DNA from: a virus
Lineage: Duplodnaviria > Heunggongvirae > Uroviricota > Caudoviricetes
Length of the DNA stretch: 57,518 nucleotides
Virus record (IMG/VR): IMGVR_UViG_2861048470_000006
Reading direction: 5' to 3' (one strand)
Shown here: one piece after another, positions 1 to 57,518 of the stretch
Numbering within the stretch: the stretch's first letter is position 1
Layout of the letters: the number at the start of each line of letters is the position of its first letter
Made by a program: the position numbers and the translations under genes
The notes under the pieces: generated by a model
Told to the model about the DNA's origin: nothing
The model's input: the letters and a program-made list of their open reading frames with translations, nothing else
Database searches by the model: none

Positions 1-1284
1 TTACAGACTTCTGGAAGGTTGCACAGCTCTTACAACACGCGGTTGATCTTCCGCAGCGTCTTCCAGCGCACTTAAATCACGGTCTTTCACTTCTGGCATT
101 TTCAGCGCAGAGATTAAACCAATCACTGAATATGCCATGATCATAATGGCGATCGGATACCAGGATTCCGTCATGGTGCAGAAAATACCCGCCAGGATAG
201 GACCAAAACCGGAAGCGATAAGACCACCAATTTCTTTAGAAATGGCCATCCGGGTAAAGCGGTTTTTACAGCCGAACATTTCTGCCATGGTAATGTTTTC
301 CAGAGCAAATAATCCCAGCACCGCACAGTTATGAATCACAATCAGTGCAACCATAATGGTGCTCGGGGCATAGCTTTTATCTACAATGATAGAAAGCATT
401 GGCCATGCCAGCACAATCGCGGAGGTATTCATAATAATATACGGGATCCGGCGACCAATTTTATCGGATAACCAACCAAGGAACGGAATGGTCATAAAGC
501 CGAGAATCGAACTAATCATCAATGCATCTGTTGGAATTGCTTTGTTAAACAATAACGTCTGCACTAAATAGCCTGCAAGGAAAGTCTGAATTAACCCGGA
601 GTTACCCGCCTGACCAAAACGCAGCCCTGTTGCCAGCCAGAAGGATTTGCTCTGGAACATGCTACCAGCAGGTGCAGGTTTTGCTGTGGGTTGGTTGCTG
701 TCATTAACCTTCTCAAAGACCGGGCTTTCTTTCAGATTCATACGTAACCAGATAGCAAAGACCATCACGACAACGCTCGCCAGGAACGGTATACGCCATC
801 CCCACGCCAGCAGTTCCTCTTTACTGAGAATGAAGAACATAAAGGCCCAGATTGCCGTTGCGCTCAAGGTTCCGCAGTTAGTTCCCATAGCTACAAATGA
901 GGAGATAATTCCGCGCTTACCTTTTGGTGCATATTCCGCCAGCATCGTACCGGCACCGGAAATTTCCGCACCTGCACCCAACCCCTGAATAATACGCAGC
1001 GTCACCAGCAAGATGGGGGCAAAAACACCAATCTGTGCATAGGTCGGTAACACACCAATTAAGGTGGTACAGATCCCCATCATGGTGATGGTAATAAAGA
1101 GCACTTTTTTACGCCCTATTCTGTCGCCCATTTTGCCGAAAATAAATGCTCCGACAATACGCGCCACATAACCTGCACCGTAGGTTCCCATTGCCAAAAT
1201 TAACGCCATTGCCGTTGATGATTCAGGAAAAAATATTTCATGAAACACTAACGCTGCGCCGAGCGAATATAACTGGAAATCCAT
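1..1284 (-). CDS. ydfJ: MFS transporter of the metabolite:H+ symporter (MHS) family, YdfJ-like; reading frame starts inside the first TM helix, consistent with N-terminal truncation at the prophage junction
   Basis: 427-aa ORF in track; MHS-type loop motif GDRIGRKK; N-terminus MDFQLYSLGAAL aligns with the WFDFY segment that normally follows a ~25-aa N-tail in KgtP/ProP/ShiA; symbol rests on recollection that K-12 ydfJ abuts Qin. Confidence 0.65.
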   Translation of the reverse strand: MDFQLYSLGAALVFHEIFFPESSTAMALILAMGTYGAGYVARIVGAFIFGKMGDRIGRKKVLFITITMMGICTTLIGVLPTYAQIGVFAPILLVTLRIIQGLGAGAEISGAGTMLAEYAPKGKRGIISSFVAMGTNCGTLSATAIWAFMFFILSKEELLAWGWRIPFLASVVVMVFAIWLRMNLKESPVFEKVNDSNQPTAKPAPAGSMFQSKSFWLATGLRFGQAGNSGLIQTFLAGYLVQTLLFNKAIPTDALMISSILGFMTIPFLGWLSDKIGRRIPYIIMNTSAIVLAWPMLSIIVDKSYAPSTIMVALIVIHNCAVLGLFALENITMAEMFGCKNRFTRMAISKEIGGLIASGFGPILAGIFCTMTESWYPIAIMIMAYSVIGLISALKMPEVKDRDLSALEDAAEDQPRVVRAVQPSRSL

Positions 1285-1503
1285 AATTCATAGATATTTT
1301 TTACCATCCTATGGATTTTTGGGCGTTTTCTAAGTTTTTTCAGATGGTTGTATTTTTTCTAAAAACTCCTGATCTCGATTTTGCTGTTTGTCTGAGACCT
1401 TTTTATGTCCCATATATGCCCCAAGGTGCCCCATGTAAATCCAATTCAACTCAAAGCATCCCTGTTCAATATTTTTACAAGGGGCTTGCATATCAGTGTT
1501 TTT

Positions 1504-2070
1504 TTATTGCGTAACGTCAAACGCTCGGATTGAGCGTAAATCATCAAGATTATTCAGCTCTTCCTTCATCTCCCGCTGACGACGATAAATCTCGTCATTG
1601 CGATCGGCCTGTGCCCGTGCCATTACTGCCGCAAGTTCTTCCAGTTCCTGCATCGTCAGGAGGATTGGCGTATTCTCTCCATCTCCCCAAACAATTGTTT
1701 CTCTGCCAGCTCCTGATTTCGCCGCCATTACCACTGGTAAGAGGCGGGACAGCGAAACCGGACCAGCATTCCATTTGTGACCTTTCCATTCCAGCATGAA
1801 CGACATGGACTCCTGTTCCTGACGCCATACTTCGATCTCACACACTTTAGCCTCTTTTTCTGCGGCAATAAGTTCAGGCGTAACGGTAAACCGGGCTATT
1901 CCGCCCCACTTCCCGCTTTGCAGTTCCTGCCAGACCTGTTTACCCATTTCCGCAACATCATTCTCAACAGCGGTATAAGGTAGATGTACCTCCTGCCCCT
2001 CCAAAAGCACTTCACAATATACAGCACCATCCTCCAGAAACATGGCATTTCTTATATTTTTTATCTGCAT
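1504..2070 (-). CDS. tfa: tail fibre assembly protein (Tfa)
   Basis: 188-aa ORF directly downstream of stf; sequence typical of lambdoid Tfa chaperones. Confidence 0.85.
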   Translation of the reverse strand: MQIKNIRNAMFLEDGAVYCEVLLEGQEVHLPYTAVENDVAEMGKQVWQELQSGKWGGIARFTVTPELIAAEKEAKVCEIEVWRQEQESMSFMLEWKGHKWNAGPVSLSRLLPVVMAAKSGAGRETIVWGDGENTPILLTMQELEELAAVMARAQADRNDEIYRRQREMKEELNNLDDLRSIRAFDVTQ

Positions 2071-2076
2071 ACTCTG

Positions 2077-4041
2077 TCACCCGACCCGCACAAATAATCC
2101 TATATACGCTTCCTTTCCGTTGGTGGTATAAAGACCATCTCCCCCCAGAGACTGATACACTCCGGGAAATGCCGATGTATTCGTTCTGCCAATGACAAAC
2201 GTTGCCTCCCCTTTCATTGTGCCTGCTCCTGTCACGCCTCCCACTACTATTTCCACCGGCGCAAGTGCTTTTCCCGGGCATGGTTGTCCACGACTCAGGC
2301 GCATTAAAACTCCACCTTCCGCTACTCCCAAAAAAGCTGCCATAACCACACTGCCGATATCCGGTTTCGGCGAACTGATACTTCTTAAAAATTCATCCTT
2401 TGATAATTTGCTCTGAGCCTCATCCATTACCACTTTGACCGCTTTTGGGGTTGCCGCCAGTGACTCGGAAGTGCTGTTTGTCGCACTACTGAGTTGTACT
2501 ATCCCTTTCTGTGCTGTCGTTGCATTCTGTGCGGTGTATTTCCCGTTAGCCAGGTCATACGCGGCCTTAACTGCTTTTGGCGTTGCCGCCAGTGACTCGG
2601 AAGTACTGTTTGTCGCACTGCTGAGTTGTACTATCCCCTTTTTCGTCGTGCTCGCATCCTCAAGCGCCACGGCGTATGCAATATCCTCTGCCCGTTTTGC
2701 TGCTGTCTCGGCGCGCGTTGCTGCGGATTCTGCCGTACTCTTGCTCTGTGCTGCCGCCGTCGCACTACCAGCTGCCTCGGTCGCTTTCGTGGATGCCGTC
2801 GTGGCACTTCCCTTCGCTGCTGACGCCTGTTTAGTCGCCTCATCTTTTGAAGCAGACGCAGATGATGCCGATGACGCCGCCGAACTGGCGGACGATGCGG
2901 CAGCCGTTTTTGAGGATTCTGCGCTGGTTTCCGACGCTTTCGCGTTCGTTTCGGATGTCTTCGCTGCGGAAGCAGACCTCGCTGCTGCGCTGGCCTGTTC
3001 AGCGGCTTCGCCAGCCTTCGTTGTGGCTGTTGAAGCAGACGATGCGGCACTTTCTGCCGATTTTCCGGCGGCGGTGGCACTGGCTGAGGCCTGCCCGGCA
3101 CTTGTTGACGCGGCACTGGCAGACGACGCAGCCGCTGTTTTTGAGCCTGCCGCAGCTGAGGCGCTCTGTCCCGCTGCCGTCTCAGAAGACTTAGCGTTCG
3201 TCTCGGACGTTTTTGCCGCCTTCGCGGAATTTCCTGCCGCCGTTGCCGAGGAAGCGGCACTACTGGCGCTCGAGGATGCGTTCGTTTCTGATGATTTCGC
3301 TGCCTCTTTTGAGGCCGCCGCATCCCGGGCTGAGGTGGCAGCTTCTGAGGCTTTCGTAGTCGCGGTGGATGCAGAAGTGGCTGCTGATTGTTGTGACGCT
3401 GCGGCATTCGTTTCTGACGTTTTCGCCGCACCGGCACTGGTGGCCGCCGCGCTTTTTGAGGACTCTGCAGCGGCAGCACTTTTTGATGCCTCAGAGGCTT
3501 TTGCTGATGCCGTTCCCGCGCTGGAAAAAGCCTCCTGAGCCGACGTCGCGGCCTGTCCGGCTGACGTGCTGGCGGCACGAGCTGAGCCTGCAGCATCAGT
3601 CGCATGGGTTGCCGCCTCACGGGCTGATGTGCTGGCATCGCTGGCTGACTTCTTCGCGGCTGCCGTGTTCTGTGCCACCGCGGACGCGTTACGCGCCACC
3701 TCTTCCACCATCAGTTCAAAACGGCGCAGTGCCTCAGGACGGGCATCATCCTCCGTCATGGCACCGAGAAAATCATTCAGCGTACCGGGTCGGGAATCTT
3801 CATACACGGTGATGGTCCCGGCATGTGACGGCGGGAATCCCTCCACCAACAGAATAACGCTGTACTGCCCGTACTCAACGTCCATGCTGTAACGCCCGGC
3901 TTCATCCGGATTTTCTGAGGCCAGCGTGTTCACCACCACCGTGGTGCTGTTACGTTTTGCTTTCAGCTGGATTGTGCAGTTCTGTACCGGTTTTCCTGTG
4001 CCGTCTTTCAGTACACCTGAAATCTTTACTGCCATATTCAC
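2077..4041 (-). CDS. stf: side tail fibre protein (Stf); lambda-like N-terminus (MAVKISGVLKDG...), long Ala/Ser/Thr-rich low-complexity shaft; true start probably the ATG 2 codons in (4035)
   Basis: 654-aa ORF; N-terminal match to lambda Stf as recalled; position between lom and tfa. Confidence 0.85.
   Translation of the reverse strand: MNMAVKISGVLKDGTGKPVQNCTIQLKAKRNSTTVVVNTLASENPDEAGRYSMDVEYGQYSVILLVEGFPPSHAGTITVYEDSRPGTLNDFLGAMTEDDARPEALRRFELMVEEVARNASAVAQNTAAAKKSASDASTSAREAATHATDAAGSARAASTSAGQAATSAQEAFSSAGTASAKASEASKSAAAAESSKSAAATSAGAAKTSETNAAASQQSAATSASTATTKASEAATSARDAAASKEAAKSSETNASSSASSAASSATAAGNSAKAAKTSETNAKSSETAAGQSASAAAGSKTAAASSASAASTSAGQASASATAAGKSAESAASSASTATTKAGEAAEQASAAARSASAAKTSETNAKASETSAESSKTAAASSASSAASSASSASASKDEATKQASAAKGSATTASTKATEAAGSATAAAQSKSTAESAATRAETAAKRAEDIAYAVALEDASTTKKGIVQLSSATNSTSESLAATPKAVKAAYDLANGKYTAQNATTAQKGIVQLSSATNSTSESLAATPKAVKVVMDEAQSKLSKDEFLRSISSPKPDIGSVVMAAFLGVAEGGVLMRLSRGQPCPGKALAPVEIVVGGVTGAGTMKGEATFVIGRTNTSAFPGVYQSLGGDGLYTTNGKEAYIGLFVRVG
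2441..2640 (-). repeat. two ~70-bp near-identical direct repeats inside stf, encoding the duplicated peptide KGIVQLSSATNSTSESLAATPKAVK
   Basis: gcttttgg(g/c)gttgccgccagtgactcggaagt(g/a)ctgtttgtcgcact(a/g)ctgagttgtactatccc occurs twice about 120 bp apart; coordinates approximate. Confidence 0.6.
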
Positions 4042-4099
4042 CCCACAAAAAAGCCCTCCTGAACCGGCGGGCTGTCATAACACTGTGTTACCTGGCTAA

Positions 4100-4699
4100 T
4101 CAGAATTTATAACCGACACCCACAATGAAACCGTCAGTGCGCCAGTCACCACTGCCGGAGCCTTCATAAGCAATATCAATGGCCACGGATTCGGTCGGGT
4201 TAAACTGCACGCCAGCCCCCCACGCCAGAGACGTGTTGCTGTGGCGACCGTCATCACTTCCGGTCAGCACATCATGCGTTTTCCCCGTATTGTCGGTCAC
4301 CTGCAGATAATCCCCGGAGAAAGTCGACACACGGCTGTAAGCCACACCCGCCATCGCATACGCGCTGAACCATTCATTCACGCGCACAGACGGTCCCGCC
4401 ATCACGCTGAACCAGCGGTTACGCACGGAATCCTCATGCCAGCGGGTATCGCTGTAATGCGTTTTTTGCTCATCTTCAGCGTTGGCATAACTGAATGACG
4501 TAATCAGCCCCAGCGTGTCCGTAAACTCATAACGGTATTTCACGTTAATCCCGTTCAGATTATCGCTGCCGGGAGCGTTCGTACGGGCATGAAGATACCC
4601 TGCGCTCAGTGTGGCCTGCTGCTCAGACGCCCATGCAGGCGCACCGGATACGGCCAGACAGATGGCTGCGGACAAAATGGCTGCATAAACTTTACGCAT
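4100..4699 (-). CDS. lom: Lom/Ail-family outer membrane protein
   Basis: 199-aa ORF with signal peptide and beta-barrel C-terminus ending ...VGYKF; lambda gene order J-lom-stf. Confidence 0.9.
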   Translation of the reverse strand: MRKVYAAILSAAICLAVSGAPAWASEQQATLSAGYLHARTNAPGSDNLNGINVKYRYEFTDTLGLITSFSYANAEDEQKTHYSDTRWHEDSVRNRWFSVMAGPSVRVNEWFSAYAMAGVAYSRVSTFSGDYLQVTDNTGKTHDVLTGSDDGRHSNTSLAWGAGVQFNPTESVAIDIAYEGSGSGDWRTDGFIVGVGYKF

Positions 4700-4766
4700 A
4701 ATTACCTCTCGCTTTTCTGCAATAAAAAAGGCGCCATTTCTGGCGCCCGTATTGGGGTTATAAAAT

Positions 4767-7700
4767 TCAGCTGATACTGATGCCTGCGGTGGCTTTCTTC
4801 ATCACCACAACCAGCAAATCGCTGATACTTGCTGTGGGATACCAGTCATTTACCAACCATGCTGACACCGAAAACTCCAGTGTCATGTGACCGTGACCGG
4901 CAGGCATATCAATAACACCACTGTAAATCAGCGTATTATCCAGCGCGGTACGGTTATAAATTTCAGCACCGTTTTTCCGTACTATCAGACGGCATGAGGA
5001 GTAAATATCAGTATGCTCTTTCTCATGTTTAGCGCCGCTGAATGCCACCGCCGGAATAACAATCTGCCGGTCAAACGGCTGATCGTCATAAACCCTGACG
5101 GTAATGGTTCCTGATGGCCACCGCTCCGGTGCACGGGAGTCCCGGGGGAAAGCTTTGCCCACTGTTTTAACGAGATCGCCTTCAATCTGGTTCGCGGACA
5201 GTTTTCCCAGAACCCGACAGTTCTCGTTAATCGTGACGTTGTTGAGCGTCCCGGAGTTCGCATTCACGTTACCGCTGATATCGGCATTTTTCGCCGTCAG
5301 CCGCCCGTCCGGTGTCAGGGAAAATGCCGGAGGATTACCGCCGCTGGTAATGGTCGGAGCCGTCAGGCGTTTCAGGAACACGTCGTTCATGAATATCTGA
5401 TCGCCCTGACCAACAAACATTGGTCTTGTGTTGCCATTAGACGGATCAATAAACGCGATACGGTTAGCGGCAACCAGGAACTGGCTCAGCTTGCCTTCTT
5501 CCGTGTCCTCCATGCTGAGGCCAATACCCGCGACATAATGTTTGCCGTCTTTGGTCTGCTCAATTTTGACAGCCCACATGGCATTCCACTTATCGTTGGC
5601 GTCCTTCCACTCTTTCGAAAACTCCTCCAGTCTGCTGGCGTTATCCTCCGTCAGCTCGACTTTTTCCAGCAGCTCCTTGCCGAGATGGGATTCGGTTATC
5701 TTGCCTTTGAAAAAATCCAGGTAACCTTCCGCATCATCGCTCGCCCGACCGACGGCCTCCACGAATGCCGATTTGCCAACGGTGTTCACACTGCGGATAT
5801 AAAAGTAATAATCATGGCCCGGTTTGATATTGATACTGGCGGCTATCCAGTACAGCCCCGTGCCAAGGTAGCGGGCTGTGGTTTCAACCTGCCTGATATC
5901 GGTAATCCGCGTTTCCGAGAACCAGAACTCAAACTGCACCGTCGGGTCATATACAGCCAGTTTCGGGACCGCCGTTATCTGAAAATAGCCCGGTGTCAGC
6001 TCAATCCGCGACGGCGCTGCCGGTGCGGCAATCCGGAACGATACCGACGCCGGATCGCCCTGCTGCCCCCACGCATTTACTGCCCGGACTGTCAGCCTGT
6101 AGTTCCCCAGCGCCAGTTGTGTGAAGCGGTAAGTGGTTTCCGTCGTCCGGGCCGTGCTGACCAGCCGCTCACTGCCGTCATCCGCTGCCACGGTCAGGCG
6201 AAGCATAAAGCTCACCCCCTTCACCACCTTCGGCGTGTCCCAGCGCGCCAGCACCTGATATTCCCCGCTGTCTGCGGTGACTTCGGCAGTCAGGTGCTGC
6301 ACCGCGGGCGGCGTGACACCATTCACCGTGCCGCTCTGGTCGCCGTCAAAGTGCGCCCCGTTATCCACGATGGCTTCTTTTTCCGGTACATGCTGCACGG
6401 CGGTGATGGCATACGTGCCGTCGTCGTTCTCACGGATACTCACGCAGCGGAACAGGCGCTGGCGCAGCGTCGGCAGCTTCAGCCCCCACACGCTGTATTC
6501 AGCAACGCCGTCAGGAACACGGCTCACTTTCACCTTCACGCCGTCGGTGACGGACTGAACCTCCACGCTGACCGGATTACCACTTCCGTCAACCAGGCTT
6601 ATCAGCGTGGTACCGGAGGATGGCAGCGTGATTTCACGGTCGAGCGTCAGCGTCCGGGTCTGGCTGTTCACCGCCAGCACGCGACCACCGGTGCTGATAC
6701 CGGCATAGTCATCATCGCAGATTTCAATGACATCGCCCGGTACATGGCGAAGCCCTTCAGCACCCACGCTGAAATCCACGGTCTGCGTCTCCAGCAGTTC
6801 CGTTTTAATCAGCCACAGCCCGGCGCGGTGTGCCTGCCCCCGGCTGGTACAGCCAAAGGCATCCATCTTCGTGACGTTACGACCGTAACGGGCAATGGCC
6901 TGCGTATCTTCAACAAGCTCTGTCGCCGTCTCCCAGCCGTTATCCGGGTCAATCCAGTTCACCTCAACGGCATTATGGCGGTCTTTCAGGGCGCTGAAAC
7001 TGTAGCGGAACGGCGCGCCATCATCCGGCATCACCACATTACTGCGGTTATAGGCCCACACCTTATCCGACGGTCGGTCCTGCACGAACGTCAGCGTCTG
7101 CCCGTTCCATACCGGCATACAGCGCATCGCCGAGCAGAAATCACTGAGCACATCCCACGCTTTGCGCTGTGTGGTCAGGTACGCATTACAGGTGATGCGC
7201 GGCTCCGTGCCGCCAAAGCCGTCCGGCACTGACTGGTCGCAGTACTGGCCGATGACATACAGCGCCCATTTGTCCACATCCGCCGCACCAAGACGTTTCC
7301 CCATGCCGTAGCGTGGATGGGTCAGCATATCCCACAGACACCAGGCCATGTTATTGCTGTATGCTGGCTTAAACGTTCCGTCCCAGATACCGCTGTATTG
7401 CCGAGTCTGCGGGTTATAGTTCGACGGCACCTGCAGAATACGCCCGCGCAGATGATAATTACGGCTCACCTGCTGGCTGCCGAACTGCTCCGAATCCACC
7501 TGTACGCCGACCAGTGCCGTGTTCGGGTAGCACTGTTTCACATCGATGATTTCGGTGTATGACGACCAGAGCGTTTTGTTCTGCAGCTGGTCTGTGGTGC
7601 TGTCCGGCGTCATTCTGCGCATCCGGATATTAAACGGGCGCGGCGGCAGGTTATCCACCACCACCGAGGCCAGATACTGCGAGGTGGTTTTGCCCTTAAT

Positions 7701-8162
7701 GGTGATGTCTTTTTCCGTCACCCAGCCACCATTACGCTGTATCTGAACCAGCAGGCGAACTTCCGACGGATTCCGGTCCCCCTTTGAGGTGGTTTCCACC
7801 AGTGCCTGCACACCGAAGGTAAAGCGCAGACGGTCGATGTTTGCCGACGTGATGGTCCGGGTAATCGGCGTGTCGTATTTCACTTCCGTACCCAGTACCG
7901 TCTCGGAACCTGATGATTCAAATCCCTCCGGCGGTGTCTGTTCCTGCTCACCTGCCCGGAACACCACCGTGACACCAGAGATGTTAGTATTCCCCTCACT
8001 GTCCAGCACCGGTGTACTGTTCAGCAGCACGCTTTTTAATCCATCCACCGGACCTTCAACCGGCCCTTCGCTGATGGCATCGATCACACTCAGCAACTGC
8101 GTGGACTTCAGGTTGTCCTTTGCTTCGCGCGGGGTATGCCCCTTACTGCTGCCTTTACCCAT
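4767..8162 (-). CDS. J: tail tip / host specificity protein J
   Basis: 1131-aa ORF, N-terminus [22 protein letters not shown] as in lambda gpJ. Confidence 0.95.
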
Positions 8163-8222
8163 TCCTCACGCTCCATAAACGACAAAACCGCCCGGAGGCG
8201 GTTTCACATAAAACATTTTGCA

Positions 8223-8864
8223 TCAGCGACCAATCACCACAACCTGACCACCATCCCCTTCGTCTGCCGTGCTGATCTCCTGAGAAACCACACGTGACCC
8301 CACGCGCATTTCACCGTACAGAACAGGCAGAACATTGCCCTGGGCAACCATGTTATCCAGTGAGGAGAAATAGGTGTTCTGTTTGCCGTTATCCGTTGTC
8401 TGTGTACGGGGAGTTCTGGCTTTCGGTGCCAGCATCTGCGCCACACCACCGAGCACCATACTGGCACCGAGAGAAAACAGCAGATTACTCGCCATAATTC
8501 CTACCCCCGGCATCCATATAGCAACCGCCATAACAGCCGCCCCCAGCACAGCCTGAAACACACCGCCACTTTTGGCTCCTGCCAGACGCGGCACGATATG
8601 GATCACGGCACCATTTTCCAGCGGCTCATTAAGACGGGCAGACAATTCGGTTTCACCTGCATCACGCCCGGCAATGCGTACCTGATACCAGCCGTCGCTC
8701 AGCTTCTGACGAAACGCCGGGATCTGCATGGCCAGCGCCCGGATGGCTTCGGCCCCCGTTTTCACACGAAGGTCGATGCGGCGGCCAAATCGTTGCAAAT
8801 CCCCGTAAAGGCAGATGCGTGCCATTCCCGGTGACGCCAGAGGGAGTGTGTGCGTCGCTGCCAT
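8223..8864 (-). CDS. I: tail assembly protein I
   Basis: 213-aa ORF matching lambda gpI as recalled; overlaps 3' end of K. Confidence 0.9.
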   Translation of the reverse strand: MAATHTLPLASPGMARICLYGDLQRFGRRIDLRVKTGAEAIRALAMQIPAFRQKLSDGWYQVRIAGRDAGETELSARLNEPLENGAVIHIVPRLAGAKSGGVFQAVLGAAVMAVAIWMPGVGIMASNLLFSLGASMVLGGVAQMLAPKARTPRTQTTDNGKQNTYFSSLDNMVAQGNVLPVLYGEMRVGSRVVSQEISTADEGDGGQVVVIGR

Positions 8865-9505
8865 TTGTCGGTATACCTCTCTCGTTTACTCAGTTGTTCA
8901 GGAATATGGTGCAGCAGCTCACCGTCGCCGCAGTAAATGGCGGCATGATTCGGCACCGATGAACCAAAGCAGCACAGCAGCACATCGCCAGGCTGCGCCT
9001 CTGTCAGTGGGACACGGTAAAAACCAGTCGCCTCCATATTGTCAAGATAGAGATTCTGACCGTGACGCCACCAGTCATCCCCGCGATAAAAATCCGGCAT
9101 CTCAATCCCCGCCAGATGATAAGCATCCCGGAACAGTGTGTAACAGTCCGTCACACCGTGCTCAAAGCGCCGCCCGGTGAGATGCGGCACACAGCGGAAC
9201 TTATGAATCGTCCCCCGGCAGACCAGCCACCACGGCAAATCACTCTGCACCTGCAGCCGCCGGTCGGCCTCACTCAGCCAGGGCAGACCACCGGGGTGGC
9301 TGTGGACCAGCGCCACAATCTCACCCTGCATTTCTGCCTGCAGCCAGTCTTCCGGCGACATACGGAAATACGCCTCCGGCTCACCGGAGATATTCGCGCA
9401 GGGGAAATATCTTTCCCCCTCCGGCGTGCTTACCACGAAGCCGCACGACTCCGCTGGCGCACATCGCCGGGCGTGCGCCAGAATCGCTGATTCTGTCTGT
9501 GTCAT
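8762..9505 (-). CDS. K: tail assembly protein K (NlpC/P60 plus JAB/MPN domains)
   Basis: 247-aa ORF matching lambda gpK; HSHPGG JAMM-like motif. Confidence 0.9.
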   Translation of the reverse strand: MTQTESAILAHARRCAPAESCGFVVSTPEGERYFPCANISGEPEAYFRMSPEDWLQAEMQGEIVALVHSHPGGLPWLSEADRRLQVQSDLPWWLVCRGTIHKFRCVPHLTGRRFEHGVTDCYTLFRDAYHLAGIEMPDFYRGDDWWRHGQNLYLDNMEATGFYRVPLTEAQPGDVLLCCFGSSVPNHAAIYCGDGELLHHIPEQLSKRERYTDKWQRRTHSLWRHREWHASAFTGICNDLAAASTFV

Positions 9506-9510
9506 GGGAT

Positions 9511-10209
9511 TTACTGCGAAAGTTTGTTAATGGAAAGGAAGCCGCCAAAGTTGCCGACGTTATTGCGGAACTTACAACCGCTCAGGCATTTGCTGCATTT
9601 ATCCTTCGTGATATCGGACGTTGGCTGGTCATATTCATCCGCGACAGCCGGACCGCTATAACCGCACTCGTCACCGCGATAGGTCCAGGTGCAGGTGTTG
9701 GCCAGCATGATACGTCCCGGAAAAACAGCGCCATCCGTTTCCGTCGGCGTGGACAGTACAAAGGAGGCACTCACCGCGCTCAGTTCGCTGCACTGCTCAA
9801 TGCGCCAGCGGCTGATCACCTCCTGCTCCGGATCGGCATAACTGTTTCCGTTGACGAAGTTCACCGCATCCAGAAAACGGGCGTAAACCTTACGCCGGAC
9901 CACCGTTCCGCCGACCAGACTCTGCATATCTTCCGCCATCCCGGTGACCATACCGTACAGGTTAGAAACCGTCAGCGTGGGGCGCGTACTGGTGCCTTTG
10001 CCATTCAGTTCAAAACCGCTCCCCTGAATGGGATACGGCTGATACTGTCGCCCCTGCCAGGTGACCGGCTCACCTTTTTCGTTCTGCTCATTACAGAAAA
10101 AATAACGTTCTCCACCGACCTCTGTCAGGTCGATTTCCCAGAGCACCACGCTGGCCGACTGCTCCGCACGGGTGCATTCATTCAGTGTTTCCTGCCGGAT
10201 ATCCTGCAT
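9511..10209 (-). CDS. L: minor tail protein L
   Basis: 232-aa ORF matching lambda gpL; C-terminal Cys cluster. Confidence 0.9.
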   Translation of the reverse strand: MQDIRQETLNECTRAEQSASVVLWEIDLTEVGGERYFFCNEQNEKGEPVTWQGRQYQPYPIQGSGFELNGKGTSTRPTLTVSNLYGMVTGMAEDMQSLVGGTVVRRKVYARFLDAVNFVNGNSYADPEQEVISRWRIEQCSELSAVSASFVLSTPTETDGAVFPGRIMLANTCTWTYRGDECGYSGPAVADEYDQPTSDITKDKCSKCLSGCKFRNNVGNFGGFLSINKLSQ

Positions 10210-10538
10210 CAGTTCACCACCTGTTCAAACTCTGCGCTGAACTCAACACGCAGCATACTGACCCGCGACGACCATTTTGCGCAGGTCACCTTTATCTGCC
10301 GCCACTCATAAGGCGGCGTCCACAGAAAGGATTTCCAGCCCCCGTGCTCTTCCAGAAACGACTCCAGTACCGTGGCCTCCTCACGGGGGACAGAAAGCGT
10401 CACGCTGTACGTTTTCAGGTTGGCATTCAGCCCGGCAGGCGCTCGCTGGGAATAGCCATCACCAAAGCGCACCTTTCTTACAGAAGGGACCGAAGCCACA
10501 TCCATACCGGGTTTCACTTTCCAGCGGAAGGTCTTCAT
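10209..10538 (-). CDS. M: minor tail protein M
   Basis: 109-aa ORF matching lambda gpM; 1-nt overlap with L. Confidence 0.9.
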   Translation of the reverse strand: MKTFRWKVKPGMDVASVPSVRKVRFGDGYSQRAPAGLNANLKTYSVTLSVPREEATVLESFLEEHGGWKSFLWTPPYEWRQIKVTCAKWSSRVSMLRVEFSAEFEQVVN

Positions 10539-13114
10539 CGTCCACCTCCGGAGAACAGGCCACCATCACGCATCTGTGTCTGAATTTCATCACGGGCACC
10601 CTTGCGGGCCATGTCATACACCGCCTTCAGAGCAGCCGGACCTATCTGCCCGTTCGTGCCGTCGTTGTTAATCACCACATGGTTATTCTGCTCAAACGTC
10701 CCGGACGCCTGCGACCGGCTGTCTGCCATGCTGCCCGGTGTACCGACATAACCGCCGGTGGCATAGCCGCGCATCAGGCGGTACAGGTTGCCGACACCAA
10801 TCCGGCTGGTTGCCTCCTTCGTGAAGACAAATTCACCACGGTGAACAATCCCCGCTGGCTCATATTTGCCGCCGGTTCCCGTAAATCCCCCGGTCGCAAA
10901 ATGGAATTTCGCCGCAGCGGCCTGAATGGCTGTACCGCCTGACGCGGATGCTCCACCACTGGCAGCACCGCCAATGGCGCTGCCGATACTCCCGACAATC
11001 CCCACCATTGCCTGCTTAAGCAGAATTTCTGTCATCATGGACAGCACGGAACGGGTGAAGCTGCGCCAGTTCTGCTCACTGCCGGTCAGCATCGCCGCCA
11101 TATTCTGCGCAATACCATCAAAGGTCTGCGCGGCTGCACTTTTAACCTGCGACATACTGTCCGTGGCGCTCTCTTCCCACTCACTCCAGCCGGACTTCAG
11201 GCCTGCCATCCAGCTCCCGCGAAGCTGGTCTTCAGCCGCCCAGGTCTTTTTCTGCTCTGACATGACGTTATTCAGCGCCAGAGGATTATCGCCATACTGT
11301 TCCTTCAGGCGCTGTTCTGTGGCTTCCCGCGCTGCCTGCCGGTCAGTCAGCCCCCGGCTTTTCGCATCAATGGCGGCCCGTTTTGCCCGTTGCTGCTGTG
11401 CGAATTTATCCGCCTGCTGCGCCAGCGCGTTCAGGCGCTCCTGATACGTAACCTTGTCGCCAAGTGCAGCCAGCTGGCGTTTGTACTCCAGCGTCTCATC
11501 TTTATGCGCCAGCAGGGATTTCTCCTGTGCGGATAGCTGGCGACGTTGTGCCGCCTCCTCCAGTACCGCGAACTGATTTTCAGCCTTCCACAAATCCCGG
11601 CGCTGCTGGCTGATTTTCTCATTCGCTCCGGCATGCTTCTCCAGCGTCCGGAGTTCTGCCTGAAGCGTCAGCAGGGCAGCATGAGCACTGTCTTCCTGAC
11701 GATCGCCCGCAGACACTTTCACGCCGGACTGTTTCGGCTTTTTCAGCGTCGCTTCATAATCCTTTTTCGCCGCCGCCATCAGCGTGTTGTAATCTGCCTG
11801 CAGGATTCTCCCGTCTTTCAGTGCCTTGTTCAGTTCTTCCTGACGGGCGGTATATTTCTCCAGCGGCGTCTGCAGCCGTTCGTAAGCCTTCTGCGCCTCT
11901 TCGGTATATTTCAGCCGTGATGCCTCAGACTCGGCCCAGTCCTTTGCTGCCATCTCTCTGGCCTTTTCAAGATCGGCCTGCAACGTGGCGGCTGAAAGCC
12001 CAAGTTGCGCATTCGCTCTGTCCTCCCATGCTCCCCGGAGATTGGCAAGAAATGCTGAGGTTTTACCGCGCCGGTGGCTCCGGCTCTGATACCACTGCCA
12101 TTTTTTGTCCGCCTCATCAAAAGCCTTTTCTGCTTTCTCCAGCATTCCCTGGGCAGTGTCCGGGCGACCAATATCCAGCACCGAATCCCACATGGATTTG
12201 AATGCCCGTGCTGTCCTGTCTGCCCAGGTTTCCAGCGTGCCCATGTTCTCTTTCAGGCGGCGGGTCTGGTCATCAAACCCTTTCGTTGCGGCCTCGTTCG
12301 CCGCCTGCAATGCCCCGGCTTCATCGCCGGAACGCTGCAACTGAGCAACATACGCAATCTGCTCCGCCGTCACGTTATGGAACTGGCGTGCCATCGCCGT
12401 CAGCCCCGACGTCGGGTCAGTGGTCAGCTTCCCGAAGGCTTCAGCGACCTTGTCCACCTCCACGCCGGATGCAGAGGAGAAACGCGCCACACTCTGGCTG
12501 ATGGACGCAATCTGAGCCTCACCGCTTACCCCCGCCTTAACCAGTGCGCTGAGTGACTCGCTGGTCTGGTTAAACGTCAGCCCTGCCGCCTGCCCGGCTC
12601 TGGACAGGACCAGCATACGATCTGCCGTCAGCCCGGCCTGATTGCCGGAAAGGACCAGCGTTTTGTTGAAATCGGACAGGGTTGAGTTGCCCTGATACCA
12701 GGCATACGCCAGCGCACCGGTCGCCACCGCCAGCGAGGTGGCCCCCACCATCGGCAGGGTGATCGCACCGGCAAGCCCCCGGAACATGGGGATCATCCCG
12801 CCGAAGGAGTCCTTCACCTGACCCCCCTGTTGCAGCAGGATCAGCCACGGACTTTGCCCGCCTGCAAGCTGCGTGGCCACGTCAGTGAACTGCGCAGGCA
12901 GCATACGCATGGCGGCTTTATACTGCCCGACGGAAACTCCCGCTTTCTGTGCAGCCAGCGCCTGCCGGTTCATCGACTGTTCAACGACTGCCGCTGTTTT
13001 TTTCGCATCACTTTCCGTACCGGAAAAATGACGCCTGACTCTGGCCATCTGCTCGTCAAATCTGGCCGCATCCAGACTCAAATCAACGACCAGATCGCCT
13101 ACCGGTTCAGCCAT
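10535..13114 (-). CDS. H: tail tape measure protein H
   Basis: 859-aa ORF matching lambda gpH; position between T and M. Confidence 0.9.
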   Translation of the reverse strand: MAEPVGDLVVDLSLDAARFDEQMARVRRHFSGTESDAKKTAAVVEQSMNRQALAAQKAGVSVGQYKAAMRMLPAQFTDVATQLAGGQSPWLILLQQGGQVKDSFGGMIPMFRGLAGAITLPMVGATSLAVATGALAYAWYQGNSTLSDFNKTLVLSGNQAGLTADRMLVLSRAGQAAGLTFNQTSESLSALVKAGVSGEAQIASISQSVARFSSASGVEVDKVAEAFGKLTTDPTSGLTAMARQFHNVTAEQIAYVAQLQRSGDEAGALQAANEAATKGFDDQTRRLKENMGTLETWADRTARAFKSMWDSVLDIGRPDTAQGMLEKAEKAFDEADKKWQWYQSRSHRRGKTSAFLANLRGAWEDRANAQLGLSAATLQADLEKAREMAAKDWAESEASRLKYTEEAQKAYERLQTPLEKYTARQEELNKALKDGRILQADYNTLMAAAKKDYEATLKKPKQSGVKVSAGDRQEDSAHAALLTLQAELRTLEKHAGANEKISQQRRDLWKAENQFAVLEEAAQRRQLSAQEKSLLAHKDETLEYKRQLAALGDKVTYQERLNALAQQADKFAQQQRAKRAAIDAKSRGLTDRQAAREATEQRLKEQYGDNPLALNNVMSEQKKTWAAEDQLRGSWMAGLKSGWSEWEESATDSMSQVKSAAAQTFDGIAQNMAAMLTGSEQNWRSFTRSVLSMMTEILLKQAMVGIVGSIGSAIGGAASGGASASGGTAIQAAAAKFHFATGGFTGTGGKYEPAGIVHRGEFVFTKEATSRIGVGNLYRLMRGYATGGYVGTPGSMADSRSQASGTFEQNNHVVINNDGTNGQIGPAALKAVYDMARKGARDEIQTQMRDGGLFSGGGR

Positions 13115-13547
13115 ACCGGACTCCTCCTGCGATCCCTTCTGATACTGTCATCAGCATTACGTCATCCTCCGTCATGTCCGCCACATCCGGGGAAGTAGGG
13201 ATAACTTCATTCCCGTCCGGGCCAAAGCGGACACCTCCGGCAAGCCCTGCCGCTTTCTGCATCAGCACATCATCTTCAGGCTCTTCGTCAGCCTCACGCC
13301 GGTTCAGCAAACTGAAATCCAGCGGATGCATATCCGGATCGCTGAAAAACAGGCTGAGCACGGTGTACGTCAGCCCGGAAAAGTGCATATCCAGCAGAAC
13401 ATCATGAAAATAATGGGTACTGTAAAAGCGGTGCCAGTCGGCATACTCCGTGGATGACATCCCGGCAAGCATGGCACGCCAGTCGGGTCGCCCCATCTCA
13501 CGCGCCAGTTTCAGGGCAAAACTCAGCTCACCGTCGAACACTTTCCC
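13107..13547 (-). CDS. T: tail assembly chaperone T segment, expected to be expressed only as a G-T fusion after -1 frameshift
   Basis: -1 frame ORF overlapping the 3' end of G and beginning at the slippery heptamer; no independent ATG. Confidence 0.75.
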   Translation of the reverse strand, partial: GKVFDGELSFALKLAREMGRPDWRAMLAGMSSTEYADWHRFYSTHYFHDVLLDMHFSGLTYTVLSLFFSDPDMHPLDFSLLNRREADEEPEDDVLMQKAAGLAGGVRFGPDGNEVIPTSPDVADMTEDDVMLMTVSEGIAGGVRYG

Positions 13548-13945
13548 GCAGAAACAGGCTCTGCGGGCCCGGCGTCCTCTGTCTGTTCAGGGGCATTATT
13601 CACCACAAACTCATACATACCAGACAGCCGGTACACCACGTTTTCAGCATGAGAAATTGCCTCCGTGGGCCAGGTGGTAAGCACTTCCTGCTCAATCTGT
13701 TTAACGGCTTCATTCATGGACGGCATCTGCGTCTTCTGCGGATGGTTATGCCACAGGGACATCGCCACCAGAAACGCGCCGGTTCTGATGGCGTCTTCCA
13801 CAGTAAACTTCCGGTTGCTGTCTGACTCCGCCTGTTCTGCCTGCCGTTTCATCAGGGCGAGATGCTCAATACGCTGCAGGGCTGACAGTTCAGAAAGCGT
13901 GACGGTCACACCGTTATGTTCAAATGATTCGGTTTTCAGGAACAT
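13523..13945 (-). CDS. G: tail assembly chaperone G
   Basis: 140-aa ORF ending ...AGKCSTVS, lambda gpG-like; contains slippery site near 3' end. Confidence 0.9.
   Translation of the reverse strand: MFLKTESFEHNGVTVTLSELSALQRIEHLALMKRQAEQAESDSNRKFTVEDAIRTGAFLVAMSLWHNHPQKTQMPSMNEAVKQIEQEVLTTWPTEAISHAENVVYRLSGMYEFVVNNAPEQTEDAGPAEPVSAGKCSTVS
13541..13547 (-). other. programmed -1 ribosomal frameshift slippery heptamer G GGA AAG (G/T)
   Basis: plus-strand ctttccc at 13541-13547 is GGGAAAG on the coding strand, in the G frame as gcG GGA AAG, 6 codons before the G stop, as in lambda. Confidence 0.8.
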
Positions 13946-13960
13946 CGCTGACTCTCCGGA

Positions 13961-14701
13961 TTAACTGGCGGTGACGGTGATTTCTGCAACCGCAGCAAAC
14001 TCACCATTACCGGATACGACCGGAATGTTGACCTTACCTGCAGCAACGCCATTCACGGTGATGGTCATACCACTGACCGACACGGTGGCTTTTGTTTTAT
14101 CCGCTGACACCGCACGGAAGCTCTTGTCAGTTGCACCCTCCGGCTGGAATGCCACGGTCAGCGTGGTGCTCTGCCCTTTCACCACCGAGGAGCTGGCAGG
14201 CGTCACAGTCATACCGGTTGCCGCCGTCACCGTACTGCGATCTTCTGCCATTGACGGACGGCCCACATTGGTGACCTTCACCGTACGGGTGATCACTTCC
14301 TTCGCCGTCACCGCCTTACCGATACTGCTGACCCAGCCACGGAACACATCGACCGTGCCGTTCGGGAAGCGGATTTTATAGGCACGGGTATCGCCTTCAT
14401 TAAACCACGCCAGCAGCGCCTGCTGCCCCTGCTCTCCGGGCATCCACGCCAGCGTGAAGCTGGTATCTCCGGCAGATTTCTGCCCCTGCCCGGTCGCAGT
14501 CCAGTCTGCATCTTCATCATCGAGATAGCTGTCGTCATAGGACTCAGCGGTCAGTTCGCCGGGCGTCAGGTCTTTAACTTTTGCCAGACGCGACCAGTCA
14601 ACGTCTGAAAGCGGATTCGCATAAGGGTCACCGCTTCCCTTATAAACCCACAGGGTGGTCCCGGCACCTTTCACCGGCATTACAGGATTTGGTACAGGCA
14701 T
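13961..14701 (-). CDS. V: major tail protein V (with C-terminal Ig-like domain)
   Basis: 246-aa ORF matching lambda gpV; RBS GAGGACGCT ATG retained next to the IS end. Confidence 0.9.
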
Positions 14702-14769
14702 AGCGTCCTCACATTTGTAACCGGCTCATTTAAACCGTCTGGTCTGTTTCCTCCGGCTCTACAAAAATA

Positions 14770-15447
14770 ATGTCCATCATTTTTAATGGACACTATCGTA
14801 TGAAACACCGGACCTGGATCACTGAAGCTTTACGTCTTCACTTTGAAGAACATTTACCCCGGGTTGTGGCCGGGCGTCGCCTGGGTGTACCAAAATCAAC
14901 AGTTTGTAGTATGTTCGTGCGCTTTCGGAGAGCTGGCCTTTCGTGGCCTTTGCCCGCAGGCATGTCGGAGCAGGAACTTGATGCCTGCCTTTACGGACAA
15001 TTTTCCACGGTACCAGTCGTACGTCCTGAAAGCACCGTTATATCCGAAGCCCCCGTGGTAAAAAAACGTCCCCGGCGGCCCAACTTCCCTTATGAGTTTA
15101 AAATCGCCTTAGTGGAGCAGTCACTGCAGCCCGGAGCCTGTGTGGCGCAGATCGCCCGGGAAAACGGAATCAACGATAACCTGCTCTTCAACTGGCGCCA
15201 TCAATACCGGAAAGGTGGCCTGCTGCCTTCCGGAAAAAATATGCCGGCACTGCTTCCCGTGACGTTAACGCCGGAGCCGGATAATAAAATCCCGGCCCCC
15301 GCACAGGAACCAGAGCAGATAAATACACCGCCCGACAGTCTGTGTTGTGAGCTGGTTCTGCCGGCCGGAACTCTCAGGCTTAAAGGTAAACTGACGCCGG
15401 CGTTATTACAGACACTTATCCGCGAAATAAAAGGGAGCAGCCACTGA
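14770..15447 (+). CDS. IS66-family accessory protein OrfA with extra N-terminal HTH-like extension
   Basis: 225-aa ORF; C-terminal half (RPRRPNFPYEFK...NDNLLFNWRHQYRKG) aligns with OrfA of the second IS66-family copy at 43197. Confidence 0.75.
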   Translation: MSIIFNGHYRMKHRTWITEALRLHFEEHLPRVVAGRRLGVPKSTVCSMFVRFRRAGLSWPLPAGMSEQELDACLYGQFSTVPVVRPESTVISEAPVVKKRPRRPNFPYEFKIALVEQSLQPGACVAQIARENGINDNLLFNWRHQYRKGGLLPSGKNMPALLPVTLTPEPDNKIPAPAQEPEQINTPPDSLCCELVLPAGTLRLKGKLTPALLQTLIREIKGSSH

Positions 15448-15794
15448 TGATATCTCTCCCTGCAGGTTCGCGTATCTGGCTGGTTGCAGGTATCACCGAT
15501 ATGCGAAATGGCTTTAACGGCCTGGCATCAAAAGTTCAGAACGTCCTGAAGGATGACCCGTTCTCCGGACACCTGTTCATCTTCCGCGGACGCCGGGGTG
15601 ACCAGATAAAAGTGTTGTGGGCTGACAGTGACGGACTGTGCCTCTTCACCAAACGCCTGGAGCGGGGCCGCTTCGTCTGGCCAGTCACCCGTGACGGCAA
15701 GGTGCACCTTACTCCGGCTCAGTTATCCATGCTTCTTGAAGGTATCAACTGGAAGCACCCGAAACGAACGGAACGCGCTGGAATCCGCATATAA
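15447..15794 (+). CDS. IS66-family OrfB (TnpB-like)
   Basis: 115-aa ORF, ~75% identical by eye to the OrfB at 43595; conserved [16 protein letters not shown]. Confidence 0.85.
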   Translation: MISLPAGSRIWLVAGITDMRNGFNGLASKVQNVLKDDPFSGHLFIFRGRRGDQIKVLWADSDGLCLFTKRLERGRFVWPVTRDGKVHLTPAQLSMLLEGINWKHPKRTERAGIRI

Positions 15795-15813
15795 CCCGTT
15801 GTAAAGTGAGGAT

Positions 15814-17385
15814 ATGGACACCTCACTTGCTCATGAGAACGCCCGCCTGCGGGCACTGTTGCAGACGCAACAGGACACCATCCGCCAGATGGCTGAATAC
15901 AACCGCCTGCTCTCACAGCGGGTGGCGGCTTATGCTTCCGAAATCAACCGGCTGAAGGCGCTGGTTGCGAAACTGCAACGTATGCAGTTCGGTAAAAGCT
16001 CAGAAAAACTTCGTGCAAAAACCGAACGGCAGATACAGGAAGCACAGGAGCGAATCAGCGCACTTCAGGAAGAAATGGCGGAAACGCTGGGTGAGCAATA
16101 TGACCCGGTACTGCCATCCGCCCTGCGCCAGTCTTCAGCCCGTAAACCGTTACCGGCCTCACTTCCCCGTGAAACCCGGGTTATCCGGCCGGAAGAGGAA
16201 TGCTGTCCTGCCTGTGGTGGTGAACTCAGTTCTCTGGGATGTGATGTGTCAGAGCAACTGGAGCTTATCAGCAGCGCCTTTAAGGTTATCGAAACACAAC
16301 GTCCGAAACAGGCCTGTTGCCGGTGCGACCATATCGTGCAGGCACCAGTACCTTCAAAACCCATTGCACGCAGTTATGCCGGAGCGGGGCTTCTGGCCCA
16401 TGTTGTCACCGGGAAATATGCAGACCATCTGCCGTTATACCGCCAGTCAGAAATATACCGTCGTCAGGGAGTGGAGCTGAGCCGTGCCACACTGGGGCGC
16501 TGGACAGGTGCTGTTGCTGAACTGCTGGAGCCGCTGTATGACGTCCTGCGCCAGTATGTGCTGATGCCCGGTAAAGTCCATGCTGATGATATCCCCGTCC
16601 CGGTCCAGGAGCCGGGCAGCGGTAAAACCCGGACAGCCCGGCTGTGGGTCTACGTCCGTGATGACCGTAACGCCGGTTCACAGATGCCCCCGGCGGTCTG
16701 GTTCGCGTACAGTCCGGACCGGAAAGGTATCCATCCACAAAATCACCTGGCCGGTTACAGCGGTGTGCTTCAGGCCGATGCTTACGGTGGTTACCGGGCG
16801 TTATACGAATCCGGCAGAATAACGGAAGCCGCGTGTATGGCTCATGCCCGGAGAAAAATCCACGATGTGCATGCAAGAGCGCCCACCTACATCACCACGG
16901 AAGCCCTGCAGCGTATCGGTGAACTGTATGCCATCGAGGCAGAGGTCCGGGGCTGTTCAGCAGAACAGCGTCTGGCGGCAAGAAAAGCCAGAGCCGCGCC
17001 ACTGATGCAGTCACTGTATGACTGGATACAGCAACAGATGAAAACACTGTCGCGTCACTCAGATACGGCAAAAGCGTTCGCATACCTGCTGAAACAGTGG
17101 GATGCACTGAACGTGTACTGCAGTAATGGCTGGGTGGAAATCGACAACAACATCGCAGAGAACGCCTTACGGGGAGTGGCCGTAGGCCGGAAAAACTGGA
17201 TGTTCGCGGGTTCCGACAGCGGTGGTGAACATGCGGCGGTGTTGTACTCGCTGATCGGCACATGCCGTCTGAACAATGTGGAGCCAGAAAAGTGGCTGCG
17301 TTACGTCATTGAACATATCCAGGACTGGCCGGCAAACCGGGTACGCGATCTGTTGCCCTGGAAAGTTGATCTGAGCTCTCAGTAA
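15814..17385 (+). CDS. IS66-family transposase OrfC
   Basis: 523-aa ORF with N-terminal leucine zipper, CxxC...CxxC zinc-finger and DDE core, parallel to ORF at 43992. Confidence 0.9.
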
Positions 17386-17415
17386 ATATCAATACGGTTC
17401 TGACGAGTCGCTTAC

Positions 17416-17811
17416 TCACATTTCATAGGTAATGACATAAGTCAGATCGGCTGAACTCCACAGGCCCGCATCATCGTCGCGCCGGTAGTCATAGCCGCTG
17501 GCCACCATACTGGTGATCAAATCTGACAGTGCCGGGATATCACTCATCACCGGATAAATCCGGGACTCCATCCACGAATCCAGCTCTGAATCCGGCACCT
17601 GAGCAGGCAGGAAAACTTCGATATGCAGCTCCGCCTGCCATGTATCGCTGTCCAGCTCTTCGCCCGTGTATTCAGCGCCGGTGAGATAAACGGCAACTGC
17701 CGGAAAATCCGCCCCATCAAAAACAGCGGGGCGACCATCAAAAAACGTCGCCCCGGTGTCATGCTTCTCCAGTGCATCCAGTACGGCTGCACGGAGTTCA
17801 GTATGTTTCAT
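17416..17811 (-). CDS. U: tail terminator protein U
   Basis: 131-aa ORF matching lambda gpU; its stop codon lies within the right-hand target duplication. Confidence 0.9.
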   Translation of the reverse strand: MKHTELRAAVLDALEKHDTGATFFDGRPAVFDGADFPAVAVYLTGAEYTGEELDSDTWQAELHIEVFLPAQVPDSELDSWMESRIYPVMSDIPALSDLITSMVASGYDYRRDDDAGLWSSADLTYVITYEM

Positions 17812-18386
17812 CGCTTTATTACTATCCTCAGTTGATGCTGCAGCGCATAGCCCAGCTCTTTCGGAAGACGTTCACGCCGTATCCGTTCAATATTCTGTTT
17901 AAACGCCGTGGTAAGCGGCACCGCCATCGGGATTTTCACCACATCAATGGGGTAACGGTTTTTCCCGGCCACACGCTGCATGACATGCCACCGGCCATTT
18001 TTCAGTTGCTGAATAAACGCGCCGGGAATACGACGGTTTCCCACCACAAGCACGCTGCCGCCACCTTTCAGGGATGAACGCTGCCCCTTTTTACGACGCC
18101 TGCGGCGCGAAAGGACAACCCGCGCGTTACCCAGCTTGATTACGGGCAAATCCCCCCGGTTAACCCTGATTCTGGCCTGCGGATTTTTGACCGTGGCCCT
18201 TTTCAGCCTGGCCCTTTCCTTTACCAGTTTCCGGCGTACCTTTGTCTCACGGGCAACCTGTGCCACCGACTGCGATATCGCGGATGAAGCAACGCGGTTA
18301 ATGGCCATTGCGGCGGCACCGGGCACCGCCGTTCTGCTGATACGGCTGAGGTTTTCAACGGCCTGCTCAAGACCTTTTATGGCCAT
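17808..18386 (-). CDS. Z: tail completion protein Z
   Basis: 192-aa ORF starting MAIKGLEQAVENLSRIS, lambda gpZ-like. Confidence 0.9.
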   Translation of the reverse strand: MAIKGLEQAVENLSRISRTAVPGAAAMAINRVASSAISQSVAQVARETKVRRKLVKERARLKRATVKNPQARIRVNRGDLPVIKLGNARVVLSRRRRRKKGQRSSLKGGGSVLVVGNRRIPGAFIQQLKNGRWHVMQRVAGKNRYPIDVVKIPMAVPLTTAFKQNIERIRRERLPKELGYALQHQLRIVIKR

Positions 18387-18397
18387 ACATCCCCCTT

Positions 18398-18751
18398 TCA
18401 GCGGCGACGGTTAACGGCAGGCGGTACGCCCCGCCCAAGCCAGAGATGACAGCTTCCGCCATCATCCGGCGAAATCCGGTCTATCCAGAAGTTTTCCTCA
18501 CCGATGGTCAGCGTGTCGCCGCGCCGCAGCTGCCGCACATCATCAGTCCGGACAAACAGGGACGGGCTGGAGCCTTCAACGCGCACGCCCTGTCCGGCAT
18601 AGCTGATATTTTCAGGGTCATCAAAAACACCACGTATCACCGCACCTGACTGCTCACCGGATGTCATGGTGGCTGACGTTCCCATGTACCCGCGTATCGT
18701 TTCATCGGCGCGGGCAATGGCAGCATCGAACAGGTTATCGAAATCAGCCAC
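18398..18751 (-). CDS. FII: head-tail connector protein FII
   Basis: 117-aa ORF matching lambda gpFII. Confidence 0.9.
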   Translation of the reverse strand: MADFDNLFDAAIARADETIRGYMGTSATMTSGEQSGAVIRGVFDDPENISYAGQGVRVEGSSPSLFVRTDDVRQLRRGDTLTIGEENFWIDRISPDDGGSCHLWLGRGVPPAVNRRR

Positions 18752-18762
18752 AGCGCCTCCCG

Positions 18763-19149
18763 TTATTGCATTCTGGCCAGGCCGCGCTCTGTCATTTCGG
18801 CTGCCACACCGGCAGAGACACGAAACGCCGTTCCCGGCAGCACAAATGCCACAGGTTTATCCCGCGTGGCGTGAAGTGCATCGGTATGCAGCGTCACCAG
18901 TGCCACAACCGTGACCAGAGCAGCCGTATCAGTCACGGTATCCGGCTGCGCTGATACCACCTCATTTTCATGTCCGGTCAGCGCATTTTCCGGGCTGAGA
19001 GGGGTATCCTGATCGGCAGTGTCATCAAGCTCCTCTTCCAGCTCTGCCACACGGAGCGCCAGTTCTTCTTTCGTCCCCGTCAGGCTGACATCACGGTTCA
19101 GTTGCTCACCCAGCTCCTGAAGACGGGCAATCAGTTCATCTTTCGTCAT
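18763..19149 (-). CDS. FI: DNA packaging protein FI
   Basis: lambda gpFI-like; start placed at internal ATG (MTKDELIARL) preceded by GGAGGAG RBS rather than the upstream track start. Confidence 0.85.
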   Translation of the reverse strand: MTKDELIARLQELGEQLNRDVSLTGTKEELALRVAELEEELDDTADQDTPLSPENALTGHENEVVSAQPDTVTDTAALVTVVALVTLHTDALHATRDKPVAFVLPGTAFRVSAGVAAEMTERGLARMQ

Positions 19150-19190
19150 GAACTCCTCCACAGAGAGAAAATGGCCCCGAAGGGCCATGA

Positions 19191-20216
19191 TTACGCCAGT
19201 TGTACGGACACGAACGCATCAGGATCAGCCAGCAGCATCAGCGGTGCTGACTGAATCATGGTGAACTCACGCGCCGGATCGCCGGTGGTCACCCAGTTTT
19301 TCGGGTAGCGGGCAGAGGCGTTAATACCTTCGCGCTGTGCGTCCGCATCCTGAATGCAGCCATAGGTGCGCAGACCGCGTGCCTGAGTGTTCCCCAGCAC
19401 CATCGTGTTGTCCGGAAGGAAGTTCTTTTTGACGTCGTTTTCCACGTACTGTCCGGAATACACGACGATCGCCGTATCGCCATACATCCCCTTATAGGAC
19501 ACCGCTTCGCCCAGGTCTTTTACCGCTGTCTCCAGCTCGGAATTAGAGCCGCGACGGGTATCCAGCTTCTCCTTGACGGCTTTGAAGGAACGGAACAGCG
19601 CCCAGCCTTTCGGATCAAACACGATGATATTCACCACGCCGCTGGCGTTCAGCGCGTAGGCTTCGATATCGTCGGTCGGGTCATACGTGGACTTGTCACG
19701 CTTGCTCCACTCCGTGCCGCCGGACTGCGTGATGTTGTTGGCCGCACTGCGGCCCATATCCACCTCAACCGGATCGAAAGCTTCACCGGTCATGGTGTAT
19801 TTGCCCTTAAGCACGGCAGAAACTGCCTGCATCTCTTCGACCTGGGCAATGGCCAGCTCTTCGTCACGCATGTTCTGCATAATGATGCGACGGCGGCGGT
19901 AAGCCGGGTCCGCCAGATTCTGCGGATCTTCATCCGGCAGGCGACGCAGGGTCATCTGCGGATTCACCTCATGCTTCGGCTTGACATATCCCGGCGTAAA
20001 TTCAGAGGTGGAGCCGCCACGGGAGCGGATAACCTCACCGGAAACAATCGGCGAAACGTACAGCGCCATGTTTACCAGCCCCGGAATTTGTGAGAGATAG
20101 ACTTTCTCCGTGGTGAAGGGATAGCTCTCACGGAAAAAGAGACGCAGAAACAGCGGATCAAACTTAAATTTCTGCTCATTTGCCGCCAGCAGCTGGGCGG
20201 TTGTGTACATCGACAT
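19191..20216 (-). CDS. E: major capsid protein E
   Basis: lambda gpE-like; start placed at MSMYTTAQLLAANEQ. Confidence 0.9.
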   Translation of the reverse strand: MSMYTTAQLLAANEQKFKFDPLFLRLFFRESYPFTTEKVYLSQIPGLVNMALYVSPIVSGEVIRSRGGSTSEFTPGYVKPKHEVNPQMTLRRLPDEDPQNLADPAYRRRRIIMQNMRDEELAIAQVEEMQAVSAVLKGKYTMTGEAFDPVEVDMGRSAANNITQSGGTEWSKRDKSTYDPTDDIEAYALNASGVVNIIVFDPKGWALFRSFKAVKEKLDTRRGSNSELETAVKDLGEAVSYKGMYGDTAIVVYSGQYVENDVKKNFLPDNTMVLGNTQARGLRTYGCIQDADAQREGINASARYPKNWVTTGDPAREFTMIQSAPLMLLADPDAFVSVQLA

Positions 20217-20271
20217 AAAAAAATCCCGTAAAAAAAGCCGCACAGGCGGCCTTTAGTGATGAAGGGTAAGG

Positions 20272-20604
20272 TTAAACGATGCTGATTGCCGTTCCGGCAA
20301 ACGCGGTCCGTTTTTTCGTCTCGTCGCTGGCAGCCTCCGGCCAGAGCACATCCTCATAACGGAACGTGCCGGACTTGTAGAACGTCAGCGTGGTGCTGGT
20401 CTGGTCAGCAGCAACAGCAAGAATGCCAACGGCAGCACCGTCGGTGGTGCCATCCCACGCAACCAGCTTACGGGTGGAGGTGTCCAGCATCAGCGGGGTC
20501 ATTGCAGGCGCTTTCGCACTCAATCCGCCTGGCGCGGTTGCGGTATGAGCCGGGTCACTGTTGCCCAGCGGCTGGTAATGGGTAAAGGTTTCTTTGCTCG
20601 TCAT
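20272..20604 (-). CDS. D: head decoration protein D
   Basis: lambda gpD-like; start placed at [12 protein letters not shown]. Confidence 0.9.
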
Positions 20605-20613
20605 AAACATCCC

Positions 20614-21913
20614 TTACACTGGTGTGTTCAGCAAATCGTTAACGGCATCAGATGCCGGGTTACCTGCAGCCAGCGGTGCCGGTGCCCCCTGCATCAGACG
20701 ATCCAGCGCAGTGTCACTGCGCGCCTGTGCACTCTGTGGTGCTGCGGCCAGAATGCGGCGGGCCGTTTCCACGGTCATACCGGGGGTTTCTGCCAGCACG
20801 CGCGCCTGTTCTTCGCGTCCGTGAGCCTCCTCACAGTTGAGGATCCCCATAATGCGGCTGTTTTCTGCCGCAACCGCTGCAGTGATCTGCGCGTTCACGT
20901 CCGGCTGCGCCGCGCTGGCGTTTTCGCCCTCCGTCGCTGGCACCACGTCAGTAACGTCAGCCTGCGAAGCAGTGGCTGAAACAGTTGTTGATTGAGTCTC
21001 TTTGGTCATTCGCCCTCCTGAGAGACGGGATTTATGTGCATCCAGTGCATCACGCATGACGGTGATCGCATCGGTGCTGTTAACAAGTTCATCAGCCAGT
21101 CCGGCATCAATGGCCTCCTGACCGCTGTACACTGCAGCCTCGGTATCCAGCACAGCCTGCACAGACAGGCCGGTATATGCCGACACCTTCTGCGCAAACA
21201 TCTGGCGGGTTGCGTCCATCCGGGACTGCAGTGTCTCCCGGACGTCATCCGGAAGATGGCTGTAAGGATTGCCATCCACCTTATGGCTGCCGCTGTAAAT
21301 CAGCGTGATTTCCACGCCCTGTTTCTCCAGGGCAGCACCGTAATTACTGTGAGCCATCATGACGCCGATGGAGCCTGTCCGGGCGGTCTGCGTGACCAGA
21401 CGCCGGGAGGCGGCACTGGCAAGCAGCTGACCTGCACTGCAGTTCATGTCGTTGGCCAGCGCCCATACCGGTTTTATGTCACGCACACGGGCGATGATGT
21501 CAGCGCAGTCAAATGCCCCCGCCACCATTCCGCCTGGCGTGTCCATATCGAGCAGAATGCCGTCCACCATCGGGTCGCTGGCAGCCTGTTGCAGACGGGC
21601 GATAATGCCGTTGTAACCGGTCATCCCCGAGTACGGCTGCAGCGCCCGCGTCCGGCTGACCAGCGTGCCGGAAACCGACAGCACGGCGATGCCGTTCATG
21701 ACCTGATAACTGCGGGCCTGTCGTGGTCCGTCATCATCACCGGATAACGCCAGCGTCGCGAGTGTCTCCTGGGCAGTCAGGCTGTCACCGGACACCGCAT
21801 CCGTCAGGCGGCTGATCCCAAGCTGGCCTGCAAGCGCACAAAAGAAAACCCGCGCATAGGCGGGTTCAAGCATCAGCGGCTCATTAAAGGCCATACTGGC
21901 AATATGCGGGAGA

Positions 21914-21933
<20 letters not shown>
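20614..21933 (-). CDS. C: prohead protease / scaffold C (Nu3 nested in frame in 3' portion); apparent GTG start
   Basis: track ORF extends upstream, but lambda gpC alignment begins at VTAELRNLPHIAS (GTG at 21931-21933), 20 bp inside the end of B as in lambda. Confidence 0.8.
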
Positions 21934-25614
<3,681 letters not shown>

Positions 25615-25640
<26 letters not shown>

Positions 25641-26160
25641 TCAGCAACCCCGGTATCAGTTCATCCAGCGCGGCTGCTTTGTTCATGGCTTTGATGATAT
25701 CCCGTTTCAGGAAATCAACATGTCGGTTTTCCAGTTCCGGAAAACGCCGCTGCACCGACAGGGGGATCCCGTCGAGAATACTGGCAATTTCACCTGCGAT
25801 CCGCGACAACACGAAAGTACAGAATGCGGTTTCCACCACTTCAGCGGAGTCTCTGGCATTCTTCAGTTCCTGTGCGTCGGCCTGCGCACGCGTAAGTCGA
25901 TGGCGTTCGTACTCAATAGTCCCTGGCTGGAGATCTGCCTCGCTGGCCTGCCGCAGTTCTTCAACCTCCCGGCGCAGCTTTTCGTTCTCAATTTCAGCAT
26001 CCCTTTCGGCATACCATTTTATGACGGCGGCAGAGTCATAAAGCACCTCATTACCCTTGCCACCGCCTCGCAGAACGGGCATTCCCTGTTCCTGCCAGTT
26101 CTGAATGGTACGGATACTCGCGCCGAAAATGTCAGCCAGCTGCTTTTTGTTGACTTCCAT
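25615..26160 (-). CDS. Nu1: terminase small subunit Nu1
   Basis: 181-aa ORF starting MEVNKKQLADIFGASIRTIQNWQEQGMP. Confidence 0.95.
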
Positions 26161-26337
26161 TGTTCATTCCACGGACAAAAACAGAGAAAGGAAACGACAG
26201 AGGCCAAAAAGCCCGTTTTCAGCACCTGTCGTTTCCTTTCTTTTCAGGGGGTGTTTTAAATAAAAACATTAAGTTACGACGAAGAAGAACGGAAACGCCT
26301 TAAACCGGAAAATTTTCATAAATAGCGAAAACCCGAG

Positions 26338-26349
26338 AGGTCGCCGCCC
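26338..26349 (-). other. cos cohesive-end site (cosN 12-nt overhang GGGCGGCGACCT), uncut in the prophage
   Basis: reverse complement of 26320-26349 is GGGCGGCGACCTCTCGGGTTTTCGCTATTT, one mismatch to the lambda left end as recalled; 178 bp upstream of Nu1. Confidence 0.8.
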
Positions 26350-26548
26350 CGTAACCTGTCGGATCGCCGGAAAGGACCCGCAAAATGATAATAATTATCA
26401 TCTACATGTCACAACGTGCATCTACGCCATCAAACCACGTCAAATAATCAATTATGACGCAGGTATCGTATTAATTGATCTGCATCAACTTAACGTAAAA
26501 ACAACTTCAGACAATACAAATCAGCGACACTGAATACGGGGCAACCTC

Positions 26549-26743
26549 ATGTCAACGAAGAACAGAACCCGCAGAACAACAACCCGCAACATCCGCTTTC
26601 CTAACCAAATGATTGAACAAATTAACATCGCTCTTGAGCAAAAAGGGTCTGGGAATTTCTCAGCCTGGGTCATTGAAGCCTGCCGTCGGAGACTAACGTC
26701 AGAAAAGAGAGCATATACATCAATCCAAAGTGATGATGAATAA
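26549..26743 (+). CDS. small basic protein, YlcI-like (DUF3950) candidate
   Basis: 64-aa ORF in cos-proximal region, same position and size as ylcI in DLP12 as recalled; family assignment from memory. Confidence 0.4.
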   Translation: MSTKNRTRRTTTRNIRFPNQMIEQINIALEQKGSGNFSAWVIEACRRRLTSEKRAYTSIQSDDE

Positions 26744-27103
26744 ACATCCCGGTTTCTTCCACCATCGCACCGGAAAAGCGACTATGAGGGTAACCCTGCG
26801 TCTGTCAGCACAGTAAAACCCGGTGTGCATCGTTTTTGATTATTCCCGCACACTCACGCAGAAGGAATTCCCCGTCGGGCTACGGTCATGGTTAATGCGG
26901 GAATACGGCGACGATACAGCGCAGCTAAAAGGGTAATGGACAGATAGAGCGGTTTATTTCATTCCACAGGATTCTGAGTGCCCCCCCTCCTCCAATAGGC
27001 TGAGCATCCACCTATATAGTTTTAATTTTCATCAATCCATTTAACTATCGTTTAATTGTTGTCACATAGGATTCTGCCGTTTTTAACAATGCAGGATAAT
27101 AAG

Positions 27104-27397
27104 ATGAAAAAAATGTTGTTTTCTGCCGCTCTGGCAATGCTTATTACAGGATGTGCTCAACAGACGTTTACTGTTGGAAACAAACCGACAGCAGTAACAC
27201 CAAAGGAAACCATCACCCATCATTTCTTCGTTTCGGGAATTGGACAGGAGAAAACTGTTGATGCAGCCAAAATTTGTGGCGGCGCAGAAAATGTTGTTAA
27301 AACAGAAACCCAGCAAACATTCGTAAATGGATTTCTCGGTTTTATTACTTTAGGCATTTATACTCCGCTGGAAGCGCGTGTGTATTGCTCACAATAA
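27104..27397 (+). CDS. bor: Bor lipoprotein (serum-resistance, Iss-like)
   Basis: MKKMLFSAALAMLITGCAQQTFTV... lipobox LITGC; near-identity to lambda Bor; opposite strand to late genes as in lambda; start at ATG 27104 with AGGA RBS. Confidence 0.9.
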   Translation: MKKMLFSAALAMLITGCAQQTFTVGNKPTAVTPKETITHHFFVSGIGQEKTVDAAKICGGAENVVKTETQQTFVNGFLGFITLGIYTPLEARVYCSQ

Positions 27398-27568
27398 CTG
27401 CATGAGTTGCCCATCAAACGGGCAACTCTTTCTACTTTGTTCCTCCCCCCCGGAAACGGCGGAAGTAAGAAATTATGTCATCGAATGATCACAAACATAG
27501 AATTTCATGCTTTCCGGACGCAAGTGACCCCTTCATTTTTCAGCAAAATATTCTGCTCTTACAGGCGA

Positions 27569-27751
27569 TCAGTTCTGCATACACTGCCGAACACCGTCGA
27601 CAATTTCACAGACCTGAGAAGCCGTATCGAAAAGCTGGCGCGCTTTATCCAGGCTGACGCATCCCACCAAGAAAAAAGGCACCAGTATCGCTACCAGTGC
27701 CCATTTCGCCGCCGTTCGCGGCATTCTGTGTGTCCAGTGTTTTCGCGTCAT
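27569..27751 (-). CDS. small lipoprotein (signal peptide with lipobox LVGC), function unknown
   Basis: 60-aa ORF; N-terminal basic n-region, hydrophobic core, LVGC lipobox; start overlaps preceding small ORF (TGATATG). Confidence 0.5.
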   Translation of the reverse strand: MTRKHWTHRMPRTAAKWALVAILVPFFLVGCVSLDKARQLFDTASQVCEIVDGVRQCMQN

Positions 27752-27752
27752 A

Positions 27753-27866
27753 TCACCACCAACGCACAGCCCAAATCAGAACAGCGACCGCCACAAGGCG
27801 AATTGCAAAGGCCGCAGCCCTTGTCAAATCAAGGCTCGCGGGAGTTTCCACTTCAATACCTTTCAT
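27753..27866 (-). CDS. candidate 37-aa single-TM peptide (MKGIEVETPASLDLTRAAAFAIRLVAVAVLIWAVRWW)
   Basis: hand-translated sub-60-aa ORF immediately upstream of and overlapping the lipoprotein gene; no RBS check beyond a GAGG 9 nt upstream. Confidence 0.3.
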   Translation of the reverse strand: MKGIEVETPASLDLTRAAAFAIRLVAVAVLIWAVRWW

Positions 27867-27951
27867 AATGGACAACCTCAAAAAGAATCTTTTATACTTT
27901 CCCACGAGGATTTTCTCCGTACTCACTACTCACAATTTCCTCTTTGACGTG

Positions 27952-27992
27952 AAAACTAAAAACCCCGGACTGTTCCAGCAGCCGGGGTTTTT
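27952..27992. terminator. GC hairpin flanked by A-run and T-run (possible bidirectional intrinsic terminator) downstream of endolysin gene
   Basis: aaaaCCCCGG-13 nt-CCGGGGttttt; coordinates approximate. Confidence 0.4.
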
Positions 27993-28085
27993 GCTATCTG
28001 ATGCTGTACCCCTTACTTTCGCTCATCGTAACCCCAGAAAAGAGCCTGCGTGAGTTGAGGGTGTTCAGCACTTCAGCGTCAGTTT

Positions 28086-28652
28086 TTAAACTGCTACGCG
28101 CTCTTTCATCCAGCCGTAGACAAACGACTCGTTGGCCTCGCGTTTTTCTGCCAGCTCCAGATAGCGGTCGCCCTGCGTGCAATTCAGCGCCTTCAGCATC
28201 ACCAGTTCGCCGTCTTTGCCGCGTTTTTGCAGATAAGTCCGTAGTGCATTAATCGTGCGGGGGCCGATACGCCCGTCTGCGTCCATATCCGGGAACAATT
28301 TGCCTTGCAGGTTGAAAACGTTCAGCCAGCGTTGGAGCATTTTCGATGCTACGGACGGCCCCATATTCACACCGGTATCACACAACTCTGCAGCAATATC
28401 AGAGGATAATGCGGCCACCTGATCAAAGCGTGGTCCGAACCAGTAATCCGCCTCAAGGATTTCCAGTGCCTGTTCGCGTGTCAGGTCACGCATATCGCCC
28501 TGATATCCGTGAGCGCGGGCGACTTTTTCCGTAATACCCCATTTTGTCGGTCCGCCTTTATCATCCGGGTGATTGACGTAACCGCCCTCTTTTCCCAGAA
28601 CTTCGTCAAAAATTTCATCTTTCGACTTCATATCAGCGTCTTCGTAATACAA
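28086..28652 (-). CDS. endolysin, glycoside hydrolase family 108-type N-domain with C-terminal peptidoglycan-binding domain
   Basis: 188-aa ORF with EGGY motif (VLGKEGGYVNHPDDKGGPTKWGIT) characteristic of GH108/COG3926; follows holin. Confidence 0.7.
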   Translation of the reverse strand: MYYEDADMKSKDEIFDEVLGKEGGYVNHPDDKGGPTKWGITEKVARAHGYQGDMRDLTREQALEILEADYWFGPRFDQVAALSSDIAAELCDTGVNMGPSVASKMLQRWLNVFNLQGKLFPDMDADGRIGPRTINALRTYLQKRGKDGELVMLKALNCTQGDRYLELAEKREANESFVYGWMKERVAV

Positions 28653-28965
28653 AGATTTTTGAAACGTTCCCGCGTGCGCGAATAACCAACACGCAGAACA
28701 GCAGATTAAGCCCCACCGCCAGCCAGTTCGCCGCTAACGGGCGACCGCACAGATAACTGAGTGGTGCAAAGGCATAAAGCAGCATCAGCAGCCAGGCCAG
28801 CCATGACATCAACGGTTTATGTCTGGAATCACGACGACGATAAAAAAAGAGCGTCAGCACGATAACCGTGCATAACGCCACATTCAGCAATCCGGGAAGG
28901 TTACTTAACATTGCCGCCTCCTCCGCCCCGCAGACGGGAGAACAGACCGGACACCAGTGATGCAA
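28633..28965 (-). CDS. small multi-TM membrane protein between holin and endolysin (possible antiholin/lysis accessory)
   Basis: 110-aa track ORF, three hydrophobic segments; real start may be internal ATG at 28911. Confidence 0.4.
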   Translation of the reverse strand: MHHWCPVCSPVCGAEEAAMLSNLPGLLNVALCTVIVLTLFFYRRRDSRHKPLMSWLAWLLMLLYAFAPLSYLCGRPLAANWLAVGLNLLFCVLVIRARGNVSKIFVLRRR

Positions 28966-29293
28966 TATCCTGCTGGTGGATGAACGAGAGAATCTTCACC
29001 GACACCACTGACACCAGTACTGCACACAATGCGTCGACAGGTGCACCGTCAAACTCTGTATGCTTTACCAGCCAGGATGCCAGAACTTCTGCCCCCAGCA
29101 CACCAACAATGAACGACACCAGAAAATGTGCCGCCACACGCCAGGCTGAAAGCGCCTGCGGCATCGTTGCCACAAATAACGCCCCGGCAAAGGCACCAAA
29201 CACAATCCCGAAATCCGTTCCGGTAAACAGCCCGTACACCGTCGCCCCGCCGAGCGCTGCAGCCGTGCCGGAACCGGATAAGGGTTCAGACAT
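28901..29293 (-). CDS. putative holin (multi-TM small membrane protein)
   Basis: start set at MSEPLSG (ATG 29293) with AGGAG RBS 7 nt upstream; hydrophobic segments; first gene of lysis cassette after terminator. Confidence 0.55.
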   Translation of the reverse strand: MSEPLSGSGTAAALGGATVYGLFTGTDFGIVFGAFAGALFVATMPQALSAWRVAAHFLVSFIVGVLGAEVLASWLVKHTEFDGAPVDALCAVLVSVVSVKILSFIHQQDIASLVSGLFSRLRGGGGGNVK

Positions 29294-29308
29294 ACTTTTT
29301 CTCCTGTA

Positions 29309-29333
29309 AATAAAAAAGGGCCACCAGCGGCCC
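29309..29333 (-). terminator. intrinsic terminator-like hairpin immediately upstream of holin (tR'-like candidate)
   Basis: minus strand GGGCC-6 nt-GGCCC followed by UUUUUUAUU; coordinates approximate. Confidence 0.5.
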
Positions 29334-29650
29334 GTAAAAAAACACCCCGTGAAAGGCACCCGCAGATACCTTTTATGTGGTGTTATCTGATGTGATATGC
29401 GCCTGACGTGGCTCGGAGAAAATGAAATAAAGCTTATCTGAAATTAAGGTTAATCCGGGGGTTTAAACCATTTTTAAAGCTTAGTAATATCAAATCGTCT
29501 CCTGGAGGAGACTGATGCTTATTCTTCTTCACGGACTTTGTCCCGCGGCGTTAATCCGACAGCCGCGCTTTTTTTGCGCTCAGTTCATTATTGGCTTTCA
29601 TGGCCTTGCCACACGGGTAATATCAATGCCCGTGTATTCTTTTCTGAGTT

Positions 29651-29682
29651 CAGAATAAAAAAAACCGCCCGGAACGGCGGTT
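29651..29682 (-). terminator. intrinsic terminator (minus strand)
   Basis: AACCGCC-6 nt-GGCGGTT stem followed on minus strand by U8 run; coordinates approximate. Confidence 0.55.
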
Positions 29683-30040
29683 GAAAAATGCCAGAGATGA
29701 ATCATTTTTGTAGTAGAAAAACAGAGGTGTCGGGTGCCCCCCGAAGTATCCATCTCTCCATGAATACTGTGGTTTCCCGCTAAACAGTTACATAAACCAC
29801 CCTCGCACTGAGGAACACCTCTGTAGTGTTATTTACAACACCGGGATAGTGCATCATCGGCCCCTGTCAGGAAATGCTCAATTTCCACCGATAATGCACC
29901 ATTCCAGTGGTGTAAAAAACAGCACTGTGGCTATAACCGACCTCAAATCACAGCCAGAAAACAGAATGCCTTTTAAAAACAACCTGCTCCCACGCAATAA
30001 AAAATACGCCAGTGCAACGATACAATAAGGCTTGTTTCTC

Positions 30041-30115
<75 letters not shown>

Positions 30116-30118
30116 ATA

Positions 30119-30194
<76 letters not shown>

Positions 30195-30362
30195 ACAGGT
30201 TCCTCAAGAGAAATAAAAATGACCGCGCTTACATCCCCTTCGGAACCGGGTACCGATATTAATAATGCCAGCTCTCTTTTCAATGGAAAATCATATCAAG
30301 ATTTGTAAATATACGTATATATTTTTATTTTTTATGAAATAAAGAAATTATTAAATGCATAT

Positions 30363-31409
30363 TTAACGATTATTTTTTATTTCAGTTACAGTCTGATTAA
30401 ATCTCTCTTCTTCCAGTTCCACGCCAATTGCGCGACGTCCCAGTGAAAGTGCTGCTTTTATTGTTGAGCCAGACCCCATAAAAAAATCAGCGACCAAATC
30501 ACCGGGGCGACTGCTGGCAGTAATTATCTGACGCAACATATCTGCCGGTTTTTCACAGGGATGTTTGCCTGGATAATACTGCACAGGCTTGTGCGTCCAG
30601 ACATCCGTATACGGAACAGCAGCTGATACGGAAAAATAACGCCGCAGGGATTTATACTCCTCCTGCAGGCTGGCATATTGCCGGTTCAGTTCACTGTATG
30701 TGCTGACCAGCTGGTGGTGCGGCTTTTCCAGCTCCCCGCGCTGGTGTTTTTCTGCTGCAACACGCGCGAACAGCGCCTGAAGTTTTTTGTAATCAGCCTC
30801 GTTCGGCAACTGCCACTGACTGGCACCAAACCAGTGTGACGCCATGTTTTTCTTTCCGGTGGCTTCCGCTATCTGTTTTGATGTTATTCCCAGAGATTCT
30901 CGCGCATCACGAAAGTAAGAAATCAGCGGGGCCATGACGCACTGTTTAAGCTCGCGCCCCTTTGCCGCATAGCCGTCATTTTTGGGCTGGTATGGCCCCT
31001 GATAATGTTCAGCAAACAGAATGCGCTCTGTTGCCGGGAAATACGCCCGCAGGCTTTCCTTGTTGCATCCGTTCCAGCGTCCGGACGGCTTCGCCCAGAT
31101 AATGTGGTTCAGCACATTAAAGCGTTCACGCATCATGATTTCGATATCAGATGCCAGGCGATGCCCACAGAACAGGTAAAGGCTTCCGGCAGGTTTCAAC
31201 ACCCGCCAGAACTGGGCCAGACAGTGGTCCAGCCACTTAAGGTAATCTTCGTCCCCTTTCCACTGATTGTCCCAACCGTTGGGTTTCACCTTGAAGTAAG
31301 GCGGATCGGTAACAATCAGGTCAATGGAATCATCAGGCAGGGACTGAATAAAATGCAGGCAATCAGCGTTGATTAAATCAACACTGTTTATTTTTACAGT
31401 ATTTTTCAT
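30363..31409 (-). CDS. orphan DNA methyltransferase (N6-adenine/N4-cytosine class, DPPY motif)
   Basis: 348-aa ORF; motif IV DPPY near N-terminus (DLIVTDPPYF) and FxGxG SAM-binding motif near C-terminus (FFMGSGST), beta-class order; no adjacent restriction gene. Confidence 0.8.
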   Translation of the reverse strand: MKNTVKINSVDLINADCLHFIQSLPDDSIDLIVTDPPYFKVKPNGWDNQWKGDEDYLKWLDHCLAQFWRVLKPAGSLYLFCGHRLASDIEIMMRERFNVLNHIIWAKPSGRWNGCNKESLRAYFPATERILFAEHYQGPYQPKNDGYAAKGRELKQCVMAPLISYFRDARESLGITSKQIAEATGKKNMASHWFGASQWQLPNEADYKKLQALFARVAAEKHQRGELEKPHHQLVSTYSELNRQYASLQEEYKSLRRYFSVSAAVPYTDVWTHKPVQYYPGKHPCEKPADMLRQIITASSRPGDLVADFFMGSGSTIKAALSLGRRAIGVELEEERFNQTVTEIKNNR

Positions 31410-31558
31410 GGATCAGTAAGCGTAACTCTGGTAGGCTCACTCTGCTTTTGCGCTAAAGCAGTGGGCCGTGGTTCGCTTGTGACCAGTAAGCATGAGCGAA
31501 TGGCTGGCAGGTGCTACCAACACCCACCAGCCGCCCATTTTCACAAATTAAAAGCCCT

Positions 31559-31777
31559 TCATTGCTGAAGACGTCTGTAACAGCCGAACTGGTAATCTGC
31601 CAGCCCCGCCATAACCAACTGGGTCAGTATTAACTGACAGCGTTCGCGTGAAAGGTATGTGTTTTGTGCAATCTCCCCGACTGTTGCCGGTTCGATGCTT
31701 AATTCATTAAAAACAACTTTCGCCGTTTCTGTCATATCTTGCTGTTTTAGCATGTCTTTTTCCCTTCTGGTTAACAT
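31559..31777 (-). CDS. small hypothetical protein, possible winged-helix DNA-binding
   Basis: 72-aa ORF upstream of methyltransferase; no motif recognised with confidence. Confidence 0.35.
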   Translation of the reverse strand: MLTRREKDMLKQQDMTETAKVVFNELSIEPATVGEIAQNTYLSRERCQLILTQLVMAGLADYQFGCYRRLQQ

Positions 31778-31875
31778 GACATACCAATAACTCTTGTCTA
31801 AAAAGCCAGCAAGATAAAAAGTCAGTATTCACTACCACCAGCGTGTTTACCGTACTGCACCAAGTTTACAGGTAC

Positions 31876-31901
31876 AAAAAAACCCGCTCGACGGCGGGTT
31901 T
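31876..31901 (-). terminator. intrinsic terminator (minus strand) at the distal edge of the 427-aa gene moron
   Basis: AAACCCGC-6 nt-GCGGGTTT stem followed on minus strand by U7; coordinates approximate. Confidence 0.45.
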
Positions 31902-32009
31902 AAGCTGTGTGGCGAAGTAACCACTCTTAACAGATTACAAGAATTTTTGCGTACGCGTTAATTTTTTTGTATTTTTCTCATTACACAACATATAAACCCT
32001 ATGTAAAAA

Positions 32010-33293
32010 ATGACAGCAGAAATAGCCGTATTTAACAAGACCGCAGTAGCTTTAGCCGCAGATTCAGCTGTAACGATTTCTGGAGGCGGCAAACATAAAA
32101 TCTATAATGGCGCTGAAAAGCTTTTCGCTCTCACTAAACATCATCCTGTAGGTTTGATGGTATATGGAACTGGTGATCTCTGCACAGCTCCATGGGAGCT
32201 TATCATTAAGGCTTATAGAAAGGATTTAGGCTCTAAATGTTTTGACTCTTTGGAGGAATATGCTGAGGATTTCTTCAATTATCTACAGTCAGCTAAATCA
32301 ATCATCACACCAGGTATGCGTGAGGCTCATCTTTATCACTTCCTGAGCGAGATTGTATTCAGCATGCTTGTTGATGCTTTTTCTGAAGGTCTCGAACCAA
32401 CATATCTCGTTAACTTCGATAAGAATCAATTTGTTACAGACCTCACGAATTATTGCAACGATCTCCTTACAAAATTATCTGATATTAATTACTTTGATGG
32501 TTTTACTCCGGATGATGAACAAGCAGCCCAAACCTATGCTTCATCAATTACCCAACGCATCATTGCTCAAAAGTTTAGTGACTTTGATTCAATATCCATA
32601 ACTCCACAGTTGACAAAAGCAGTTAGTGATGTATTGGCAGCTATGATATGCAAGCAAAGTGATATTGGTTCCGTCTCTGGGATTGTGATTGCAGGTTATG
32701 GCGATAAAGACTATTACCCTAAAGTATTATCATATGAAGTTTGTGGCTTCTTTAATGATAAAATAAGGAAAACCACAGATGCTGACAAGTGCTGCATCAC
32801 TCCTAATTGCGGCGTGACTCCCTTTGCGCAAGAGGATGAAGTTTCTGCTTTCATGCAAGGAGCTAGTTCACATCTTATCCAAAATCTTCATGCTGAGTAT
32901 CAACGTTCTATCGGCGATTTACTTGATGGTATTGATTCAGTAATCACAGATTTGGTGCCCACTTCAGATATCGAAGGAGCCAAGGATGCTATAGTTGATG
33001 TAGTGCGCAGAACTGTTTCCGATTGCAAGGGGCGAATTGATAGCTTTGTCCGAGAAAACTATGTTGACAAAGTCGTAAATATGATCGAGTTTTTACCCAA
33101 GCAAGATTTAGCTTATATGGCTGAATCATTAGTAAATTTAACCGCTTTCAAGCGCAAGGTCTCCGATGATACTGAAACAGTGGGAGGCCCCATAGATGTT
33201 GCAATCATTTCTAAAGCTGATGGTTTTATCTGGGTTAAACGTAAGCACTATTTTGCAAAAGAACTGAACCATCACTACTTTTCACGGTCATAG
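32010..33293 (+). CDS. 427-aa protein with N-terminal HslV/proteasome-beta-like Ntn-hydrolase region (Thr2) and uncharacterised C-terminal half
   Basis: N-terminus MTAEIAVFNKTAVALAADSAVT aligns position-for-position with HslV [21 protein letters not shown] as recalled; GxGD-like segment GLMVYGTGDL; lower GC than flanks; opposite strand to phage late genes. Confidence 0.5.
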   Translation: MTAEIAVFNKTAVALAADSAVTISGGGKHKIYNGAEKLFALTKHHPVGLMVYGTGDLCTAPWELIIKAYRKDLGSKCFDSLEEYAEDFFNYLQSAKSIITPGMREAHLYHFLSEIVFSMLVDAFSEGLEPTYLVNFDKNQFVTDLTNYCNDLLTKLSDINYFDGFTPDDEQAAQTYASSITQRIIAQKFSDFDSISITPQLTKAVSDVLAAMICKQSDIGSVSGIVIAGYGDKDYYPKVLSYEVCGFFNDKIRKTTDADKCCITPNCGVTPFAQEDEVSAFMQGASSHLIQNLHAEYQRSIGDLLDGIDSVITDLVPTSDIEGAKDAIVDVVRRTVSDCKGRIDSFVRENYVDKVVNMIEFLPKQDLAYMAESLVNLTAFKRKVSDDTETVGGPIDVAIISKADGFIWVKRKHYFAKELNHHYFSRS

Positions 33294-33316
33294 CAACAAA
33301 TAGACAAGGGGAACAC

Positions 33317-33466
33317 ATGTCACTTAAGCAAGCCTATGAAAGAACTCAACCCAAAAGCATCAATGATTTCTTTCAGTTGAGTACTTCTGGAAAGAGTCGA
33401 CGTACTGTAACAAGCCAATCTAACTTCTTTACTAAATTGAACAAAACATTACCTGCACAATCCTAA
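33317..33466 (+). CDS. candidate 49-aa ORF co-oriented with the 427-aa gene
   Basis: hand-translated (MSLKQAYERTQPKSINDFFQLSTSGKSRRTVTSQSNFFTKLNKTLPAQS); AAGGGG RBS 6 nt upstream; 23 bp after 427-aa stop. Confidence 0.3.
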   Translation: MSLKQAYERTQPKSINDFFQLSTSGKSRRTVTSQSNFFTKLNKTLPAQS

Positions 33467-33472
33467 AATGCT

Positions 33473-33494
33473 AAAAGCCACTACGGTGGCTTTT
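33473..33494. terminator. bidirectional hairpin terminator between convergent Q gene and 427-aa cassette
   Basis: AAAAGCCAC-tacg-GTGGCTTTT with T-rich flanks on both strands. Confidence 0.5.
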
Positions 33495-33499
33495 AGCTT

Positions 33500-33862
33500 T
33501 TATTTACATGCAATAACGCTCGTAATACCCTCTACAAAACCAATTGCAGTTTGTAATTCCTTTCTAATCGTGCCATCTGAACACCTTCTCTTTTTGGCAA
33601 TAGTGCGTAATGAGATACCAATAACAAAGTGGGCTATGATGAGCTCATATTCCTCTGGTTTATACCTTCTCAACCGAGCCACACAACTGTCTATCATAAT
33701 GCCTTCGTCATCATCACACTGAATCCGTGACTTTTTACCATGAGGTAAAAGCCCCTTGAAGCCCGCTGCTATCGGTTGCCAATCGACACCACTATTTTCT
33801 GCTGCAGCCCATGCCCCCCAGCGGTCTAAAACCTCATACATATCACGCCCCATTACTATCAC
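33500..33862 (-). CDS. late antiterminator Q (phage-82/QuuD type)
   Basis: motifs LDRWGAWAA...IAAGFKGL...CSDG match QuuD-type Q as recalled; probable start at internal ATG (33853). Confidence 0.7.
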   Translation of the reverse strand: MIVMGRDMYEVLDRWGAWAAAENSGVDWQPIAAGFKGLLPHGKKSRIQCDDDEGIMIDSCVARLRRYKPEEYELIIAHFVIGISLRTIAKKRRCSDGTIRKELQTAIGFVEGITSVIACK

Positions 33863-34214
33863 CTCTAATTTCGCAAATCTTCACGCCCAGCCGACCACCA
33901 GGAACGAGCTTACCGCGCACAATATTGATTTCATCAAACTGCTCGTCGTCTATGAGAAGCCCCGCATGCGTCAGTGCATCCAGCGGTGCTTTCAGGATAT
34001 TGTCCAGGTCCCGACGGCGCTTATCCGGCGGCTCTGCAGTAATTTTTATTGCCAGCCTTCCGGACAGGTTTAATTTCAGCCGCTGCTGGCGGACAATAAG
34101 TGCCACATCCCGGCGATAACGCTCACCGGCTTTTGATACAAAATATGTGCTGCCACGACGACGCCAGTAGGTGTTCACCGTCGGCGGGTAAGGCAAAACA
34201 AACTCTATACGCAT
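33843..34214 (-). CDS. rusA: Holliday junction resolvase RusA
   Basis: 123-aa ORF with RusA motifs (PPTVNTYW, RRRDLDN). Confidence 0.85.
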   Translation of the reverse strand: MRIEFVLPYPPTVNTYWRRRGSTYFVSKAGERYRRDVALIVRQQRLKLNLSGRLAIKITAEPPDKRRRDLDNILKAPLDALTHAGLLIDDEQFDEINIVRGKLVPGGRLGVKICEIRGDSNGA

Positions 34215-34226
34215 CAGTAACCTCTT

Positions 34227-35273
34227 TTACCCGAGCACGCCGGTTGCAAAGGCGCGATCAAGAAAACGAAAAATTAAATCAATCTGGGAACCATGCTTTT
34301 CTTCGAACGCCAGCGGATCCGCATGAAGCTCGTTGTGATGCTCCCGACACAGCGGTAGCGTGAAAATATCGTGGGATTTTGTCCCTATTCCGCCCTGACC
34401 ATGACCAATCAGGTGATGGGGATCGTCGGCTGGCTTATCACAACACGCACACGGCTGTGTCTTTACCCAGCGCGTATATTTCTCATTTACCCAACGGCGA
34501 CGTTTAGGTCGCTTCATGAAAGATTCCGGAGACTCCGGATCAACAGCAATGCTGACCACCGTCTTTTCCTGTGGTGGATTTTGCTGGTGGGCGTGAGGCA
34601 GCGGCGCAAGATTTTTTGTGCGCTGCTTCAGTATGCTGGTGGCGGTCTGCTCTCCCGGTACGATGTCGCTTTCGCGGTACACCGAGCGAATTTTTTCCGC
34701 ACGTAACCCCAGAGAACGACGTAATACTACCTCCGGTAGTGCGTCCGCCACCTGATTGCAGACAGCCCACCAGGATAATTCAGCCAGCGATAATTCCCGC
34801 TCCTGTGTGCCATTCATTGCATGGCGCATGACATCAATCATCCATGCTGACAGGTTTTGGTGAGCAAGTTGCTCAAGTGATTCGGAGGACTGGTCACGCA
34901 ACTGGTTGTCACAGTGCCAGCACAACACCATCGCGCCAGCACCGTAACGATGTATGACGGTTTCGCTGTGATGGTAATCACCATGAGGCCACTGGCAGGA
35001 TTTAATATGGCGCAACAGCCAGTCAGACAATGCACCAGCACCACCAGCAGCACGAATCACCCGTGCGTTACTGAAAAACGGCAGCAATGTTTTGTCTTCC
35101 ACTAGCGGCTGGCGAACGGCAGGAACGACCCCGGACGGCAGATTACGCATGCTTTTCGGTTCCGGCTCCACCAGTACCCGGGTATTGTGGAATACCGGCA
35201 TGGATTCCCGGCCCGGCTTAACGATCACCAGCCCGAGTTCCGGTACCAGAACAGGTCGAAGTAATACCCGCAC
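34227..35273 (-). CDS. DUF968-family phage protein (YdfU-like) with C-terminal Cys/His HNH-like motif
   Basis: 348-aa ORF; CACCDKPADDPHHL...CREHHNELH; position after rusA as in Qin. Confidence 0.6.
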   Translation of the reverse strand: MRVLLRPVLVPELGLVIVKPGRESMPVFHNTRVLVEPEPKSMRNLPSGVVPAVRQPLVEDKTLLPFFSNARVIRAAGGAGALSDWLLRHIKSCQWPHGDYHHSETVIHRYGAGAMVLCWHCDNQLRDQSSESLEQLAHQNLSAWMIDVMRHAMNGTQERELSLAELSWWAVCNQVADALPEVVLRRSLGLRAEKIRSVYRESDIVPGEQTATSILKQRTKNLAPLPHAHQQNPPQEKTVVSIAVDPESPESFMKRPKRRRWVNEKYTRWVKTQPCACCDKPADDPHHLIGHGQGGIGTKSHDIFTLPLCREHHNELHADPLAFEEKHGSQIDLIFRFLDRAFATGVLG

Positions 35274-35274
35274 G

Positions 35275-35682
35275 TTACCTCCAGATGCGTTGCTGGAATG
35301 TGCGGGACGGACGCGGTGGGCGTTCGGAGTAAGGAAGCCTGACGGAGATTATCCAGTGACGATAATCGAGGCTGAGGGCTTTCTTAATCTCGTATCCGTG
35401 TCTGCGGTAGCACTGAATTAGCCACTCGGCCTGTTCTTCAGTGCATGGGGGATGCTGGAACCAGTCAGATTTGAAAGTGCGGGAACGCCGCCCGTGCCTG
35501 CTGGCAAAGACGGCAGAATCATCAGAATTGTGTAATTTGGTATCGTGCGCCATCGGTTGTCTCTGCTGGCGCAGCAGGTGCCAGTTGTTCAGGCTGGCGT
35601 GCGAATTGTAAACCAGAATGCTAGGAAAAAACAAAACCCGCCGAAGCGGGTTAAGTGCGGGTGCGTTGAGGATGCCTGACAC
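35275..35682 (-). CDS. hypothetical phage protein (position of rem in Qin)
   Basis: track ORF 135 aa; likely shorter from internal ATG; no motif recognised. Confidence 0.3.
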   Translation of the reverse strand: MSGILNAPALNPLRRVLFFPSILVYNSHASLNNWHLLRQQRQPMAHDTKLHNSDDSAVFASRHGRRSRTFKSDWFQHPPCTEEQAEWLIQCYRRHGYEIKKALSLDYRHWIISVRLPYSERPPRPSRTFQQRIWR

Positions 35683-35719
35683 ATCAGAGGTGGCGAGGGA
35701 TTCTCCCCCGCCTGGTCTC

Positions 35720-35875
35720 TTACTCCTCAGGTTCGTAAGCTGTGAAGACAGCGACCTCCGTCTGGCCGGTTCGGATTCGTACCTCGCAGAGGTCTTTCCT
35801 CGTTACCAGTGCCGTCACTATGACGGTTAAACAGATGACGATCAGGGCGATTAACATCGCCTTTTGCTGCTTCAT
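35720..35875 (-). CDS. hokD: Hok-family type I toxin
   Basis: 51-aa product MKQQKAMLIALIVICLTVIVTALVTRKDLCEVRIRTGQTEVAVFTAYEPEE matches Hok/RelF as recalled; track ORF extends upstream in frame. Confidence 0.9.
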   Translation of the reverse strand: MKQQKAMLIALIVICLTVIVTALVTRKDLCEVRIRTGQTEVAVFTAYEPEE

Positions 35876-36086
35876 AGCCTGCTTCTCCTTGCCTTTCGGC
35901 ACGTAAGAGGCTAACCTAGATTTGCCGTTCATAGATTGAGCCTCAGATTAATGTTAAGCGTCTTGCAGGACGCGTAATGTTAACTGGGGCTTTTCTCTAT
36001 CTGCCTTTGGTGTTCATGCCTGAGACAGATAGCCTCAAGCACCCGCAGCCATTCTACTTAACTCCCGTTACCTCGCCAATATAAAA

Positions 36087-36176
36087 TCAATCAGAAAGGC
36101 GATCCATAAGAACAACAGCAAGACAATAAATTGCCATTACAGCTGCAATAGCCAGCGCACATTTGAGAACCAGCAC
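36087..36176 (-). CDS. candidate 29-aa hydrophobic peptide (VLVLKCALAIAAVMAIYCLAVVLMDRLSD), GTG start
   Basis: hand-found; AGGAGG 5 nt upstream of GTG; different frame from the Cys-rich 72-aa track ORF. Confidence 0.3.
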   Translation of the reverse strand: MLVLKCALAIAAVMAIYCLAVVLMDRLSD

Positions 36177-36381
36177 GACAACCTCCTGTATTGGACGTAC
36201 ACCAGTCCTGATAAATATGAGGCTGTCTCATCATTGATGAGATACAACTATTGGGTATAGTTTCTGTGATTTTGTTCTGTAGAAATGGAACACAACAACC
36301 AGTCACCACCAGTACTTCTTTAAATACGCCAAGTCCGACGCAAGCTAACCTTCTAGTCCGCTTTGAGCGAGAAGCGGAAGT

Positions 36382-36648
36382 ATGAAACTTGTTCTCACCA
36401 CCGATGAAGCATTACAAACAATGCAGTTAGTTTATCAACGGGCAGGATCAGGGCGTACTCTCAAGCGGTTTAAGATTGATAACCTCAGGTACATTCATCT
36501 TGCCACGTTTCATATAGCGTATTTGCGACAGAGTTCATGTGAAGAAACACCGACTACGAGGATGATATTCATGTTGTATTGTTCGGGAAATCACTTCTTC
36601 ATATGGAACCCTCATCACACTTACAAAACCATTATTAACATAGCTTAA
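36382..36648 (+). CDS. hypothetical protein
   Basis: 88-aa track ORF, no recognisable motif. Confidence 0.25.
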   Translation: MKLVLTTDEALQTMQLVYQRAGSGRTLKRFKIDNLRYIHLATFHIAYLRQSSCEETPTTRMIFMLYCSGNHFFIWNPHHTYKTIINIA

Positions 36649-36888
36649 GTGTTAATCAAAATTGAGCCATTCACATTACATTAGGTAAGGTATCTTACTA
36701 AAAATATTGTAATGTTTTGTTTTTAAAGATAAAGATTTCAGGTTGAAAACCAAAAATTTTTAGTTAAAAATATTTATGGTGTATGTAAAAAATGATAAGG
36801 TAGTGATAAGACATAAGTTTGTAAAACACATGTTAAATTTCAATGCTGATGAAAAAGCTTAGCGTTAATCAAAACAGGAGCAAGAAGA

Positions 36889-37719
36889 TTGAAAGTTATT
36901 AGCTTAATCAATATGAAAGGTGGCGTTGGTAAGTCAACATTGGCTACCAATATTGCTAATCATCTTTCAGATAAACTTGGGCAAAAAATATTATTAATAG
37001 ATATCGACCCACAATTTAACGCAACGCAATGTGTAATGGATACAAGCAAATATGTTGCACATATGAAAAGCGGAGGCGATAGCATATGTGATATTTTTTA
37101 TAGTTCAAAAATTCGACTATCTACAATGACTGGTCCTTTAGTTAACACACCTAAAGAATTAGCCGATATAACACCAATTCAATTAAATGATAATTTTCAC
37201 ATTGTTCCCGGAAGCCTTGGGCTATATAAAATTGAAATGAAACCAGGAGAAGGGATAGAAAACAAGCTTAGACGCTTTCTTAAAATCCATGAAAATGACT
37301 ATGATTATGTCATAATTGATACCCCACCAACCCCATCAGTTTGGATGTCCAGCGCATTAATTGCATCTGATTATTACCTCATTCCAGCCAAACCCGATCC
37401 TCTTTCGATCACTGGTATCGATCTATTAGATAGCATTATAAATGAGAAGAGAGAAAATTTCGATCTTAAGATTGAATGTGCGGGCATAGTTTTTAATATG
37501 GTTGAAGGTAATAGTAATTTATATGAGGAAAGTCTTCGTTACTTCAATAATCAAAAACGTTGGCGTAATAAGATCTTTAAATCATATTTGAGCAAACGTA
37601 CTGAGTTGGCAAGAAATCAAACAAGAGGCTTATTTATTAACAATTTAACGGATGAGGATATGAAGTTTTCGCTGTCTAAAATTACTGACGAACTTCTCTC
37701 TAGAGTAGGTGACTTATGA
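36889..37719 (+). CDS. ParA/MinD/Soj-family P-loop ATPase
   Basis: 276-aa ORF, TTG start with AGGAG RBS; deviant Walker A KGGVGKST, DIDPQ and Walker B-like VIIDTPP motifs; very AT-rich. Confidence 0.8.
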   Translation: MKVISLINMKGGVGKSTLATNIANHLSDKLGQKILLIDIDPQFNATQCVMDTSKYVAHMKSGGDSICDIFYSSKIRLSTMTGPLVNTPKELADITPIQLNDNFHIVPGSLGLYKIEMKPGEGIENKLRRFLKIHENDYDYVIIDTPPTPSVWMSSALIASDYYLIPAKPDPLSITGIDLLDSIINEKRENFDLKIECAGIVFNMVEGNSNLYEESLRYFNNQKRWRNKIFKSYLSKRTELARNQTRGLFINNLTDEDMKFSLSKITDELLSRVGDL

Positions 37720-38222
37720 CTGACAAAAAAAATAACTCAAAAGAAATTAAGCAACTGTTAAACTTTTTAGAGGAGTTTTCCTTTATTTCAAAAAAATTAT
37801 CAAGAATCAACTTTATTGAATTACTTCAAGATAGTTATACTGATAATTTAGAAGTTAACGAAAGAAATTCAAAGTCCAAAAAAAATGATATTAAAGGTTT
37901 CCTTGTTGGGTATCTTCCGAGGATTTTATTAGACAAAGATCTCTTCCAAAAAAATAAAGATATAGATGATTTTGCACGCATGTTAGGTATCGAAATCAGC
38001 AGGCCTGAAAAAAGATCTAGAGAGGAAATGATCGGCATAATCGTGTGTGACGTTCACGAGAAAAACTCATCCGATTTAGGTAAGGCTTATAATATTATCA
38101 ATTCAATGTCAAATAACCCTCTAGTTTTGAGTAGAATAAAAGAGAGGAAGAACCTTTCTAGCGCTCAAAATGAGATATATGACTGGAATGAAGTTATAAA
38201 AGATATATTCAATAAGGACTAA
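37716..38222 (+). CDS. hypothetical protein, second gene of ParA-like operon
   Basis: 168-aa ORF overlapping ParA stop by 4 nt (ATGA); Lys/Asn-rich; no motif recognised. Confidence 0.5.
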   Translation: MTDKKNNSKEIKQLLNFLEEFSFISKKLSRINFIELLQDSYTDNLEVNERNSKSKKNDIKGFLVGYLPRILLDKDLFQKNKDIDDFARMLGIEISRPEKRSREEMIGIIVCDVHEKNSSDLGKAYNIINSMSNNPLVLSRIKERKNLSSAQNEIYDWNEVIKDIFNKD

Positions 38223-38224
38223 CA

Positions 38225-38920
38225 ATGTCGAGAGAAGTAAACAGCGATTTCACTGAGTTAGTTACTTATTTCTCTGAATATAAATTAAAAAATGTTTTCG
38301 AGAATATTAACTCAAGAGGGAAAATAAGCATGATACATAAGAGATATTATTCTTTTATGTGCCTTGTTTACTGTTTGTATCATTTCTCCAAGGAGAAAAT
38401 AGACGCCAACTCATTGGAGCGATTGCAAGAAGCTTCATCTGACCTTGGTACAGCTATGTTTATGGTTATAAATGGTGCATACAAACCAGCAAATCTAATG
38501 ATGCGAAGTTATATTGAAAATTCTTTAAAATCAATCGGTTGCTTACTAGATCCTTCAATACTTGAAGAAAAATCATTGTTTAAGGTAATTGAACAAACTG
38601 GGGAACATCCTGTCTTCAAAAAAAATCCTCTACTACATGAAACTTTAAAAGCTGAATACTCTTCGTTATGCAGTCACGTACATACAGCTACTGTAAAAGA
38701 AATGGCTCACATAAAAGCTTTAAATGTTTTTCCCGAAATAGACTTGGTTAAAATAGATAATATTTCGAAGGTGATTGATAAGGTGGTTAAGACTATGATA
38801 TCAACTATCATAAGAATTTTTCCTGATGTTTTCTTTTCCTTTGCACCTGAGTATCGAGAAAAAATCCTCCTTAGCTTAACCTCTGCACAACGAGCCTCAC
38901 TTCATTCCTTAAGTGATTAA
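38225..38920 (+). CDS. hypothetical protein, third gene of ParA-like operon
   Basis: 231-aa ORF 2 nt after previous stop; no motif recognised. Confidence 0.5.
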   Translation: MSREVNSDFTELVTYFSEYKLKNVFENINSRGKISMIHKRYYSFMCLVYCLYHFSKEKIDANSLERLQEASSDLGTAMFMVINGAYKPANLMMRSYIENSLKSIGCLLDPSILEEKSLFKVIEQTGEHPVFKKNPLLHETLKAEYSSLCSHVHTATVKEMAHIKALNVFPEIDLVKIDNISKVIDKVVKTMISTIIRIFPDVFFSFAPEYREKILLSLTSAQRASLHSLSD

Positions 38921-38933
38921 CTAACAAGTATGA

Positions 38934-38966
38934 CATAAAAACTATCCTATTGTGATAGTTTTTATG
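38934..38966 (+). terminator. 13-bp-stem hairpin directly after the three-gene operon (putative terminator)
   Basis: CATAAAAACTATC-ctattgt-GATAGTTTTTATG; coordinates anchored to stop at 38918-38920. Confidence 0.4.
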
Positions 38967-39116
38967 TTCATTAAGATGACTATATCAGGAATTATTGCCG
39001 AATTTTAATTTTCATATTGATTTTACTATCTCTCACCAACTCTTGTAAGTATCCTTCCGCCACAAGCGGACCATGTGCATTTAAATATCTGACCTAACGT
39101 GCCGTAACGCCGCAAT

Positions 39117-39140
39117 GTCCGCTTCTGGCACAAAGCAGAC
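39117..39140 (+). repeat. 24-bp imperfect direct repeat, copy A (GTCCGCTTCTGGCACAAAGCAGAC)
   Basis: 20/24 identity with copy B at 42790-42813; internal dyad symmetry GTCCGC...GCAGAC. Confidence 0.4.
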
Positions 39141-39202
39141 GCCCACTCTCACGCGAATGCTTTGCCCTTGACTTGCCAACAACCGTATCGCTTGCTCCGC
39201 AA

Positions 39203-40495
39203 CTATGGTTTTTTATTAGAATCTTCGCCACTAAATAAATTATAATAAATTGATTTTATTAGATATCTGTCAGAATCTATATGGTCAGCACGAGTAGCAT
39301 GCTCTAATGTTTCAAATGCTAGGGTTTGTGCGGCTTCAGCAAAAATTCCAGGCCAACCCTTACTCAGCATCGACAGTCCTTTAAGGATCCTTATCTGAAT
39401 TTCCCTCATACTGGCACCATCGCGCGCAACAGGTGAGAAAAAGTCTTCAAGTAGATCGTTATTCTGAAGTGGTGCAACATGTACAGAAGGATATTTCACT
39501 TCTATTTCATCAGATTTATTCTGCGCGTAAGCGGAAAGTATACGTACACCTCTGCCAATGACATCAATGGCGGTTCCAGGATCGTTCACTGCGGGGGAAA
39601 GGGCTCGGCAGGCTATTTCGGCCATGACGCTAAGACAAAATCGGGGGTCCTGAGCAAATGAACGTACATCCGAGACAATAATCGTCTCAAGTAAATCGGT
39701 GCTGATTGATGACTCCTGGCCCTGACTCAGGTACAAAACTGGCGTGGACGGATGTATGAAACTGCCCGGCTGCGCCACGAGGTATACATGACGGGGATCA
39801 TTGGTCAGCAGCTTGCTGAGTTTCACCATATCAACATATTCAACATAGCCAATCTTTTTCGGATAAACTGCAACCGTTCCTTTCGGCTGTTCATTGTTCT
39901 CAAGCCATGGATATCCGCCGAGACAGGGATTTCTTGCTCTCGCAATAAATGTTTCGATGGCCGCCTGTTCTACTTTTGCCGTTGTCTCACCAACCCTCCC
40001 CAGAGAGGTCAAATGCTGTATCCAGCGAAGCAATGTGATGAGGATTAAGGCAATGACAACCAGTGTTACAATGAATAAAATGACTCTCCCCCTTTCTCCA
40101 TAAGCTCCCATATTGAGGGCAATAATCCCTACCAGACTGAAGAGAAAAGAACCGATGAAGGTGGCCAGTACATTTTGTGTGGTGACGTCTTCAACAACTA
40201 AACGAGTAGCTCTGGGAGTCACATTAGTAGTGGCTGAACCGTAGGCTGTGACCATGATGCTCAGCGAAAATGTGGTCACTGCCAGCATACTCGATGCCAG
40301 TATGTTCAGAATGTTATCGACTGCTTCCGCACCAACCTTCACGGAAACCGACTCAGGTATCATTGATTTAAAAAGAATTGATAAAAGGGCCGTTATTATT
40401 GCGACAATTGCGAATAACGTTGCCCTGAACCATAGTTTTTTAAATGTCTGCTTCAGCATCCATTTCCAGCGTGAAATCATTCTGCATTCCCTCAT
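39203..40495 (-). CDS. DUF2254-like multi-TM membrane protein
   Basis: 430-aa ORF with N-terminal TM helices and large soluble C-terminal domain; family from recollection. Confidence 0.5.
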   Translation of the reverse strand: MRECRMISRWKWMLKQTFKKLWFRATLFAIVAIITALLSILFKSMIPESVSVKVGAEAVDNILNILASSMLAVTTFSLSIMVTAYGSATTNVTPRATRLVVEDVTTQNVLATFIGSFLFSLVGIIALNMGAYGERGRVILFIVTLVVIALILITLLRWIQHLTSLGRVGETTAKVEQAAIETFIARARNPCLGGYPWLENNEQPKGTVAVYPKKIGYVEYVDMVKLSKLLTNDPRHVYLVAQPGSFIHPSTPVLYLSQGQESSISTDLLETIIVSDVRSFAQDPRFCLSVMAEIACRALSPAVNDPGTAIDVIGRGVRILSAYAQNKSDEIEVKYPSVHVAPLQNNDLLEDFFSPVARDGASMREIQIRILKGLSMLSKGWPGIFAEAAQTLAFETLEHATRADHIDSDRYLIKSIYYNLFSGEDSNKKP

Positions 40496-40543
40496 ATTGC
40501 AGCCGGGATAAATAAATGCCGCCTCTGTGGCGGCATGTTGCTG

Positions 40544-42547
40544 TTAACGAACCAGATGCAGGAAGTGCAGGTGTTTTTCGTACTGGTCCAGTATGTCATT
40601 AATCAGCTGTTCCTGATTCCAGCCCATTACATCATAATTTTGGCCGCCCTCTTTGAGATAGACTTCAGCGCGATAATATCGATGTTGTTCACTCTGCTGC
40701 TCATCATTATCCAGCGCAGCGAGCGCGAAGGTCGGTGAGTTATACCCGCGAAGCCTCACTTCATATATATAATTCAGCTCGTTGCCCAAATCGACTTCAA
40801 GGCGAATACGATCCTCGGCGGCGTCACTGATGTGGCTTATCGTTCCCTGCTTGTTAAGTTCCTCCTGAACCAGCGTCATGGCGGGTTGGATAATGTCGTC
40901 CATAAAACGTTTCACAAGAGAGCGCTTCGGCAAATACGCGATATTGCGTAACCTTCTCTGCCAGGGAATTGGGTTACGTGCAGCCGTAGGAGCAATAGTC
41001 GCCATGCTAAGGCTTTCACGCTTGGTCAAATCCCGACGCAGGGCTTTTAACAGTCCGTATATGGATATTAATAAGATAACTGAGAAGGGCAATGCACTCG
41101 CTATCGTTACGGTTTGCAACGCACTCAGCCCCCCTGCGATCAGCAGGGCAATAGCAACAACGCCCATGAGCAATGCCCAGAAAATTCGCTGCCAGACGGG
41201 CGTGTTTGCCACCCCACCTGATGCCAGAGTATCCACAACCATTGCCCCCGAATCAGCAGACGTTACAAAGAAGACGATGACCATCGCCATTGCAATGAAT
41301 GACAGCACGGAAGAGAACGGGAAATGCTCCAGGAAATTAAACAGGGCAAGCGCAACATCCTGCTGAACGGTATTGGCGAGGTCAGTGGCGCCCTGGTTCA
41401 TGATGAGATAGATGGCGCTGTTTCCAAACACCGTCATCCACATGAGCGTAAAGCCGGCGGGAACAAACAACACGCCAGTCACGAACTCACGAATTGTCCT
41501 GCCGCGGGAAACGCGTGCAATGAACATACCTACAAACGGCGACCATGAAAGCCACCATCCCCAGTATAATAATGTCCAGCCCCCCAGCCAGTTGCTCGAC
41601 TTGGGTTCATACGCGTAAAGGTTGAACGTTTTACTCACCAGTTCCGACAGATAACCACCCGTATTTTCCACAAATGACTTCAGCAGAAGCACAGTGGGAC
41701 CCAGGCACAAGACCAGCGCCAGGAGCAACACCGCCAGGCCCAGATTAAGCTCAGACAGGATGCGTATTCCCTTGTCCAGGCCGGACACCACCGAAATCGT
41801 CGCTAACCCCGTGATGACCACGATCAAAATGACCTGTACCGTTTCATTGATGGGCACGCCGAAAAGATGGTTCAAACCGGCATTCACCTGCAATACACCG
41901 TAACCCAGCGATGTTGCAACGCCAAAGACAGTGCCTATCACGGCGAAGATATCAACCGCGTGGCCTATAGGCCCGTAAATGCGATCGCCGATAATGGGAT
42001 AGAGCGCAGAACGCAGCGTTAAAGGCAGACCGTGACGGTAACTGAAAAAGGCCAGAATCAGCGCCACGATGGCATAAATTGCCCATGCGTGCAGACCCCA
42101 GTGGAAGAACGTCAGGCGCATGGCTTCCTTCGCTGCCGCAACGGTCTCTGGAGTGCCGACAGGTGGCGAAAGATAATGCATCACAGGTTCGGCAACGCCA
42201 AAGAACATCAGGCCGATCCCCATCCCTGCCGAAAAAAGCATCGCGAACCAGGAGTGGTAGCTGAAATCAGGCTGCGCATGGTCTGGGCCCAGCTTTATAT
42301 CACCGTAACGTGAGAGTCCAAGGAACGTGACGCTCAGTAAAATCAGGGCCACAGCAAGTATGTAGAACCAGCTGGCATTCGTGAAGATTTGTTGCTGAAG
42401 TAGTTTAAAATTTTTGTCGGCGACATCCGGGAATACGGCGGCAAAGGCGACAAGAAGGAAAATTAGCAAAGCAGATGTAAAGAATACCGCTTTGTTAACC
42501 TGGCTTGTAGACTTCTTTGGGGTTGTATCATTTTCACTCATAATCAT
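40544..42547 (-). CDS. BCCT-family transporter (BetT/BetU-like choline/betaine transporter)
   Basis: 667-aa ORF; conserved BCCT segments (GDIKLGP, WTLLYWGWWLSWSPFVGMFIARVSRGRTIREF) parallel E. coli BetT as recalled. Confidence 0.85.
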   Translation of the reverse strand: MIMSENDTTPKKSTSQVNKAVFFTSALLIFLLVAFAAVFPDVADKNFKLLQQQIFTNASWFYILAVALILLSVTFLGLSRYGDIKLGPDHAQPDFSYHSWFAMLFSAGMGIGLMFFGVAEPVMHYLSPPVGTPETVAAAKEAMRLTFFHWGLHAWAIYAIVALILAFFSYRHGLPLTLRSALYPIIGDRIYGPIGHAVDIFAVIGTVFGVATSLGYGVLQVNAGLNHLFGVPINETVQVILIVVITGLATISVVSGLDKGIRILSELNLGLAVLLLALVLCLGPTVLLLKSFVENTGGYLSELVSKTFNLYAYEPKSSNWLGGWTLLYWGWWLSWSPFVGMFIARVSRGRTIREFVTGVLFVPAGFTLMWMTVFGNSAIYLIMNQGATDLANTVQQDVALALFNFLEHFPFSSVLSFIAMAMVIVFFVTSADSGAMVVDTLASGGVANTPVWQRIFWALLMGVVAIALLIAGGLSALQTVTIASALPFSVILLISIYGLLKALRRDLTKRESLSMATIAPTAARNPIPWQRRLRNIAYLPKRSLVKRFMDDIIQPAMTLVQEELNKQGTISHISDAAEDRIRLEVDLGNELNYIYEVRLRGYNSPTFALAALDNDEQQSEQHRYYRAEVYLKEGGQNYDVMGWNQEQLINDILDQYEKHLHFLHLVR

Positions 42548-42789
42548 TTATTCCATTAATTAAATCCGCACTGGATAGAAGGTACTACCTCTCACAGAGT
42601 AGCAAAGTTCAACTGGCTATGCGGGATTAATCGGAATGCATGGTGGAATGAGTGCCGATACAAATCATCCTATATTCTAAGGAGTTTTAAGTTACTCAGC
42701 CTGCCAATTACTGGGGCATTTAATTTGTATGATCTGTATCAAAGCTGGGATATAAGTTAAGTGAAGTATATTAGGCACGAATTACCAGC

Positions 42790-42813
42790 GTCTGCTCTTG
42801 GCACAAAGCGGAC
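42790..42813 (+). repeat. 24-bp imperfect direct repeat, copy B (GTCTGCTCTTGGCACAAAGCGGAC), abutting IS3
   Basis: see copy A; last 3 nt GAC are the IS3 target duplication. Confidence 0.4.
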
Positions 42814-42878
42814 TGATCTTACCCAGCAATAGTGGACACGCGGCTAAGTGAGTAAACTCTCAGTCAGAGGTGACTCAC

Positions 42879-43125
42879 ATGACAAAAACAGTATCAACCA
42901 GTAAAAAACCCCGTAAACAGCATTCGCCTGAATTTCGCAGTGAAGCCCTGAAGCTTGCTGAACGCATCGGTGTTACTGCCGCAGCCCGTGAACTCAGCCT
43001 GTATGAATCACAGCTCTACAACTGGCGCAGTAAACAGCAAAATCAGCAGACGTCTTCTGAACGTGAACTGGAGATGTCTACCGAGATTGCACGTCTCAAA
43101 CGCCAGCTGGCAGAACGGGATGAAG
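42879..43125 (+). pseudogene. insE: IS3 orfA (insE) 5' portion, interrupted by nested ISEc8-like element; remaining orfA codons resume at 45568
   Basis: MTKTVSTSKKPRKQHSPEFRSEALKLAERIGVTAAARELSLYESQLYNWRSKQQ... reads through to RDE then hits the IS end; continuation [17 protein letters not shown] found after the nested element. Confidence 0.85.
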
Positions 43126-43196
43126 GTAAGCGTACAGCCTGAACCGTCTGGTCAGAATCTGACAAATTAGACAAAGTGGTGTCCACCAAATAAGTA

Positions 43197-43598
43197 GTGG
43201 GAACCAAAGTGTCAGATATGCAGAAAAATGTGACTCCCGGCAGGCGAAAAGGCTGCCCTAATTATCCTCCCGAATTTAAACAGCAGCTCGTTGCTGCCTC
43301 CTGTGAACCCGGGATATCCATCTCAAAACTTGCTCTTGAAAATGGCATTAACGCCAATCTGTTGTTCAAATGGCGACAACAATGGCGCGAGGGAAAGCTG
43401 CTATTACCTTCTTCAGAGAGCCCCCAGCTACTTCCTGTGACTCTCGATGCAGCTGCCGAACAGCCAGAATCGCTCGCAGAGGACCCGGAAACCCTCAGTA
43501 TCAGCTGTGAGGTAACGTTCCGGCACGGGACGCTCCGCTTCAATGGCAATGTCAGCGAAAAGCTCCTGACTCTGCTGATACAGGAACTGAAGCGATGA
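43197..43598 (+). CDS. IS66-family OrfA
   Basis: 133-aa ORF. Confidence 0.85.
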   Translation: MGTKVSDMQKNVTPGRRKGCPNYPPEFKQQLVAASCEPGISISKLALENGINANLLFKWRQQWREGKLLLPSSESPQLLPVTLDAAAEQPESLAEDPETLSISCEVTFRHGTLRFNGNVSEKLLTLLIQELKR

Positions 43599-43942
43599 TC
43601 CCGTTACCTTCCGGGACCAAAATTTGGCTGGTTGCCGGTATCACCGATATGAGAAATGGCTTCAACGGCCTGGCTGCGAAAGTACAAACGGCGCTGAAAG
43701 ACGATCCCATGTCCGGCCATGTTTTCATTTTCCGGGGCCGCAGCGGCAGTCAGGTTAAACTGCTGTGGTCCACCGGTGACGGACTGTGCCTCCTGACCAA
43801 ACGGCTGGAGCGTGGGCGCTTCGCCTGGCCGTCAGCCCGTGATGGCAAAGTGTTCCTTACGCAGGCGCAGCTGGCGATGCTGCTGGAAGGTATCGACTGG
43901 CGACAGCCCAAGCGGTTGCTGACCTCCCTGACCATGCTGTAA
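43595..43942 (+). CDS. IS66-family OrfB (TnpB-like)
   Basis: 115-aa ORF, 4-nt overlap with orfA. Confidence 0.85.
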
Positions 43943-43991
43943 ATCTCTTTATCCTGGTTGTCACAGAATAAGCCCGGTAAAATACGGGCTT

Positions 43992-45530
43992 ATGAACGAC
44001 ATCTCTTCTGACGACATCTTCCTGCTGAAACAGCGCCTGGCCGAACAGGAAGCGCTGATCCACGCCCTGCAGGAAAAGCTGAGCAACCGGGAGCGCGAAA
44101 TAGACCATCTGCAGGCGCAGCTGGATAAACTCCGCCGGATGAACTTCGGCAGTCGTTCCGAAAAAGTCTCCCGCCGTATCGCACAAATGGAAGCCGATCT
44201 GAACCGGCTTCAGAAAGAGAGCGATACGCTGACTGGTAGGGTGTATGACCCGGCTGTACAGCGTCCGTTGCGTCAGACCCGCACCCGTAAGCCGTTCCCT
44301 GAATCACTACCCCGTGACGAAAAGCGACTGTTGCCTGCGGCGCCGTGCTGCCCGAACTGCGGCGGTTCACTGAGCTATCTGGGCGAGGATACCGCCGAAC
44401 AGCTGGAGTTGATGCGTAGTGCCTTCCGGGTTATCCGGACGGTACGGGAAAAACATGCCTGTACTCAGTGCGATGCCATCGTGCAGGCACCTGCACCTTC
44501 GCGGCCCATCGAGCGGGGTATCGCCGGACCGGGGCTGCTGGCCCGCGTGCTGACCTCGAAGTATGCAGAGCACACCCCGCTGTATCGCCAGTCAGAAATA
44601 TACGGCCGGCAAGGTGTGGAGCTGAGCCGTTCACTGCTGTCGGGCTGGGTGGATGCATGCTGCCGGCTGCTGTCTCCGCTGGAAGAGGCGCTTCATGGCT
44701 ATGTCATGACTGACGGCAAACTCCATGCCGATGATACCCCGGTCCAGGTACTGCTGCCGGGTAATAAGAAGACGAAGACCGGGCGGTTGTGGGCGTATGT
44801 TCGTGATGACCGCAATGCCGGGTCAGCGTTGGCACCTGCAGTGTGGTTCGCTTACAGCCCGGACAGAAAAGGCATCCATCCGCAGACTCATCTTGCCTGC
44901 TTCAGCGGTGTGCTGCAAGCGGATGCGTACGCCGGGTTCAACGAGCTGTATCGCAATGGTGGGATAACGGAAGCTGCCTGCTGGGCTCATGCCCGCCGAA
45001 AGATCCACGATGTGCACGTCCGCATCCCGTCAGCACTGACGGAAGAAGCCCTGGAGCAGATCGGTCAGTTGTACGCCATAGAGGCGGATATAAGGGGAAT
45101 GCCGGCAGAGCAGCGGCTTGCTGAACGTCAGCGAAAAACGAAACCGCTGTTGAAATCCCTGGAAAGCTGGTTGCGTGAAAAGATGAAAACCCTGTCGCGA
45201 CACTCAGAACTGGCGAAAGCGTTCGCATACGCCCTGAACCAGTGGCCGGCGCTGACGTACTATGCAGATGATGGCTGGGCTGAGGCGGACAATAACATCG
45301 CTGAAAATGCGTTGCGGATGGTCAGTCTGGGCCGCAAAAACTACCTGTTCTTCGGTTCGGATCATGGAGGAGAGCGGGGAGCGCTGCTGTACAGCCTGAT
45401 CGGGACGTGCAAACTGAACGGAGTGGAGCCAGAAAGCTACCTCCGCTATGTCCTTGACGTCATAGCCGACTGGTCGATAAACCGGGTCGGCGAACTGCTC
45501 CCCTGGCGCGTAGCACTGCCGACTGAATAA
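43992..45530 (+). CDS. IS66-family transposase OrfC
   Basis: 512-aa ORF. Confidence 0.9.
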
Positions 45531-45624
45531 CACATCCCCGTCAATACGGTTCTTGCTGCACGCTTACGGATGAAGAGCTGGCTATCCTCCAAAAGGCCGC
45601 GACATACTTCGCGAAGCGCCTGAA

Positions 45625-46491
45625 ATGAAGTATGTCTTTATTGAAAAACATCAGGCTGAGTTCAGCATCAAAGCAATGTGCCGCGTGCTCCGGGTGGCCC
45701 GCAGCGGCTGGTATACGTGGTGTCAGCGGCGGACAAGGATAAGCACGCGTCAGCAGTTCCGCCAACACTGCGACAGCGTTGTCCTCGCGGCTTTTACCCG
45801 GTCAAAACAGCGTTACGGTGCCCCACGCCTGACGGATGAACTGCGTGCTCAGGGTTACCCCTTTAACGTAAAAACCGTGGCGGCAAGCCTGCGCCGTCAG
45901 GGACTGAGGGCAAAGGCCTCCCGGAAGTTCAGCCCGGTCAGCTACCGCGCACACGGCCTGCCTGTGTCAGAAAATCTGTTGGAGCAGGATTTTTACGCCA
46001 GTGGCCCGAACCAGAAGTGGGCAGGAGACATCACGTACTTACGTACAGATGAAGGCTGGCTGTATCTGGCAGTGGTCATTGACCTGTGGTCACGTGCCGT
46101 TATTGGCTGGTCAATGTCGCCACGCATGACGGCGCAACTGGCCTGCGATGCCCTGCAGATGGCGCTGTGGCGGCGTAAGAGGCCCCGGAACGTTATCGTT
46201 CACACGGACCGTGGAGGCCAGTACTGTTCAGCAGATTATCAGGCGCAACTGAAGCGGCATAATCTGCGTGGAAGTATGAGCGCAAAAGGTTGCTGCTACG
46301 ATAATGCCTGCGTGGAAAGCTTCTTTCATTCGCTGAAAGTGGAATGTATCCATGGAGAACACTTTATCAGCCGGGAAATAATGCGGGCAACGGTGTTTAA
46401 TTATATCGAATGTGATTACAATCGGTGGCGGCGGCACAGTTGGTGTGGCGGCCTCAGTCCGGAACAATTTGAAAACAAGAACCTCGCTTAG
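45625..46491 (+). CDS. insF: IS3 transposase OrfB (DDE integrase-like catalytic domain)
   Basis: 288-aa ORF; normally expressed as OrfAB fusion by -1 frameshift. Confidence 0.9.
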
Positions 46492-46592
46492 GCCTGTGTC
46501 CATATTACGTGGGTAGGATCAGACAACCACGCTAGCTCTACCCTGTGCCACAAAATGTCAATTTGCATCTGAACTAATGCACTTTAATCTCG

Positions 46593-46763
46593 TCACTTCA
46601 ATAAATACCGAACATCCCCCTGATAAAACGACAATATGCGCTGCATAACTTCGCTCTTCCGGCACTCGCGACAGATTATGTTTAGGCGACTGTCGTAGCG
46701 ACGTATTTCTCCGTCAGGTAATGACCAGATAAGGTCCGGATCAACCACAACCGGTTTCTTCAG
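46593..46763 (-). pseudogene. 3' fragment of a ~140-aa phage replication-region gene split by IS100
   Basis: in-frame continuation (…KLKKPVVVDPDLIW…) of the 5' fragment once one copy of the duplication is removed. Confidence 0.7.
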
Positions 46764-46770
46764 TGTCAAT

Positions 46771-48974
<2,204 letters not shown>

Positions 48975-49014
48975 AAGCCCTCCTGAAAATTACCTCATGA
49001 CCAGAAATTAACAC

Positions 49015-50091
49015 TTACCCCCTGAAGCCCGGCGGAATTTCGTTATCCGGTTCAGAAATATGATTCACACAACGCTGGTTGTTCGTGCCGCTTACCGGGA
49101 GCAACCAGGGGTTCTCAAAATTCCGGTCCGGTCCAAAAAACGTCGTCGCTCGCTGAACAAATTCCGTTCCCGTTTTCCCGGTAGCCGCCAAGTATCTTGC
49201 GTAACGCCTCACGCCATCCAGCATGGCCTCTGGTGGCACCCCCTCGCGTAATCTGGCCTTCCAGGCACTGAAAGCGGATTTCTTCGGGTTTGCCCCAGCA
49301 CGCAACGGGTACTCCCGCCAGACCTGTTCGAACACATCCGGATAATCCACTCGTCCCACAGACTGCCCGGTGTTTTCCGGGACTACCCGATCGGCTTCCC
49401 GCTGAATGGCGGAATCGGCTTCAGGCTGCTGCAGTTGGTGTGATTGCTCCGCCCTTGCGGTCATCACCTGCTGCACAGCGCCCGAATCGGCTTTCAGCGC
49501 ATACGCTGAATCGGCTTCCGGTGTCGTGCCTGCTGGCTGACCAAGATTGACGGTCTGAACATCCCCTGCCTGGTTCGTGGCGTTTTTTACGCCATGGACC
49601 ATAGTGTTTTGATCTTCTTGATCTGTATCTTTATCTGTATCTTTATCTGTCGTGACTCGTCGTGACATGTGCGTGACATTTCGTGACGCGCCGTGACAAT
49701 TGCCATTTTGTTCCCGCTTTCTTTCCCTCTCTCGCTGCGCCCTCTTGCGCTCTGCAGGAGATTTTGCGGTTTGCGAAATATTGCCGTTGTCCTCTTTAAG
49801 CACCTGGCGTTTTTCCCATCCAGTGATTAAATCACCATCAAGTACCCGCCCCTGCATCGTCTGCAAAATTGAATCAATTACCTCTTCTGTCACGTCGAGC
49901 GCACTTGCCAAATCTTCTGTCGTGACATCAATGTGACCTCGCGTGACATTTCGTGACGCGCTCACCAGGAGGTGGATATACACTGCCATCACTGTTGCAA
50001 TTGGCTGCCCTGACACCCTGGCAATTGTTCGCCACTTAGGGTCATTTGGCATGTCATGCCATAATCTGAGCCAAGCGTTAGCCATACTCAC
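49015..50091 (-). CDS. phage replication initiator / replisome organiser with DnaT-like C-terminus; contains in-gene iterons
   Basis: 358-aa ORF; C-terminal VNHISEPDNEIPPGFRG resembles the DnaT C-terminus as recalled; CGTGAC iteron arrays inside. Confidence 0.65.
   Translation of the reverse strand: MSMANAWLRLWHDMPNDPKWRTIARVSGQPIATVMAVYIHLLVSASRNVTRGHIDVTTEDLASALDVTEEVIDSILQTMQGRVLDGDLITGWEKRQVLKEDNGNISQTAKSPAERKRAQRERERKREQNGNCHGASRNVTHMSRRVTTDKDTDKDTDQEDQNTMVHGVKNATNQAGDVQTVNLGQPAGTTPEADSAYALKADSGAVQQVMTARAEQSHQLQQPEADSAIQREADRVVPENTGQSVGRVDYPDVFEQVWREYPLRAGANPKKSAFSAWKARLREGVPPEAMLDGVRRYARYLAATGKTGTEFVQRATTFFGPDRNFENPWLLPVSGTNNQRCVNHISEPDNEIPPGFRG
49621..49697. repeat. iteron array: tandem ATCTGTATCTTT x2.5 followed by five CGTGAC repeats at ~10-11-bp spacing (candidate origin)
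   Basis: cgtgac at about 49651, 49661, 49672, 49682, 49692; coordinates +/-2. Confidence 0.6.
49887..49957. repeat. second iteron cluster: (C/T)GTGAC x4 direct plus one inverted copy
   Basis: gtcacg at ~49890 then cgtgac/tgtgac at ~49921, 49933, 49942, 49952. Confidence 0.5.
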
Positions 50092-50156
50092 CTCTTCTGA
50101 TACCGAATCTTTTTACTCACGAGTTGCCGGAAGCGATTCGATATGGCTATTGTCAG

Positions 50157-50582
50157 TCAATGTACTGCCACAGCATTTCCTGCCGGGCCACCACGGTTCA
50201 TCTGATTGAAACCGGCGATTGCCACTGCGACAAAATCATCAGCGTCTCTCACCAGTCGCTCCCGCGTCTCCACCAGCTCCCGAAAATAAGCTGAACTGTG
50301 GCTGCGCATTCTGGCCACCAGCAAAGGTGGCATTGCCTTTTCGATCGCTGGTAACAACGCCTGAATTTTTTCAACTGCATCAGGGGTGTCTTTCTCTACC
50401 CAGCGGAAAATTTTCTGGGTATTGCGAGCCAGGGCTTCCGGATGGCTGTCGTCATACAGTTCCGGGAACGTCATTCCCAGCTCGAAATACGCTTTGGTAA
50501 TTTTCGCAGCCGGTACTTTTTCGCCGTCCGGATGCGCCCAGGCATTCATCGCCATGCGGATGTGTTCATGCTTGATTTTCAT
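50157..50582 (-). CDS. hypothetical early-region protein (CII/YdaT-position)
   Basis: 141-aa ORF directly downstream of cro-like gene with 4-nt overlap; no motif recognised. Confidence 0.35.
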   Translation of the reverse strand: MKIKHEHIRMAMNAWAHPDGEKVPAAKITKAYFELGMTFPELYDDSHPEALARNTQKIFRWVEKDTPDAVEKIQALLPAIEKAMPPLLVARMRSHSSAYFRELVETRERLVRDADDFVAVAIAGFNQMNRGGPAGNAVAVH

Positions 50583-50794
50583 GAATCATTCTTTCCTTCG
50601 TTCGAGGTGCTATCCTGCTTCTTGTAAAGTTCTGGGTTGTATTTCAATTCACCGTTAGTAATTTCATCCAGTTCCATTGCGCGAAGTTTGGGAATAACTG
50701 CTTTCCACCGCACAACAGCCACATGTGAAATTCCAAGAGCCTCAGCTACTAGTCGCTTTTTTTTGAAATAGCGCAGAACATCATCTTTGAACAT
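50579..50794 (-). CDS. Cro-like HTH regulator
   Basis: 71-aa ORF divergent from cI-like gene; HTH segment LVAEALGISHVAVVRWK. Confidence 0.6.
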   Translation of the reverse strand: MFKDDVLRYFKKKRLVAEALGISHVAVVRWKAVIPKLRAMELDEITNGELKYNPELYKKQDSTSNEGKNDS

Positions 50795-50823
50795 AAAACT
50801 CTCCTGTTATTTCGAGCAGGATG

Positions 50824-50885
50824 GTAACAATAGTTACATAGCAATGTCAACCATAGCAACATCACTTGGTAGTAACATTGGTTAC
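50824..50885. promoter_or_regulatory. two operator-like 14-bp sites GTAAC-N4-GTTAC in the cro/cI divergent intergenic region
   Basis: GTAACaataGTTAC (50824-50837) and GTAACattgGTTAC (50872-50885), the latter abutting the cI ATG. Confidence 0.45.
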
Positions 50886-51560
50886 ATGAAAAACACTATC
50901 AGCGAACGTATTCGGAATCGTCGAAAAGACGTTGGATTAACCCAACAGCAGGTTGCGAAAGCAATCGGCATATCTCGTGTATCCGTAACAAAATGGGAAA
51001 ATGGCTCTTCAAAACCTGACGGTGAGAATTTGCATCTACTGTCAAAATTGCTTTCCAAATCTCCTGAATGGATTCTTTATGGAAAGGACGGTCACGATAA
51101 AACCGATGATCTGCGTCTGAATCAGTATCCTTACATTAGTGACAACATCGCCCGGTTGCCCGTTTTAACGTGGGAACAGGCTGGTTATTGGGATATGAGT
51201 TGTCCAGTAACCGAGATTCCTGGCATTAAGAATTGGGTTGATGTCATGACAAAAACCGCTGAAAACTCTTTTTTATTGCATGTTGAGGGAGATGCGATGA
51301 CAAACTCTAACGGCCTCCCAACCATCCCCGATGGATCTACCGTGCTGATCACACCATGCTCAAGTAACATTAGAGAACTGGTGGGAAAAATAATCTTAAT
51401 CCAATTGGAAGGAACGCCAAACGTAACACTAAAAAAAGTTGCGATTGACGGACCAAACATCTATCTGTTGTCACTGAATCCGCTTTACAAACCCATCGAA
51501 CTGAATGGTGGTTACACCATTAAAGGTAAAGTTTCACAAATACATCAATACTTAGACTGA
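50886..51560 (+). CDS. CI-like repressor (N-terminal XRE HTH, C-terminal S24 LexA-like peptidase)
   Basis: start at MKNTISERIRN... (ATG 50886); HTH LTQQQVAKAIGISRVSVTKWE; C-terminal S24-like region. Confidence 0.8.
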   Translation: MKNTISERIRNRRKDVGLTQQQVAKAIGISRVSVTKWENGSSKPDGENLHLLSKLLSKSPEWILYGKDGHDKTDDLRLNQYPYISDNIARLPVLTWEQAGYWDMSCPVTEIPGIKNWVDVMTKTAENSFLLHVEGDAMTNSNGLPTIPDGSTVLITPCSSNIRELVGKIILIQLEGTPNVTLKKVAIDGPNIYLLSLNPLYKPIELNGGYTIKGKVSQIHQYLD

Positions 51561-51832
51561 GTCAGAACCCGCATTCATTGCGGGTTTTTCACGCTCTCAA
51601 ATGTACCTTTTGCAACATCGTATTGACTCGAAAGGTAACTCTTGTTACCTTAACGGCATACCAACCCACCCCGCCCCACAGAATGCAGGGCAATACTTCG
51701 AGTTACCAGGCAGTGGTCAGGGGTTAAGTAGCCAGCCCGAGGCGTAAGAACATGACGGCAGGGTTCAACTTTAATAACTATGCAGCAGGTTTTTGTTCCG
51801 CTACCCCGGCGTTAAGGGGAAATGAGGTCAGC

Positions 51833-51988
51833 ATGGATACTATCGATCTTGGCAACAGCGAATCTCTGGTATGTGGCGTGTTCCCCAACCAGGACGGTAC
51901 GTTCACCGCGATGACGTATACCAAAAGCAAAACGTTTAAAACCGAAAATGGTGCCCGTCGCTGGCTGGAAAGAAACTCAGGTGAGTGA
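51833..51988 (+). CDS. small protein YdfA-like
   Basis: 51-aa ORF from internal ATG with GAGG RBS; first gene of the dicB operon by position. Confidence 0.5.
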   Translation: MDTIDLGNSESLVCGVFPNQDGTFTAMTYTKSKTFKTENGARRWLERNSGE

Positions 51989-51989
51989 T

Positions 51990-52118
51990 ATGGATTTCGA
52001 CACAATCATGGAAAAGGCTTACGAAGAATACTTCGAAGGTCTTGCCGAAGGCGAAGAAGTTCTCAGCTTCAGTGAGTTTAAACAGGCGCTTTCCAGTTCG
52101 GCAAAATCTAACGGCTGA
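51990..52118 (+). CDS. small acidic protein YdfB-like (42 aa)
   Basis: hand-translated MDFDTIMEKAYEEYFEGLAEGEEVLSFSEFKQALSSSAKSNG; starts 2 nt after previous stop. Confidence 0.4.
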   Translation: MDFDTIMEKAYEEYFEGLAEGEEVLSFSEFKQALSSSAKSNG

Positions 52119-52147
52119 TAAGCGAAACAGCACCGCGAGGAATCAGT

Positions 52148-52366
52148 ATGCAGAAACGAGAACCCGTCATCATCGCGCCAGACTATACCGATGATGAACT
52201 TTATGAGTGGATGCACCAGAAAATTAATGCAGCGCAGGATCTGAAATGGGCCAATGAAGCCAGGGCTAAGCAGGCTGAAAATCTGTCCGCTCTGGAGCAG
52301 GATATCACCAATCTGGAAAAAGCAGCGGCATTAAGCATTGCCAGAATGATTACATACCCGCGTTAA
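52148..52366 (+). CDS. small protein YdfC-like
   Basis: 72-aa track ORF. Confidence 0.5.
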   Translation: MQKREPVIIAPDYTDDELYEWMHQKINAAQDLKWANEARAKQAENLSALEQDITNLEKAAALSIARMITYPR

Positions 52367-52706
52367 TAGCTAACCAACGAAGCTAAGGTTGGTAATTAAG
52401 GAGTTCTCCACGGGTGAGGTGGAGTGCGTGCGCCGGACACGGGTGAGCATCCGGCACTGACAGTTTACTGAAAGGATATTTCCCTGAAAAGTCAGACCAT
52501 AACGCGAAAGCGCACGGCGAGGTAGCTGGTTCATAGATAGCCTGTTGTTAAATTTTCGTCGACCGTGCGCTTCCGGTTGTGGCAATCCGCGAAATGGCGC
52601 GGCGGTAAGTATGGCGGGGCTATTCCTTCCCCGTTGAGGACACCGGGTTGTCAGGTTGACCATACGCTTAAGTGACAACCCCGCTGCAACGCCCTCTGTT
52701 ATCAAT

Positions 52707-52759
52707 TTTCTGGTGACGTTTGGCGGTATCAGTTTTACTCCGTGACTGCTCTGCCGCCC
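52707..52759 (+). ncRNA. dicF: DicF small RNA (ftsZ-targeting sRNA)
   Basis: 53-nt TTTCTGGTGACGTTTGGCGGTATCAGTTTTACTCCGTGACTGCTCTGCCGCCC matches DicF as recalled, followed by TTTTT; immediately upstream of dicB. Confidence 0.8.
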
Positions 52760-52933
52760 TTTTTAAAGTGAATTTTGTGATGTGGTGAATGCGGCTGAGC
52801 GCACGCGGAACAGTTAAAACCAAAAACAGTGTTATGGGTGGATTCTCTGTATCCGGCGTTAATTGTTAACTGGTTAACGTCACCTGGAGGCACCAGGCAC
52901 CGCATCACAAAATTCATTGTTGAGGACGCGATA

Positions 52934-53122
52934 ATGGAAACGTTATTACCAAACGTTAATACGTCTGAAGGTTGTTTTGAAATTGGTGTCACTATCAGTA
53001 ACCCTGTATTTACTGAAGATGCCATTAACAAGAGAAAACACGAACGGGAGTTATTAAATAAAATATGCATTGTTTCAATGCTGGCCCGTTTACGCCTGAT
53101 GCAAAAAGGACGCTGGCAATGA
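52934..53122 (+). CDS. dicB: cell division inhibitor DicB
   Basis: 62-aa product METLLPNVNTSEGCFEIGVTISNPVFTEDAINKRK... near-identical to DicB as recalled. Confidence 0.9.
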   Translation: METLLPNVNTSEGCFEIGVTISNPVFTEDAINKRKHERELLNKICIVSMLARLRLMQKGRWQ

Positions 53123-53322
53123 ATACTGCTGTTGCCCTCACTCTGACTGTTTTTCTTAATACTGGCGAACCTGTTGATGTGGTTACTGGTATATATGGTT
53201 CAATGAAAGAATGTATGGCTGCCGCAGCAGAACAGAAAATTCCTGGTAACTGTTATCCGGTCGAGAAAGTTATTCGCATGGATAATAACGAAATCCCGGC
53301 AGGATTAAAAACAGCGCCGTAA
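53119..53322 (+). CDS. small membrane protein YdfD-like
   Basis: 67-aa ORF from internal ATG overlapping dicB stop (ATGA). Confidence 0.55.
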   Translation: MNTAVALTLTVFLNTGEPVDVVTGIYGSMKECMAAAAEQKIPGNCYPVEKVIRMDNNEIPAGLKTAP

Positions 53323-53401
53323 TTAATATCCAGTTTCATTTTTACATGCCAGCAATGGCAGGGATTTGTTCACCCTTAAATCTGTAATGAGGTAAAACAA
53401 A

Positions 53402-55882
53402 ATGAGTAAAGTCTTTATTTGCGCCGCCATTCCGGACGAACAGGCAATAAAGGAAGAAGGTGCAGTTGCTGTAGCCACTGCCATTGAAGCCGGTGACGAA
53501 CGCCGCGCCCGTGCCAAATTTACCTGGCAATTCCTGGAGCAATATCCGGCTGCTCAGGACTGCGCTTATAAATTTCTTGTCTGCGAGGATAAACCCGGCA
53601 TGCCCCGCCCTGCTATCGACTCCTGGGATACCGAATATATGCAGGAAAACCGCTGGAATGAGGAAGGCGCTTCCTTTGTCCCGGTCGAAGCAGAATCCGA
53701 TCCGATGAACGTCAATTTTGACAAGCTGTCCCTTGAAGTACAGAACGCGGTCCTGGTTAAGTTCGGTACATGTGAAAACATCACCGTTGATATGGTGATT
53801 AGTGCACAGGAATTGTTGCAGGAGGACATGGCAACATTCGACGGGCATATCGTTGAGGCATTGATGAAAATGCCTGAAGTTAACGTCATGTATTCAGAAC
53901 TAAAGCTGTTCGCCATCGGGTGGGTTAAACATAAATGTAAGCCGGGCGCAAAATGGCCTGAGATCCAGACAGAATTACGCACCTGGAAAAAACGTCGCGA
54001 AGCCGAACGCAAAGAAACCGGGAAATACACGTCTGTTGTTGATCTCGCCTACGCCAGAGTCAACCGGCAGAACACTGAAAACTCAACAGGAAAAATCCAC
54101 CCTGTCACTGCCGCCATTCGTCGCGAATACAAGCAGACATGGAAAACACTGGATGATGAACTGGCCTACGCTCTCTGGCCTGGTGATGTGGATGCCGGAA
54201 ACATTGACGGCAGCATCCATCGCTGGGCAAAAAATGAAGTTATCGACAACGACCGCGAAGACTGGAAGCGTATCTCGGCATCAATGCGCAAACAGCCTGA
54301 TGCCCTTCGCTACGACCGCCAGACTATTTTTGGCCTTGTCCGTGAACGTCCGATCGACATTCACAAAGACCCTGTGGCACTGAACAAATACATTACTGAA
54401 TACCTGACTACAAAGGGCGTGTTTGAAGATGAAGGAACAAATCAGAGCGCAACTGATACTCTCTCGTCGCCAGTACCAGAAACTGATGCAGTGGAAACGG
54501 CAATTCCGGACAACGAAAAAACCGAATGCAAAGTGGAAGTCGAACCATCTGTAGAGCGTGAGGGGCCGTTCTACTTCCTCTTCACCGACAAGGATGGCGA
54601 AAAATACGGTCGCGCAAACAAACTTTCTGGTCTGGATAAGGCACTGGCTGCCGGGGCTACTGAAATCACGAAAGAAGAATATTTCGCCCGCAAAAACGGT
54701 ACATACTCAGGTTCACAACAAAATACTGGTGCATCTGACACGACCGCACAACCAGGGCCGGTAAAAGTTACCGCTGACGAAGTAAACAAAATTATGCAGG
54801 CAGCCAATATCAGCCAGCCTGACGCCGATAAGTTGCTTGCTGCCTCTCGCGGAGAATTTGTTGCAGGGATTAGCGACCCGAATGATCCGAAATGGGTTAA
54901 GGGGATCCAGACCCGCGATTCTGTAAACCAGAACCAGCATGAATCGGAACGGAACTACCAAAAAGCGGAACAAAACAGCCCAAATGCGTTACAAAACGAG
55001 CCAGAAACGAAACAGCCTGAACCAGTGGCGCAACAGGAACCGGAAAAGATCTGCACCGCCTGCGGTCAGAGCGGTGGCGGCAACTGCCCTGAATGTGGTG
55101 CGGTGATGGGCGACGCAACATACCAGGAAACATTCGATGACAAGAACCAGGTTGAAGTTCAGGAAGACGATTCGGAGAAAATGGAAGGCGCTGAACATCC
55201 ACACAAGGAGAATGCTGGCAGCGCTCAGGACCACGCCAGCGATAGTGAAACTGGCGAGACGGCAGATTCCTTAATTTCGGTGAACGGTCATCACGTTATC
55301 ACATCCACCAGCAGAGTGTGGTACCACCTGATGATCGACCTTGAAACAATGGGAACCAACACCAATGCGCCCATCGTGGTTATTGGTGCGGTTTTCTTCG
55401 ACCCACAAACAGGGGAAATCGGGCCAGTATTTTATATCGTTATCAGTCTGACTGACGCAATGAATACAGGGGCTGTTCCTGACGGTGGAACCATCGAATG
55501 GTGGCTGAAGCAGTCCAGTGAAGCCAGAGCTGCCATTTTAACAGACCAGGTAAAACTGAAGGATGCCCTTTCGCAGTTTCGGGAGTTCATCAACGAATAC
55601 TCAGATGAAAAATTCGTTCAGGTATGGGGTAATGGTGCGACTTTCGATAACGCAATTTTGCGCACCTCATACGAACGTCTGGACATCCCCTGCCCGTGGC
55701 GCTACCACAACGATCGCGATGTACGCACAATCGTTGAGCTGGGAAAAACAATCGACTTTGATGCCAGAACCGTTATTCCATTCGAAGGCGTGCGCCACAA
55801 TGCACTGGATGACGCCCGTCACCAGGCAAAATACGTTACAGCTACGATACAAAAACTGATCCCGAGTCAGGCTGATTTTTAA
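53402..55882 (+). CDS. large phage exonuclease-domain protein (C-terminal DEDDh 3'-5' exonuclease fold; internal CxxC...CxxC zinc ribbon)
   Basis: 826-aa ORF; Exo motifs MIDLETMG, WGNGATFD, HNALDDARHQ; CTACGQSGGGNCPECG. Confidence 0.7.
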   Translation: MSKVFICAAIPDEQAIKEEGAVAVATAIEAGDERRARAKFTWQFLEQYPAAQDCAYKFLVCEDKPGMPRPAIDSWDTEYMQENRWNEEGASFVPVEAESDPMNVNFDKLSLEVQNAVLVKFGTCENITVDMVISAQELLQEDMATFDGHIVEALMKMPEVNVMYSELKLFAIGWVKHKCKPGAKWPEIQTELRTWKKRREAERKETGKYTSVVDLAYARVNRQNTENSTGKIHPVTAAIRREYKQTWKTLDDELAYALWPGDVDAGNIDGSIHRWAKNEVIDNDREDWKRISASMRKQPDALRYDRQTIFGLVRERPIDIHKDPVALNKYITEYLTTKGVFEDEGTNQSATDTLSSPVPETDAVETAIPDNEKTECKVEVEPSVEREGPFYFLFTDKDGEKYGRANKLSGLDKALAAGATEITKEEYFARKNGTYSGSQQNTGASDTTAQPGPVKVTADEVNKIMQAANISQPDADKLLAASRGEFVAGISDPNDPKWVKGIQTRDSVNQNQHESERNYQKAEQNSPNALQNEPETKQPEPVAQQEPEKICTACGQSGGGNCPECGAVMGDATYQETFDDKNQVEVQEDDSEKMEGAEHPHKENAGSAQDHASDSETGETADSLISVNGHHVITSTSRVWYHLMIDLETMGTNTNAPIVVIGAVFFDPQTGEIGPVFYIVISLTDAMNTGAVPDGGTIEWWLKQSSEARAAILTDQVKLKDALSQFREFINEYSDEKFVQVWGNGATFDNAILRTSYERLDIPCPWRYHNDRDVRTIVELGKTIDFDARTVIPFEGVRHNALDDARHQAKYVTATIQKLIPSQADF

Positions 55883-55951
55883 TGTTCAACCATCGCCGGT
55901 TGTGACTGGTATTCTGCAACCGGCGCTCATCTGAAGTAAGAGATAAAAGCG

Positions 55952-56203
55952 ATGAGCGAAGTAATCATGATTGTCTCTCCCGGTAAATGGGTATCCGAAG
56001 AACAGCTAATTGCGCTGAAAGGAATAAAAAAGGGAACACTAAAAAAAGCCAGGGAAAAATCGTTTATGGAAGGAAGGGAATATAAGCATGTAGCCCATGA
56101 CGGTATGCCATGGGATAACAGCCCATGCTTTTACAACCTGGAAGAAATTGATCGCTGGATTGAACGTCAGGCATCAGCAAGACCAAGACGTCATCTTACT
56201 TGA
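55952..56203 (+). CDS. excisionase-like protein
   Basis: 83-aa ORF immediately upstream of integrase; assignment by position and size. Confidence 0.5.
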   Translation: MSEVIMIVSPGKWVSEEQLIALKGIKKGTLKKAREKSFMEGREYKHVAHDGMPWDNSPCFYNLEEIDRWIERQASARPRRHLT

Positions 56204-56222
56204 CTAAAAACAATACTAACCA

Positions 56223-57518
56223 ATGAGAGAAGCTAAAATGAAATATCCGACAGGCGTGGAAAACCATGGAGGGAAATTACGTATCTGGTTTGTTTATAAA
56301 GGTGTAAGAGTCAGGGAAAATCTGGGGGTTCCTGACACGACAAAAAACAGGCGCATTGCAGGTGAGCTGCGCGCCTCTGTTTGTTATGCAATAAAAACCG
56401 GCGTTTTCGACTATGCAAAACAGTTTCCCTCCTCACACAATCTGGAAAAATTTGGTGAGGCCCGGCAAGATTTAACCATAAAGGAACTGGCTGAAAAATT
56501 TCTGGCACTGAAAGAAACGGAAGTCGCAAAAACGTCACTCAACACGTACCGTGCCGTCATCAAAAATATTCTGAGCATAATCGGTGAAAAAAATCTTGCC
56601 TCGTCGATTAATAAAGAAAAATTGCTGGCGGTACGTAAAGAGTTACTTACTGGATACCAGATCCCCAAAAGTAATTATATTGTTACGCAACCGGGGAGAT
56701 CGGCTGTCACCGTAAATAATTACATGACAAATCTTTACGCCGTGTTCCAGTTTGGTGTTGATAACGGTTACCTGGCAGATAATCCGTTTAAGGGGATCTC
56801 GCCATTAAAGGAATCAAGAACCATTCCTGATCCTCTTTCACGGGAGGAATTTATCCGTCTTATCGACGCCTGCAGAAATCAGCAGGCCAAAAATTTATGG
56901 TGTGTTTCTGTTTATACAGGCATTCGCCCTGGTGAACTGTGTGCGCTTGGGTGGGAGGACATAGATCTGAAAAATGGAACAATGATGATCAGGAGAAATT
57001 TAGCAAAAGATCGTTTTACGGTACCGAAAACACAGGCTGGTACCAATCGGGTAATTCACCTTATCAAGCCTGCAATCGACGCTCTCAGGAGTCAGATGAC
57101 ACTAACGAGGCTGAGCAAAGAACATATTATTGACGTTCACCTCAGAGAGTTCGGCAGAACAGAAAAACAAAAATGCACCTTTGTTTTTCAACCTGAAGTG
57201 TCAGCGAGAGTAAAAAATTATGGTGACCATTTTACCGTTGACTCAATAAGGCAGATGTGGGACGCAGCGATAAAGCGCGCTGGCCTCCGCCACCGCAAAT
57301 CATATCAGTCGAGACATACTTATGCCTGCTGGTCGCTGACAGCCGGTGCCAACCCGGCATTCATAGCAAACCAGATGGGACATGCAGATGCGCAAATGGT
57401 GTTTCAGGTATACGGGAAATGGATGTCTGAAAACAATAATGCACAGGTAGCCCTGCTAAATACACAGCTAAGCGAGTTTGCCCCAACCATGCCCCAAAAC
57501 GAGGTGGCGCAAAATTAA
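56223..57518 (+). CDS. int: tyrosine integrase
   Basis: 431-aa ORF with C-terminal catalytic residues (…RHTYAC…HADAQMVFQVYGKW); stop codon is the last triplet of the window. Confidence 0.9.
   Translation: MREAKMKYPTGVENHGGKLRIWFVYKGVRVRENLGVPDTTKNRRIAGELRASVCYAIKTGVFDYAKQFPSSHNLEKFGEARQDLTIKELAEKFLALKETEVAKTSLNTYRAVIKNILSIIGEKNLASSINKEKLLAVRKELLTGYQIPKSNYIVTQPGRSAVTVNNYMTNLYAVFQFGVDNGYLADNPFKGISPLKESRTIPDPLSREEFIRLIDACRNQQAKNLWCVSVYTGIRPGELCALGWEDIDLKNGTMMIRRNLAKDRFTVPKTQAGTNRVIHLIKPAIDALRSQMTLTRLSKEHIIDVHLREFGRTEKQKCTFVFQPEVSARVKNYGDHFTVDSIRQMWDAAIKRAGLRHRKSYQSRHTYACWSLTAGANPAFIANQMGHADAQMVFQVYGKWMSENNNAQVALLNTQLSEFAPTMPQNEVAQN

Follow-up and report, generated by a model that had tools for sequence, protein, structure and literature searches.

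A predicted 29-residue membrane peptide gene beside hokD in Qin-type lambdoid prophages of Escherichia, and the palindrome in its promoter region

A reading frame of only 29 codons, lying between a variable cargo block and the hok toxin gene of an Escherichia prophage, raises the question of whether it is a gene in its own right and, if so, of what kind. It was found in the viral record IMGVR_UViG_2861048470_000006, the whole 57,518 nt of which are referred to here as the window. An earlier note, made from the letters alone, had described the frame as an unannotated gene for a hydrophobic peptide with an architecture typical of type I toxins and small membrane regulators, had pointed to a palindrome upstream as a possible operator, and had taken an overlapping 72-aa reading frame for an artefact. 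The comparisons described below make it likely, in our opinion, that this is a genuine and separately selected gene, predicted to encode a 29-residue single-pass inner-membrane peptide and carried by lambdoid prophages as a cassette with a predicted promoter of its own.

The window represents a lambdoid prophage of the Qin type, located at the rspAB/ynfA site. Read along the minus strand, it has repressor and cro, followed by a DUF977 gene of the replication region, a cargo block, the small ORF, hokD, a 92-aa ORF, DUF968, RusA and Q (features in Table 1). The cargo between the DUF977 gene and the small ORF varies among loci. In the window it comprises a ParA-family gene and two hypotheticals, with IS elements, a BCCT transporter and DUF2254; an ABC-three-component system, SIR2 or QueH is found at other loci, relBE occupies the slot in K-12, and in a BL21 derivative it is empty. 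PADLOC gave only a weak P-loop match for the ParA-family neighbour. The proximity to hok claimed in the earlier note is real: hokD is annotated by RefSeq in an identical genome, and the Rfam hok/sok leader model (RF01794) matches 36044..35870 (-) with 110 bits. Given the positions of the hok promoter-like site and of this leader match, the small ORF lies outside the hok transcript. In the gap that separates the ORF stop (36087) from the point where the hok mRNA begins (36044) no terminator-like site was found, i.e., the small ORF has no terminator of its own there.

Table 1. Position of the small ORF, its expression signals and neighbouring features in the window.
Feature	Position	Strand	Remarks
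Small ORF	36087..36176	-	29 codons; GTG start (36176-36174), TGA stop (36089-36087); product VLVLKCALAIAAVMAIYCLAVVLMDRLSD, predicted single TM helix
Shine-Dalgarno AGGAGG	36182..36187	-	5 nt (TTGTC) before GTG
Predicted 5' leader	36177..36207	-	Conserved element TACGTC; transcription start inferred at ~36207, 7 nt past the -10 box
-10 box CATATT of the small-ORF promoter-like site	36214..36219	-	Near-invariant across at least 5 unrelated spacer/upstream classes
-35 position of the same site	36237..36242	-	TCTCAT in the window; TTGAAT or TTGAAG in most loci
Palindrome TCTCATCA-T-TGATGAGA	36226..36242		Perfect 8-1-8; 50 nt from GTG
Divergent promoter-like site TTGATG-16-TATAGT	36234..36261	+	-35 box inside the palindrome; intact in the window
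72-aa ORF	36309..36091	-	Same strand as the small ORF, different frame, overlapping
3' arm of a possible helix, CCTTTCTGATTGA	36086..36098	-	Includes the stop codon; would pair with leader and Shine-Dalgarno (36196-36182); RNAalifold consensus
Antisense promoter-like site TTAACT-18-TAAAAT	36058-36087	+	Would read through the ORF; window, L012 and L029 only
hok promoter-like site TTGGCG-17-TAGAAT	36051..36079	-	Starts 8 nt past the small-ORF stop
hok/mok/sok locus	35720..36044	-	Leader from 36044; mok ORF 35932..35720; hokD CDS 35875..35720; neighbour, separate from the small gene

The beginning of the frame is exactly as had been described, an AGGAGG followed after 5 nt by a GTG, and this codon is the earliest possible start past the preceding in-frame stop. 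The product is a small (29 aa, i.e., below 60 aa) hydrophobic peptide, with a 19-residue core (residues 6-24) that averages +2.7 on the Kyte-Doolittle scale and a C-terminal tail reading DRLSD, in agreement with the earlier prediction of one TM helix and a short acidic tail. Start codon, Shine-Dalgarno and stop occupy fixed positions among the homologous loci, and the Shine-Dalgarno, as AGGAGG, AGGAGA or GGGAGG, is found in nearly all of the leader classes, which are otherwise unrelated.

Homologues were collected by BLASTN against E. coli genomes, by a scan of one genome per species, by two scans of IMG/VR and by tblastn against phages and plasmids, giving some 170 loci with 33-39 distinct alleles of the ORF. 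The degenerate DNA patterns used in the species scan and in one of the IMG/VR scans restrict what can be matched in the 3' half of the ORF, which biases the sample; for this reason the tests were repeated on an unbiased set of 121 loci that were found only through the 5'-leader pattern, BLASTN or tblastn. The same start and stop are kept in 115 of these 121 loci, the exceptions being five in which the stop is lost with a short extension and one that is frameshifted. An open frame is weak evidence by itself here, since random placement of the changes would be expected to produce only about 0.5 new stops in the peptide frame (the chance of seeing none is 0.59).

The distribution of the substitutions can be used to tell the overlapping frames apart. 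Codons 3-29 of the unbiased loci carry 40 distinct substitution events. In the peptide frame 19 of these are synonymous, while random placement of the same base changes gives 10.6 +/- 2.3 (P=0.0006, event-placement permutation); with all loci, the pattern-biased ones included, the count is 23 of 45. The 72-aa frame has 9 synonymous events out of the 40 unbiased ones, and the third sense frame 10 together with four new stops. Pairwise pN/pS points in the same direction, with 0.36 for the peptide frame, 0.77 and 0.88 for the other two sense frames and 0.49-0.84 on the antisense strand. The synonymous excess is seen in codons 3-15 (P=0.004), and codons 16-29 taken alone show none (P=0.28). By codon position the changes number 11, 11 and 20, an enrichment of third positions that is not significant alone (chi-square, p=0.15); the permutation test was adopted in place of this one. 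Most replacements are conservative (swaps among A, V, T, I, L and M, D to E, S to T, L to F), with a few that are less so (C to G, Y or F, and R to H). In two divergent allele classes, L002 and that of the Shigella virulence plasmids (pINV), the GTG is replaced by an ATG at the same position, and the L002 class also carries a one-codon (3-nt) deletion that leaves the ORF in frame. As to the 72-aa ORF, its N-terminal half falls in DNA that is unrelated among several of the homologous loci. The comparison between the two frames that had been suggested as a check therefore favours the 29-aa frame, on which purifying selection appears to act specifically, and the longer one is indeed best regarded as a frame artefact.

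Of 5426 complete E. coli genomes, 1957 contain the leader and ORF together (136 nt), at most three times each, and the copies in E. coli number roughly 2,200. The species-level scan, limited by its pattern, and the phage and plasmid searches yielded none outside Escherichia/Shigella. The cassette is also absent from a 10-kb segment of the Qin prophage of K-12, in which relBE is found directly upstream of hokD, with relE abutting it, and this absence is a likely reason why the gene was missed. Another 29-aa product of Qin in K-12, YnfS, was considered and proved unrelated to that of the small ORF. The label "unannotated" is right for RefSeq, which has no feature in nearly all of the about 160 matches listed, and wrong for some other annotations, in which the ORF is called: there is a GenBank entry for it as "hypothetical protein" (GCZ25347.1), and it appears in REL606 and BL21(DE3) as a conserved hypothetical or membrane protein. 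The only RefSeq exception among the matches listed is a BL21 derivative with an annotated DUF977 CDS that overlaps the ORF; a deletion in this strain fuses the DUF977 gene to the leader, with loss of the promoter. No match was obtained in Pfam or NCBIfam at E<=10 with three or four alleles (Hok/Gef, PF01848, included), no significant family match in PHROG, and no Rfam family over the ORF, so that the gene is described by no Pfam, NCBIfam or PHROG family. Among 5.8 billion proteins there was no named homologue, the names being only "hypothetical" or "putative membrane protein" and all of them from Escherichia; a query of two concatenated alleles likewise gave only such entries. The peptide string was absent from the main text of any paper searched.

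The neighbourhood of hok brings up the question of whether the peptide could be the toxin of a new type I system, depolarising the membrane as Hok, TisB and ZorO do, with its translation held off by a cis-antisense or divergent small RNA or by an intramolecular fold in which the 5' leader pairs with the ORF's 3' end. We consider this rather unlikely. The resemblance noticed earlier stands as far as size, single TM helix and charged tail are concerned, and the gene is found on mobile elements beside another toxin of this type, but the search for the defining partner RNA gave neither a conserved antisense promoter nor a complementary divergent RNA. The search for a convergent antisense promoter proposed in the earlier note returned no site common to 13 representative alleles. 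In most other classes, the hok-less and pINV ones among them, the representatives lack the one promoter-like site that would read antisense through the ORF (Table 1), and in the table of transcription starts of Shigella flexneri M90T described below there is no antisense start. A divergent antisense RNA complementary to the ribosome-binding site, suggested by the short direct repeats 36174-36183/36291-36300 and 36200-36209/36307-36316, was also considered; 53% of the shuffles gave an equal or better duplex energy between the divergent region and the leader, and this candidate was rejected on that account. As to pairing within the message, a 13-bp helix that joins the Shine-Dalgarno region to the terminal part of the ORF may form in 95.9% of the sequence-by-pair cells across 15 divergent alleles; it has no compensatory pairs and is not above the shuffle control, and the z-score of the fold is -0.96. 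A terminator-like hairpin inside the ORF (36152-36133) was set aside, given its weak stem and, by eye, its lack of conservation in the L003 allele.

Among the characterised toxins, those of the Hok/Gef family (the hokD/mok/sok system) resemble our peptide in being small, in having an N-terminal TM helix and in residing in the same prophages and plasmids, and the two genes are adjacent on the same strand, each with its own promoter-like site. On the other hand, there is no sequence similarity, the length is 29 aa against 51 aa in HokD, the peptide lacks the periplasmic C-terminal domain of Hok, and the small ORF has neither an overlapping frame like mok nor a conserved antisense promoter like that of Sok. 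The chromosomal systems TisB/IstR-1, ZorO/OrzO, ShoB/OhsC, DinQ/AgrB and Ibs/Sib, with antitoxin sRNAs that are divergent or overlapping, are closer in size and in their single hydrophobic helix, TisB and ZorO being also 29 aa long. For the small ORF, too, a leader pairing may exist that would mask the Shine-Dalgarno. These toxins have a long structured leader that needs processing, in contrast to a leader of ~30 nt with a strong and apparently exposed Shine-Dalgarno, and for the small ORF no partner RNA and no sequence similarity to them was found.

The copies on plasmids provide a different context in which to look at the same gene. In the plasmid search, 135 of 143 matches, 124 Shigella records among them, were copies 60-80% identical to the query on the virulence plasmids of Shigella and enteroinvasive E. 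coli (EIEC), and the pINV-type rows showed 79% identity in every one among the matches listed. The copy in pWR100 reads MLVLKGTLAIAAVMTIYCLIVVLMERFSD, starts with ATG and retains TTGAGT-17-CATATT and AGGAGG. Its distance upstream of icsP is ~260-350 bp to the start codon and ~200-290 bp to the transcription start. Past the ORF, the hok promoter and leader have decayed and are truncated by the AT-rich promoter of icsP, and identity to the window goes from 86% in the leader and 82% in the ORF to 74% in the hok promoter and 57% in the hok leader. The annotation made with Prokka in the paper reporting the differential RNA-seq of M90T calls the 29-aa CDS on pWR100. In the start table of that strain (one condition, 37 degrees C in TSB; the same assembly as our locus L193), no start is recorded on either strand between 90,726 and 91,318, where the start of the pINV copy is predicted at ~91,027; those of icsP are listed at 90,709 and 90,726. 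The pINV DNA around the copy may be subject to silencing by H-NS. A screen for small ORFs of Shigella had no virulence-plasmid entry matching the small ORF; BIO00790 (PMC3071730), a candidate of Sf301 with a transcript seen by RT-PCR, might be a copy of the gene.

The silence of this table, the lack of a RefSeq call, the very short length with hardly any stops to be expected by chance and the fact that the ORF adjoins the hok promoter would all suit a reading in which there is no gene at all, the frame being open by chance in DNA whose conservation has other causes, such as control upstream of the hok promoter or the boundary of the cargo slot. We regard this as quite improbable. A synonymous excess limited to the peptide frame argues against it, as do a start maintained through changes from GTG to ATG, the in-frame nature of the sole indel, a Shine-Dalgarno at fixed spacing in front of unrelated leaders and the persistence of the cassette in places without hok.

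This last point deserves attention, since it bears on the relationship of the ORF with its neighbour. When five divergent loci are aligned, similarity is confined to a stretch that begins at the -35 box and ends ~17 nt beyond the stop, with unrelated flanks on either side in some of them; the cassette is ~175 bp long. The loci fall into at least five upstream classes. Downstream of it hok follows directly in ~88-90% of the loci, and 16 of 162 have no hok. In the hok-less loci a convergent DUF1971 gene and its terminator come after the ORF. Conversely, many hok loci lack the cassette, for example hokW of the Stx phages, where the homology comprises only the hok promoter and leader. Class B and L002 show greater divergence in the ORF than in the hok region, which indicates separate histories. 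An obligate linkage of the kind expected of a leader peptide is not found either, with hok having its own promoter-like site and the ORF persisting without a functional hok.

It is in the light of this independence that we hold it very improbable that the cassette acts in cis on hok, with read-through giving a 5'-extended hok mRNA, or occluding the hok promoter, and the peptide being incidental, like an upstream ORF. A stop only 8 nt away from the hok -35 box, a gap free of terminators and the frequency with which hok follows speak for such an effect, but selection appears to act on the peptide sequence itself, the ORF is kept in the 16 loci mentioned and in all the pINV copies without a functional hok, hok of the hokW type manages without the cassette (the homology of these loci starting only at the hok promoter), and the greater divergence of the ORF in class B and L002 points to separate histories.

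The region upstream of the ORF shows a clear pattern of conservation. Over some 178 loci the -35 position reads TTGAAT in ~120, TTGAAG in 25 and TCTCAT in 16, and the variants that are kept together with CATATT (TTGAAT, TTGAAG, TTGAGT and TTGCTG) are always separated from it by exactly 17 nt. The sequence of the spacer is wholly different between classes, only the hexamers and the 17-nt spacing being constant, and a distance of 37 nt separates the -10 box from the start codon in nearly every class, shortened to 36 nt in three. A working sigma-70 promoter would be expected to conserve its hexamers and spacing in just this way, and we predict that this is one. The cassettes of phages Tritos and mEp460 are examples with an intact TTGAAT box. 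A promoter of its own, conserved independently of the neighbours, is one of the attributes of a prophage moron, and by prediction the cassette has it; the copy in the window is without the -35 box. In two loci the Shine-Dalgarno and the -10 box are decaying.

What stands at the -35 position in the window is part of one arm of the palindrome to which the earlier note had drawn attention. It is present there as a perfect 8-1-8 repeat, better than had been described. The window contains four palindromes of this form, with ~0.8 expected from shuffles, so that its presence is unremarkable by itself. Only 16 of the ~178 loci (~9%) have it, on two backgrounds that have either A or C as the minus-strand centre base, and the majority carry the -35 box TTGAAT or TTGAAG in its place. 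The change from TTGAAT to TCTCAT involves three adjacent substitutions, by which the left arm becomes the exact complement of a right arm, TGATGAGA, that was already there. Templated correction of quasi-palindromes is an established mutational mechanism, and we read the palindrome as having arisen in this way. That it serves as the operator for a repressor of the small ORF or of the divergent cargo operon, as its perfect symmetry, its overlap with the -35 positions of both promoter-like sites and its occurrence on two slightly different backgrounds might suggest, is in our view highly doubtful, given its rarity among the loci, the presence of the ParA cargo in just 3 of the 16 loci that have it, the signature of a templated change and the frequency of such palindromes in the window. 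It is a derived feature that probably weakens the promoter rather than a conserved operator. With the -35 box overwritten, weaker transcription from the own promoter is predicted in the window, whose copy probably has a crippled promoter. The divergent site, which reads TTGATT or GTGATT, 16 nt and TATAGT in the class-A loci examined, is retained in the window. More generally, a three-base templated change can yield a striking palindrome, and reading such a palindrome as an operator calls for a comparative check beforehand.

Returning to a genuine gene for a membrane peptide, the reading we prefer, the best-supported interpretation of these sequences is an uncharacterised family within a familiar kind, the small membrane proteins. 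MgtS, MgrB, AcrZ, KdpF and PmrR are similar in their ~30 to 50 aa, their single TM helix, their own ribosome-binding site and in having been overlooked by annotation pipelines. They are, however, genes of the core genome with known partners, while the small ORF is found on mobile elements only and has no homology to them. The prophage morons are alike in another respect, having a sigma-70-type promoter-like site conserved independently of the flanks, and the position beside a variable cargo slot in the nin region of lambdoid phages is also in keeping with them; the small ORF differs in that no own terminator was found before hok.

The following picture may be put together. The gene resides in the nin/early-right region of lambdoid prophages of the Qin type in Escherichia, with a relic on the pINV plasmids of Shigella and EIEC, as a cassette composed of the promoter-like site (TTGAAT or TTGAAG, 17 nt, CATATT), some 30 nt of leader, a strong Shine-Dalgarno, GTG or ATG, 29 codons and TGA. 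It would be transcribed by itself in the lysogen, in the manner of a moron, and the peptide would insert into the inner membrane with its N-terminus inside, leaving K5 on the inner and the acidic DRLSD tail on the outer side. Its most plausible role there would be that of a membrane-active factor, either toxin-like or modulating a host membrane protein. In the window the three-base change that completes the palindrome has replaced the -35 box and is predicted to weaken this transcription.

A bolder version, which we think unlikely, would have here a new Escherichia/Shigella family of mobile-element membrane toxins or phage-exclusion factors, controlled by the pairing of the Shine-Dalgarno with the end of the ORF and by switching at the promoter, with no antisense RNA involved. 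In that case the virulence plasmid would encode, in its pINV copy, a small protein not described so far, which H-NS/VirB might control.

Should the peptide be produced, about one third of the complete E. coli genomes contain a conserved gene for a membrane protein that is missing from RefSeq annotation, and the matching virulence plasmids of Shigella and enteroinvasive E. coli carry it too. Its location at the edge of a slot with varied cargo, some of it defence-like, and adjacent to a known type I toxin makes it a cheap and well-defined candidate for studies of small proteins, phage-host interactions and toxins. The pINV copy falls within the much-studied regulatory region upstream of icsP, and reporter constructs of this region therefore carry it unnoticed. 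Two minor observations concern the start codon: class-B alleles have an out-of-frame ATG 2 nt ahead of the GTG, and in BL21 the GTG of the small ORF is found within ...AGGAGATTTATGTGCTGG....

The small membrane-peptide gene is not confined to prophages in the chromosome, as an intact copy of it lies on the Shigella virulence plasmid pWR100 (pINV), within a regulatory region (see table). The hok promoter and leader that come after the peptide gene there are decayed, from which we conclude that this stretch of pINV, upstream of icsP, is the relic of a lambdoid prophage. Further copies are found within single genomes. The complete genome that is identical to the window (NZ_CP025916.1) gave three matches to the 136-nt leader plus ORF, one of them an additional copy with 100% identity, which indicates that the gene is present in several prophages of one cell. 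A screen of Shigella flexneri 301 described a 29-codon chromosomal sORF candidate, BIO00790 (2213607-2213521), verified by RT-PCR (PMC3071730, Table 2). Judged by its size and setting, this candidate might be another copy of the small-ORF family.

Features beside the small ORF and elsewhere (window coordinates unless stated)
Feature	Position	Strand	Setting
Intact peptide-gene copy	L193 3501-3590 = pWR100 90997..90908	minus	within icsP upstream regulatory region
Promoter-like site TTGATG-16-TATAGT	36234-36261	+	-35 box within palindrome
Non-coding block, ~143 nt	36243-36385		conserved in all class-A loci regardless of cargo beyond
88-aa ORF	36382-36648	+	directly upstream of ParA-family gene
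Perfect 8-1-8 palindrome ATGATAATAATTATCAT	26385-26401		between ylcI and nohD homologues, prophage late region

The palindrome that overlaps the -35 position of the small-ORF promoter-like site also holds the -35 box of a second such site, which points toward the cargo and away from the small ORF. Since this divergent site is retained in the class-A loci examined, one of the groups of the small-ORF cassette (as TTGATT or GTGATT, 16 nt, TATAGT), its promoter and that of the small ORF would stand back to back. The conserved non-coding block includes a CCGCTT...AAGCGG hairpin that has no T-run.

The small ORF/hok and the DUF977 replication-region gene flank a variable cargo slot (36243-40400 in the window, compared with L002-L005, L196 and L197). 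In the window it is occupied by IS3, IS100, a BCCT transporter, DUF2254, two hypotheticals and a ParA-family ATPase; elsewhere the same slot carries an ABC-three-component system, SIR2, QueH or, in K-12, relBE, and it is empty in a BL21 derivative. For the ParA-family protein PADLOC returned a weak P-loop match and nothing more, and for the 88-aa ORF, which lacks a RefSeq annotation in the genome identical to the window, it returned no match.

In a BL21(DE3) derivative (L197 2480-2565), a deletion fuses the DUF977 gene to the small-ORF leader and takes out the small-ORF promoter. The DUF977 frame that results terminates within the small ORF. The class-B alleles have an out-of-frame ATG 2 nt upstream of the GTG. 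On the other side, downstream of hokD, several related prophages, and K-12 too, have rem between hokD and a 92-aa ORF (L002, L004, L005 and L196 compared); compared with these loci, rem is missing from the window at 35683-35720.

Far from the cassette, the late-region palindrome ATGATAATAATTATCAT fits the 7-1-7 Fur-box consensus, TGATAATnATTATCA.

Follow-up and report, generated by a model that had tools for sequence, protein, structure and literature searches.

A likely divergent RemAIN-family defence or competition system carried as cargo by an Escherichia coli Qin-like prophage

An AT-rich cassette of three genes in a Qin-like lambdoid prophage of E. coli probably encodes a divergent, self-contained member of the RemAIN family. 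In our favoured reading it is a prophage-borne tripartite system of defence or competition that came from a low-GC donor and settled in the cargo slot beside hokD/sok. We studied it in a window of 57,518 nucleotides, the whole stretch of viral DNA recorded as IMGVR_UViG_2861048470_000006. A sequence-only reading of the window had called the operon a 'candidate undescribed accessory or defence system'. Its assignment to the defence type stands, being much likelier than partition. The word 'undescribed' does not: homologues of RemA, RemI and RemN occur here in the same order. Nor can we maintain that the triad fits no named system, as RemAIN matches all three genes, albeit at profile level only and with real differences. 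That this match was missed is understandable, because PADLOC-DB 2023 models neither RemAIN nor the version in the window.

To our knowledge, RemAIN is among the few defence systems that referee competition between co-resident prophages, and only a single example, from Salmonella, is known. PMC13043305, citing Sargen and Helaine 2024 (Cell Host Microbe 32:2063), presents it as a system that acts against phages and in competition between prophages. Its components, according to PMC13043305, PMC12409363 and PMC12626290, are the ATPase RemA, the immunity protein RemI and the HEPN anticodon nuclease RemN. In two of these papers (PMC13043305, PMC12626290) the Salmonella system is credited with measurable protection against several phages and with blocking a co-resident prophage. 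The locus was first mapped in PMC9879122; it is required for activation of RtcR, the sensor of RNA ends bearing 2',3'-cyclic phosphate. Our reference was STM14_3218-3220 in Gifsy-1 of S. Typhimurium 14028, whose sequences were recovered through the published primers. Six of the seven primers have perfect matches in locus L016, each where expected, and two of its genes, at 840 and 663 bp, have the published lengths. Another candidate for the Gifsy-1 locus, L002, was rejected; it resembles Cronobacter phage phiES15 instead.

Table 1. Features of the three-gene cassette, in positions of the window
Feature	Position	Strand	Description
Leader, AT-rich	36649-36888	+	presumed to contain the cassette's own promoter
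ORF1	36889-37719	+	276 aa, TTG start; RemA-like ParA/Soj-type ATPase
ORF2	37716-38222	+	168 aa; RemI-like putative immunity/adaptor protein
ORF3	38225-38920	+	231 aa; RemN-like putative HEPN-fold nuclease
Stem-loop, perfect 14 bp	38933-38967	no strand	probable bidirectional terminator

The tight packing of three co-directional genes reported earlier is borne out by the coordinates and by direct reading of the sequence: ORF1 and ORF2 overlap by 4 nt (ATGA), and a gap of 2 nt separates ORF2 from ORF3 (Table 1). RefSeq annotates the same three genes, the TTG start of ORF1 included. An AGGAG ribosome-binding site lies 7 nt upstream of this start, whose context, ATTGAAAGT, is kept in the orthologue from Enterobacter J49; conservation between the two leaders is found only around the ribosome-binding site and start codon. 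The leader is very AT-rich, as noted before (240 bp at 26% GC, or 0.258). Scanning it for promoters gave several sigma-70-like matches, not more than in shuffled sequence. The hairpin reported 3' of the operon is also present, with a stem of 14 bp rather than 13. It begins 13 nt beyond the ORF3 stop codon and lies between convergent genes, with a DUF2254 gene running toward it from 39203. Its arms (38933-38946 and 38954-38967, 14 nt each) are 100% complementary and enclose a 7-nt loop; the stem-loop folds at -18.7 kcal/mol (z = -3.6 relative to shuffled sequences), and a consensus scan flagged the structure as terminator-like on the minus strand.

Base composition sets the cassette far below its surroundings, in agreement with the sequence-only reading. 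GC content is 0.341, 0.300 and 0.330 in ORF1, ORF2 and ORF3 (GC3 0.27-0.32), against 0.514 in the whole window, 0.57 in the prophage structural genes and 0.54 in the neighbouring DUF968 gene. The most frequent codons are AAA, AAT, GAT and ATT, which include the three picked out earlier (AAA, AAT and ATT). The cassette is dispensable prophage cargo acquired from a low-GC donor, so that both the horizontal origin and the cargo status first proposed are upheld. It adjoins hokD/sok, lies antisense to the prophage early operon and fills the position taken by relBE in K-12 Qin. The prophage also has a tRNA-Thr(UGU) and a tRNA-Gly(UCC) of its own. No hsd genes were found near it. Among 5426 complete E. 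coli genomes, 133 (~2.5%) carry the divergent version and a further 68 a Salmonella-type version. Megablast and tblastn searches of the phage collection gave no match, a scan of the genome contigs with the ORF3 alignment gave no relatives, and a literature search for the RefSeq protein accessions of the triad found no mention of them.

How close is each protein to its RemAIN counterpart? ORF1 is the clearest case. The deviant Walker A motif KGGVGKST and DIDPQ, by which a ParA-type ATPase had been placed at the head of the operon, are accompanied by IIDTPP, and the assignment is confirmed by matches to Pfam AAA_31 (1.4e-37) and CbiA/ParA (CbiA, 1.4e-18) and to the ParA-like phrog_164 of PHROGs (5.7e-60). 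Its alignment with RemA covers 207 aa at 34% identity (116 bits, E 1e-35). Its best solved ParA, delta of pSM19035 (2oze), scores 79 bits, below RemA. The ATPase motifs are kept in all triad-linked ATPases. Two loci, p11184 and L008, have a frameshifted or truncated copy of the gene. The ATPase may be dispensable, or these two copies may be decaying.

ORF2 and ORF3 have no match in Pfam, NCBIfam or PADLOC, which agrees with the earlier statement that the partners lack a ParB-like HTH. Both belong to PHROGs of unknown function, and PDB sequence searches with their profiles returned nothing. ORF2 starts with an N-terminal helical region (residues 1 to about 45), followed by a disordered linker and then by a helical core that resembles RemI. 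The ORF2 family profile scores 26 bits against RemI (E 3e-10, single target), and hhalign aligns profile and RemI over 52-90 columns with a probability of 82-83% (E about 1e-5). Among 180 proteins, RemI and RemN each match only members of the corresponding family. The core contains an invariant RPEKRSRxE loop that is incomplete in RemI; RemI, at 130 aa, also lacks the ~45-50-aa N-terminal region of ORF2.

ORF3 is the most divergent of the three. BLASTP against RemN is not significant (E 3.3). The ORF3 family profile scores 15 bits against RemN in hmmsearch (E 6e-7); in hhalign the family reaches a probability of 60% against the single RemN sequence and 87% against an alignment of four RemN sequences (E 3.8e-6, 162 columns). 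Four residues, R94, E98, Y145 and H153, occur without exception in the 128 sequences of the ORF3 family, and all four are present in RemN; G84 is a further invariant residue of ORF3. The case for homology between ORF3 and RemN rests on these moderate profile probabilities (60-87%), on synteny and on the R, E, Y and H that the two have in common. Family members match DUF5677 and HEPN, and the family consensus scores 26.4 bits against DUF5677, just under the gathering score of 27.1. Foldseek found no significant match for ORF3 in the PDB. ORF3 is most likely a latent tRNA nuclease with a putative HEPN-like fold.

The motif itself differs. Where RemN has RSMIEH (Rx4H), ORF3 has RSYIEN, from R94 to N99, and so lacks the canonical histidine of HEPN Rx4-6H. 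Among the 128 family members, N occurs at position 99 in 96, T in 20 and S in 5; the others have different residues, none of them H. The sole invariant histidine of ORF3 is H153, 59 residues downstream of R94. In the anticodon nuclease PrrC an experimentally supported triad consists of R320-x3-E324 and a distal H356 (PMC1484252). By analogy with it, we infer an active site composed of R94, E98 and H153 in ORF3; the resemblance is a match of pattern, with no claim of sequence similarity.

The triad behaves as a unit across bacteria. Nine other loci, one of them in a high-GC alphaproteobacterial MAG, have the same order of ATPase, small protein and nuclease with genes that overlap or abut, and ORF3 identity goes down to 22-31% among them. 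Identity falls in parallel in the three proteins, with values of 89/80/72, 58/49/42, 49/42/34 and 43/28/27%. In another lambdoid prophage a distant triad lies between lambda-P and RusA/Q, and a related one directly follows the rep gene of p11184, a Plesiomonas plasmid of 5.8 kb. Distant triads have among their neighbours a type II methyltransferase, a viperin-like radical SAM enzyme and toxin-antitoxin pairs. Clustered at 50% identity, the divergent family amounts to about 390 clusters, and its range extends from enterobacteria to high-GC alphaproteobacteria.

The window cassette resembles RemAIN in having three co-directional, tightly coupled genes (overlapping or abutting in L016), the first for a ParA-like ATPase, the second for a small protein and the third for a HEPN-type protein (putatively so in ORF3), in being variable cargo of a lambdoid prophage, and in the R, E, Y and distal H of the nuclease. 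It differs in sequence, with 32-34% identity in the ATPase, about 24% in the small protein and a nuclease undetectable by BLASTP, as well as in the motif and the length of the small protein described above. The setting differs too: RemAIN adjoins a repressor gene and is co-directional with it, whereas the window cassette adjoins hokD and is antisense to the early operon.

We propose the following mechanism, in which the window variant would, by analogy, have the same activity as Salmonella RemAIN. ORF3 would be a latent HEPN-fold endoribonuclease that ORF2 binds and keeps silent. ORF1 would act as a nucleotide-driven regulator or sensor through which a presumed cue from the phage leads to the nuclease being released or activated. 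Once released, ORF3 would cut tRNA anticodon loops, leaving 2',3'-cyclic phosphate ends; translation would then stall, and lytic growth of the infecting phage or of a competing co-resident prophage would be blocked.

Several known systems share part of this scheme. PrrC and RloC are latent, NTPase-regulated anti-phage tRNA nucleases, as proposed for the window version, and PrrC shares R-x3-E and the distal H with ORF3. In PrrC, however, an ABC-type NTPase is fused N-terminally to the nuclease and a linked type I restriction-modification enzyme serves as silencer; the window cassette has a separate ParA-type ATPase, a single 231-aa domain in ORF3 and a dedicated small protein as the proposed silencer. 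In PARIS, the ATPase sensor AriA holds the tRNA-cleaving AriB, which is freed upon phage detection (PMC12409363). The pairing of an ATPase sensor with a tRNA-cleaving effector is shared with our proposed mechanism, but PARIS is not homologous: it consists of two genes, for an ABC ATPase and a metal-dependent Toprim nuclease, and lacks an immunity protein. HEPN-MNT (HepT-MntA) and the solo HEPN protein HepS differ from the cassette in having the canonical Rx4-6H and no ParA ATPase. Neutralisation of HEPN proteins proceeds by AMPylation by MntA in the former and is conformational in the latter.

The differences from RemAIN can be given more weight. In one such reading, to which we assign a minor but appreciable chance, the cassette belongs to a large sister clade of RemAIN. 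The PrrC-like R-E-H site of ORF3 would replace the HEPN histidine, perhaps with another substrate or chemistry; the N-terminal module and invariant basic RPEKRSRxE loop of ORF2 could stimulate ORF1 in the manner of ParB or ParG; and ORF1 would be a nucleoid-bound surveillance factor for invading or replicating DNA. Somewhat less probable is a RemAIN-related conflict system in which ORF3 is no longer a tRNA nuclease, having another substrate or chemistry or serving as a non-catalytic effector that binds RNA or nucleotides. The absence of histidine at position 99 throughout the ORF3 family, when RemN has it, is consistent with such a change, as are the extra N-terminal region and invariant loop of ORF2 and the family itself, which far exceeds the RemN branch in size, as far as that branch was recovered, and lies closer to DUF5677, a domain of unknown function. 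Against it, the four residues common to RemN are absolutely conserved, the R-x3-E and distal H correspond to the experimentally supported catalytic triad of PrrC, and a co-conserved immunity-like partner implies a toxic activity.

Two further readings do without defence as the main role, and we consider both improbable. The cassette could be a three-component toxin-antitoxin addiction module that chiefly stabilises its carrier: its slot holds relBE in K-12 Qin and adjoins hok/sok, a triad is present on a small plasmid, and a toxin-like nuclease is paired with an immunity-like partner. This is quite unlikely, however; the Salmonella homologue is reported in the papers cited above to protect measurably against several phages and to block a co-resident prophage, and the sequence gives no hint of a labile antitoxin. 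Addiction and defence are mutually compatible. The least probable reading is a ParA-based partition or positioning module, in which ORF1 would move DNA or protein cargo with ORF2 as an unrecognised adaptor or centromere binder and ORF3 as an accessory, stabilising the prophage or its plasmid form. ORF1 is indeed a bona fide ParA/Soj-type ATPase; its nearest solved relatives are partition ATPases, it matches NCBIfam ParA_partition (1.4e-25, 90 bits, far under the cut-off of 180), and the related triad of p11184 lies right after rep. It further resembles the ATPases of type Ib ParA-ParG/omega systems in being a small deviant-Walker-A ParA without an N-terminal HTH, with delta as nearest solved relative. 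Yet the cassette has a nuclease-like third gene, and no centromere-binding partner, whether a ParB HTH or a ParG/omega RHH, was found in it. The earlier observation that no centromere-like repeat array is evident is likewise upheld: TRF detected no tandem repeats. The sole short repeat, of 14 nt in the leader, was rejected as an operator or centromere; it occurs only twice, and the Enterobacter J49 orthologue does not conserve it.

As a divergent RemAIN version, the cassette is part of a broad family in which the three-gene arrangement is conserved and which is missed both by PADLOC-DB 2023 and by current annotation, which lists a 'ParA family protein' and two hypothetical proteins. The E. coli version offers a tractable model, and a comparison for the active site, Rx4H against a distal invariant histidine. 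Comparing the E. coli and Salmonella systems bears on sensing by ParA-type ATPases and on the RtcR/RtcB RNA-repair response. If the sister-clade reading is true, the cassette would represent a mechanistically distinct way to trigger an abortive nuclease.

The cassette is a compact block of three AT-rich genes. As the sequence-only reading had described, the ORFs point the same way, have the lengths listed in the table and are tightly packed: ORF1 and ORF2 overlap in ATGA, and 2 nt separate ORF2 from ORF3. Their base composition does fall far below that of the surrounding prophage, with GC contents of 0.34, 0.30 and 0.33 for ORF1, ORF2 and ORF3 (GC3 across the ORFs, 0.27-0.32) against 0.51 for the whole window, 0.54 for the adjacent DUF968 gene and 0.57 for the prophage structural genes. 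The AT-rich leader is likewise present, 240 bp long with a GC content of 0.26. Both ParA-type motifs claimed for the first product, KGGVGKST and DIDPQ, are present, and the protein is recognised by AAA_31 and CbiA/ParA. A hairpin follows the operon, 13 nt past the last stop codon, although its perfect stem is 14 bp rather than 13 bp; it has a 7-nt loop and a folding energy of -18.7 kcal/mol (z = -3.6 against shuffles). The leader is flanked by a 14-nt direct repeat, AGYGTTAATCAAAA (36648-36661 and 36861-36874), whose second copy adjoins the ribosome binding site. Since its conservation does not extend to the Enterobacter J49 orthologue, the repeat is probably a chance or strain-specific feature.

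Features of the cassette and of the prophage around it (window coordinates)
Feature	Position	Strand	Remarks
tRNA-Gly(UCC) and tRNA-Thr(UGU) genes	30041-30194	-	between Q/methyltransferase region and lysis genes
hokD toxin gene and full-length sok antitoxin RNA	35720-36044	-	sok Rfam 110 bits; directly beside cassette
ORF of 88 aa	36382-36648	+	status unclear; between sok and AT-rich leader
ORF1	36889-37719	co-directional with ORF2, ORF3	276 aa, TTG start
ORF2	37716-38222	co-directional with ORF1, ORF3	168 aa
ORF3	38225-38920	co-directional with ORF1, ORF2	231 aa
DUF2254 membrane protein gene and BCCT-family (BetT-like) transporter gene	39203-42547	-	additional non-phage cargo in prophage
DicF small RNA	52708-52759	+	Rfam 76.7 bits

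Where does this block reside? Of 5426 complete E. coli genomes, 133 carry a 2.7-kb stretch of the cassette region at no less than 99% identity; it is annotated there as 'ParA family protein' and two hypothetical proteins. In one of them, ETEC-2265, the cassette lies within a Qin-like lambdoid prophage whose integration site adjoins rspB and ynfA; K-12 Qin also encodes DicF, which confirms the Qin-like identity. One flank holds hokD, DUF968, RusA and Q, and the other the DUF2254 gene, the BCCT transporter, IS elements, and replication and immunity genes; IS100 and IS3 copies follow the DUF2254 and BCCT genes. The cassette and the prophage early operon lie on opposite strands; the cassette and the DUF2254 gene run towards each other, so that the hairpin separates convergent genes. 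The stretch homologous to K-12 Qin runs as far as 35889, just past hokD/sok, and K-12 has relE-relB-ydfV-flxA at this point; the slot is therefore a variable cargo position, filled elsewhere by a toxin-antitoxin pair. Some 600 bp of intermediate GC content (0.42; 36045-36648) separate sok from the leader, with no RefSeq annotation and no counterpart in K-12 Qin.

The three genes travel together. A word-indexed search returned 18 clusters related to ORF3 and 12 related to ORF2, and an exhaustive profile search with ORF3 raised its number to some 390 representatives (50% identity), of which almost all span 230-240 aa. We inspected triad loci in Enterobacter J49, a Cronobacter-like lambdoid prophage (between lambda-P and RusA/Q), several metagenomic contigs, a high-GC alphaproteobacterial MAG and the 5.8-kb Plesiomonas plasmid p11184. 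At every inspectable locus a ParA-type ATPase gene and an ORF2 relative of 153-180 aa precede the ORF3 relative, overlapping or abutting; the ATPase gene is frameshifted or truncated in two (L007, which is p11184, and L008). Identities to ORF1/ORF2/ORF3 of 89/80/72, 58/49/42, 49/42/34 and 43/28/27% reveal co-divergence in which the ATPase changes slowest and ORF3 fastest. By these comparisons the triad is a conserved unit. Among the genes beside distant copies are those for a type II methyltransferase, a viperin-like radical SAM enzyme and a resolvase, as well as toxin-antitoxin pairs; such surroundings fit mobile or defence islands.

Two of these loci have features of their own. On p11184, a mobilisable plasmid of Plesiomonas shigelloides that also bears relBE, the related triad (3664-5734; ORF3 identity 36%) directly follows the rep gene, and a frameshift splits parA in the deposited sequence. 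At another, distant locus (L009, 2935-5549), the triad is directly preceded, in the same orientation, by genes for a type II (Dam-like) methyltransferase, a ParB_N-domain protein and a 285-aa unknown protein, which may belong to a neighboring system or extend this one.

A similar trio has been described in Gifsy-1 of Salmonella Typhimurium 14028, where the region STM14_3218-3220, coding for two hypothetical proteins and a ParA-like ATPase, is needed for SOS-dependent activation of RtcR, a sensor of 2',3'-cyclic phosphate RNA ends (PMC9879122). The account of this system, RemAIN, in PMC13043305 credits it with anticodon nuclease activity and with protection against several phages. Passages in other papers count RemN among HEPN tRNA nucleases and have it blocking the lytic cycle of ST64B, a co-resident prophage. 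We located the sequence through the published primers: seven IMG/VR contigs contain an exact match of 32 nt. In the Gifsy-1-type locus retrieved (L016), six of the seven primers match where expected, RemA (840 bp) and RemN (663 bp) have the published lengths with a RemI ORF of 130 aa between them, and RemA ends in VSENG, in agreement with the reverse primer. Here (3716-4111) a CI-like HTH repressor gene in the same orientation ends 59 nt before the start of remA, reminiscent of the way cI precedes rexAB in lambda. Salmonella-type remAIN is also present in 68 of the 5426 E. coli genomes at about 69% nucleotide identity (hits H37-H46), with one gene annotated as ParA family and two as hypothetical; these genomes are separate from the 133 with the window type.

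ORF1 and ORF2 can be related to RemA and RemI, and ORF3 probably to RemN. ORF1 is 34% identical to RemA over 207 aa (E 1e-35, 116 bits; 79 bits against the best solved ParA). The ORF2 family matches RemI by hmmsearch (26 bits, E 3e-10, with RemI as the one target searched) and by hhalign at 82-83%, the match centering on ILLDKDL(F/L)xxNxD(I/V)xDF and an RSR motif. Pairwise BLASTP detects no significant similarity between ORF3 and RemN, but a 128-sequence ORF3 profile scores RemN at 15 bits (E 6e-7) and aligns with four RemN sequences over 162 columns (hhalign, 87%, E 3.8e-6). Compared with some 180 proteins of mixed kinds, RemI matches only ORF2-family members and RemN only ORF3-family members. 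Given these tests, a gene order identical in both and a carrier of the same type, we conclude that the cassette and RemAIN are distant homologues. The two differ: RemI is shorter than ORF2 by 38 aa and lacks its N-terminal helical region with the invariant FLEE(F/L)SW motif, and of the invariant RPEKRSRxE loop of ORF2 it retains only RSR. RemAIN adjoins the prophage repressor gene, whereas the window cassette adjoins hokD.

ORF3 differs as well. RemN has the canonical HEPN motif RSMIEH and ORF3 has RSYIEN; the final position is N, T or S across the ORF3 family and never His. Pfam places 14 of its 128 members in DUF5677 and three in HEPN, and the family consensus falls just below the DUF5677 cut-off (26.4 bits against 27.1; 8.3e-6). 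Only G84, R94, E98, Y145 and H153 are invariant in the 128 sequences, with E69, S72, Y86, K87, L148, C149 and P170 nearly so. ORF3 and RemN share an invariant R-x3-E plus Y-x3-C-x3-H. R-x3-E with a distal His also makes up the catalytic triad, supported by experiment, of the anticodon nuclease PrrC, in which R320 stabilises the transition state, E324 is the general base and H356 the candidate general acid (PMC1484252). By this analogy we infer that R94, E98 and H153 form the ORF3 active site.

What, then, does the cassette do? Component roles and phenotype were demonstrated for the Salmonella homologue and are carried over here by analogy. ORF3 would be an endoribonuclease in latent form, most probably an anticodon nuclease leaving 2',3'-cyclic phosphate ends, and ORF2 would keep it silent. 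The ATP cycle of ORF1 would link a phage or prophage-induction cue to ORF3 release, and the resulting translational arrest would abort lytic growth of the invader or competing prophage. That the basic ORF2 loop stimulates the ParA ATPase is speculation. The tRNA-Gly(UCC) and tRNA-Thr(UGU) genes of the prophage could replace tRNAs cleaved by its own putative nuclease; alternatively, they could counter tRNA-targeting defences of other elements.

We considered a partition module, given the ParA-type ATPase at its head, and an addiction-only module in a slot that elsewhere holds a toxin-antitoxin pair. The most serious rival is a RemAIN relative with an output other than tRNA cleavage, because the canonical histidine is missing; the R-x3-E and distal His shared with RemN and PrrC point to the anticodon nuclease. 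The sequence-only reading is partly upheld: the cassette is defence-type cargo rather than a partition module. Its suggestion of an undescribed kind of system does not hold: this kind was published in 2024, and the cassette is a divergent version of RemAIN. It belongs to a large, unannotated family with a non-canonical HEPN site, one that PADLOC-DB 2023 misses.

Follow-up and report, generated by a model that had tools for sequence, protein, structure and literature searches.

The two 24-bp sequences that flank a transporter cassette in a Qin-type lambdoid prophage are probably R-type recombination sites of a gene-cassette system, which has a fixed hotspot between hokD and DUF977 where cassettes would be integrated or exchanged, most likely by a tyrosine recombinase. 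The 24-mers are shared junctions of a multi-cassette hotspot, and not private ends of the BCCT transporter module that they enclose. Site-specific cassette integration and exchange of an integron-like or pdif-like kind, involving a different enzyme and different sites, is the best explanation of the sequence comparisons described here. Positions refer to the window, i.e. the whole 57,518-nucleotide stretch of viral DNA that was analysed.

The gene order in the prophage is hokD, hotspot, DUF977, and three sites split the hotspot into a ParA-like cassette and a DUF2254/BCCT cassette. The last conserved backbone gene on the left is hokD (35720-35875, minus strand), located by mapping the RefSeq annotation of a near-identical ETEC prophage onto the window. 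The left boundary of the hotspot is an L-type site (36356-36379, plus strand; GTCCGCTT TGAGCGAG AAGCGGAA), an inverted third match to the degenerate site pattern that was absent from an earlier note on this DNA. Cassette 1 (36380-39116, plus strand) has a low GC content (∼32%) and contains an 88-aa ORF, a ParA-like ATPase (36889-37719) and two proteins annotated without a function (37716-38222 and 38225-38920). It is joined to the BCCT cassette (cassette 2; 39141-42789, minus strand, 3,649 bp) by the R-type site copy A (39117-39140, plus strand; GTCCGCTT CTGGCACA AAGCAGAC), while copy B (42790-42813, plus strand; GTCTGCTC TTGGCACA AAGCGGAC) forms the right boundary of the hotspot, and is followed in unbroken prophages by the backbone sequence AACCACGCTAG... 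The earlier note had recognized transporter cargo between the repeats, and Pfam matches were obtained for both genes: a DUF2254 membrane protein (39203-40495, minus strand; 311 bits) and a BCCT transporter (40544-42547, minus strand; PF02028, 662.8 bits). The latter is predicted to belong to the BetT subfamily by its score above the family cut-off (NCBIfam NF007399, 751.8 bits vs 695). Three ORFs of ∼427-431 aa in the window, which resemble repeats, are mutually unrelated.

An IS3 had been placed directly after copy B, and its start at 42814 is confirmed. The element (42814-46521, plus strand) is interrupted by a nested IS66-family element (nested ORFs 43197-43598, 43595-43942 and 43992-45530) and is a simple secondary insertion, with a 3-bp duplication (GAC, 42811-42813 and 46522-46524), which overlaps copy B at its end; the RefSeq annotation of ETEC 120899 has an IS3 family transposase at the corresponding place. 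The backbone restarts with the 3′ part of the DUF977 gene (46525-46763, minus strand), which is 100% identical to locus L005 and 96% identical to L006 directly on the right-hand side of their R sites. The gene is broken by a 1,954-bp IS21-family (IS100-like) element (46764-48717, minus strand) with a 5-bp target duplication, its breakpoints being defined by comparison with L006. The replication genes that had been assigned to the right of the segment (46830-48631) turn out to be IS21-family istB/istA (Pfam IstB_IS21, 373 bits, and rve), and the true phage early genes (DUF977, a DNA-binding protein, YdaT and Cro/CI) restart at 46525 and 48718. The IS3, IS66 and IS21 elements are later arrivals with no relation to the cassette system.

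Copies A and B, whose positions and letters were verified, are identical at 20 of 24 positions, and the dyad symmetry seen earlier takes the form of an imperfect 8-8-8 palindrome in each. The R-site pattern is GTCYGCT-nn-TGGCACA-n-AGCRGAC and its 24-bp consensus GTCCGCT-tt-TGGCACA-a-AGCgGAC, the consensus being partly circular because the loci were collected with the R pattern itself. L and R sites have like arms (GTCYGCT and AGCRGAC), with L inverted relative to R, and their cores (TGAGCGA in L vs TGGCACA in R) differ at two positions. A degenerate pattern that includes both 24-mers has three matches in the window, compared with none in 100 dinucleotide-preserving shuffles. The further inverted pair reported at 39066-39124 is present in its parts (AAGCGGAC at 39066-39073 and the left arm of copy A), and its first member may be an arm of an apparent relic or truncated R-like site (TTCCGC-CACA-AGCGGAC, ∼39055-39073, plus strand, read by eye) in the end of cassette 1.

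A strict grammar holds across 128 related loci, in which cassettes lie in single L...R units or in L-R-L-R arrays with linkers of 15-19 nt; 68 cassette types were distinguished among 114 cassettes. The 120 loci retrieved by the R pattern alone contain 88 L sites (vs none in shuffles), 94% of which have an R site downstream in the matching orientation, a concordance count that allows for the reverse complement of any R site being an L pattern with two mismatches. In 352 pairwise cassette comparisons no inverted cassette was found, which rules out an inversion switch. Site arms segregate with the neighbouring DNA (conditional entropy ∼0, vs 0.6-1.3 bits in shuffled nulls), placing the exchange inside the sites; for the L site, the left arm co-varies with the backbone, and the spacer and right arm with the cassette. 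The shared hotspot backbone, found in more than 2,000 E. coli genomes, extends only up to 36370-36381. No empty hotspot occurs among 1,150 genomes, the minimal version consisting of L, ∼230 bp of filler and R. In the individual E. coli loci examined, sites are found only at cassette boundaries.

The BCCT cassette is 3,649 bp long in 13 of 14 loci and 3,648 bp in the remaining one, and its inner part is invariant while it occurs in at least seven left and at least four right contexts; its boundaries are thus not fixed relative to phage DNA. Three of the right-hand contexts split exactly past GCGGAC. Since the contexts diverge exactly at or inside the 24-mers, these do not belong to a longer stretch of unrelated homology. 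Copy A is a hybrid, with a left arm and spacer that accompany cassette 1 and a right arm (AAGCAGAC) that always accompanies the BCCT cassette. As to recurrence elsewhere with the same boundaries, the block is found in about 1,400 E. coli records, chromosomes as well as plasmids, and 1,371 of 5,426 E. coli genomes contain at least 80% of it. A search for an 'unoccupied' allele lacking the BCCT cassette gave none, and recent excision is therefore not visible. A P2-like phage (L134) and a genomic island (L007) contain the cassette 1 block at 99.9% identity, and their flanks are dissimilar. More generally, cassettes 99.8-99.9% identical are present in a lambdoid phage, at the P2 Z/fun position and in a genomic island, whose backbones are dissimilar over the 200 bp next to the cassette, and identical cassettes are also present on plasmids. 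The P2 Z/fun hotspot, with the tail sheath gene FI on one side and the tail-fibre assembly gene G on the other, is the second common backbone in the data. On plasmids, the BCCT cassette is found close to qnrS1, IS26 and Tn3-family elements. These comparative data, from which recombination is inferred, support the earlier suggestion that the module may be mobilised site-specifically.

We propose that cassettes in the hotspot, bounded by its L and R sites, would be swapped between replicons through paired crossovers (L x L and R x R), or that circles would integrate at a single site; strand exchange would fall within the 24-bp sites, and L x R recombination would presumably not take place. For the DUF2254/BCCT block, the most likely mode of entry is a 3,673-bp circle with the site GTCTGCTCT-TGGCAC-AAAGCAGAC. 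Recombination between this putative circle and the R site that ends the ParA cassette would yield the hybrid copies A and B, copy A combining the left arm of the target with the right arm of the cassette, and copy B the left arm of the cassette (GTCTGCTC) with the right arm of the target. The outer arms of the two copies had been described as cross-complementary, as in paired recombinase sites, and this is the pattern predicted if a circular cassette integrates into an R site.

The search for a cognate recombinase yielded a candidate in related loci, while the window itself contains no gene for it. The 200-aa protein, represented by WP_001752951 and WP_023147793, consists of a catalytic domain only and would act in trans. 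Its fold class is not in doubt: it belongs to the tyrosine recombinase superfamily (PF00589, 64.8 bits vs a cut-off of 27.1). Alignment with XerD matches its HSMRR, GH and RY motifs to HxxR, H and Y, respectively; the first Arg (RGCDL) and the Lys were read off the sequence by eye, without alignment. The protein is 77-92% identical across Gammaproteobacteria. Its gene is consistently linked to sites, in the layout cassette-R*-int-L*-cassette with cassettes on both flanks, and the adjacent sites (R* and L*) have one non-canonical arm. A hairpin and then TGTGCCA-AGCGGAC come after the stop codon in all loci examined, a truncated copy (L279) excepted; an L-type core lies upstream of the gene in nine aligned loci, and canonical R and L sites are found 1-3 kb to either side. 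Relatives with ∼60% identity have the same layout with other spacers, and the linkage is retained from clade to clade (56-92% identity), with the spacers changing accordingly. Other cassettes beside the recombinase gene carry ars, cop or eptA-type genes. This small, highly conserved protein probably runs the cassette swapping. Counting against the proposal, the gene is present in only 876 of 5,426 E. coli genomes (16%), vs the hotspot backbone in more than 2,000. Its absence from the window, the non-canonical arms beside it and the failure to find an empty hotspot or a BCCT-free allele also weigh against it.

The absence of the small recombinase from most hotspot-bearing genomes would be expected if the 24-mers were conserved hairpins with another job (RNA stability, termination or insulation, as in REP-like elements), and if the swaps were made by short-homology recombination (Red/RecET or RecA) that uses the 24 bp as homology, an alternative that we consider unlikely though the best placed of the rivals. 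Lambdoid phages do encode short-homology recombinases. In Alpha-, Beta- and Gammaproteobacteria these hairpins also occur as dispersed extragenic repeats, often just past stop codons, and as RNA they fold with -5 to -12 kcal/mol. However, the hairpins at the 24-bp sites lack a following T-run, and no Rfam family covers the site; a reading as operator or terminator is rejected on the lack of a T-run and on the occurrence of sites at both cassette ends regardless of gene orientation. The two-type, oriented L...R grammar and the lack of inversions would not be expected from generic microhomology, and the same sites delimit cassettes in elements that have no common phage recombination system, namely P2-like phages, ICE-like elements, islands and plasmids. 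The embedding of the recombinase gene between site-like sequences also argues for the proposed site-specific system.

In soil Alphaproteobacteria the hairpin is dispersed in many copies beside ordinary chromosomal genes, with no recombinase within ∼4 kb of the sites. Recombinase relatives of the soil clade retain the post-stop hairpin, while canonical sites are only patchy, and the link between repeat and recombinase in soil bacteria is suggestive. Dispersed hairpins without a nearby recombinase are unusual for tyrosine-recombinase sites, and they could have another primary function or enzyme. The hairpins might be single-stranded DNA substrates of an HUH/Y1 enzyme (RAYT-like or IS200/IS605-like) or of some other enzyme, the 200-aa recombinase being a passenger; we regard this as improbable. 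It would fit the high-copy, clustered, REP/BIME-like sites in some genomes, the several loop classes on identical stems, and the site matches at some contig ends. Clustering of neighbouring ORFs gave only solute-binding-protein paralogs and no such recurrent enzyme, and the sites lack the GTAG motif that is typical of REPs. The linkage of recombinase and sites described above, with spacers changing in step, also favours the tyrosine recombinase over a passenger role.

Least probable, and rejected here, is a MITE-like origin, in which each L...R unit would be a non-autonomous transposon inserted by a trans-acting transposase into a palindromic target (GTCCGCTT/AAGCGGAC): cassette termini (5′-TGAGCGAG...CTGGCACA-3′) are indeed imperfect inverted repeats with TG...CA ends and the outer arms belong to the context, but target-site duplications are absent since the outer arms are reverse complements and not direct repeats, a search of 1,150 genomes gave no empty palindromic target, the sites have no associated transposase, and the BCCT cassette lies between two direct R sites rather than an L/R pair.

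The proposed system of paired L and R sites resembles integrons in its tyrosine recombinase, in its cassette arrays separated by imperfect palindromes with defence genes among the cargo, in the recombinase gene abutting the array beside an atypical site, and in the plausible movement of circular cassettes. A tandem cassette array next to the recombinase gene, which is an integron criterion, is present, as a resemblance only. Unlike integron integrases, however, the recombinase has 200 aa and scores 17.2 and 17.6 bits against integrase cut-offs of 265 and 435. The 24-bp sites with their GTCYGCT/AGCRGAC arms lack a GTTRRRY core and the R''/L''/L'/R' boxes of attC; an R-linker-L composite can fold as a single long imperfect hairpin (-28 kcal/mol), but exchange maps to each site separately. 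Each cassette is bounded by two heterotypic site classes, and the cassettes are situated on both sides of the recombinase gene, are often multi-gene with genes in either orientation, and reside inside phages, ICE-like elements and islands. The pdif/dif modules of Acinetobacter plasmids (XerC/XerD) are similar in being discrete modules with short, oppositely oriented sites, which are shuffled among replicons by a recombinase usually acting in trans. Xer/dif sites are 28 bp long and their arms bind XerC and XerD; the sites described here do not resemble the 11-6-11 XerC/XerD consensus, and the recombinase scores 47 (XerC) and 29 (XerD) bits vs cut-offs of 335 and 330. Among FimB/FimE-type invertases and the shufflon recombinase Rci, FimB and FimE are likewise tyrosine recombinases of ∼200 aa without an N-terminal core-binding domain that act on short inverted repeats, but the present recombinase reaches only 18-27 bits against cut-offs of 221-222, and no inversion turned up in the 352 comparisons. 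In some Proteobacteria (alphaproteobacterial and Nitrosomonadaceae loci) the hairpins resemble REP/BIME elements with RAYTs in being high-copy, clustered extragenic palindromes. The enteric sites, in contrast, come as oriented pairs on either side of mobile cassettes, their linked gene encodes a tyrosine recombinase and not a Y1 transposase, and ORF clustering around the sites revealed no RAYT gene.

The cargo of the P2 Z/fun hotspot overlaps with that of the lambdoid hotspot. The variable cargo of P2 Z/fun and related phage defence hotspots has been described, with neither flanking sites nor a recombinase being mentioned (Rousset et al. 2022, PMC9122126). For the P2 Z/fun hotspot, links to lambdoid prophages, plasmids, ICE-like elements or a conserved recombinase were not found in the literature, and exact-sequence, accession and keyword searches, whose scope did not extend to the text of a 2004 P2 paper, found no description of the cassette system. 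That paper, by Nilsson et al. (2004, MBE 21:1), reportedly proposed site-specific insertion, as its title implies, and may have anticipated the site-specific idea. With a confidence a little short of even, we suggest that this is an uncharacterised, mechanistically distinct integron-like system, in which paired heterospecific 24-bp L/R sites would serve as substrates for a small, highly conserved tyrosine recombinase, and which would drive the turnover of the P2 Z/fun and hokD-DUF977 hotspots and move identical cassettes among phages, plasmids, ICE-like elements and islands across Proteobacteria, the sites having also spread as hairpin repeats in soil bacteria.

Phage hotspots are now a main hunting ground for new anti-phage systems, and their fast turnover is usually ascribed to vague recombination; a defined pair of sites and a candidate enzyme would supply a mechanism. 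A search for L...R pairs would delimit cassettes computationally and offer a direct route to unknown cargo genes, and the two-site, orientation-preserving exchange, which resembles engineered recombinase-mediated cassette exchange, might serve as a tool. Sequence comparison supports a system by which unrelated phages, plasmids and genomic islands come to share transporter and anti-phage genes, and given the resistance gene and mobile elements near the plasmid BCCT copies and the ars, cop and eptA-type cargo, clinically relevant cargo may also move. Such a mechanism would explain the occurrence of identical defence, transport and resistance modules in unrelated phages, plasmids and islands.

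The window is a lambdoid prophage of the Qin/DicB type, of ETEC-like E. coli origin, in which late genes, Q, RusA, DUF968 and hokD (35720-35875) are followed, left to right, by the hotspot region and then by DUF977, a DNA-binding protein, YdaT, Cro/CI and the repressor. Reading the window sequence confirms the two 24-mers of the earlier note, GTCCGCTTCTGGCACAAAGCAGAC at 39117-39140 (copy A) and GTCTGCTCTTGGCACAAAGCGGAC at 42790-42813 (copy B), and the cargo described between them, minus-strand genes for a DUF2254 membrane protein and a BetT-type BCCT transporter (the BCCT cassette). A degenerate pattern fitting both copies has three matches in the window, versus none in 100 shuffles. The third match (36356-36379, reading GTCCGCTTTGAGCGAGAAGCGGAA on the plus strand) is an inverted relative. 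A separate low-GC block at 36.4-39.1 kb carries genes for a ParA-like ATPase and two uncharacterised proteins (the ParA cassette). A 427-aa ORF of unknown function (32010-33293; RefSeq 'hypothetical') runs on the opposite strand, with the Q antiterminator on one side and a DNA methyltransferase on the other, and looks like a separate moron; the palindrome that precedes it at 31440-31463 (CTCTGCTTTTGCGCTAAAGCAGTG) is outside this site family.

Later insertions were defined by comparing the window with intact relatives, and three are reported. An IS3 element with a nested IS66-family element (splitting it at 43150-45600) occupies 42814-46521 as a simple insertion. It starts directly after copy B, as had been noticed, and its 3-bp duplication GAC (42811-42813 and 46522-46524) overlaps the last three bases of that copy, in the right arm of the site. 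The backbone restarts at 46525 (AACCACGCTAG...) with the DUF977 gene, which is split by an IS100-like element (46764-48717, 1,954 bp, 5-bp duplication); the supposed replication genes next to the segment are in fact IS21-family istB/istA (46830-48631). The IS insertions in the hotspot region are secondary events without relation to the repeats. The related ETEC strain 120899 carries IS3 at the identical spot without the nested element, and IS100 elsewhere. A second IS66-family element (14770-17385; ORFs of 225, 115 and 523 aa) breaks the late (head/tail) region, so the prophage is probably defective; in a related ETEC prophage, an ISCro1-type IS66 element truncates the terminase gene.

About 1,400 E. 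coli records, chromosomes as well as plasmids, contain the BCCT block, with similarity to the window beginning at about 39106 and ending at 42813. Its boundaries are variable: at the right end, three contexts (IS3 in the window, relBE on plasmids, other chromosomal DNA) split exactly after ...AAAGCGGAC, the end of copy B, and at the left end contexts part within copy A. The ParA block found elsewhere runs between the third site and copy A (36356-39143), and in more than 2,000 genomes the match to the window is confined to the phage backbone and stops inside the third site. Motif mapping in related prophages gives a fixed layout of backbone ...TAACCTTCTA, an L site (core TGAGCGA, as in the third site), cargo, an R site (core TGGCACA, as in copies A and B) and AACCACGCTA... 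backbone, with additional sites between gene blocks. On the resistance plasmids p720632_72 and pECO-6dfa (2257-10216 of the retrieved loci), a whole segment lies among IS26, TnAs1, ISKpn19 and qnrS1. It comprises, in order, an L site, a gene for a 269-aa protein, the recombinase, a gene for a 476-aa protein, an R site, the BCCT cassette, another R site, relB and truncated relE; in pECO-6dfa its left part has given way to IS1 and another tyrosine recombinase, of 325 aa. The segment resembles a captured fragment of a prophage hotspot.

The same grammar holds in 120 viral contigs retrieved by the R pattern alone. These contain 88 L sites (0 expected in shuffles), 83 of which have an R site in the same orientation downstream, at a median distance of 1.6 kb. 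Arrays take the form L-R-L-R, with partly conserved linkers of 15-19 nt. The consensus R site is GTCCGCT-tt-TGGCACA-a-AGCgGAC, a profile that is partly circular because the R pattern served as the search key, and the consensus L site is GTCcGCT-t-TGAGCGA-ga-AGCgGAc; apart from two core positions, R is essentially the reverse complement of L. Clustering reduces 114 cassettes to 68 types. One backbone pair hosts many different cassettes, and one cassette recurs in different backbones. None of 352 comparisons has a cassette inverted relative to its sites, and none of 1,150 genomes has an empty hotspot, the smallest version being L and R with about 230 bp of filler between them.

Arm and neighbour covariation indicates that exchange takes place within the L/R sites. 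The left arm and spacer of R sites are fully set by the left-hand cassette and the right arm by the right-hand neighbour, while in L sites the left arm tracks the backbone, and spacer and right arm track the cassette; conditional entropies are about 0, versus 0.6-1.3 bits in shuffled nulls. The BCCT cassette measures 3,649 bp in 13 loci and 3,648 bp in a fourteenth, and its inner sequence is invariant (TGGCACA-AAGCAGAC ... GTCTGCTC-TTGGCACA). The left arm, together with one or two further bases, varies with at least seven neighbours, and the right-hand contexts number four. Copies A and B thus match the hybrid sites that circle integration would leave. A circle carrying GTCTGCTCT-TGGCAC-AAAGCAGAC that integrated at the R site ending the ParA cassette would yield both.

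A candidate for the cognate recombinase that the earlier note proposed to look for occurs in some hotspots and is absent from the window. It is a 200-aa 'site-specific integrase' consisting of the tyrosine-recombinase catalytic domain alone, and has more than 8,000 relatives. Of 5,426 E. coli genomes, 876 carry it, and it is 77-92% identical among Escherichia, Proteus, Providencia, Pantoea, Idiomarina, Pseudoalteromonas, Cycloclasticus and Rheinheimera. It reaches none of the curated NCBIfam subfamily cut-offs (XerA/C/D, FimB/E-type invertases and integron integrase are far below); its closest solved relative is XerD (E ~1e-3; HxxR, H and Y aligned). After the stop codon, nearly every locus examined has CAGGGCTG-N5/6-CAGCCCTG-TGCCAA-AAGCGGAC, an R-type core with one canonical arm, which a truncated copy (L279) is without. 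An L-type core lies upstream (nine aligned loci). On either side, the gene has canonical R and L sites at a distance of 1-3 kb, which places it in a linker position: cassette, R*, int, L*, cassette, where R* and L* are the atypical sites beside it. Among the adjoining cassettes are PD-T7-1, Thoeris-like TIR, SIR2, SMC-like, ars and eptA-PAP2-dgkA blocks. The arrangement is preserved in relatives of 56-63% identity, where the spacers differ and include the TGACCCA and GGGGGTA loop classes.

Two other settings of the recombinase were seen. In the Idiomarina sp. X4 chromosome (L254, 8001-15534), the recombinase lies directly after gcvP and is followed by a PhoQ-like two-component system, an eptA-type phosphoethanolamine transferase, PAP2, dgkA and a sulfatase, up to an L-type site, possibly a cassette of polymyxin-resistance-type genes. 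In marine ICE-like contigs (L249-L253, about 4900-8650), the recombinase gene has on one side an ars operon, with an R-like half-site beyond it, and on the other side copper/cus genes; here the recombinase is embedded in the cargo region of an ICE-like element.

The main reason to keep alive the rival view, that the sites serve another function, is REP-like behaviour elsewhere. In soil Alphaproteobacteria, Nitrosomonadaceae and a gammaproteobacterial MAG, the exact 24-bp R pattern occurs as an extragenic hairpin that is dispersed and often clustered. It sits beside ordinary chromosomal genes; identical stems carry several loop classes, and no recombinase lies nearer than 4 kb. Hosts among L008-L127 include Pseudolabrys, Xanthobacteraceae and Hyphomicrobiales (e.g. 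L037 523-546 and 1625-1648; L029 1919-1942 and 2816-2839); the hairpins are typically downstream of PF04392/Bug-type solute-binding genes, and a second often follows 16-18 nt later with the same stem and a different loop (TTCGGGGGTAA or TTTGACCCAA). Recombinase relatives of ~211 aa form a soil clade and have an arm-bearing hairpin after the stop codon, with patchy canonical sites nearby. The dispersed hairpins may be recombinase sites that have spread, or a sign of another function. Besides this behaviour, the weak points of a recombinase mechanism are the absence of the enzyme in cis and of any observed excision polymorphism.

Ordinary homologous recombination does not fit: cassettes 99.8-99.9% identical end to end sit in backbones without detectable similarity in the adjacent 200 bp on both sides. 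In a P2-like myovirus backbone, the cassette lies between tail sheath gene FI and tail-fibre assembly gene G, the classical Z/fun defence hotspot. At that position (L134, 6773-9557), L and R sites again form the boundaries, and 99.9%-identical cassettes are shared with the lambdoid hotspot; in phage Wphi (L333), orf44 lies there between an L site (4564-4587) and a degenerate R site (about 5720-5745). The BCCT cassette also occurs on resistance plasmids, and the ParA cassette in a chromosomal island (L007, 1-6210), beside a type I R-M system with darT/darG (DarTG) inserted between hsdS and hsdR. Cassettes carry defence or candidate-defence genes (PD-T7-1, PDC-S39, PDC-S15/FRG, two TIR types) or metabolic and transport genes (HAD hydrolase; MFS, GGCT and LysR; BCCT and DUF2254), besides the ParA-like trio.

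Precise variable junctions, hybrid sites and identical cassettes in unrelated backbones support the original suggestion of a site-specifically mobilised cassette. By its title, the paper of Nilsson et al. suggests prior art for the idea of site-specific insertion at Z/fun; the phage-hotspot literature examined covers variable cargo and does not describe the L/R sites or the small recombinase. The defining tests exclude an integron (integrase model, attC), Xer/dif (sites and enzymes) and a Fim-type switch (family model and inversion), and the L/R system therefore lies outside those families. With moderate confidence, we favour site-specific cassette integration and exchange at L/R sites by the candidate small tyrosine recombinase, acting in trans, as the most likely mechanism. 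In function the system is akin to integrons and Acinetobacter pdif modules, and in form to engineered cassette exchange that uses heterospecific sites; it probably works like the integron, Xer/dif and Fim-type families without being a member of them.

Follow-up and report, generated by a model that had tools for sequence, protein, structure and literature searches.

A clean but ordinary nest of insertion sequences: an ISEc8-like IS66-family element inside the orfA of IS3 in an Escherichia coli prophage

How was the mobile DNA lying between positions 42811 and 46524 of the window (the whole stretch of 57,518 nucleotides that was analysed) put together, and in which order did its parts arrive? 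According to the original prediction, an IS3 copy had been interrupted in orfA by an ISEc8-like element of the IS66 family, each of the two with its own target duplication. All the coordinates and sequences given in this prediction proved correct to the base. The anatomy of the locus, the two duplications, the identities of the elements, two earlier states of the site and the order of events were all observed directly. Overall, this is a clean but ordinary case of nested insertion sequences, both elements being well known in E. coli, and the insertion of one IS into another is a common event in IS-rich enterobacterial genomes that matters little beyond annotation.

We analyzed the outer element, which extends in interrupted form from 42814 to 46521 and carries on both flanks a 3-bp GAC duplication (42811..42813 on the left and 46522..46524 on the right, neither with an assigned strand). 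Its left end reads TGATCTTACCC from 42814 and its right end GGGTAGGATCA to 46521, the termini being TGATC...GATCA, of the TG...CA type. The left part (IS3 nt 1-312, at 42814..43125, + strand) includes an imperfect left inverted repeat of 39 bp (42814-42852) and holds codons 1-82 of orfA plus one nucleotide. The right part (IS3 nt 313-1258, at 45576..46521, + strand) contains the AAAAG slippery site (45591-45595), the 3' end of orfA (up to 45628), orfB (45625-46491, + strand, 288 aa, assigned to NF033516 transpos_IS3 with 339 bits against a cut-off of 160) and the right inverted repeat (46483-46521). Between the two inverted repeats, 28 of the 39 positions are complementary.

The check proposed with the original prediction was the removal of the inner element (43126-45567) together with one copy of the 8-mer GGATGAAG. 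Joining 42814-43125 to 45576-46521 in this way restored an uninterrupted element of 1,258 bp, in which orfA (99 aa) and orfB (288 aa) are open, in frames 0 and -1 and with AAAAG present. The restored sequence was identical at 1257/1258 positions to IS3A of K-12, and the same figure was obtained against the IS3 copy found at the same site in the enterotoxigenic (ETEC) strain 120899. With this one difference, the outer element is IS3, of the IS3 family, as had been proposed. The reference IS3A of K-12 MG1655 (insE1/insF1; IS3 family, IS3 group) has the same length of 1,258 bp as the window copy minus its insert, and the two have in common the TG...CA ends, the imperfect 39-bp repeats, the 3-bp duplication, the 0/-1 frames of orfA and orfB and the AAAAG motif. 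Unlike IS3A, the window copy has its orfA broken by an insert of 2,450 bp (the element plus one duplicated 8-mer), and it differs by one synonymous base at 43013, where the window base is itself a common allele among IS3 copies. This base is the only mismatch of the left part to both K-12 IS3A and the same-site ETEC IS3, and the right part is identical to both.

The inner element measures 2,442 bp (43126..45567, + strand). Terminal inverted repeats of IS66-family elements are about 20-30 bp long, with the consensus start GTAAGCG. In the window, those of the inner element occupy about 43126-43147 and 45546-45567 and agree with each other at 19 of their first 22 positions; the element runs from GTAAGCGT to ACGCTTAC, and both of its ends begin with GTAAGCGT. 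Three genes on the + strand fill it: tnpA, for an IS66-family accessory protein of 126 aa (43218..43598; NCBIfam NF047595, 97.6 bits against a cut-off of 74), tnpB, for a second accessory protein of this family, of 115 aa (43595..43942; NF033819, 120 bits against 50), and tnpC, with an intact frame for an IS66-family DDE transposase of 512 aa (43992..45530; NF033517, 461 bits against 180). The stop of tnpA and the start of tnpB overlap as ATGA. Han et al. are said to have reported in 2001 that tnpA, tnpB and tnpC are all required. The copies of GGATGAAG that border the element lie at 43118..43125 (IS3 nt 305-312) and 45568..45575, both without assigned strand, and this 8-mer is present once only in the intact IS3 of ETEC 120899. 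The chance of an 8-bp match at two fixed positions is 4^-8, about 1.5e-5. An 8-bp target duplication is a hallmark of IS66 (PMC6778807). The experimentally characterised models of the family, IS679 and IS66 (Han et al., 2001, J Bacteriol 183:4296; Machida et al., 1984; both cited in PMC6778807), have the three genes and the 8-bp duplication as the inner element does, whereas IS679 differs by its size of about 2.7 kb and a longer TnpA.

By its sequence, the inner element can be assigned to the IS66 family as an ISEc8-like member, in agreement with the original prediction. It is 97.5% identical at the nucleotide level, over an equal length of 2,442 bp, to O157:H7 copies labelled as ISEc8 family in RefSeq. 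With ISEc8 ("IS66-like element ISEc8 family" in O157:H7, for example in strain PA20), it shares the tnpA-tnpB-tnpC layout with the ATGA overlap, the GTAAGCGT ends and the 8-bp duplication. The PA20 copy itself stands without a duplication and adjoins an IS256 fragment. The first 2,021 bp of the inner element are 99.6% identical to ISEc8. In contrast, its last 421 bp form a diverged, mosaic right end (12.6% divergence) that accounts for 53 of the 61 differences, four of them in the right terminal repeat. As a result of this divergence, TnpC carries 15 amino-acid changes: 497/512 residues (97%) are identical to the O157:H7 ISEc8 protein, and 14 of the 15 differences lie beyond residue 425. RefSeq names the TnpC of this variant only "IS66 family transposase", and the best match to the element was at least 99% identical in 317 records, a common variant. 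Assignment to ISEc8 as a specific element asks for at least 95% nucleotide identity to the ISfinder reference and a near-identical transposase. The safe name would be "ISEc8-like" or "ISEc8 variant", the comparison being with RefSeq-labelled ISEc8 copies.

A copy located beside pco in ETEC 120899 showed 0 differences over the 2,442 bp, that is 100% identity, and has its own 8-bp duplication, AATTTACA. In this copy, the position of tnpA is annotated as WP_001171554.1, an accession also used in O157:H7 ISEc8; the RefSeq accessions of TnpA and TnpB are equal in the two elements. This perfect identity to another copy shows recent transposition of the mosaic-ended variant in this ETEC-related lineage. 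Since tnpA, tnpB, tnpC and both terminal repeats are intact and the element matches another genomic copy at 100%, it has probably kept its capacity for transposition.

Regarding the order of events, the original prediction placed IS3 first and the ISEc8-like element second, and natural earlier states bear this out. The empty site, in one piece and with a single GAC, was found in 315 complete E. coli genomes, with an identity of up to 100% (strains H3 and AST215). At exactly the same site, seven ETEC genomes carry an uninterrupted IS3, their matches to the left and right flanks of the window being exactly 1,258 bp apart. In ETEC 120899, both flanks and the IS3 ends are identical to those of the window. 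Because the empty site and the intact IS3 at the same site both exist, it is shown directly that the IS66-family element entered after IS3. Real sequences are thus available for all three stages (the site without an insertion, the site with IS3 only, and the nest), which makes this locus an unusually clean case for teaching or benchmarking.

We consider it very probable that the nest arose when two ordinary transpositions struck, one after the other, the early/replication region of a lambdoid prophage carried by an ETEC-related E. coli. The first, that of IS3, would have hit the intergenic spacer that separates a BCCT-transporter gene from a DUF977 gene, with duplication of GAC, a state still present in the seven sequenced ETEC genomes. 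In one sub-lineage, a resident ISEc8 variant would then have jumped into codon 83 of the IS3 orfA and duplicated the 8 bp GGATGAAG; a copy identical to this variant is found elsewhere in the related chromosomes.

The single base at 43013 bears on a different history. The window IS3 has a G at this position, strains 120899 and 504237 have an A in their same-site IS3, and G is common among IS3 copies at other loci, further copies in ETEC 120899 being among them. The ISEc8-like element could first have struck a different IS3 copy elsewhere in the genome, and the interrupted IS3 could then have replaced the resident intact one. This replacement could have run through homologous recombination between IS3 copies, through gene conversion between them, or through transposition of the 3.7-kb IS3::ISEc8 unit with OrfAB supplied in trans. 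The G fits paralogous copies and not the same-site A, and, both IS3 ends being intact, the unit could in principle be mobilised in trans. However, no other IS3::ISEc8 nest that could have been the donor occurs in 5,426 complete E. coli genomes, and it would be an extraordinary coincidence for such a unit to hit exactly the site at which the relatives carry IS3, with the GAC duplication found there. A point mutation explains this single transition at least as simply, and we regard the replacement as very unlikely; in either version, IS3 was still the first element at the site. On the reading of two successive insertions, 43013 may also lie in a short tract that was copied from a paralogous IS3 by gene conversion.

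Insertion sequences are a classic source of mis-assembly, and the exact nest is absent from the 5,426 complete E. coli genomes, both of which could suggest a mis-join between repeated IS copies. Yet a mis-join would not produce a perfect 8-bp duplication and an exactly restorable IS3. An exact-protein look-up placed the chimeric OrfA' protein on scaffold_873 of an independent metagenome assembly in ENA (ERZ28649315), where the left context is the same: the left IS3/IS66 junction, the flanking genes and the G at 43013 are all as in the window. The nest junction is therefore real, and an assembly artefact, to which we give practically no probability, is excluded. Scans of metagenome_contigs and genome_contigs for the exact junction 36-mer, GCTGGCAGAACGGGATGAAGGTAAGCGTACAGCCTG, gave no match. 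Other apparent nests were rejected. In the best BLAST matches to the whole region (H1 and others), 2 kb with acyltransferase and esterase genes separates an intact IS3 from an IS66-family element. The left-junction query was covered to at least 80% in four genomes only, and three of these were two-piece coincidences. In the fourth, strain EC291, the homology to IS3 ends 9 bp earlier and is followed by 7 filler bases with no matching duplication, so it is not the same nest; nor is it a simple insertion, its junction being part of a scrambled IS mosaic that also includes a different IS3-family fragment and a further IS66-family element.

We also examined the consequences of the break for IS3. 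The prediction placed it after about codon 82, and it was found after the first base of codon 83, which puts it 15 nt before the AAAAG slippery site. The OrfAB fusion transposase of IS3, whose OrfB part holds the DDE catalytic domain, is made by a -1 frameshift at the A-AAA-G slippery site, and the intact same-site IS3 copy is annotated in RefSeq with a "programmed frameshift". The region 42000-49000 gave no Rfam match at E≤0.1, the IS3 frameshift signal being without a matching Rfam family. In the window, what remains of orfA is a chimeric, truncated orfA' of 87 aa (42879..43142, + strand), composed of OrfA residues 1-82 and GKRTA, which the inner element encodes at its left end, followed by a stop. 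Because the break precedes AAAAG by 15 nt, production of the fusion transposase would be blocked, and we infer that the window IS3 is unable to make OrfAB and could at most make OrfB on its own and an OrfA truncated to 87 aa. The earlier description of this IS3 as inactivated thus stands, with the reservation that "non-autonomous" seems more exact, since both IS3 ends are intact. A further effect, which we think improbable, is that the 87-aa OrfA', in which the N-terminal helix-turn-helix is kept, acts as a dominant trans-inhibitor of the other IS3 copies in the genome and that, through the intact IS3 ends, the whole 3,708-bp IS3::ISEc8 unit is moved by OrfAB in trans. If this were true, the IS66-family element, itself active, would travel with the unit as a passenger.

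The original prediction also pointed to two IS66-family elements of different subtypes in one prophage and read them as a sign of repeated targeting of the region. The first part was confirmed: an ISCro1-like element, of a different subtype, lies at 14717-17415 in the same prophage. The second part was not supported. That IS66-family elements actively target this region or the orfA of IS3 could be argued from the presence of both elements in one prophage, and from EC291, in which the left end of an ISEc8-like element is joined to IS3 orfA at a point only 9 bp away. However, the two elements of the window are separated by 28 kb and belong to unrelated phage modules. We compared the 8-bp duplications of ISEc8-like and ISCro1-like copies in search of a target consensus, and the four intact ones (GGATGAAG, AATTTACA, ACCGCACC and TCACATTT) had none in common. 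The junction in EC291, with its 7 unrelated filler bases, its lack of a matching duplication and its scrambled mosaic, is not a simple insertion and is no evidence for a hotspot. Moreover, nests of this kind number at most one in the 5,426 genomes, though both elements are present in most of them. Taken together, these results leave little room for active targeting, which we judge highly improbable. Elements of other families, IS3 and IS100, have also accumulated in the prophage, and the locus therefore fits a passive, neutral accumulation of insertion sequences in dispensable prophage DNA. In combination with the alternative IS100 positions nearby, the nest precisely marks the lineage of a single sub-branch within this ETEC-associated prophage.

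The region 42600-46800 was read, its ORFs were listed and the quoted features were verified by script. The outer element extends from 42814 (TGATCTTACCC...) to 46521 (...GGGTAGGATCA) between two copies of its target duplication GAC (42811-42813 and 46522-46524). It contains an IS66-family element of 2,442 bp, from 43126 (GTAAGCGT...) to 45567 (...ACGCTTAC), which is itself surrounded by an 8-bp duplication, GGATGAAG (43118-43125 and 45568-45575). Between the terminal repeats, 28 of 39 positions agree in the outer element and 19 of the first 22 in the inner one. The coordinates, ends and duplications given for both elements in the original prediction were all exact. The inner element interrupts codon 83 of orfA past its first base. 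When it was cut out together with one GGATGAAG copy, by fusing 42814-43125 with 45576-46521, we obtained an uninterrupted IS3 of 1,258 bp, in which orfA (99 aa) and orfB (288 aa) are both open. The restored element differs at one position from IS3A of K-12 MG1655, and likewise from IS3 of ETEC 120899. This sole difference, at 43013, is synonymous (CAG in the window versus CAA, Gln45 of OrfA). In addition, the NCBIfam model for IS3 transposases gave OrfB 339 bits, against a cut-off of 160. The outer element is IS3 itself, as had been proposed.

The order of entry, IS3 first and the ISEc8-like element second, had been deduced from the nesting, and both earlier states were found in natural genomes. 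With a query in which both flanks were fused with a single GAC, the empty site was recovered as one uninterrupted match in 315 genomes, with strains H3 and AST215 reaching 100% identity. The IS3-only state was observed in seven ETEC genomes (120899, 103605, 204446, 504237, ETEC-2265, TW10722 and LR883006), where both flanks match at 99.8-100% identity, the left one through 42813 and the right one from 46522, and where match coordinates place exactly 1,258 bp between them in all seven. Compared base by base, strains 120899 and 504237 have the same IS3 ends, GAC duplication and flanks as the window, and the same-site IS3 of ETEC 120899 holds a single GGATGAAG. RefSeq annotates at the IS3-only site an intact IS3 transposase with programmed frameshift. 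Since the empty and IS3-only states both exist, the order of entry is demonstrated, beyond inference from nesting. At 43013, strains 120899 and 504237 carry A in their same-site IS3; G is a common IS3 allele, with an exact match in 2,576 records including other IS3 copies of ETEC 120899. The copies differ there through a point mutation or through gene conversion of a short tract by a paralogous IS3 copy, and under either origin IS3 occupied the site first. Overall, the nest is confirmed and its reading is upheld, except for a remark on targeting. Insertion sequences nested in one another are a known phenomenon, and both elements are known too; this nest is a neat illustration, with each of its three historical states kept in real genomes.

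The inner element possesses tnpA (43218-43598), tnpB (43595-43942, with an ATGA overlap with tnpA) and tnpC (43992-45530), all above the NCBIfam IS66-family cut-offs. We compared it with 5,426 complete E. coli genomes. A copy in ETEC 120899, adjoining the pco copper-resistance genes, is 100% identical over the full 2,442 bp, and O157:H7 copies of equal length, whose transposase is named 'IS66-like element ISEc8 family' in RefSeq, are 97.5% identical. The label 'ISEc8-like' was apt. In RefSeq, the ETEC and O157:H7 copies share the protein accessions of TnpA and TnpB. TnpC is identical to that of O157:H7 ISEc8 at 497 of 512 residues, 14 of the 15 differences lying beyond residue 425. At the DNA level, we counted 8 differences over nt 1-2021 (0.40%) against 53 over nt 2022-2442 (12.6%; window 45147-45567), and 4 of the latter fall in the right terminal repeat. 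This concentration in the last 421 bp marks the element as an ISEc8 variant whose right end is mosaic and has been replaced, and suggests a recombinant of ISEc8 and another IS66-family element. The variant is common, with a best match of at least 99% in 317 records.

IS3 generates a target duplication of 3 bp. IS66-family elements leave an 8-bp duplication (PMC6778807). The nest results from two simple transpositions, each with the duplication typical of its family. IS3-family transposases are OrfA-OrfB fusions (OrfAB) produced by -1 frameshifting at A-AAA-G. Such a fusion by frameshifting is described for IS911 (PMC8944449). In the window, the slippery site A-AAA-G occupies 45591-45595, with the insertion 15 nt upstream of it. 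Since the insertion lies upstream of this site, we infer that no OrfAB can be produced from this IS3 copy, which would be non-autonomous, in line with the earlier view that IS3 is inactivated. As both of its ends are intact, mobilization in trans would be possible in principle. Because its genes and ends are intact and a sister copy is 100% identical, the inner element probably transposed recently and remains active.

Among 5,426 complete genomes, none truly matched a 160-bp query across the left junction, and exact scans of metagenome and species-representative collections with junction 36-mers did not detect the nest. The insertion creates a chimeric OrfA of 87 aa (OrfA residues 1-82 followed by GKRTA read from the inner element), and an exact protein look-up retrieved it on two contigs. 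One of them, ENA metagenome scaffold ERZ28649315 scaffold_873, shows the identical junction, G at 43013 and the same left context as the window (ParA / DUF2254 / BCCT). The nest is thus real, rare and lineage-specific.

A second IS66-family element of another subtype, as noted originally, is present at 14717-17415 (2,699 bp). It encodes a 225-aa TnpA, its relatives are named 'ISCro1 family' in RefSeq, and it is flanked by the 8-bp duplication TCACATTT (14709-14716 and 17416-17423). This ISCro1-like element lies between two minus-strand genes, for the major tail protein (13961-14701) and the tail terminator (17416-17811). Since the terminator stop codon is within the duplicated TCACATTT, neither flanking ORF is broken; the insertion may still have polar effects on the late operon. 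The same insertion was observed in one piece, at 98.7% identity, in a water-buffalo isolate (NZ_CM171611.1), and the ETEC relatives were absent among the top matches listed. The two IS66-family elements had been taken to suggest repeated targeting of this region. However, they are 28 kb apart, and the four intact 8-bp targets (GGATGAAG, AATTTACA, ACCGCACC and TCACATTT) share no consensus. The sole other IS3/ISEc8 junction found, in E. coli EC291 (NZ_AP027445.1, 4770-9713), was rejected as a second insertion of the same kind, being a scrambled mosaic. There, the left part of IS3 ends at nt 303 and is followed by seven unrelated bases (AACATTC) and an ISEc8-like left end; tnpC is cut by an oppositely oriented IS66-family element, followed by a different IS3-family fragment. 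No matching duplications were found at these junctions, and the locus is a heavily rearranged IS graveyard. The window also contains IS100 (IS21 family; 1,954 bp, 46764-48717, minus strand), with a 5-bp duplication TTCAG (feature bounds 46759-48722). Directed targeting is not supported, and passive accumulation in dispensable prophage DNA explains the IS pattern.

PHROGs profiles along the window identified the central tail fibre J, tape measure, major tail, tail terminator, major head, portal, large terminase, replication initiator, exonuclease and integrase. In ETEC 120899, the annotation of the syntenic region includes lysis genes, Q antiterminator, RusA, HokD, cI/Cro-type regulators and excisionase. 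This gene set and synteny identify the window as one lambdoid prophage. A non-phage cargo module (36889-42547), with the hokD / nin-type region on one side and the replication genes on the other, encodes a ParA-family ATPase, two hypothetical proteins, a DUF2254 membrane protein and a BCCT-family (betaine/carnitine/choline-type) transporter; it is present without IS3 in many E. coli. IS3 is intergenic, about 270 bp upstream of the start codon of the divergent transporter gene (40544-42547, minus strand), whose expression it could affect, and the stop codon of a DUF977 gene is 71 bp away on the other side. This DUF977 gene is split by IS100 in the window. It is intact in the seven ETEC relatives, whose IS100 is oppositely oriented and placed between the BCCT gene and IS3. 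Given these differences in position and orientation, IS100 was acquired independently by two sub-lineages, at sites about 4 kb apart.

Follow-up and report, generated by a model that had tools for sequence, protein, structure and literature searches.

A prophage replication initiator gene that very probably contains its own origin, with two clusters of phased repeats and a DnaT-like tail

Phage origins of replication can lie inside an initiator gene, as ori-lambda does, and the SPP1 origin oriL is also found within gene 38. Plasmid iterons also mediate autorepression and handcuffing. Part of the host protein DnaT can be borrowed by a phage-type initiator: DopC, of the domesticated DopC/DopE pair, is an O-like initiator that does so, although its gene, dopC, yielded no iterons (Brezellec et al. 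2017, PMC5509034). DnaT itself belongs with PriA and PriB to the preprimosome (PMC13377028), its C-terminal tail has been assigned no function in the literature (PMC5778457; PMC13377028), and the report of the 2026 preprimosome structures states that the way in which PriA, PriB and DnaT recruit DnaB–DnaC is still unknown (PMC13377028).

Here we analyse an initiator gene that belongs to the replication module of a lambdoid prophage of E. coli, within a 57.5-kb stretch of DNA that we call the window. Its family is very common: of 5426 complete E. coli genomes, 1646 (about 30%) have the gene at 80% coverage or more. Yet Pfam has no model of it and we found no paper on its origin; apart from the remark on DopC in PMC5509034, our searches for papers brought up nothing on how the family binds DNA, whether its origin is active or what its tail contacts. 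Comparison of homologous sequences leads us to conclude that the gene very probably contains its own origin of replication, and the DnaT-like tail of its product offers a hint of the way in which these phages, and perhaps DnaT too, engage the host helicase-loading machinery.

The initiator and its neighbours

Table 1. Features in and around the initiator gene (window positions; strand as read in the window)
Feature	Position	Strand	Basis or remark
CI-like S24 repressor, divergent	50787-51560	+	Pfam HTH_3, Peptidase_S24
Cro-like gene	50579-50794	-	Pfam P22_Cro; upstream early operon
CII/YdaT-like gene	50157-50582	-	Pfam YdaT_toxin; PHROG 163 'CII-like transcriptional activator'
Replication initiator gene	49015-50091	-	ORF list; 358 aa from GTG at 50091
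N-terminal helical domain (~residues 1-90), probable winged-helix DNA-binding domain	49816-50085	-	
Iteron cluster A	49921-49957	-	four GTCAC(G/A) at gene nt 129, 139, 149, 160
Single inverted core copy	49889-49894	-	GTCACG (+ strand letters); gene nt 193; 33 bp downstream of cluster A (gene direction)
Iteron cluster B	49651-49697	-	five GTCACG at gene nt 389, 399, 409, 420, 430; disordered inter-domain linker
AT-/purine-rich run (AGATAAAGATACAGATAAAGATACAGAT...), probable DNA-unwinding element	49610-49650	-	mosaic cassette junction
Imperfect palindrome, 13-bp stem, adjoining the AT-rich run	49571-49601	.	inverted repeat; terminator-like score on + strand
C-terminal helical domain (~residues 245-330)	49096-49353	-	weakly like DnaD C-terminal domain
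Codons for C-terminal 20 residues QRCVNHISEPDNEIPPGFRG	49018-49077	-	match DnaT tail
DUF977/LygF gene, directly downstream of initiator	48645-48974	-	Pfam DUF977

RefSeq places the start of the initiator, probably correctly, at an ATG two codons downstream of the listed GTG (50085), which gives 356 aa, and names the product a 'DNA-binding protein' (WP_001262391.1). Other NCBI records call it a 'phage replisome organizer', a label that is annotation only; the protein has no match to Pfam Phage_rep_org_N, the SPP1 G38P type. PHROG 3729 'replication initiation protein' covers it from end to end (E = 1e-256, residues 3-358 on profile positions 1-356 of 356), and its N-terminal domain is found across Proteobacteria. 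Pfam returned no family at E <= 0.01 for the whole protein, nor any for an alignment of the C-terminal helical domain. Sequence searches of the PDB matched only the tail, apart from a spurious hit to a designed repeat protein, and when the full-length model was compared with PDB structures by Foldseek, no hit had an E-value under 2. The inter-domain linker is disordered from residue 128.

The genes stand in the order CI(S24), Cro, CII/YdaT and initiator (Table 1). The 3' end of the DUF977/LygF gene has been replaced by IS100, with istA/istB at 46830-48631, and the gene is intact (140 aa) in L001 and L002. No helicase-loader gene stands between the initiator and DUF977. DUF977 can be ruled out as a substitute loader, as it also follows DnaC-like genes. 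The earlier note on this DNA had argued against a lambda O/P pair, rightly: there is no P gene, and intact phages whose module is 98.7% identical likewise have no loader gene after the initiator.

Phased repeats and selection on them as DNA

The earlier note had reported five CGTGAC copies 10-11 bp apart in what we call cluster B, and four (C/T)GTGAC copies with an inverted one further upstream in the gene. An exact pattern search bears out both observations. On the + strand, the copies of cluster B begin at 49651, 49661, 49672, 49682 and 49692, a regular spacing of 10, 11, 10 and 10 bp; those of cluster A begin at 49921, 49942 and 49952, with a TGTGAC at 49932, and are spaced by 11, 10 and 10 bp. 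The two clusters lie about 260 bp apart. Cluster A falls in the codons of a surface loop of the N-terminal domain (residues ~43-56) whose pLDDT is low, and the inverted copy has kept its place in the gene in 13 of 16 further aligned GTCAC-type homologues, its GTG codon being invariant wherever the valine is retained. The tandem repeat noticed beside cluster B is also present as described, as two full copies and one partial copy of the 12-bp unit ATCTGTATCTTT at 49621-49650, translated as the linker sequence TTDKDTDKDTDQ.

Such a concentration of sites is far outside expectation for the window, where 9 of the 42 CGTGAC sites fall within 310 bp and a pattern search found no further cluster of the motif. 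In 500 block shuffles of the window that preserved local composition, there were never more than 3 sites per 50 bp (observed, 5) or 4 per 320 bp (observed, 9); the Poisson expectations over the whole window are 2e-5 for a 50-bp stretch with 5 sites and 2e-7 for a 320-bp stretch with 9.

The motif falls in all three reading frames, where it is read as ASR, VT, GH, CH and MSR, and therefore does not reflect repetition in the protein. Third-codon positions within the motif were compared across 17 homologues from Gamma- and Betaproteobacteria (Enterobacterales, Pseudomonas, Bordetella, Aquitalea, Chromobacterium, Acidovorax and others). Their mean entropy is 0.04 bit, against 1.24 bit for the 77 other columns with conserved amino acids (Mann-Whitney p = 2e-6), and the synonymous positions of cluster A are invariant in all 17. 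More distant homologues carry another core at the same positions in both clusters, either GTAACG (L020, L024, L026, L030) or CGAACG (L025, L027, L031) in place of GTCACG. N-terminal domain helices hardly differ among the three core groups, a point against our reading, since no residues stand out as setting specificity. Copy number shifts by whole units: L003 and L006 have gained 21 bp, or two units, in the cluster A loop, and GTCAC-type homologues have three to five phased copies at the cluster B site. The repeats occupy all three frames, keep their synonymous sites invariant and change their core in both clusters together, which shows that they are under selection as DNA rather than as protein; frame use and synonymous invariance rule out a peptide repeat as their source.

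Next to cluster B lies the part of the initiator gene with the lowest GC content (30% at 49600-49639). Across 26 homologues, the 40 nt that follow cluster B average 68% AT and 74% purine, compared with gene means of 45% and 56%. GC-rich hosts are no exception: the (AGATAA)n-like run is found behind the linker cluster in every case. In a few homologues it is translated in another frame, and like the repeats it is under selection as DNA. It is also where the N- and C-terminal cassettes of the gene, which recombine independently, are joined, and partial matches in E. coli genomes end at about 49610-49628. Together with the three frames, the invariant synonymous sites and the co-varying core, the run supports the suggestion of the earlier note that these repeats are origin iterons located within the coding sequence of the initiator, which we regard as very probable. 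The neighbouring palindrome is neither conserved nor above shuffled controls. Searches for other elements found no DnaA box with up to one mismatch in 48900-50300 and no Rfam family in 48000-52000, and a promoter and terminator scan remained at background level.

The tail and a proposed model for initiation

The earlier note had also seen a DnaT-like C-terminus. This holds for the last ~20 residues, of which 14 of 20 (70%) are identical to E. coli DnaT residues 160-179 (BLASTP pair E = 3e-8; DnaT sequence checked against PDB 9zbt_D) with the shared terminal motif SEPDxxIPPGFRG, and does not extend to the DnaT DNA-binding domain, which is absent. The NCBIfam DnaT equivalog matches residues 335-358 only, at E = 7e-4 and falling far short of its cut-off, PDB chains of DnaT align at the tail only, and neither BLASTP, NCBIfam nor the PDB chains gave any DnaT alignment elsewhere in the protein.

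The tail is conserved in homologues that are just ~50% identical, forms the C-terminus of initiators from four or more unrelated families of enterobacterial phage proteins, and caps at least four types of N-terminal and three types of C-terminal domain. Its pattern in viral contigs falls at initiator C-termini in 120 of 120 cases among the matches listed. A DnaC-type loader is adjacent in 56 of the 105 complete tail-bearing initiators from sampled viral contigs, no loader in 35 and a lambda-P-type loader in none; these counts, all among the matches listed, are not independent, because many closely related prophages were sampled. Six relatives that combine the same N-terminal domain with a P-like neighbour all have other tails. 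Some phages that encode a DnaC-like protein themselves have the tail as well, and it is therefore not simply a loader substitute. Over its last 63 nt the gene shows 92-97% DNA identity to initiator genes with which it has no other relationship, and the downstream DUF977 gene is shared with them too.

We propose, as a likely account of the whole, a replication module in which the initiator binds and opens an origin inside its own gene and its tail recruits a loader. The winged-helix-like N-terminal domain would bind the cores, whose phasing puts them on a single face of the DNA, and would oligomerise, and the bound oligomer would stress and open the adjoining AT-rich run, with lambda O at ori-lambda as the model. 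Cluster A, ~260 bp away, might join this complex by looping or might serve autoregulation. With less confidence, we suggest that the C-terminal half, in which a flexible tail follows a small helical domain resembling that of DnaD, would bring in the host helicase-loading machinery, its most likely target being DnaB–DnaC through a DnaC-type loader. The phage would then need no loader gene of its own, because the C-terminal half would recruit that of the host.

The repeats might instead be binding sites without being an origin, either operators through which the initiator regulates itself or its copy number, or sites for some other protein of phage or host; the origin would then have to be sought elsewhere. 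The roles of plasmid iterons in autorepression and handcuffing favour such operators, as do the lack of a nearby DnaA box and the place of cluster A, which begins ~130 nt from the gene start and so could let a bound protein obstruct transcription; we nevertheless consider this improbable. The constant union of cluster B with an AT-/purine-rich run, GC-rich hosts included, is the signature of an unwinding element and not of an operator, the layout of repeats followed by such a run in the initiator linker mirrors ori-lambda, and the motif clusters nowhere else in the window. It is scarcely credible that the repeats are a by-product of protein repeats or replication slippage and the tail a functionless remnant hitch-hiking at a mosaic boundary. 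The peptide ASRNVT does recur in both clusters, and the shared 63 nt and DUF977 gene would suit a passenger, but a motif in three frames, synonymous invariance over large distances and co-variation of the core contradict the one half of this explanation; the other is at odds with a tail that is retained at ~50% protein identity, after different C-terminal domains and, among the matches listed, only as the C-terminus of initiators.

As to the partner of the tail, the earlier note had proposed recruitment of the host primosome, and this survives as one of two readings, with the gene neighbourhood pointing more to DnaC-type loaders. The initiator would on this account be a sequence-specific DnaT surrogate whose tail attracts PriA and/or PriB, followed by PriA-dependent loading of DnaB on the opened origin. 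The tail is, after all, copied from DnaT, which acts with PriA and PriB in the preprimosome (PMC13377028). Sister initiators contain an actual DnaT C-terminal domain (58% identical), which docks on PriA in the cryo-EM structure, and the SPN1S initiator has both that domain and the tail. In the preprimosome structures, however, DnaT contacts PriA and PriB through its C-terminal domain and linker, with no role described for the tail; the tail accompanies DnaC-type and never P-type neighbours among the matches listed, and the DnaT-domain variants that are paired with P lack it. We therefore think recruitment of the restart primosome rather unlikely and prefer a DnaC-type loader as the target.

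A more general proposal, which we put forward tentatively, is that the last ~20 residues of DnaT (...VSEPDxxIPPGFRG) are a portable docking peptide for DnaC-type loaders or for DnaB–DnaC, used in restart and copied by at least four unrelated enterobacterial phage initiator families to load the host helicase at their own origins, whether or not the phage encodes a DnaC homologue. If this is true, the prophage module points to the link still missing between the PriA/PriB/DnaT preprimosome and its recruitment of DnaB–DnaC, for which a DnaT tail on unrelated initiators, found with DnaC-type and never P-type loaders among the matches listed, is a specific 20-residue candidate. The comparisons also mark out a compact cassette of probable DNA-binding domain, two phased iteron clusters and probable unwinding element, which could help to predict which prophages replicate and possibly which are mutually incompatible.

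Comparison with known systems

Compared with SPP1 G38P and firmicute DnaD, the initiator shows a weak likeness of fold to the N- and C-terminal domains of DnaD, with structural scores too low to establish homology and no Pfam DnaD-domain hit at E <= 0.01. Its likeness to DnaT is limited to the last 20 residues. It has neither the N-terminal oligomerisation and PriB-binding domain of DnaT nor its three-helix ssDNA-binding C-terminal domain (no PF17948 hit), and it appears to be a sequence-specific origin binder rather than a restart factor. Sister initiators annotated as 'DnaT-like ssDNA-binding domain-containing' (L003, L006) share its N-terminal domain and GTCAC iterons but differ in having a DnaT C-terminal domain (58% identity, in L003) without the DnaT tail; their own tail is acidic, of LDxxDW type, and the gene after them encodes a P-type loader. 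Conversely, the initiators of Rac (YdaU-YdaV), Gifsy-1/2 (O-DnaC) and the Salmonella phage SPN1S have the same DnaT-like tail in the same place of the early operon but other N-terminal domains, and those of Rac and Gifsy also have other C-terminal domains and a DnaC-like gene of their own. Comparable phased arrays were not found in Rac ydaU or the SPN1S initiator gene, and the architecture is thus not universal among tail-bearing initiators.

A close parallel is ori-lambda. In both, the early-right operon has its initiator gene after cro and cII homologues, and the origin (here a putative one) falls within that gene; direct repeats in a linker-coding segment are followed, in the direction of the gene, by an AT-rich run; and an origin-specific N-terminal cassette and a C-terminal cassette for the loader recombine independently. 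In contrast, the protein is not related in sequence to lambda O, Pfam giving no hit, and in place of the O/P pair the initiator is followed by DUF977. The earlier note had taken a spacing of one helical turn for the classic lambdoid arrangement, and here it was mistaken, lambda-type iterons being dyad units of ~19-24 bp, as in the lambda-O-family relative L004 with its classic 23-24 bp units. Since asymmetric units of 10-11 bp are unlike these, the origin would be a variant of the lambda type. Where ori-lambda has dyad-symmetric iterons of ~18-24 bp, this gene has 10-11 bp units with an asymmetric 6-bp core, in two clusters ~260 bp apart, one of them inside the codons of the DNA-binding domain. 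The probable origin is laid out like that of lambda but built of 10-11 bp asymmetric units in two clusters.

The initiator locus and its phased repeats

The initiator belongs to the immunity and early region of a lambdoid prophage, in the gene order Cro-like, CII/YdaT-like, initiator and DUF977/LygF (Table). RefSeq starts the protein at an ATG two codons later, giving 356 aa, and its C-terminal end reads QRCVNHISEPDNEIPPGFRG. Pfam has no model for it, it matches PHROG 3729 ("replication initiation protein") over the full length (E = 1e-256), and NCBI names it variously "phage replisome organizer", "DNA-binding protein" or "hypothetical protein". Of 5426 complete E. coli genomes, 1646 carry it at ≥80% coverage; it is also found, at ~97-99% identity, in phages including vB_EcoS-640R1, Tritos and Evi. 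The IS100 insertion, which replaces the last ~30 codons of the DUF977/LygF gene, together with the adjacent IS3 element indicates that the prophage early region is disrupted here; the initiator and probable origin are intact despite these insertions nearby.

Table. Features of the initiator gene and its surroundings (window coordinates)
Feature	Position	Strand	Remarks
IS3 transposase	45625-46491	+	adjoins IS100
IS100 (IS21-family) istB/istA	46830-48631	-	inserted in DUF977/LygF gene
DUF977/LygF remnant	48645-48974		downstream of initiator
Initiator ORF	49015-50091	-	358 aa from GTG
Imperfect palindrome	49571-49601		13-bp arms, 5-nt loop; directly adjoins AT-rich run
12-bp tandem ATCTGTATCTTT	49621-49650		adjoins cluster B
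Cluster B, CGTGAC x5	49651, 49661, 49672, 49682, 49692	+	exact search
Inverted core, single copy	49889-49894		exact search
Cluster A, four units	49921, 49932 (TGTGAC), 49942, 49952	+	exact search
CII/YdaT-like gene	50157-50582
Cro-like gene	50579-50794
CI-like S24 repressor	50787-51560	+	faces Cro-like gene

The earlier note had described five CGTGAC repeats 10-11 bp apart beside a tandem repeat, and a second cluster of four (C/T)GTGAC units plus one inverted copy; exact searching bears all of this out, with spacings of 10, 11, 10 and 10 bp in cluster B. Nine of the 42 CGTGAC sites in the whole window are concentrated in 310 bp, and the densest stretches hold 5 sites in 50 bp and 9 in 320 bp, against maxima of 3 and 4, respectively, in 500 shuffles preserving local composition.

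A scan of one genome per species revealed N-terminal-domain relatives at 26 loci (48-91% identity) in Enterobacterales, Pseudomonas, Bordetella, Aquitalea, Chromobacterium, Acidovorax, Gilvimarinus, Sphingomonas and several metagenome bins. In most GTCAC-type homologues the cluster A layout persists, with cores at gene nt ~129, 139, 149 and 160, together with an equivalent of cluster B comprising three to five cores at gene nt ~389-430; the inverted core recurs at gene nt ~193 in 13 of 16 aligned GTCAC-type relatives. The window's nine cores, GTCAC(G) in gene orientation, occupy all three frames and are translated as ASR, VT, GH, CH and MSR. In a codon alignment of 17 GTCAC-type genes, third-position entropy averages 0.04 bit over the 9 columns inside the motif versus 1.24 bit over 77 other conserved-amino-acid columns (Mann-Whitney p = 2e-6), with Ser invariably TCA, Val GTC, Gly GGT and His CAC. 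Three-frame occurrence and near-invariant third codon positions rule out a peptide-repeat reading, and on this alignment evidence we conclude that the repeats are DNA elements.

In more distant homologues GTCAC gives way to GTAACG (Pantoea L020, Enterobacter L024, Marinobacter L026, Sphingomonas L030) or CGAACG (loci L025, L027, L031), with the 10-11 bp spacing retained at both gene positions; the 3' ACG is common to all three cores. That two arrays 250-280 bp apart change in concert is as expected if one protein recognizes both. The arrays also grow by whole units, cluster A being longer by 21 bp, or two cores, in E. albertii (L006) and in the sister locus of E. coli FCI23 (L003), the addition being translated as a 7-residue insertion. 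Across the alignments of L006-L031, the N-terminal-domain helices are nearly identical between users of the three cores, and the main systematic protein difference between these groups lies in the loop that the iterons themselves encode.

Protein layout, AT-rich run and cassettes

An AlphaFold2 model built from 30 sequences places N-terminal helices at residues 2-11, 16-25, 29-48, 56-63 and 67-77 (block-mean pLDDT 58-84, residues 1-80) with a low-confidence loop at 48-52, followed by a disordered linker (128-243), a C-terminal helical domain (245-330, pLDDT above 90) and a tail without secondary structure. In this predicted layout, cluster A is encoded in an insertion-tolerant surface loop and cluster B in the disordered linker, where DNA-imposed codons should cost the protein little. 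The linker also contains EADS/KADS peptides, encoded by four AATCGGCTTC-type units in one frame at 49390-49521 (spacing 24, 72, 24). Alleles from other E. coli strains (P0002, P0004, P0047) have deletions there, and these units resemble a protein-level repeat prone to indels more than an array of binding sites.

GC content reaches its minimum for the gene, 30%, at 49600-49639, adjoining cluster B, where the probable unwinding element lies. In 26 homologues the 40 nt following cluster B average 68% AT versus 45% gene-wide and 74% purine versus 56%; the typical sequence, AGATAAAGATAAAGA, occurs also in hosts with 32-40% AT, and a few homologues read the run in another frame. Although the neighboring palindrome shows no excess over shuffled controls, GC-rich palindromes of the form CCCCC...GGGGG occur at the corresponding position in several homologues. 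Some E. coli genomes encode a 302-aa protein (P0019) whose in-frame deletion, in the part aligned to window residues ~135-215, takes out the bulk of cluster B together with the AT-rich run and adjacent linker; this allele may represent a prophage copy with a dead origin.

In E. coli genomes, partial matches have their breakpoints at about 49610-49628. L003 shares the N-terminal part (domain, both clusters and AT run) and has a different C-terminal half, while the C-terminal half of the window initiator is found behind other N-terminal domains in L005, an E. coli O157:H7 prophage. By this comparison, the gene shows the classic lambdoid division between an origin-specific cassette and one specific to host or loader.

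The DnaT-like tail and its likely partner

The DnaT-like C-terminus proposed in the earlier note holds for the last 20 residues, of which 14 are identical and 18 similar to E. coli DnaT (reference sequence identical to PDB 9zbt_D; E = 3e-8), but the likeness is confined to this tail motif: the rest of the initiator gives no alignment to DnaT, and NCBIfam and PDB searches concur. The sister initiator in L003 is its mirror image: it has the ssDNA-binding C-terminal domain of DnaT (58% identity over 73 residues), ends ...LDCPDWRDD and is followed by a gene for a P-type (lambda-P-like) loader. Salmonella phage SPN1S has both DnaT domain and tail. The tail is kept in homologues of only about 50% identity and ends the initiators of Gifsy-1, Gifsy-2, SPN1S, Rac (YdaU), Shigella phages POCJ13 and 75/02 Stx, and Klebsiella phages. 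An Entomomonas MAG (L009) combines the same N-terminal domain and GTCAC iterons with the end ...KFKDEDIPY, reminiscent of SSB's acidic C-terminal tip (DDDIPF), so initiators may differ in which host protein tail they copy.

Scanning viral contigs with a degenerate DNA pattern for PD..IP.GFRG plus a stop codon returned at least 120 stretches; all 120 matches listed are initiator C-termini, with the consensus R(D/C)(V/P)N.(I/V)S.PD..IP.GFRG. Among these listed matches, many of them closely related so that the counts are not independent, the next gene for the 105 complete tail-bearing proteins is DnaC-like in 56, DUF977 (no loader) in 35, another gene in 9, a contig end in 5 and lambda-P-like in none. 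Conversely, all six relatives that pair the window's N-terminal domain with a P-like neighbor have other tails. L024 has an IPxGFRG tail and a DnaC-like neighbor; L030 has such a neighbor and a tail, …EKPAGFS, that resembles IPxGFRG only loosely. Tail-bearing L014 has no recognizable loader, its next ORF being ParB-like by eye, and in vB_EcoS-640R1 LygF and small genes directly follow the initiator, with no P, DnaC-like or DnaB-like gene. Serratia proteins join the window's C-terminal domain to a P-associated acidic tail, indicating that tails move independently of the domain ahead of them.

Judged by these gene neighborhoods, the tail's most likely partner is a DnaC-type loader; the main rival is PriA/PriB. 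According to a 2026 cryo-EM study of the preprimosome (PriA/PriB/DnaT), the C-terminal domain of DnaT docks on PriA and forms the ssDNA filament, and the linker binds PriB; the study calls the route of DnaB/DnaC recruitment unknown (PMC13377028). A 2024 study notes that no direct contact of DnaC with PriA, PriB or DnaT has been shown (PMC11087952). Reviews describe the C-terminal 20 residues of DnaT only as a highly flexible tail (PMC5778457), and our literature search found no description of the tail as a separate motif, nor of this initiator family's origin. For replication specialists, the distribution of the tail is probably the useful part of this work.

A probable lambdoid origin within its initiator gene

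At the level of sequence, the repeat anatomy, phasing, DNA-level selection, cluster co-variation, AT-rich run and cassette boundaries are established, as are the DnaT identity of the tail and its distribution. In the mechanism we propose, the N-terminal domain would attach to the phased cores on a single DNA face and oligomerize, thereby opening the AGATAA run; the second cluster may join by looping or serve autoregulation, and the C-terminal domain and tail would then bring in the host helicase-loading machinery. The earlier reading of iterons inside the initiator gene is supported, with its DnaT likeness narrowed to the tail and one label corrected: one-turn spacing, which it had called classic, departs from classic lambda iterons, exemplified by the five dyad-symmetric iterons of 23-24 bp in the lambda-O-family gene of L004. 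A comparable arrangement is seen in L005, where copies of GAAGCCCCTT spaced 11 bp apart form two clusters separated by 245 bp (L005:3615-3651 and 3882-3907) under a different N-terminal domain; the GTCAC family is therefore not alone in having two clusters with one-turn spacing. In ori-lambda, a palindrome occupies the relative position of that at 49571-49601. Overall, the element appears to be a lambdoid origin in its initiator gene, of an ordinary kind in an undescribed, very widespread variant.

In the YdaU-YdaV and Gifsy O-DnaC modules (L032, L033), the tail-bearing initiator lies directly upstream of a DnaC homologue, mirroring the chromosomal dnaT-dnaC order of E. coli; this is compatible with dnaT-dnaC itself being a domesticated phage module. 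Brezellec et al. (2017) described the DnaT C-terminal domain in the domesticated O-like DopC, paired with the P-like DopE (PMC5509034).

Follow-up and report, generated by a model that had tools for sequence, protein, structure and literature searches.

The two GTAAC-N4-GTTAC palindromes situated between the divergent cro-like and repressor genes of this E. coli prophage most probably (at an estimated 85%) act as OR1 and OR3 of a P22-type (immC-like) switch of a lambdoid prophage at the Qin locus, accompanied by a weak OR2 and by the operators OL1 and OL2. The DNA analysed, called the window here, is the whole stretch of 57,518 bp. Site 1 (GTAACaataGTTAC, or GTAACAATAGTTAC) occupies positions 50824-50837 and site 2 (GTAACattgGTTAC, or GTAACATTGGTTAC) positions 50872-50885. 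When read in the sequence both are exact matches, they are 48 bp apart, and the last base of site 2 precedes the repressor ATG at 50886. The region from the cro start (50794, minus strand) to this ATG measures 91 bp. The original prediction had placed the two 14-mers in precisely this way and all of it was exact. It had taken them for candidate operators of the CI-like repressor, a function for which the copy statistics, the conserved positions and the covariation described below argue.

A search for further copies of the 14-mer, which the original prediction had proposed, yielded a third exact copy (GTAACtcttGTTAC, or GTAACTCTTGTTAC) at 51635-51648, 75 nt beyond the repressor stop codon. The absence of additional copies can therefore not be held against the sites, as the third one is located at the promoter of the leftward operon. 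Three occurrences in 57,518 bp compare with 0.00 expected from 100 dinucleotide-preserving shuffles. If one mismatch was tolerated, only three extra, scattered sites appeared in the window, where approximately 0.9 were expected. Locus L106, 41.7 kb long, covers the window beyond ~30.1 kb and in addition the prophage's int end with host flank; it contained no additional exact copy. All three exact sites fall within an immunity cassette of ~1.07 kb. A weight matrix trained on distant relatives only, with the middle position between the two sites left out of the training, ranked site 1 (24.3 bits), the third copy (22.0 bits), site 2 (20.0 bits) and a degenerate site at 51603-51616 (GTACCttttGCAAC; 12.6 bits) as the top four of the 57,501 positions in the window. 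These are the presumed equivalents of OR1, OL1, OR3 and an auxiliary OL2, respectively; they are given without strand. The operator consensus is predicted to be an 18-bp site, A-T/G-GTAAC-N4(A/T-rich)-GTTAC-A/C-T, of which OR1 at 50822-50839 is the example with the top score. The two-site picture of the original prediction was thus right about both sites and incomplete, as the switch would have five (OR1, the weak OR2, OR3, OL1 and OL2).

The repressor gene (50886-51560, plus strand) encodes 224 amino acids with an HTH_3 N-terminal domain (Pfam, E 2e-16), of which SRVSVTKWE is the recognition helix, and a Peptidase_S24-like C-terminal domain (E 9.5e-17) that has an alanine in place of the catalytic serine. 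The divergent gene (50579-50794, minus strand) encodes a Cro-like protein of 71 amino acids of the P22_Cro family (PF14549, E 2.9e-16) and is preceded by a Shine-Dalgarno sequence AGGAG at ~50800-50805. The next open reading frame leftward of cro is YdaT-like and has the position of cII. Past the repressor gene an intrinsic terminator (51564-51589, plus strand) consists of a GC-rich hairpin followed by a T-run; the RNA fold of 51556-51600 has a free energy of -18 kcal/mol (z = -5.1) and equivalent hairpins are visible in relatives. A scan of 50400-52400 against Rfam at a permissive threshold returned only a sub-threshold Trp_leader match, which is this terminator, and an explanation of the region by an RNA element was dropped for that reason.

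At least 80% of a 1.7-kb query was found in 698 of 5,426 complete E. coli genomes (roughly one in eight). In an identical RefSeq copy the element lies beside rspB-rspA-ynfA, i.e. at the locus of the Qin prophage, and to the right of the repressor gene are found DUF1391 (ydfA-like), ydfC, dicB, DUF1482, an exonuclease gene, xis and int. DicF was located by Rfam at 52708-52759. Sequenced phages match the query in the flanks only and differ in the cassette between them, their best repressor being only ~43% identical. This indicates that the ~1.07 kb with cro, the intergenic region, the repressor gene, the terminator and the third site form a replaceable immunity cassette. At the same position, Qin of strain K-12 carries DicA/DicC; the two proteins resemble cI and Cro and control dicBp, which lies upstream of ydfA (PMC10448788). 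The locus, on the rspB-ynfA side, and the controlled operon ydfA-ydfC-dicF-dicB are shared with the window, and operators for the K-12 pair lie at dicCp and dicBp (PMC10448788). However, DicA, of 135 amino acids, has no cleavage domain at its C terminus and is counteracted by an antirepressor, Rem (PMC10448788), whereas the repressor of the window is a c2-like protein of 224 amino acids with an S24-like domain and is not of the DicA/DicC type. Judged by its sequence, the window carries a different immunity allele at the place of DicA/DicC and not a set of DicA homologs.

Conservation of the sites was followed in a genome scan. It yielded 20 loci at the species level, whose repressors are 43-53% identical to that of the window (Yersinia, Erwinia, Edwardsiella, Buttiauxella, Kluyvera, Rahnella, Arsenophonus and others); the start could be placed in 19 of them. 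A GTAAC-N4-GTTAC palindrome ends at position -1 of the ATG in 18 of these 19 and is perfect apart from one mismatch in a single locus (L001). In 17 of them a second site, usually GTAACaaaaGGTAC, lies exactly 48 bp upstream (-62 from the ATG), and 16 have one to three sites with 0-1 mismatch at most 125 nt past the stop codon, which in most cases are found behind TTGAC(A/C)-N6. Of the 20 loci, 18 encode a homologous Cro whose gene has a Shine-Dalgarno sequence, with 91-93 bp between cro and the repressor gene. The same layout is seen in relatives with 67-90% identity and in the phages ZF40 and AH07. The counterpart of the ATG-adjoining site occurs in the relatives of 67-90% identity, where one half is mismatched in a single case (GTAACCTTAATTAC), in ZF40 and AH07 and also in coliphage mEp390 and phage Lys8385Vzw. 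The position of OL1 is conserved as well, and at the place of OL2 relatives have GTAACaataGGTAC or GTAACttatGGAAC, or in one locus (L109) a perfect site. A scan of viral contigs gave 80 loci at 98-100% identity, uninformative for footprinting, which served for a census of the alanine codon and for polymorphism.

The closest model for this arrangement is the immC region of Salmonella phage P22. The operator cores of P22 OR, which were defined by experiment and are annotated in the P22 record next to c2, begin at -64, -41 and -16 relative to the c2 ATG and those of the window at -62, -39 and -14, so that all sites of the window are 2 bp nearer to the ATG and the spacing is 23 and 25 bp in both. 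Because the spacing equals that of OR1-OR2-OR3 of P22, sites 1 and 2 can be equated with OR1 and OR3 of a P22-type switch. The domain layout of the repressor is shared too, P22 c2 being the nearest solved HTH structure (N-terminal domain, E 2.6e-12), as are a Cro of the P22_Cro family, palindromic 5-N4-5 cores within 18-bp sites, an OR3 at the repressor start that contains the -10 hexamer of PRM (TAAGAT in P22, TAACAT in the window) and operators at PL past the repressor gene. The elements of the P22/immC architecture, i.e. the repressor, the P22_Cro protein, the three-operator geometry of OR and OL at PL, were accordingly all found in the window, with OR2 as a weak candidate. Differences are the half-site and the recognition helix (TTAAG and SNVAISQWE in P22, GTAAC and SRVSVTKWE in the window), the length of the intergenic region (80 bp vs 91 bp), the number of recognizable OL sites (OL1-OL3 in P22, two in the window) and the motif around the catalytic serine (GDSM vs GDAM). 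In addition, the -35 hexamer of PR lies between OR2 and OR3 in P22, whereas in the window it overlaps OR2 and the -10 hexamer overlaps OR1. The immunity region of coliphage 21 belongs to the P22 immC class.

The middle position is occupied in the window by TCAACcataGCAAC (50847-50860), a candidate weak OR2 at -39 of which the left half overlaps the -35 hexamer of PR. It matches the core at 6 of 10 positions and scores only ~-2.5 (rank 96 of 57,501), but it is found where a site had been specified beforehand. In close relatives its right half drifts between GCAAC, ACAAC, GTGAC, GTAAC and GGTAC. If this degeneration is taken at face value, only the two perfect sites of the right region would work, no OR2 would exist and independent dimers would sit on PR and PRM; the 48-bp spacing, which amounts to ~4.6 helical turns, is unfavourable to a direct contact between dimers on OR1 and OR3 and fits this alternative. 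We consider such a two-operator region unlikely. In 18 of 22 loci the third-best match to the matrix in the intergenic region is found at exactly -39, and in most relatives this site (CAAACaacaGTTAC) reaches 7-11.7 bits, which is above the 99.9th percentile of the background. It also changes with the operator class, its right half being CCTAC where the other sites contain GTAGG. [quoted passage not shown] The three-operator arrangement with a weak OR2 is therefore preferred, although OR2 may be non-functional in the window itself. A direct repeat, CATAGCAAnnTCA, at 50837-49 and 50852-64 was rejected as a separate element; it is not conserved in relatives and consists mostly of the -35 hexamer of PR and OR2.

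The strongest available evidence that the palindromes would be operators of both the repressor and Cro is that the helices covary with the half-sites. Among the 72 homologs with a readable recognition helix, 68 have SRVSVTKWE and the other four differ from it at one residue. In mEp390 and the Stx-type phage Lys8385Vzw, in contrast, the helix reads NRVTVTGWE and the sites read GTAGG-N4-CCTAC, every half-site being changed. The places of the sites are nevertheless the same: one abuts the ATG, one lies ~48 bp upstream, one midway and one behind TTGACA after the gene. The Cro helix has changed likewise, from SH[PV]AV[CV]RW in the GTAAC class to S/K-H-x-S-V-S-G/E-W in these two phages. The GTAGG class thus shares with the window a homologous repressor (~39-42% identity), Cro and the site positions and differs in the half-site and the recognition helices, and is for this reason presumably heteroimmune. 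P22 and imm21 represent another combination, with the helix SNVAISQWE and half-sites TTAAG-N4-CTTAA; imm21, in phage DE3, was tried as a further class and belongs to that of P22. Between the classes, helix and half-site thus vary in step on an unchanged geometry.

Since the helices of Cro covary with the site class too, covariation alone cannot separate Cro from the repressor, and the main reader of the sites could in principle be the Cro-like protein or some other factor of the prophage or the host. This is very unlikely, because SRVSVTKWE is so widely kept among the repressor homologs and changes along with the half-site in the GTAGG class, and because the annotated C2-binding sites of P22 have the same positions and the sharing of sites by repressor and Cro is the standard lambdoid design (PMC6649833). 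In the searchable literature no characterization of the GTAAC half-site class and no report on binding or transcripts for this class of repressor was found, one older compilation of Cro half-sites lying outside this scope, and the GTAGG class is apparently uncharacterized there as well. Hall, Lefevre and Cordes are said to have compiled Cro helices and OR half-sites in J Mol Biol in 2005.

The assignment of site 2 to OR3 requires that the repressor starts at 50886. PGAP/RefSeq and other gene callers let it start 14 codons earlier, at the ATG at 50844, which gives a protein of 238 amino acids and places site 2 within the coding sequence. It would then be an intragenic operator or a roadblock instead of a promoter-proximal site, and an in-frame ATG at -42 is indeed present in some relatives. 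However, an alignment of 16 homologs shows the Met at 50886 to be invariant and, of the extension upstream of it, only 'NIGY' to be conserved, which is the translation of operator DNA. Distant homologs of the repressor have ~219 amino acids. The conserved ATG is the sole start available in 13 of 29 loci, where the reading frame is closed by a stop 21-81 nt upstream (21-42 nt in 11 of the 13) and no start codon lies in between. A usable Shine-Dalgarno sequence is absent from the -20 to -4 region of the repressor gene in all 29 loci; the only matches lie ~12-20 nt upstream, outside the functional range. Because the Met is invariant, stops occur upstream and no Shine-Dalgarno sequence is found, the RefSeq start is wrong and 14 codons too long, and the ATG at 50886 is, by these comparisons, the true start. 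An intragenic location of site 2 is hardly credible, and the original prediction was correct in letting the site abut the repressor ATG. That the palindromes arose by chance and have no function, as short palindromes may, is refuted by three copies against 0.00 expected, by positions conserved to the base pair beside repressors 43-53% identical and by the matrix ranking.

The operators coincide with predicted promoter elements. PR (50821-50850, minus strand) has a -35 hexamer TTGACA (50850-50845), an 18-nt spacer and a TG-extended -10 hexamer TACCAT (50826-50821), with a predicted start at ~50812-50814. With 10 of 12 matches and the upstream TG it was the sole promoter called by a scanner in 50500-51900, and its hexamer positions are conserved, the -10 sequence being TACCTT in 22 of 28 loci and TACCAT in 2, including the window. 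OR1 fills the spacer and the -10 hexamer. Past the repressor terminator a PL-like promoter, the equivalent of dicBp, is proposed at 51623-51651 (plus strand) with a -35 hexamer TTGACT (51623-51628), a 17-nt spacer, a TG-extended -10 hexamer TACCTT (51646-51651) and a start at ~51657-51659; its spacer and -10 hexamer contain OL1. The scanner missed PL because its -10 hexamer has only 3 of 6 matches. Its register is that of PR and of the relatives (TTGAC-N6-operator), in which the -10 sequence is TACATT in 18 and TACCTT in 5 cases. A LexA box, CTG-N10-CAG at 50804-50819 in the PR leader, was rejected as a sign of LexA control: its core has one mismatch, chance alone would give ~18 such matches per window, and relatives do not conserve it.

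For the repressor gene, a candidate PRM -10 hexamer TAACAT is found inside OR3 (50873-50878, i.e. -13 to -8, plus strand), 7 nt before the ATG, which predicts a start at 50884-50886. The pattern TAnnnT is present in all 28 ATG-adjacent sites (TAACAT in 24, TAGGAT in 2, TAACCT and TAACGT in 1 each), whereas the final T of the corresponding hexamer occurs in only 1 of 28 O1 and 2 of 23 OL1 sites. In P22, OR3 contains the annotated PRM -10 hexamer, TAAGAT, at the same place, and the transcript is annotated to begin 4 nt before the c2 ATG. No recognizable -35 hexamer accompanies the candidate PRM, and the scanner called neither PRM nor PL in the scanned region, so that both are assigned by register, conservation and homology with P22; a poor -35 region is common to the window, P22 and lambda. 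The conserved TAnnnT in OR3 and the annotation of P22 together suggest 50884-50886 as the start of a repressor transcript that is translated with no Shine-Dalgarno sequence. An mRNA that is leaderless or has a leader of 0-2 nt is the best reading of these data, as the original prediction had proposed from the position of the site; the lack of a Shine-Dalgarno sequence in 29 loci, the TAnnnT pattern in 28 of 28 sites and the analogy with PRM of P22 point the same way. The near-consensus OR3 suggests that autorepression is unusually strong, with the restriction that matrix scores are not affinities.

The original prediction had compared the start with PRM of lambda. In lambda, too, the repressor mRNA begins at the AUG or beside it and is translated without a Shine-Dalgarno sequence, and a set of OL operators lies beyond cI. 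The likeness therefore stands for the short leader; P22 rather than lambda is the closest model. The window shares with lambda the divergent PR and PRM, the three operators and a logic of the weak-OR2 type. Lambda cI is distantly similar to the repressor over its full length (E 4.6e-14) and keeps Ser149. The lambda operators, however, are 17 bp long with another sequence, the fold of Cro is different, and OR3 is situated upstream of the PRM -10 hexamer, whereas OR3 of the window covers the -10 hexamer and the start point.

From the sequence, its statistics, the positional conservation, the covariation and the overlap with promoter elements the following mechanism can be proposed, in which binding, transcript starts, cooperativity and autoregulation are predictions. 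The repressor, with its P22-c2-like HTH and S24-like oligomerization domain, would bind the 18-bp sites as a dimer. At OR1, in the spacer and -10 hexamer of PR, it would block expression of cro, the YdaT/cII-like gene and the replication genes. In the same register in PL, OL1, aided by the weaker OL2, would allow it to block the ydfA-ydfC-dicF-dicB-exonuclease-xis-int operon. At 23 bp from OR1 and 25 bp from OR3, the degenerate OR2 would probably be occupied through cooperation with a dimer on OR1, as happens in P22 and lambda. The repressor mRNA would start at the AUG or at most 2 nt from it, and at a high repressor level, or by the action of Cro, occupation of OR3 over the PRM -10 hexamer and start point would shut off repressor synthesis. 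The P22-Cro-like protein is expected to read the same sites.

The original prediction had deduced from the S24 domain that the prophage should be SOS-inducible, which the sequence does not support. Alignment with lambda cI (3bdn) places Ala137 of the motif GDAM (codon GCG, 51294-51296) opposite Ser149 of GNSM. In self-cleaving repressors the nucleophile belongs to a G-x-S-M motif, as Ser149 of lambda cI and Ser119 of LexA do. The other elements of a self-cleaving LexA/cI (S24) protein are present: the general base Lys192 of lambda (FTFKKL) aligns with the first Lys of TLKKV, which is invariant among the homologs aligned, and the Ala-Gly cleavage site is kept (WEQAGYW, aligned with HVQAGMF of lambda; QAG is conserved). 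Slilaty and Little reportedly found in 1987 that Ser119 and Lys156 of LexA are required and that a Ser-to-Ala change abolishes self-cleavage. With Ala at the equivalent of Ser149, RecA-stimulated self-cleavage is not expected, and because the nucleophile is missing a prediction of SOS-inducibility from the Pfam match to S24 alone fails here. DNA damage can thus probably not induce the prophage by self-cleavage of the repressor, a judgement that is based on one residue, and the off-switch would be another one. The S24 fold presumably still provides dimerization and cooperativity.

The GCG codon is present in all 80 near-identical viral contigs. Alanine is also found in the relatives P0002 (90% identical) and Salmonella P0005 (70%), and serine in P0003 (88%) and P0006 (67%); of the 76 homologs with a readable motif 72 have kept the serine. 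In this lineage, which is present in about 700 complete E. coli genomes, the nucleophile has been lost but the cleavage site and the Lys persist, as do operators close to the consensus at PR, at PL and at the repressor's own start. A literature search for natural Ser-to-Ala repressors gave nothing relevant. A tentative explanation is that of a locked switch, in which a non-cleavable repressor is retained to silence the toxic dicBF operon of cell-division inhibitors; we regard this as possible, with the odds against it. If it is true, any induction would have to occur via an antirepressor, Cro-driven bistability or an active repressor in the same cell that cleaves it in trans. Switching of Qin in K-12 involves the antirepressor Rem and spontaneous, DicC-dependent switching (PMC10448788).

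The half-site GTAAC is apparently uncharacterized in the searchable literature; the switch is mechanistically ordinary and leaves the lambdoid picture unchanged, the lost nucleophile being its only mildly surprising feature. What the analysis provides, also for use in annotation, is an operator code and a full map of the sites for an uncharacterized and very common immunity type, which about one complete E. coli genome in eight carries and which has relatives across the Enterobacterales, including the phages ZF40 and AH07. Together with the P22/21 and GTAGG classes, which have an identical geometry, the GTAAC class offers a natural series for the co-evolution of recognition helix and operator. 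For the host the switch may matter because this repressor would control DicF and DicB, which affect cell division.

The S24-like domain of the window's repressor, a CI/c2-like protein, carries an alanine instead of the catalytic serine (motif GDAM, codon GCG, 51294-51296), while both the Ala-Gly site and the catalytic lysine are retained. The substitution is fixed, being present in 80/80 near-identical viral contigs, and alanine also occupies the nucleophile position in a Salmonella relative whose repressor is 70% identical. The serine is retained at this position in 72 of 76 homologs. The start of the same protein was placed by RefSeq/PGAP and by metagenome gene callers at ATG 50844, which yields 238 aa. 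The conserved start is at 50886 and gives 224 aa; the 14-codon N-terminal extension from the gene callers (50844-50885) is mostly operator DNA translated as protein.

Between the outer operators of the cro/repressor region, OR1 and OR3, a direct repeat CATAGCAA(T/C)(G/A)TCA was observed (50837-50864), with copies 15 bp apart that overlap OR2 and the -35 element of PR, the cro promoter. The repeat is not conserved in relatives. The 3-4 bases directly past OR1 (about 50840-50843) are hypervariable among the 80 near-identical contigs, in which the operators are near-invariant. Closer to cro, TCCTGttatttcgagCAGGA (50802-50821) has the form CTG-N10-CAG and resembles a LexA box with one mismatch to CTGT-N8-ACAG; it doubles as a 5-bp inverted repeat that covers both the Shine-Dalgarno of cro and the predicted start point of PR. 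The sequence is not conserved among distant relatives and is probably due to chance. A sister specificity class, GTAGG-N4-CCTAC, was found in the intergenic regions of coliphage mEp390 and the Stx-type phage Lys8385Vzw, with site geometry identical to that of the window's switch. This class occurs in Stx2c-type phages and appears to be likewise uncharacterised.

Beside the replication genes, an IS21-family istA ORF (47609-48631, minus strand) adjoins a truncated DUF977-like ORF (48645-48974). At this spot (47609-48974) the otherwise identical prophage of strain 120899 contains IS100 and IS3, arranged differently. This element probably has a replication defect.

Elsewhere in the prophage, a sok antitoxin RNA (35870-36044) and two tRNA genes (30044-30194) lie on the minus strand. 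The operon behind the operator OL1 contains the DicF sRNA (52708-52759, plus strand; Rfam, 76.7 bits). Immediately after OL1/PL an untranslated block of ~115 nt (51656-51772) is 93-95% conserved in several E. coli phages that are otherwise heteroimmune, and partly conserved in distant relatives too ('...aagtagcc...ggcgta.gaa...'). It gave no match in Rfam. The block may be a leader, a nut-like element or a processing element for the dicBF-type operon.
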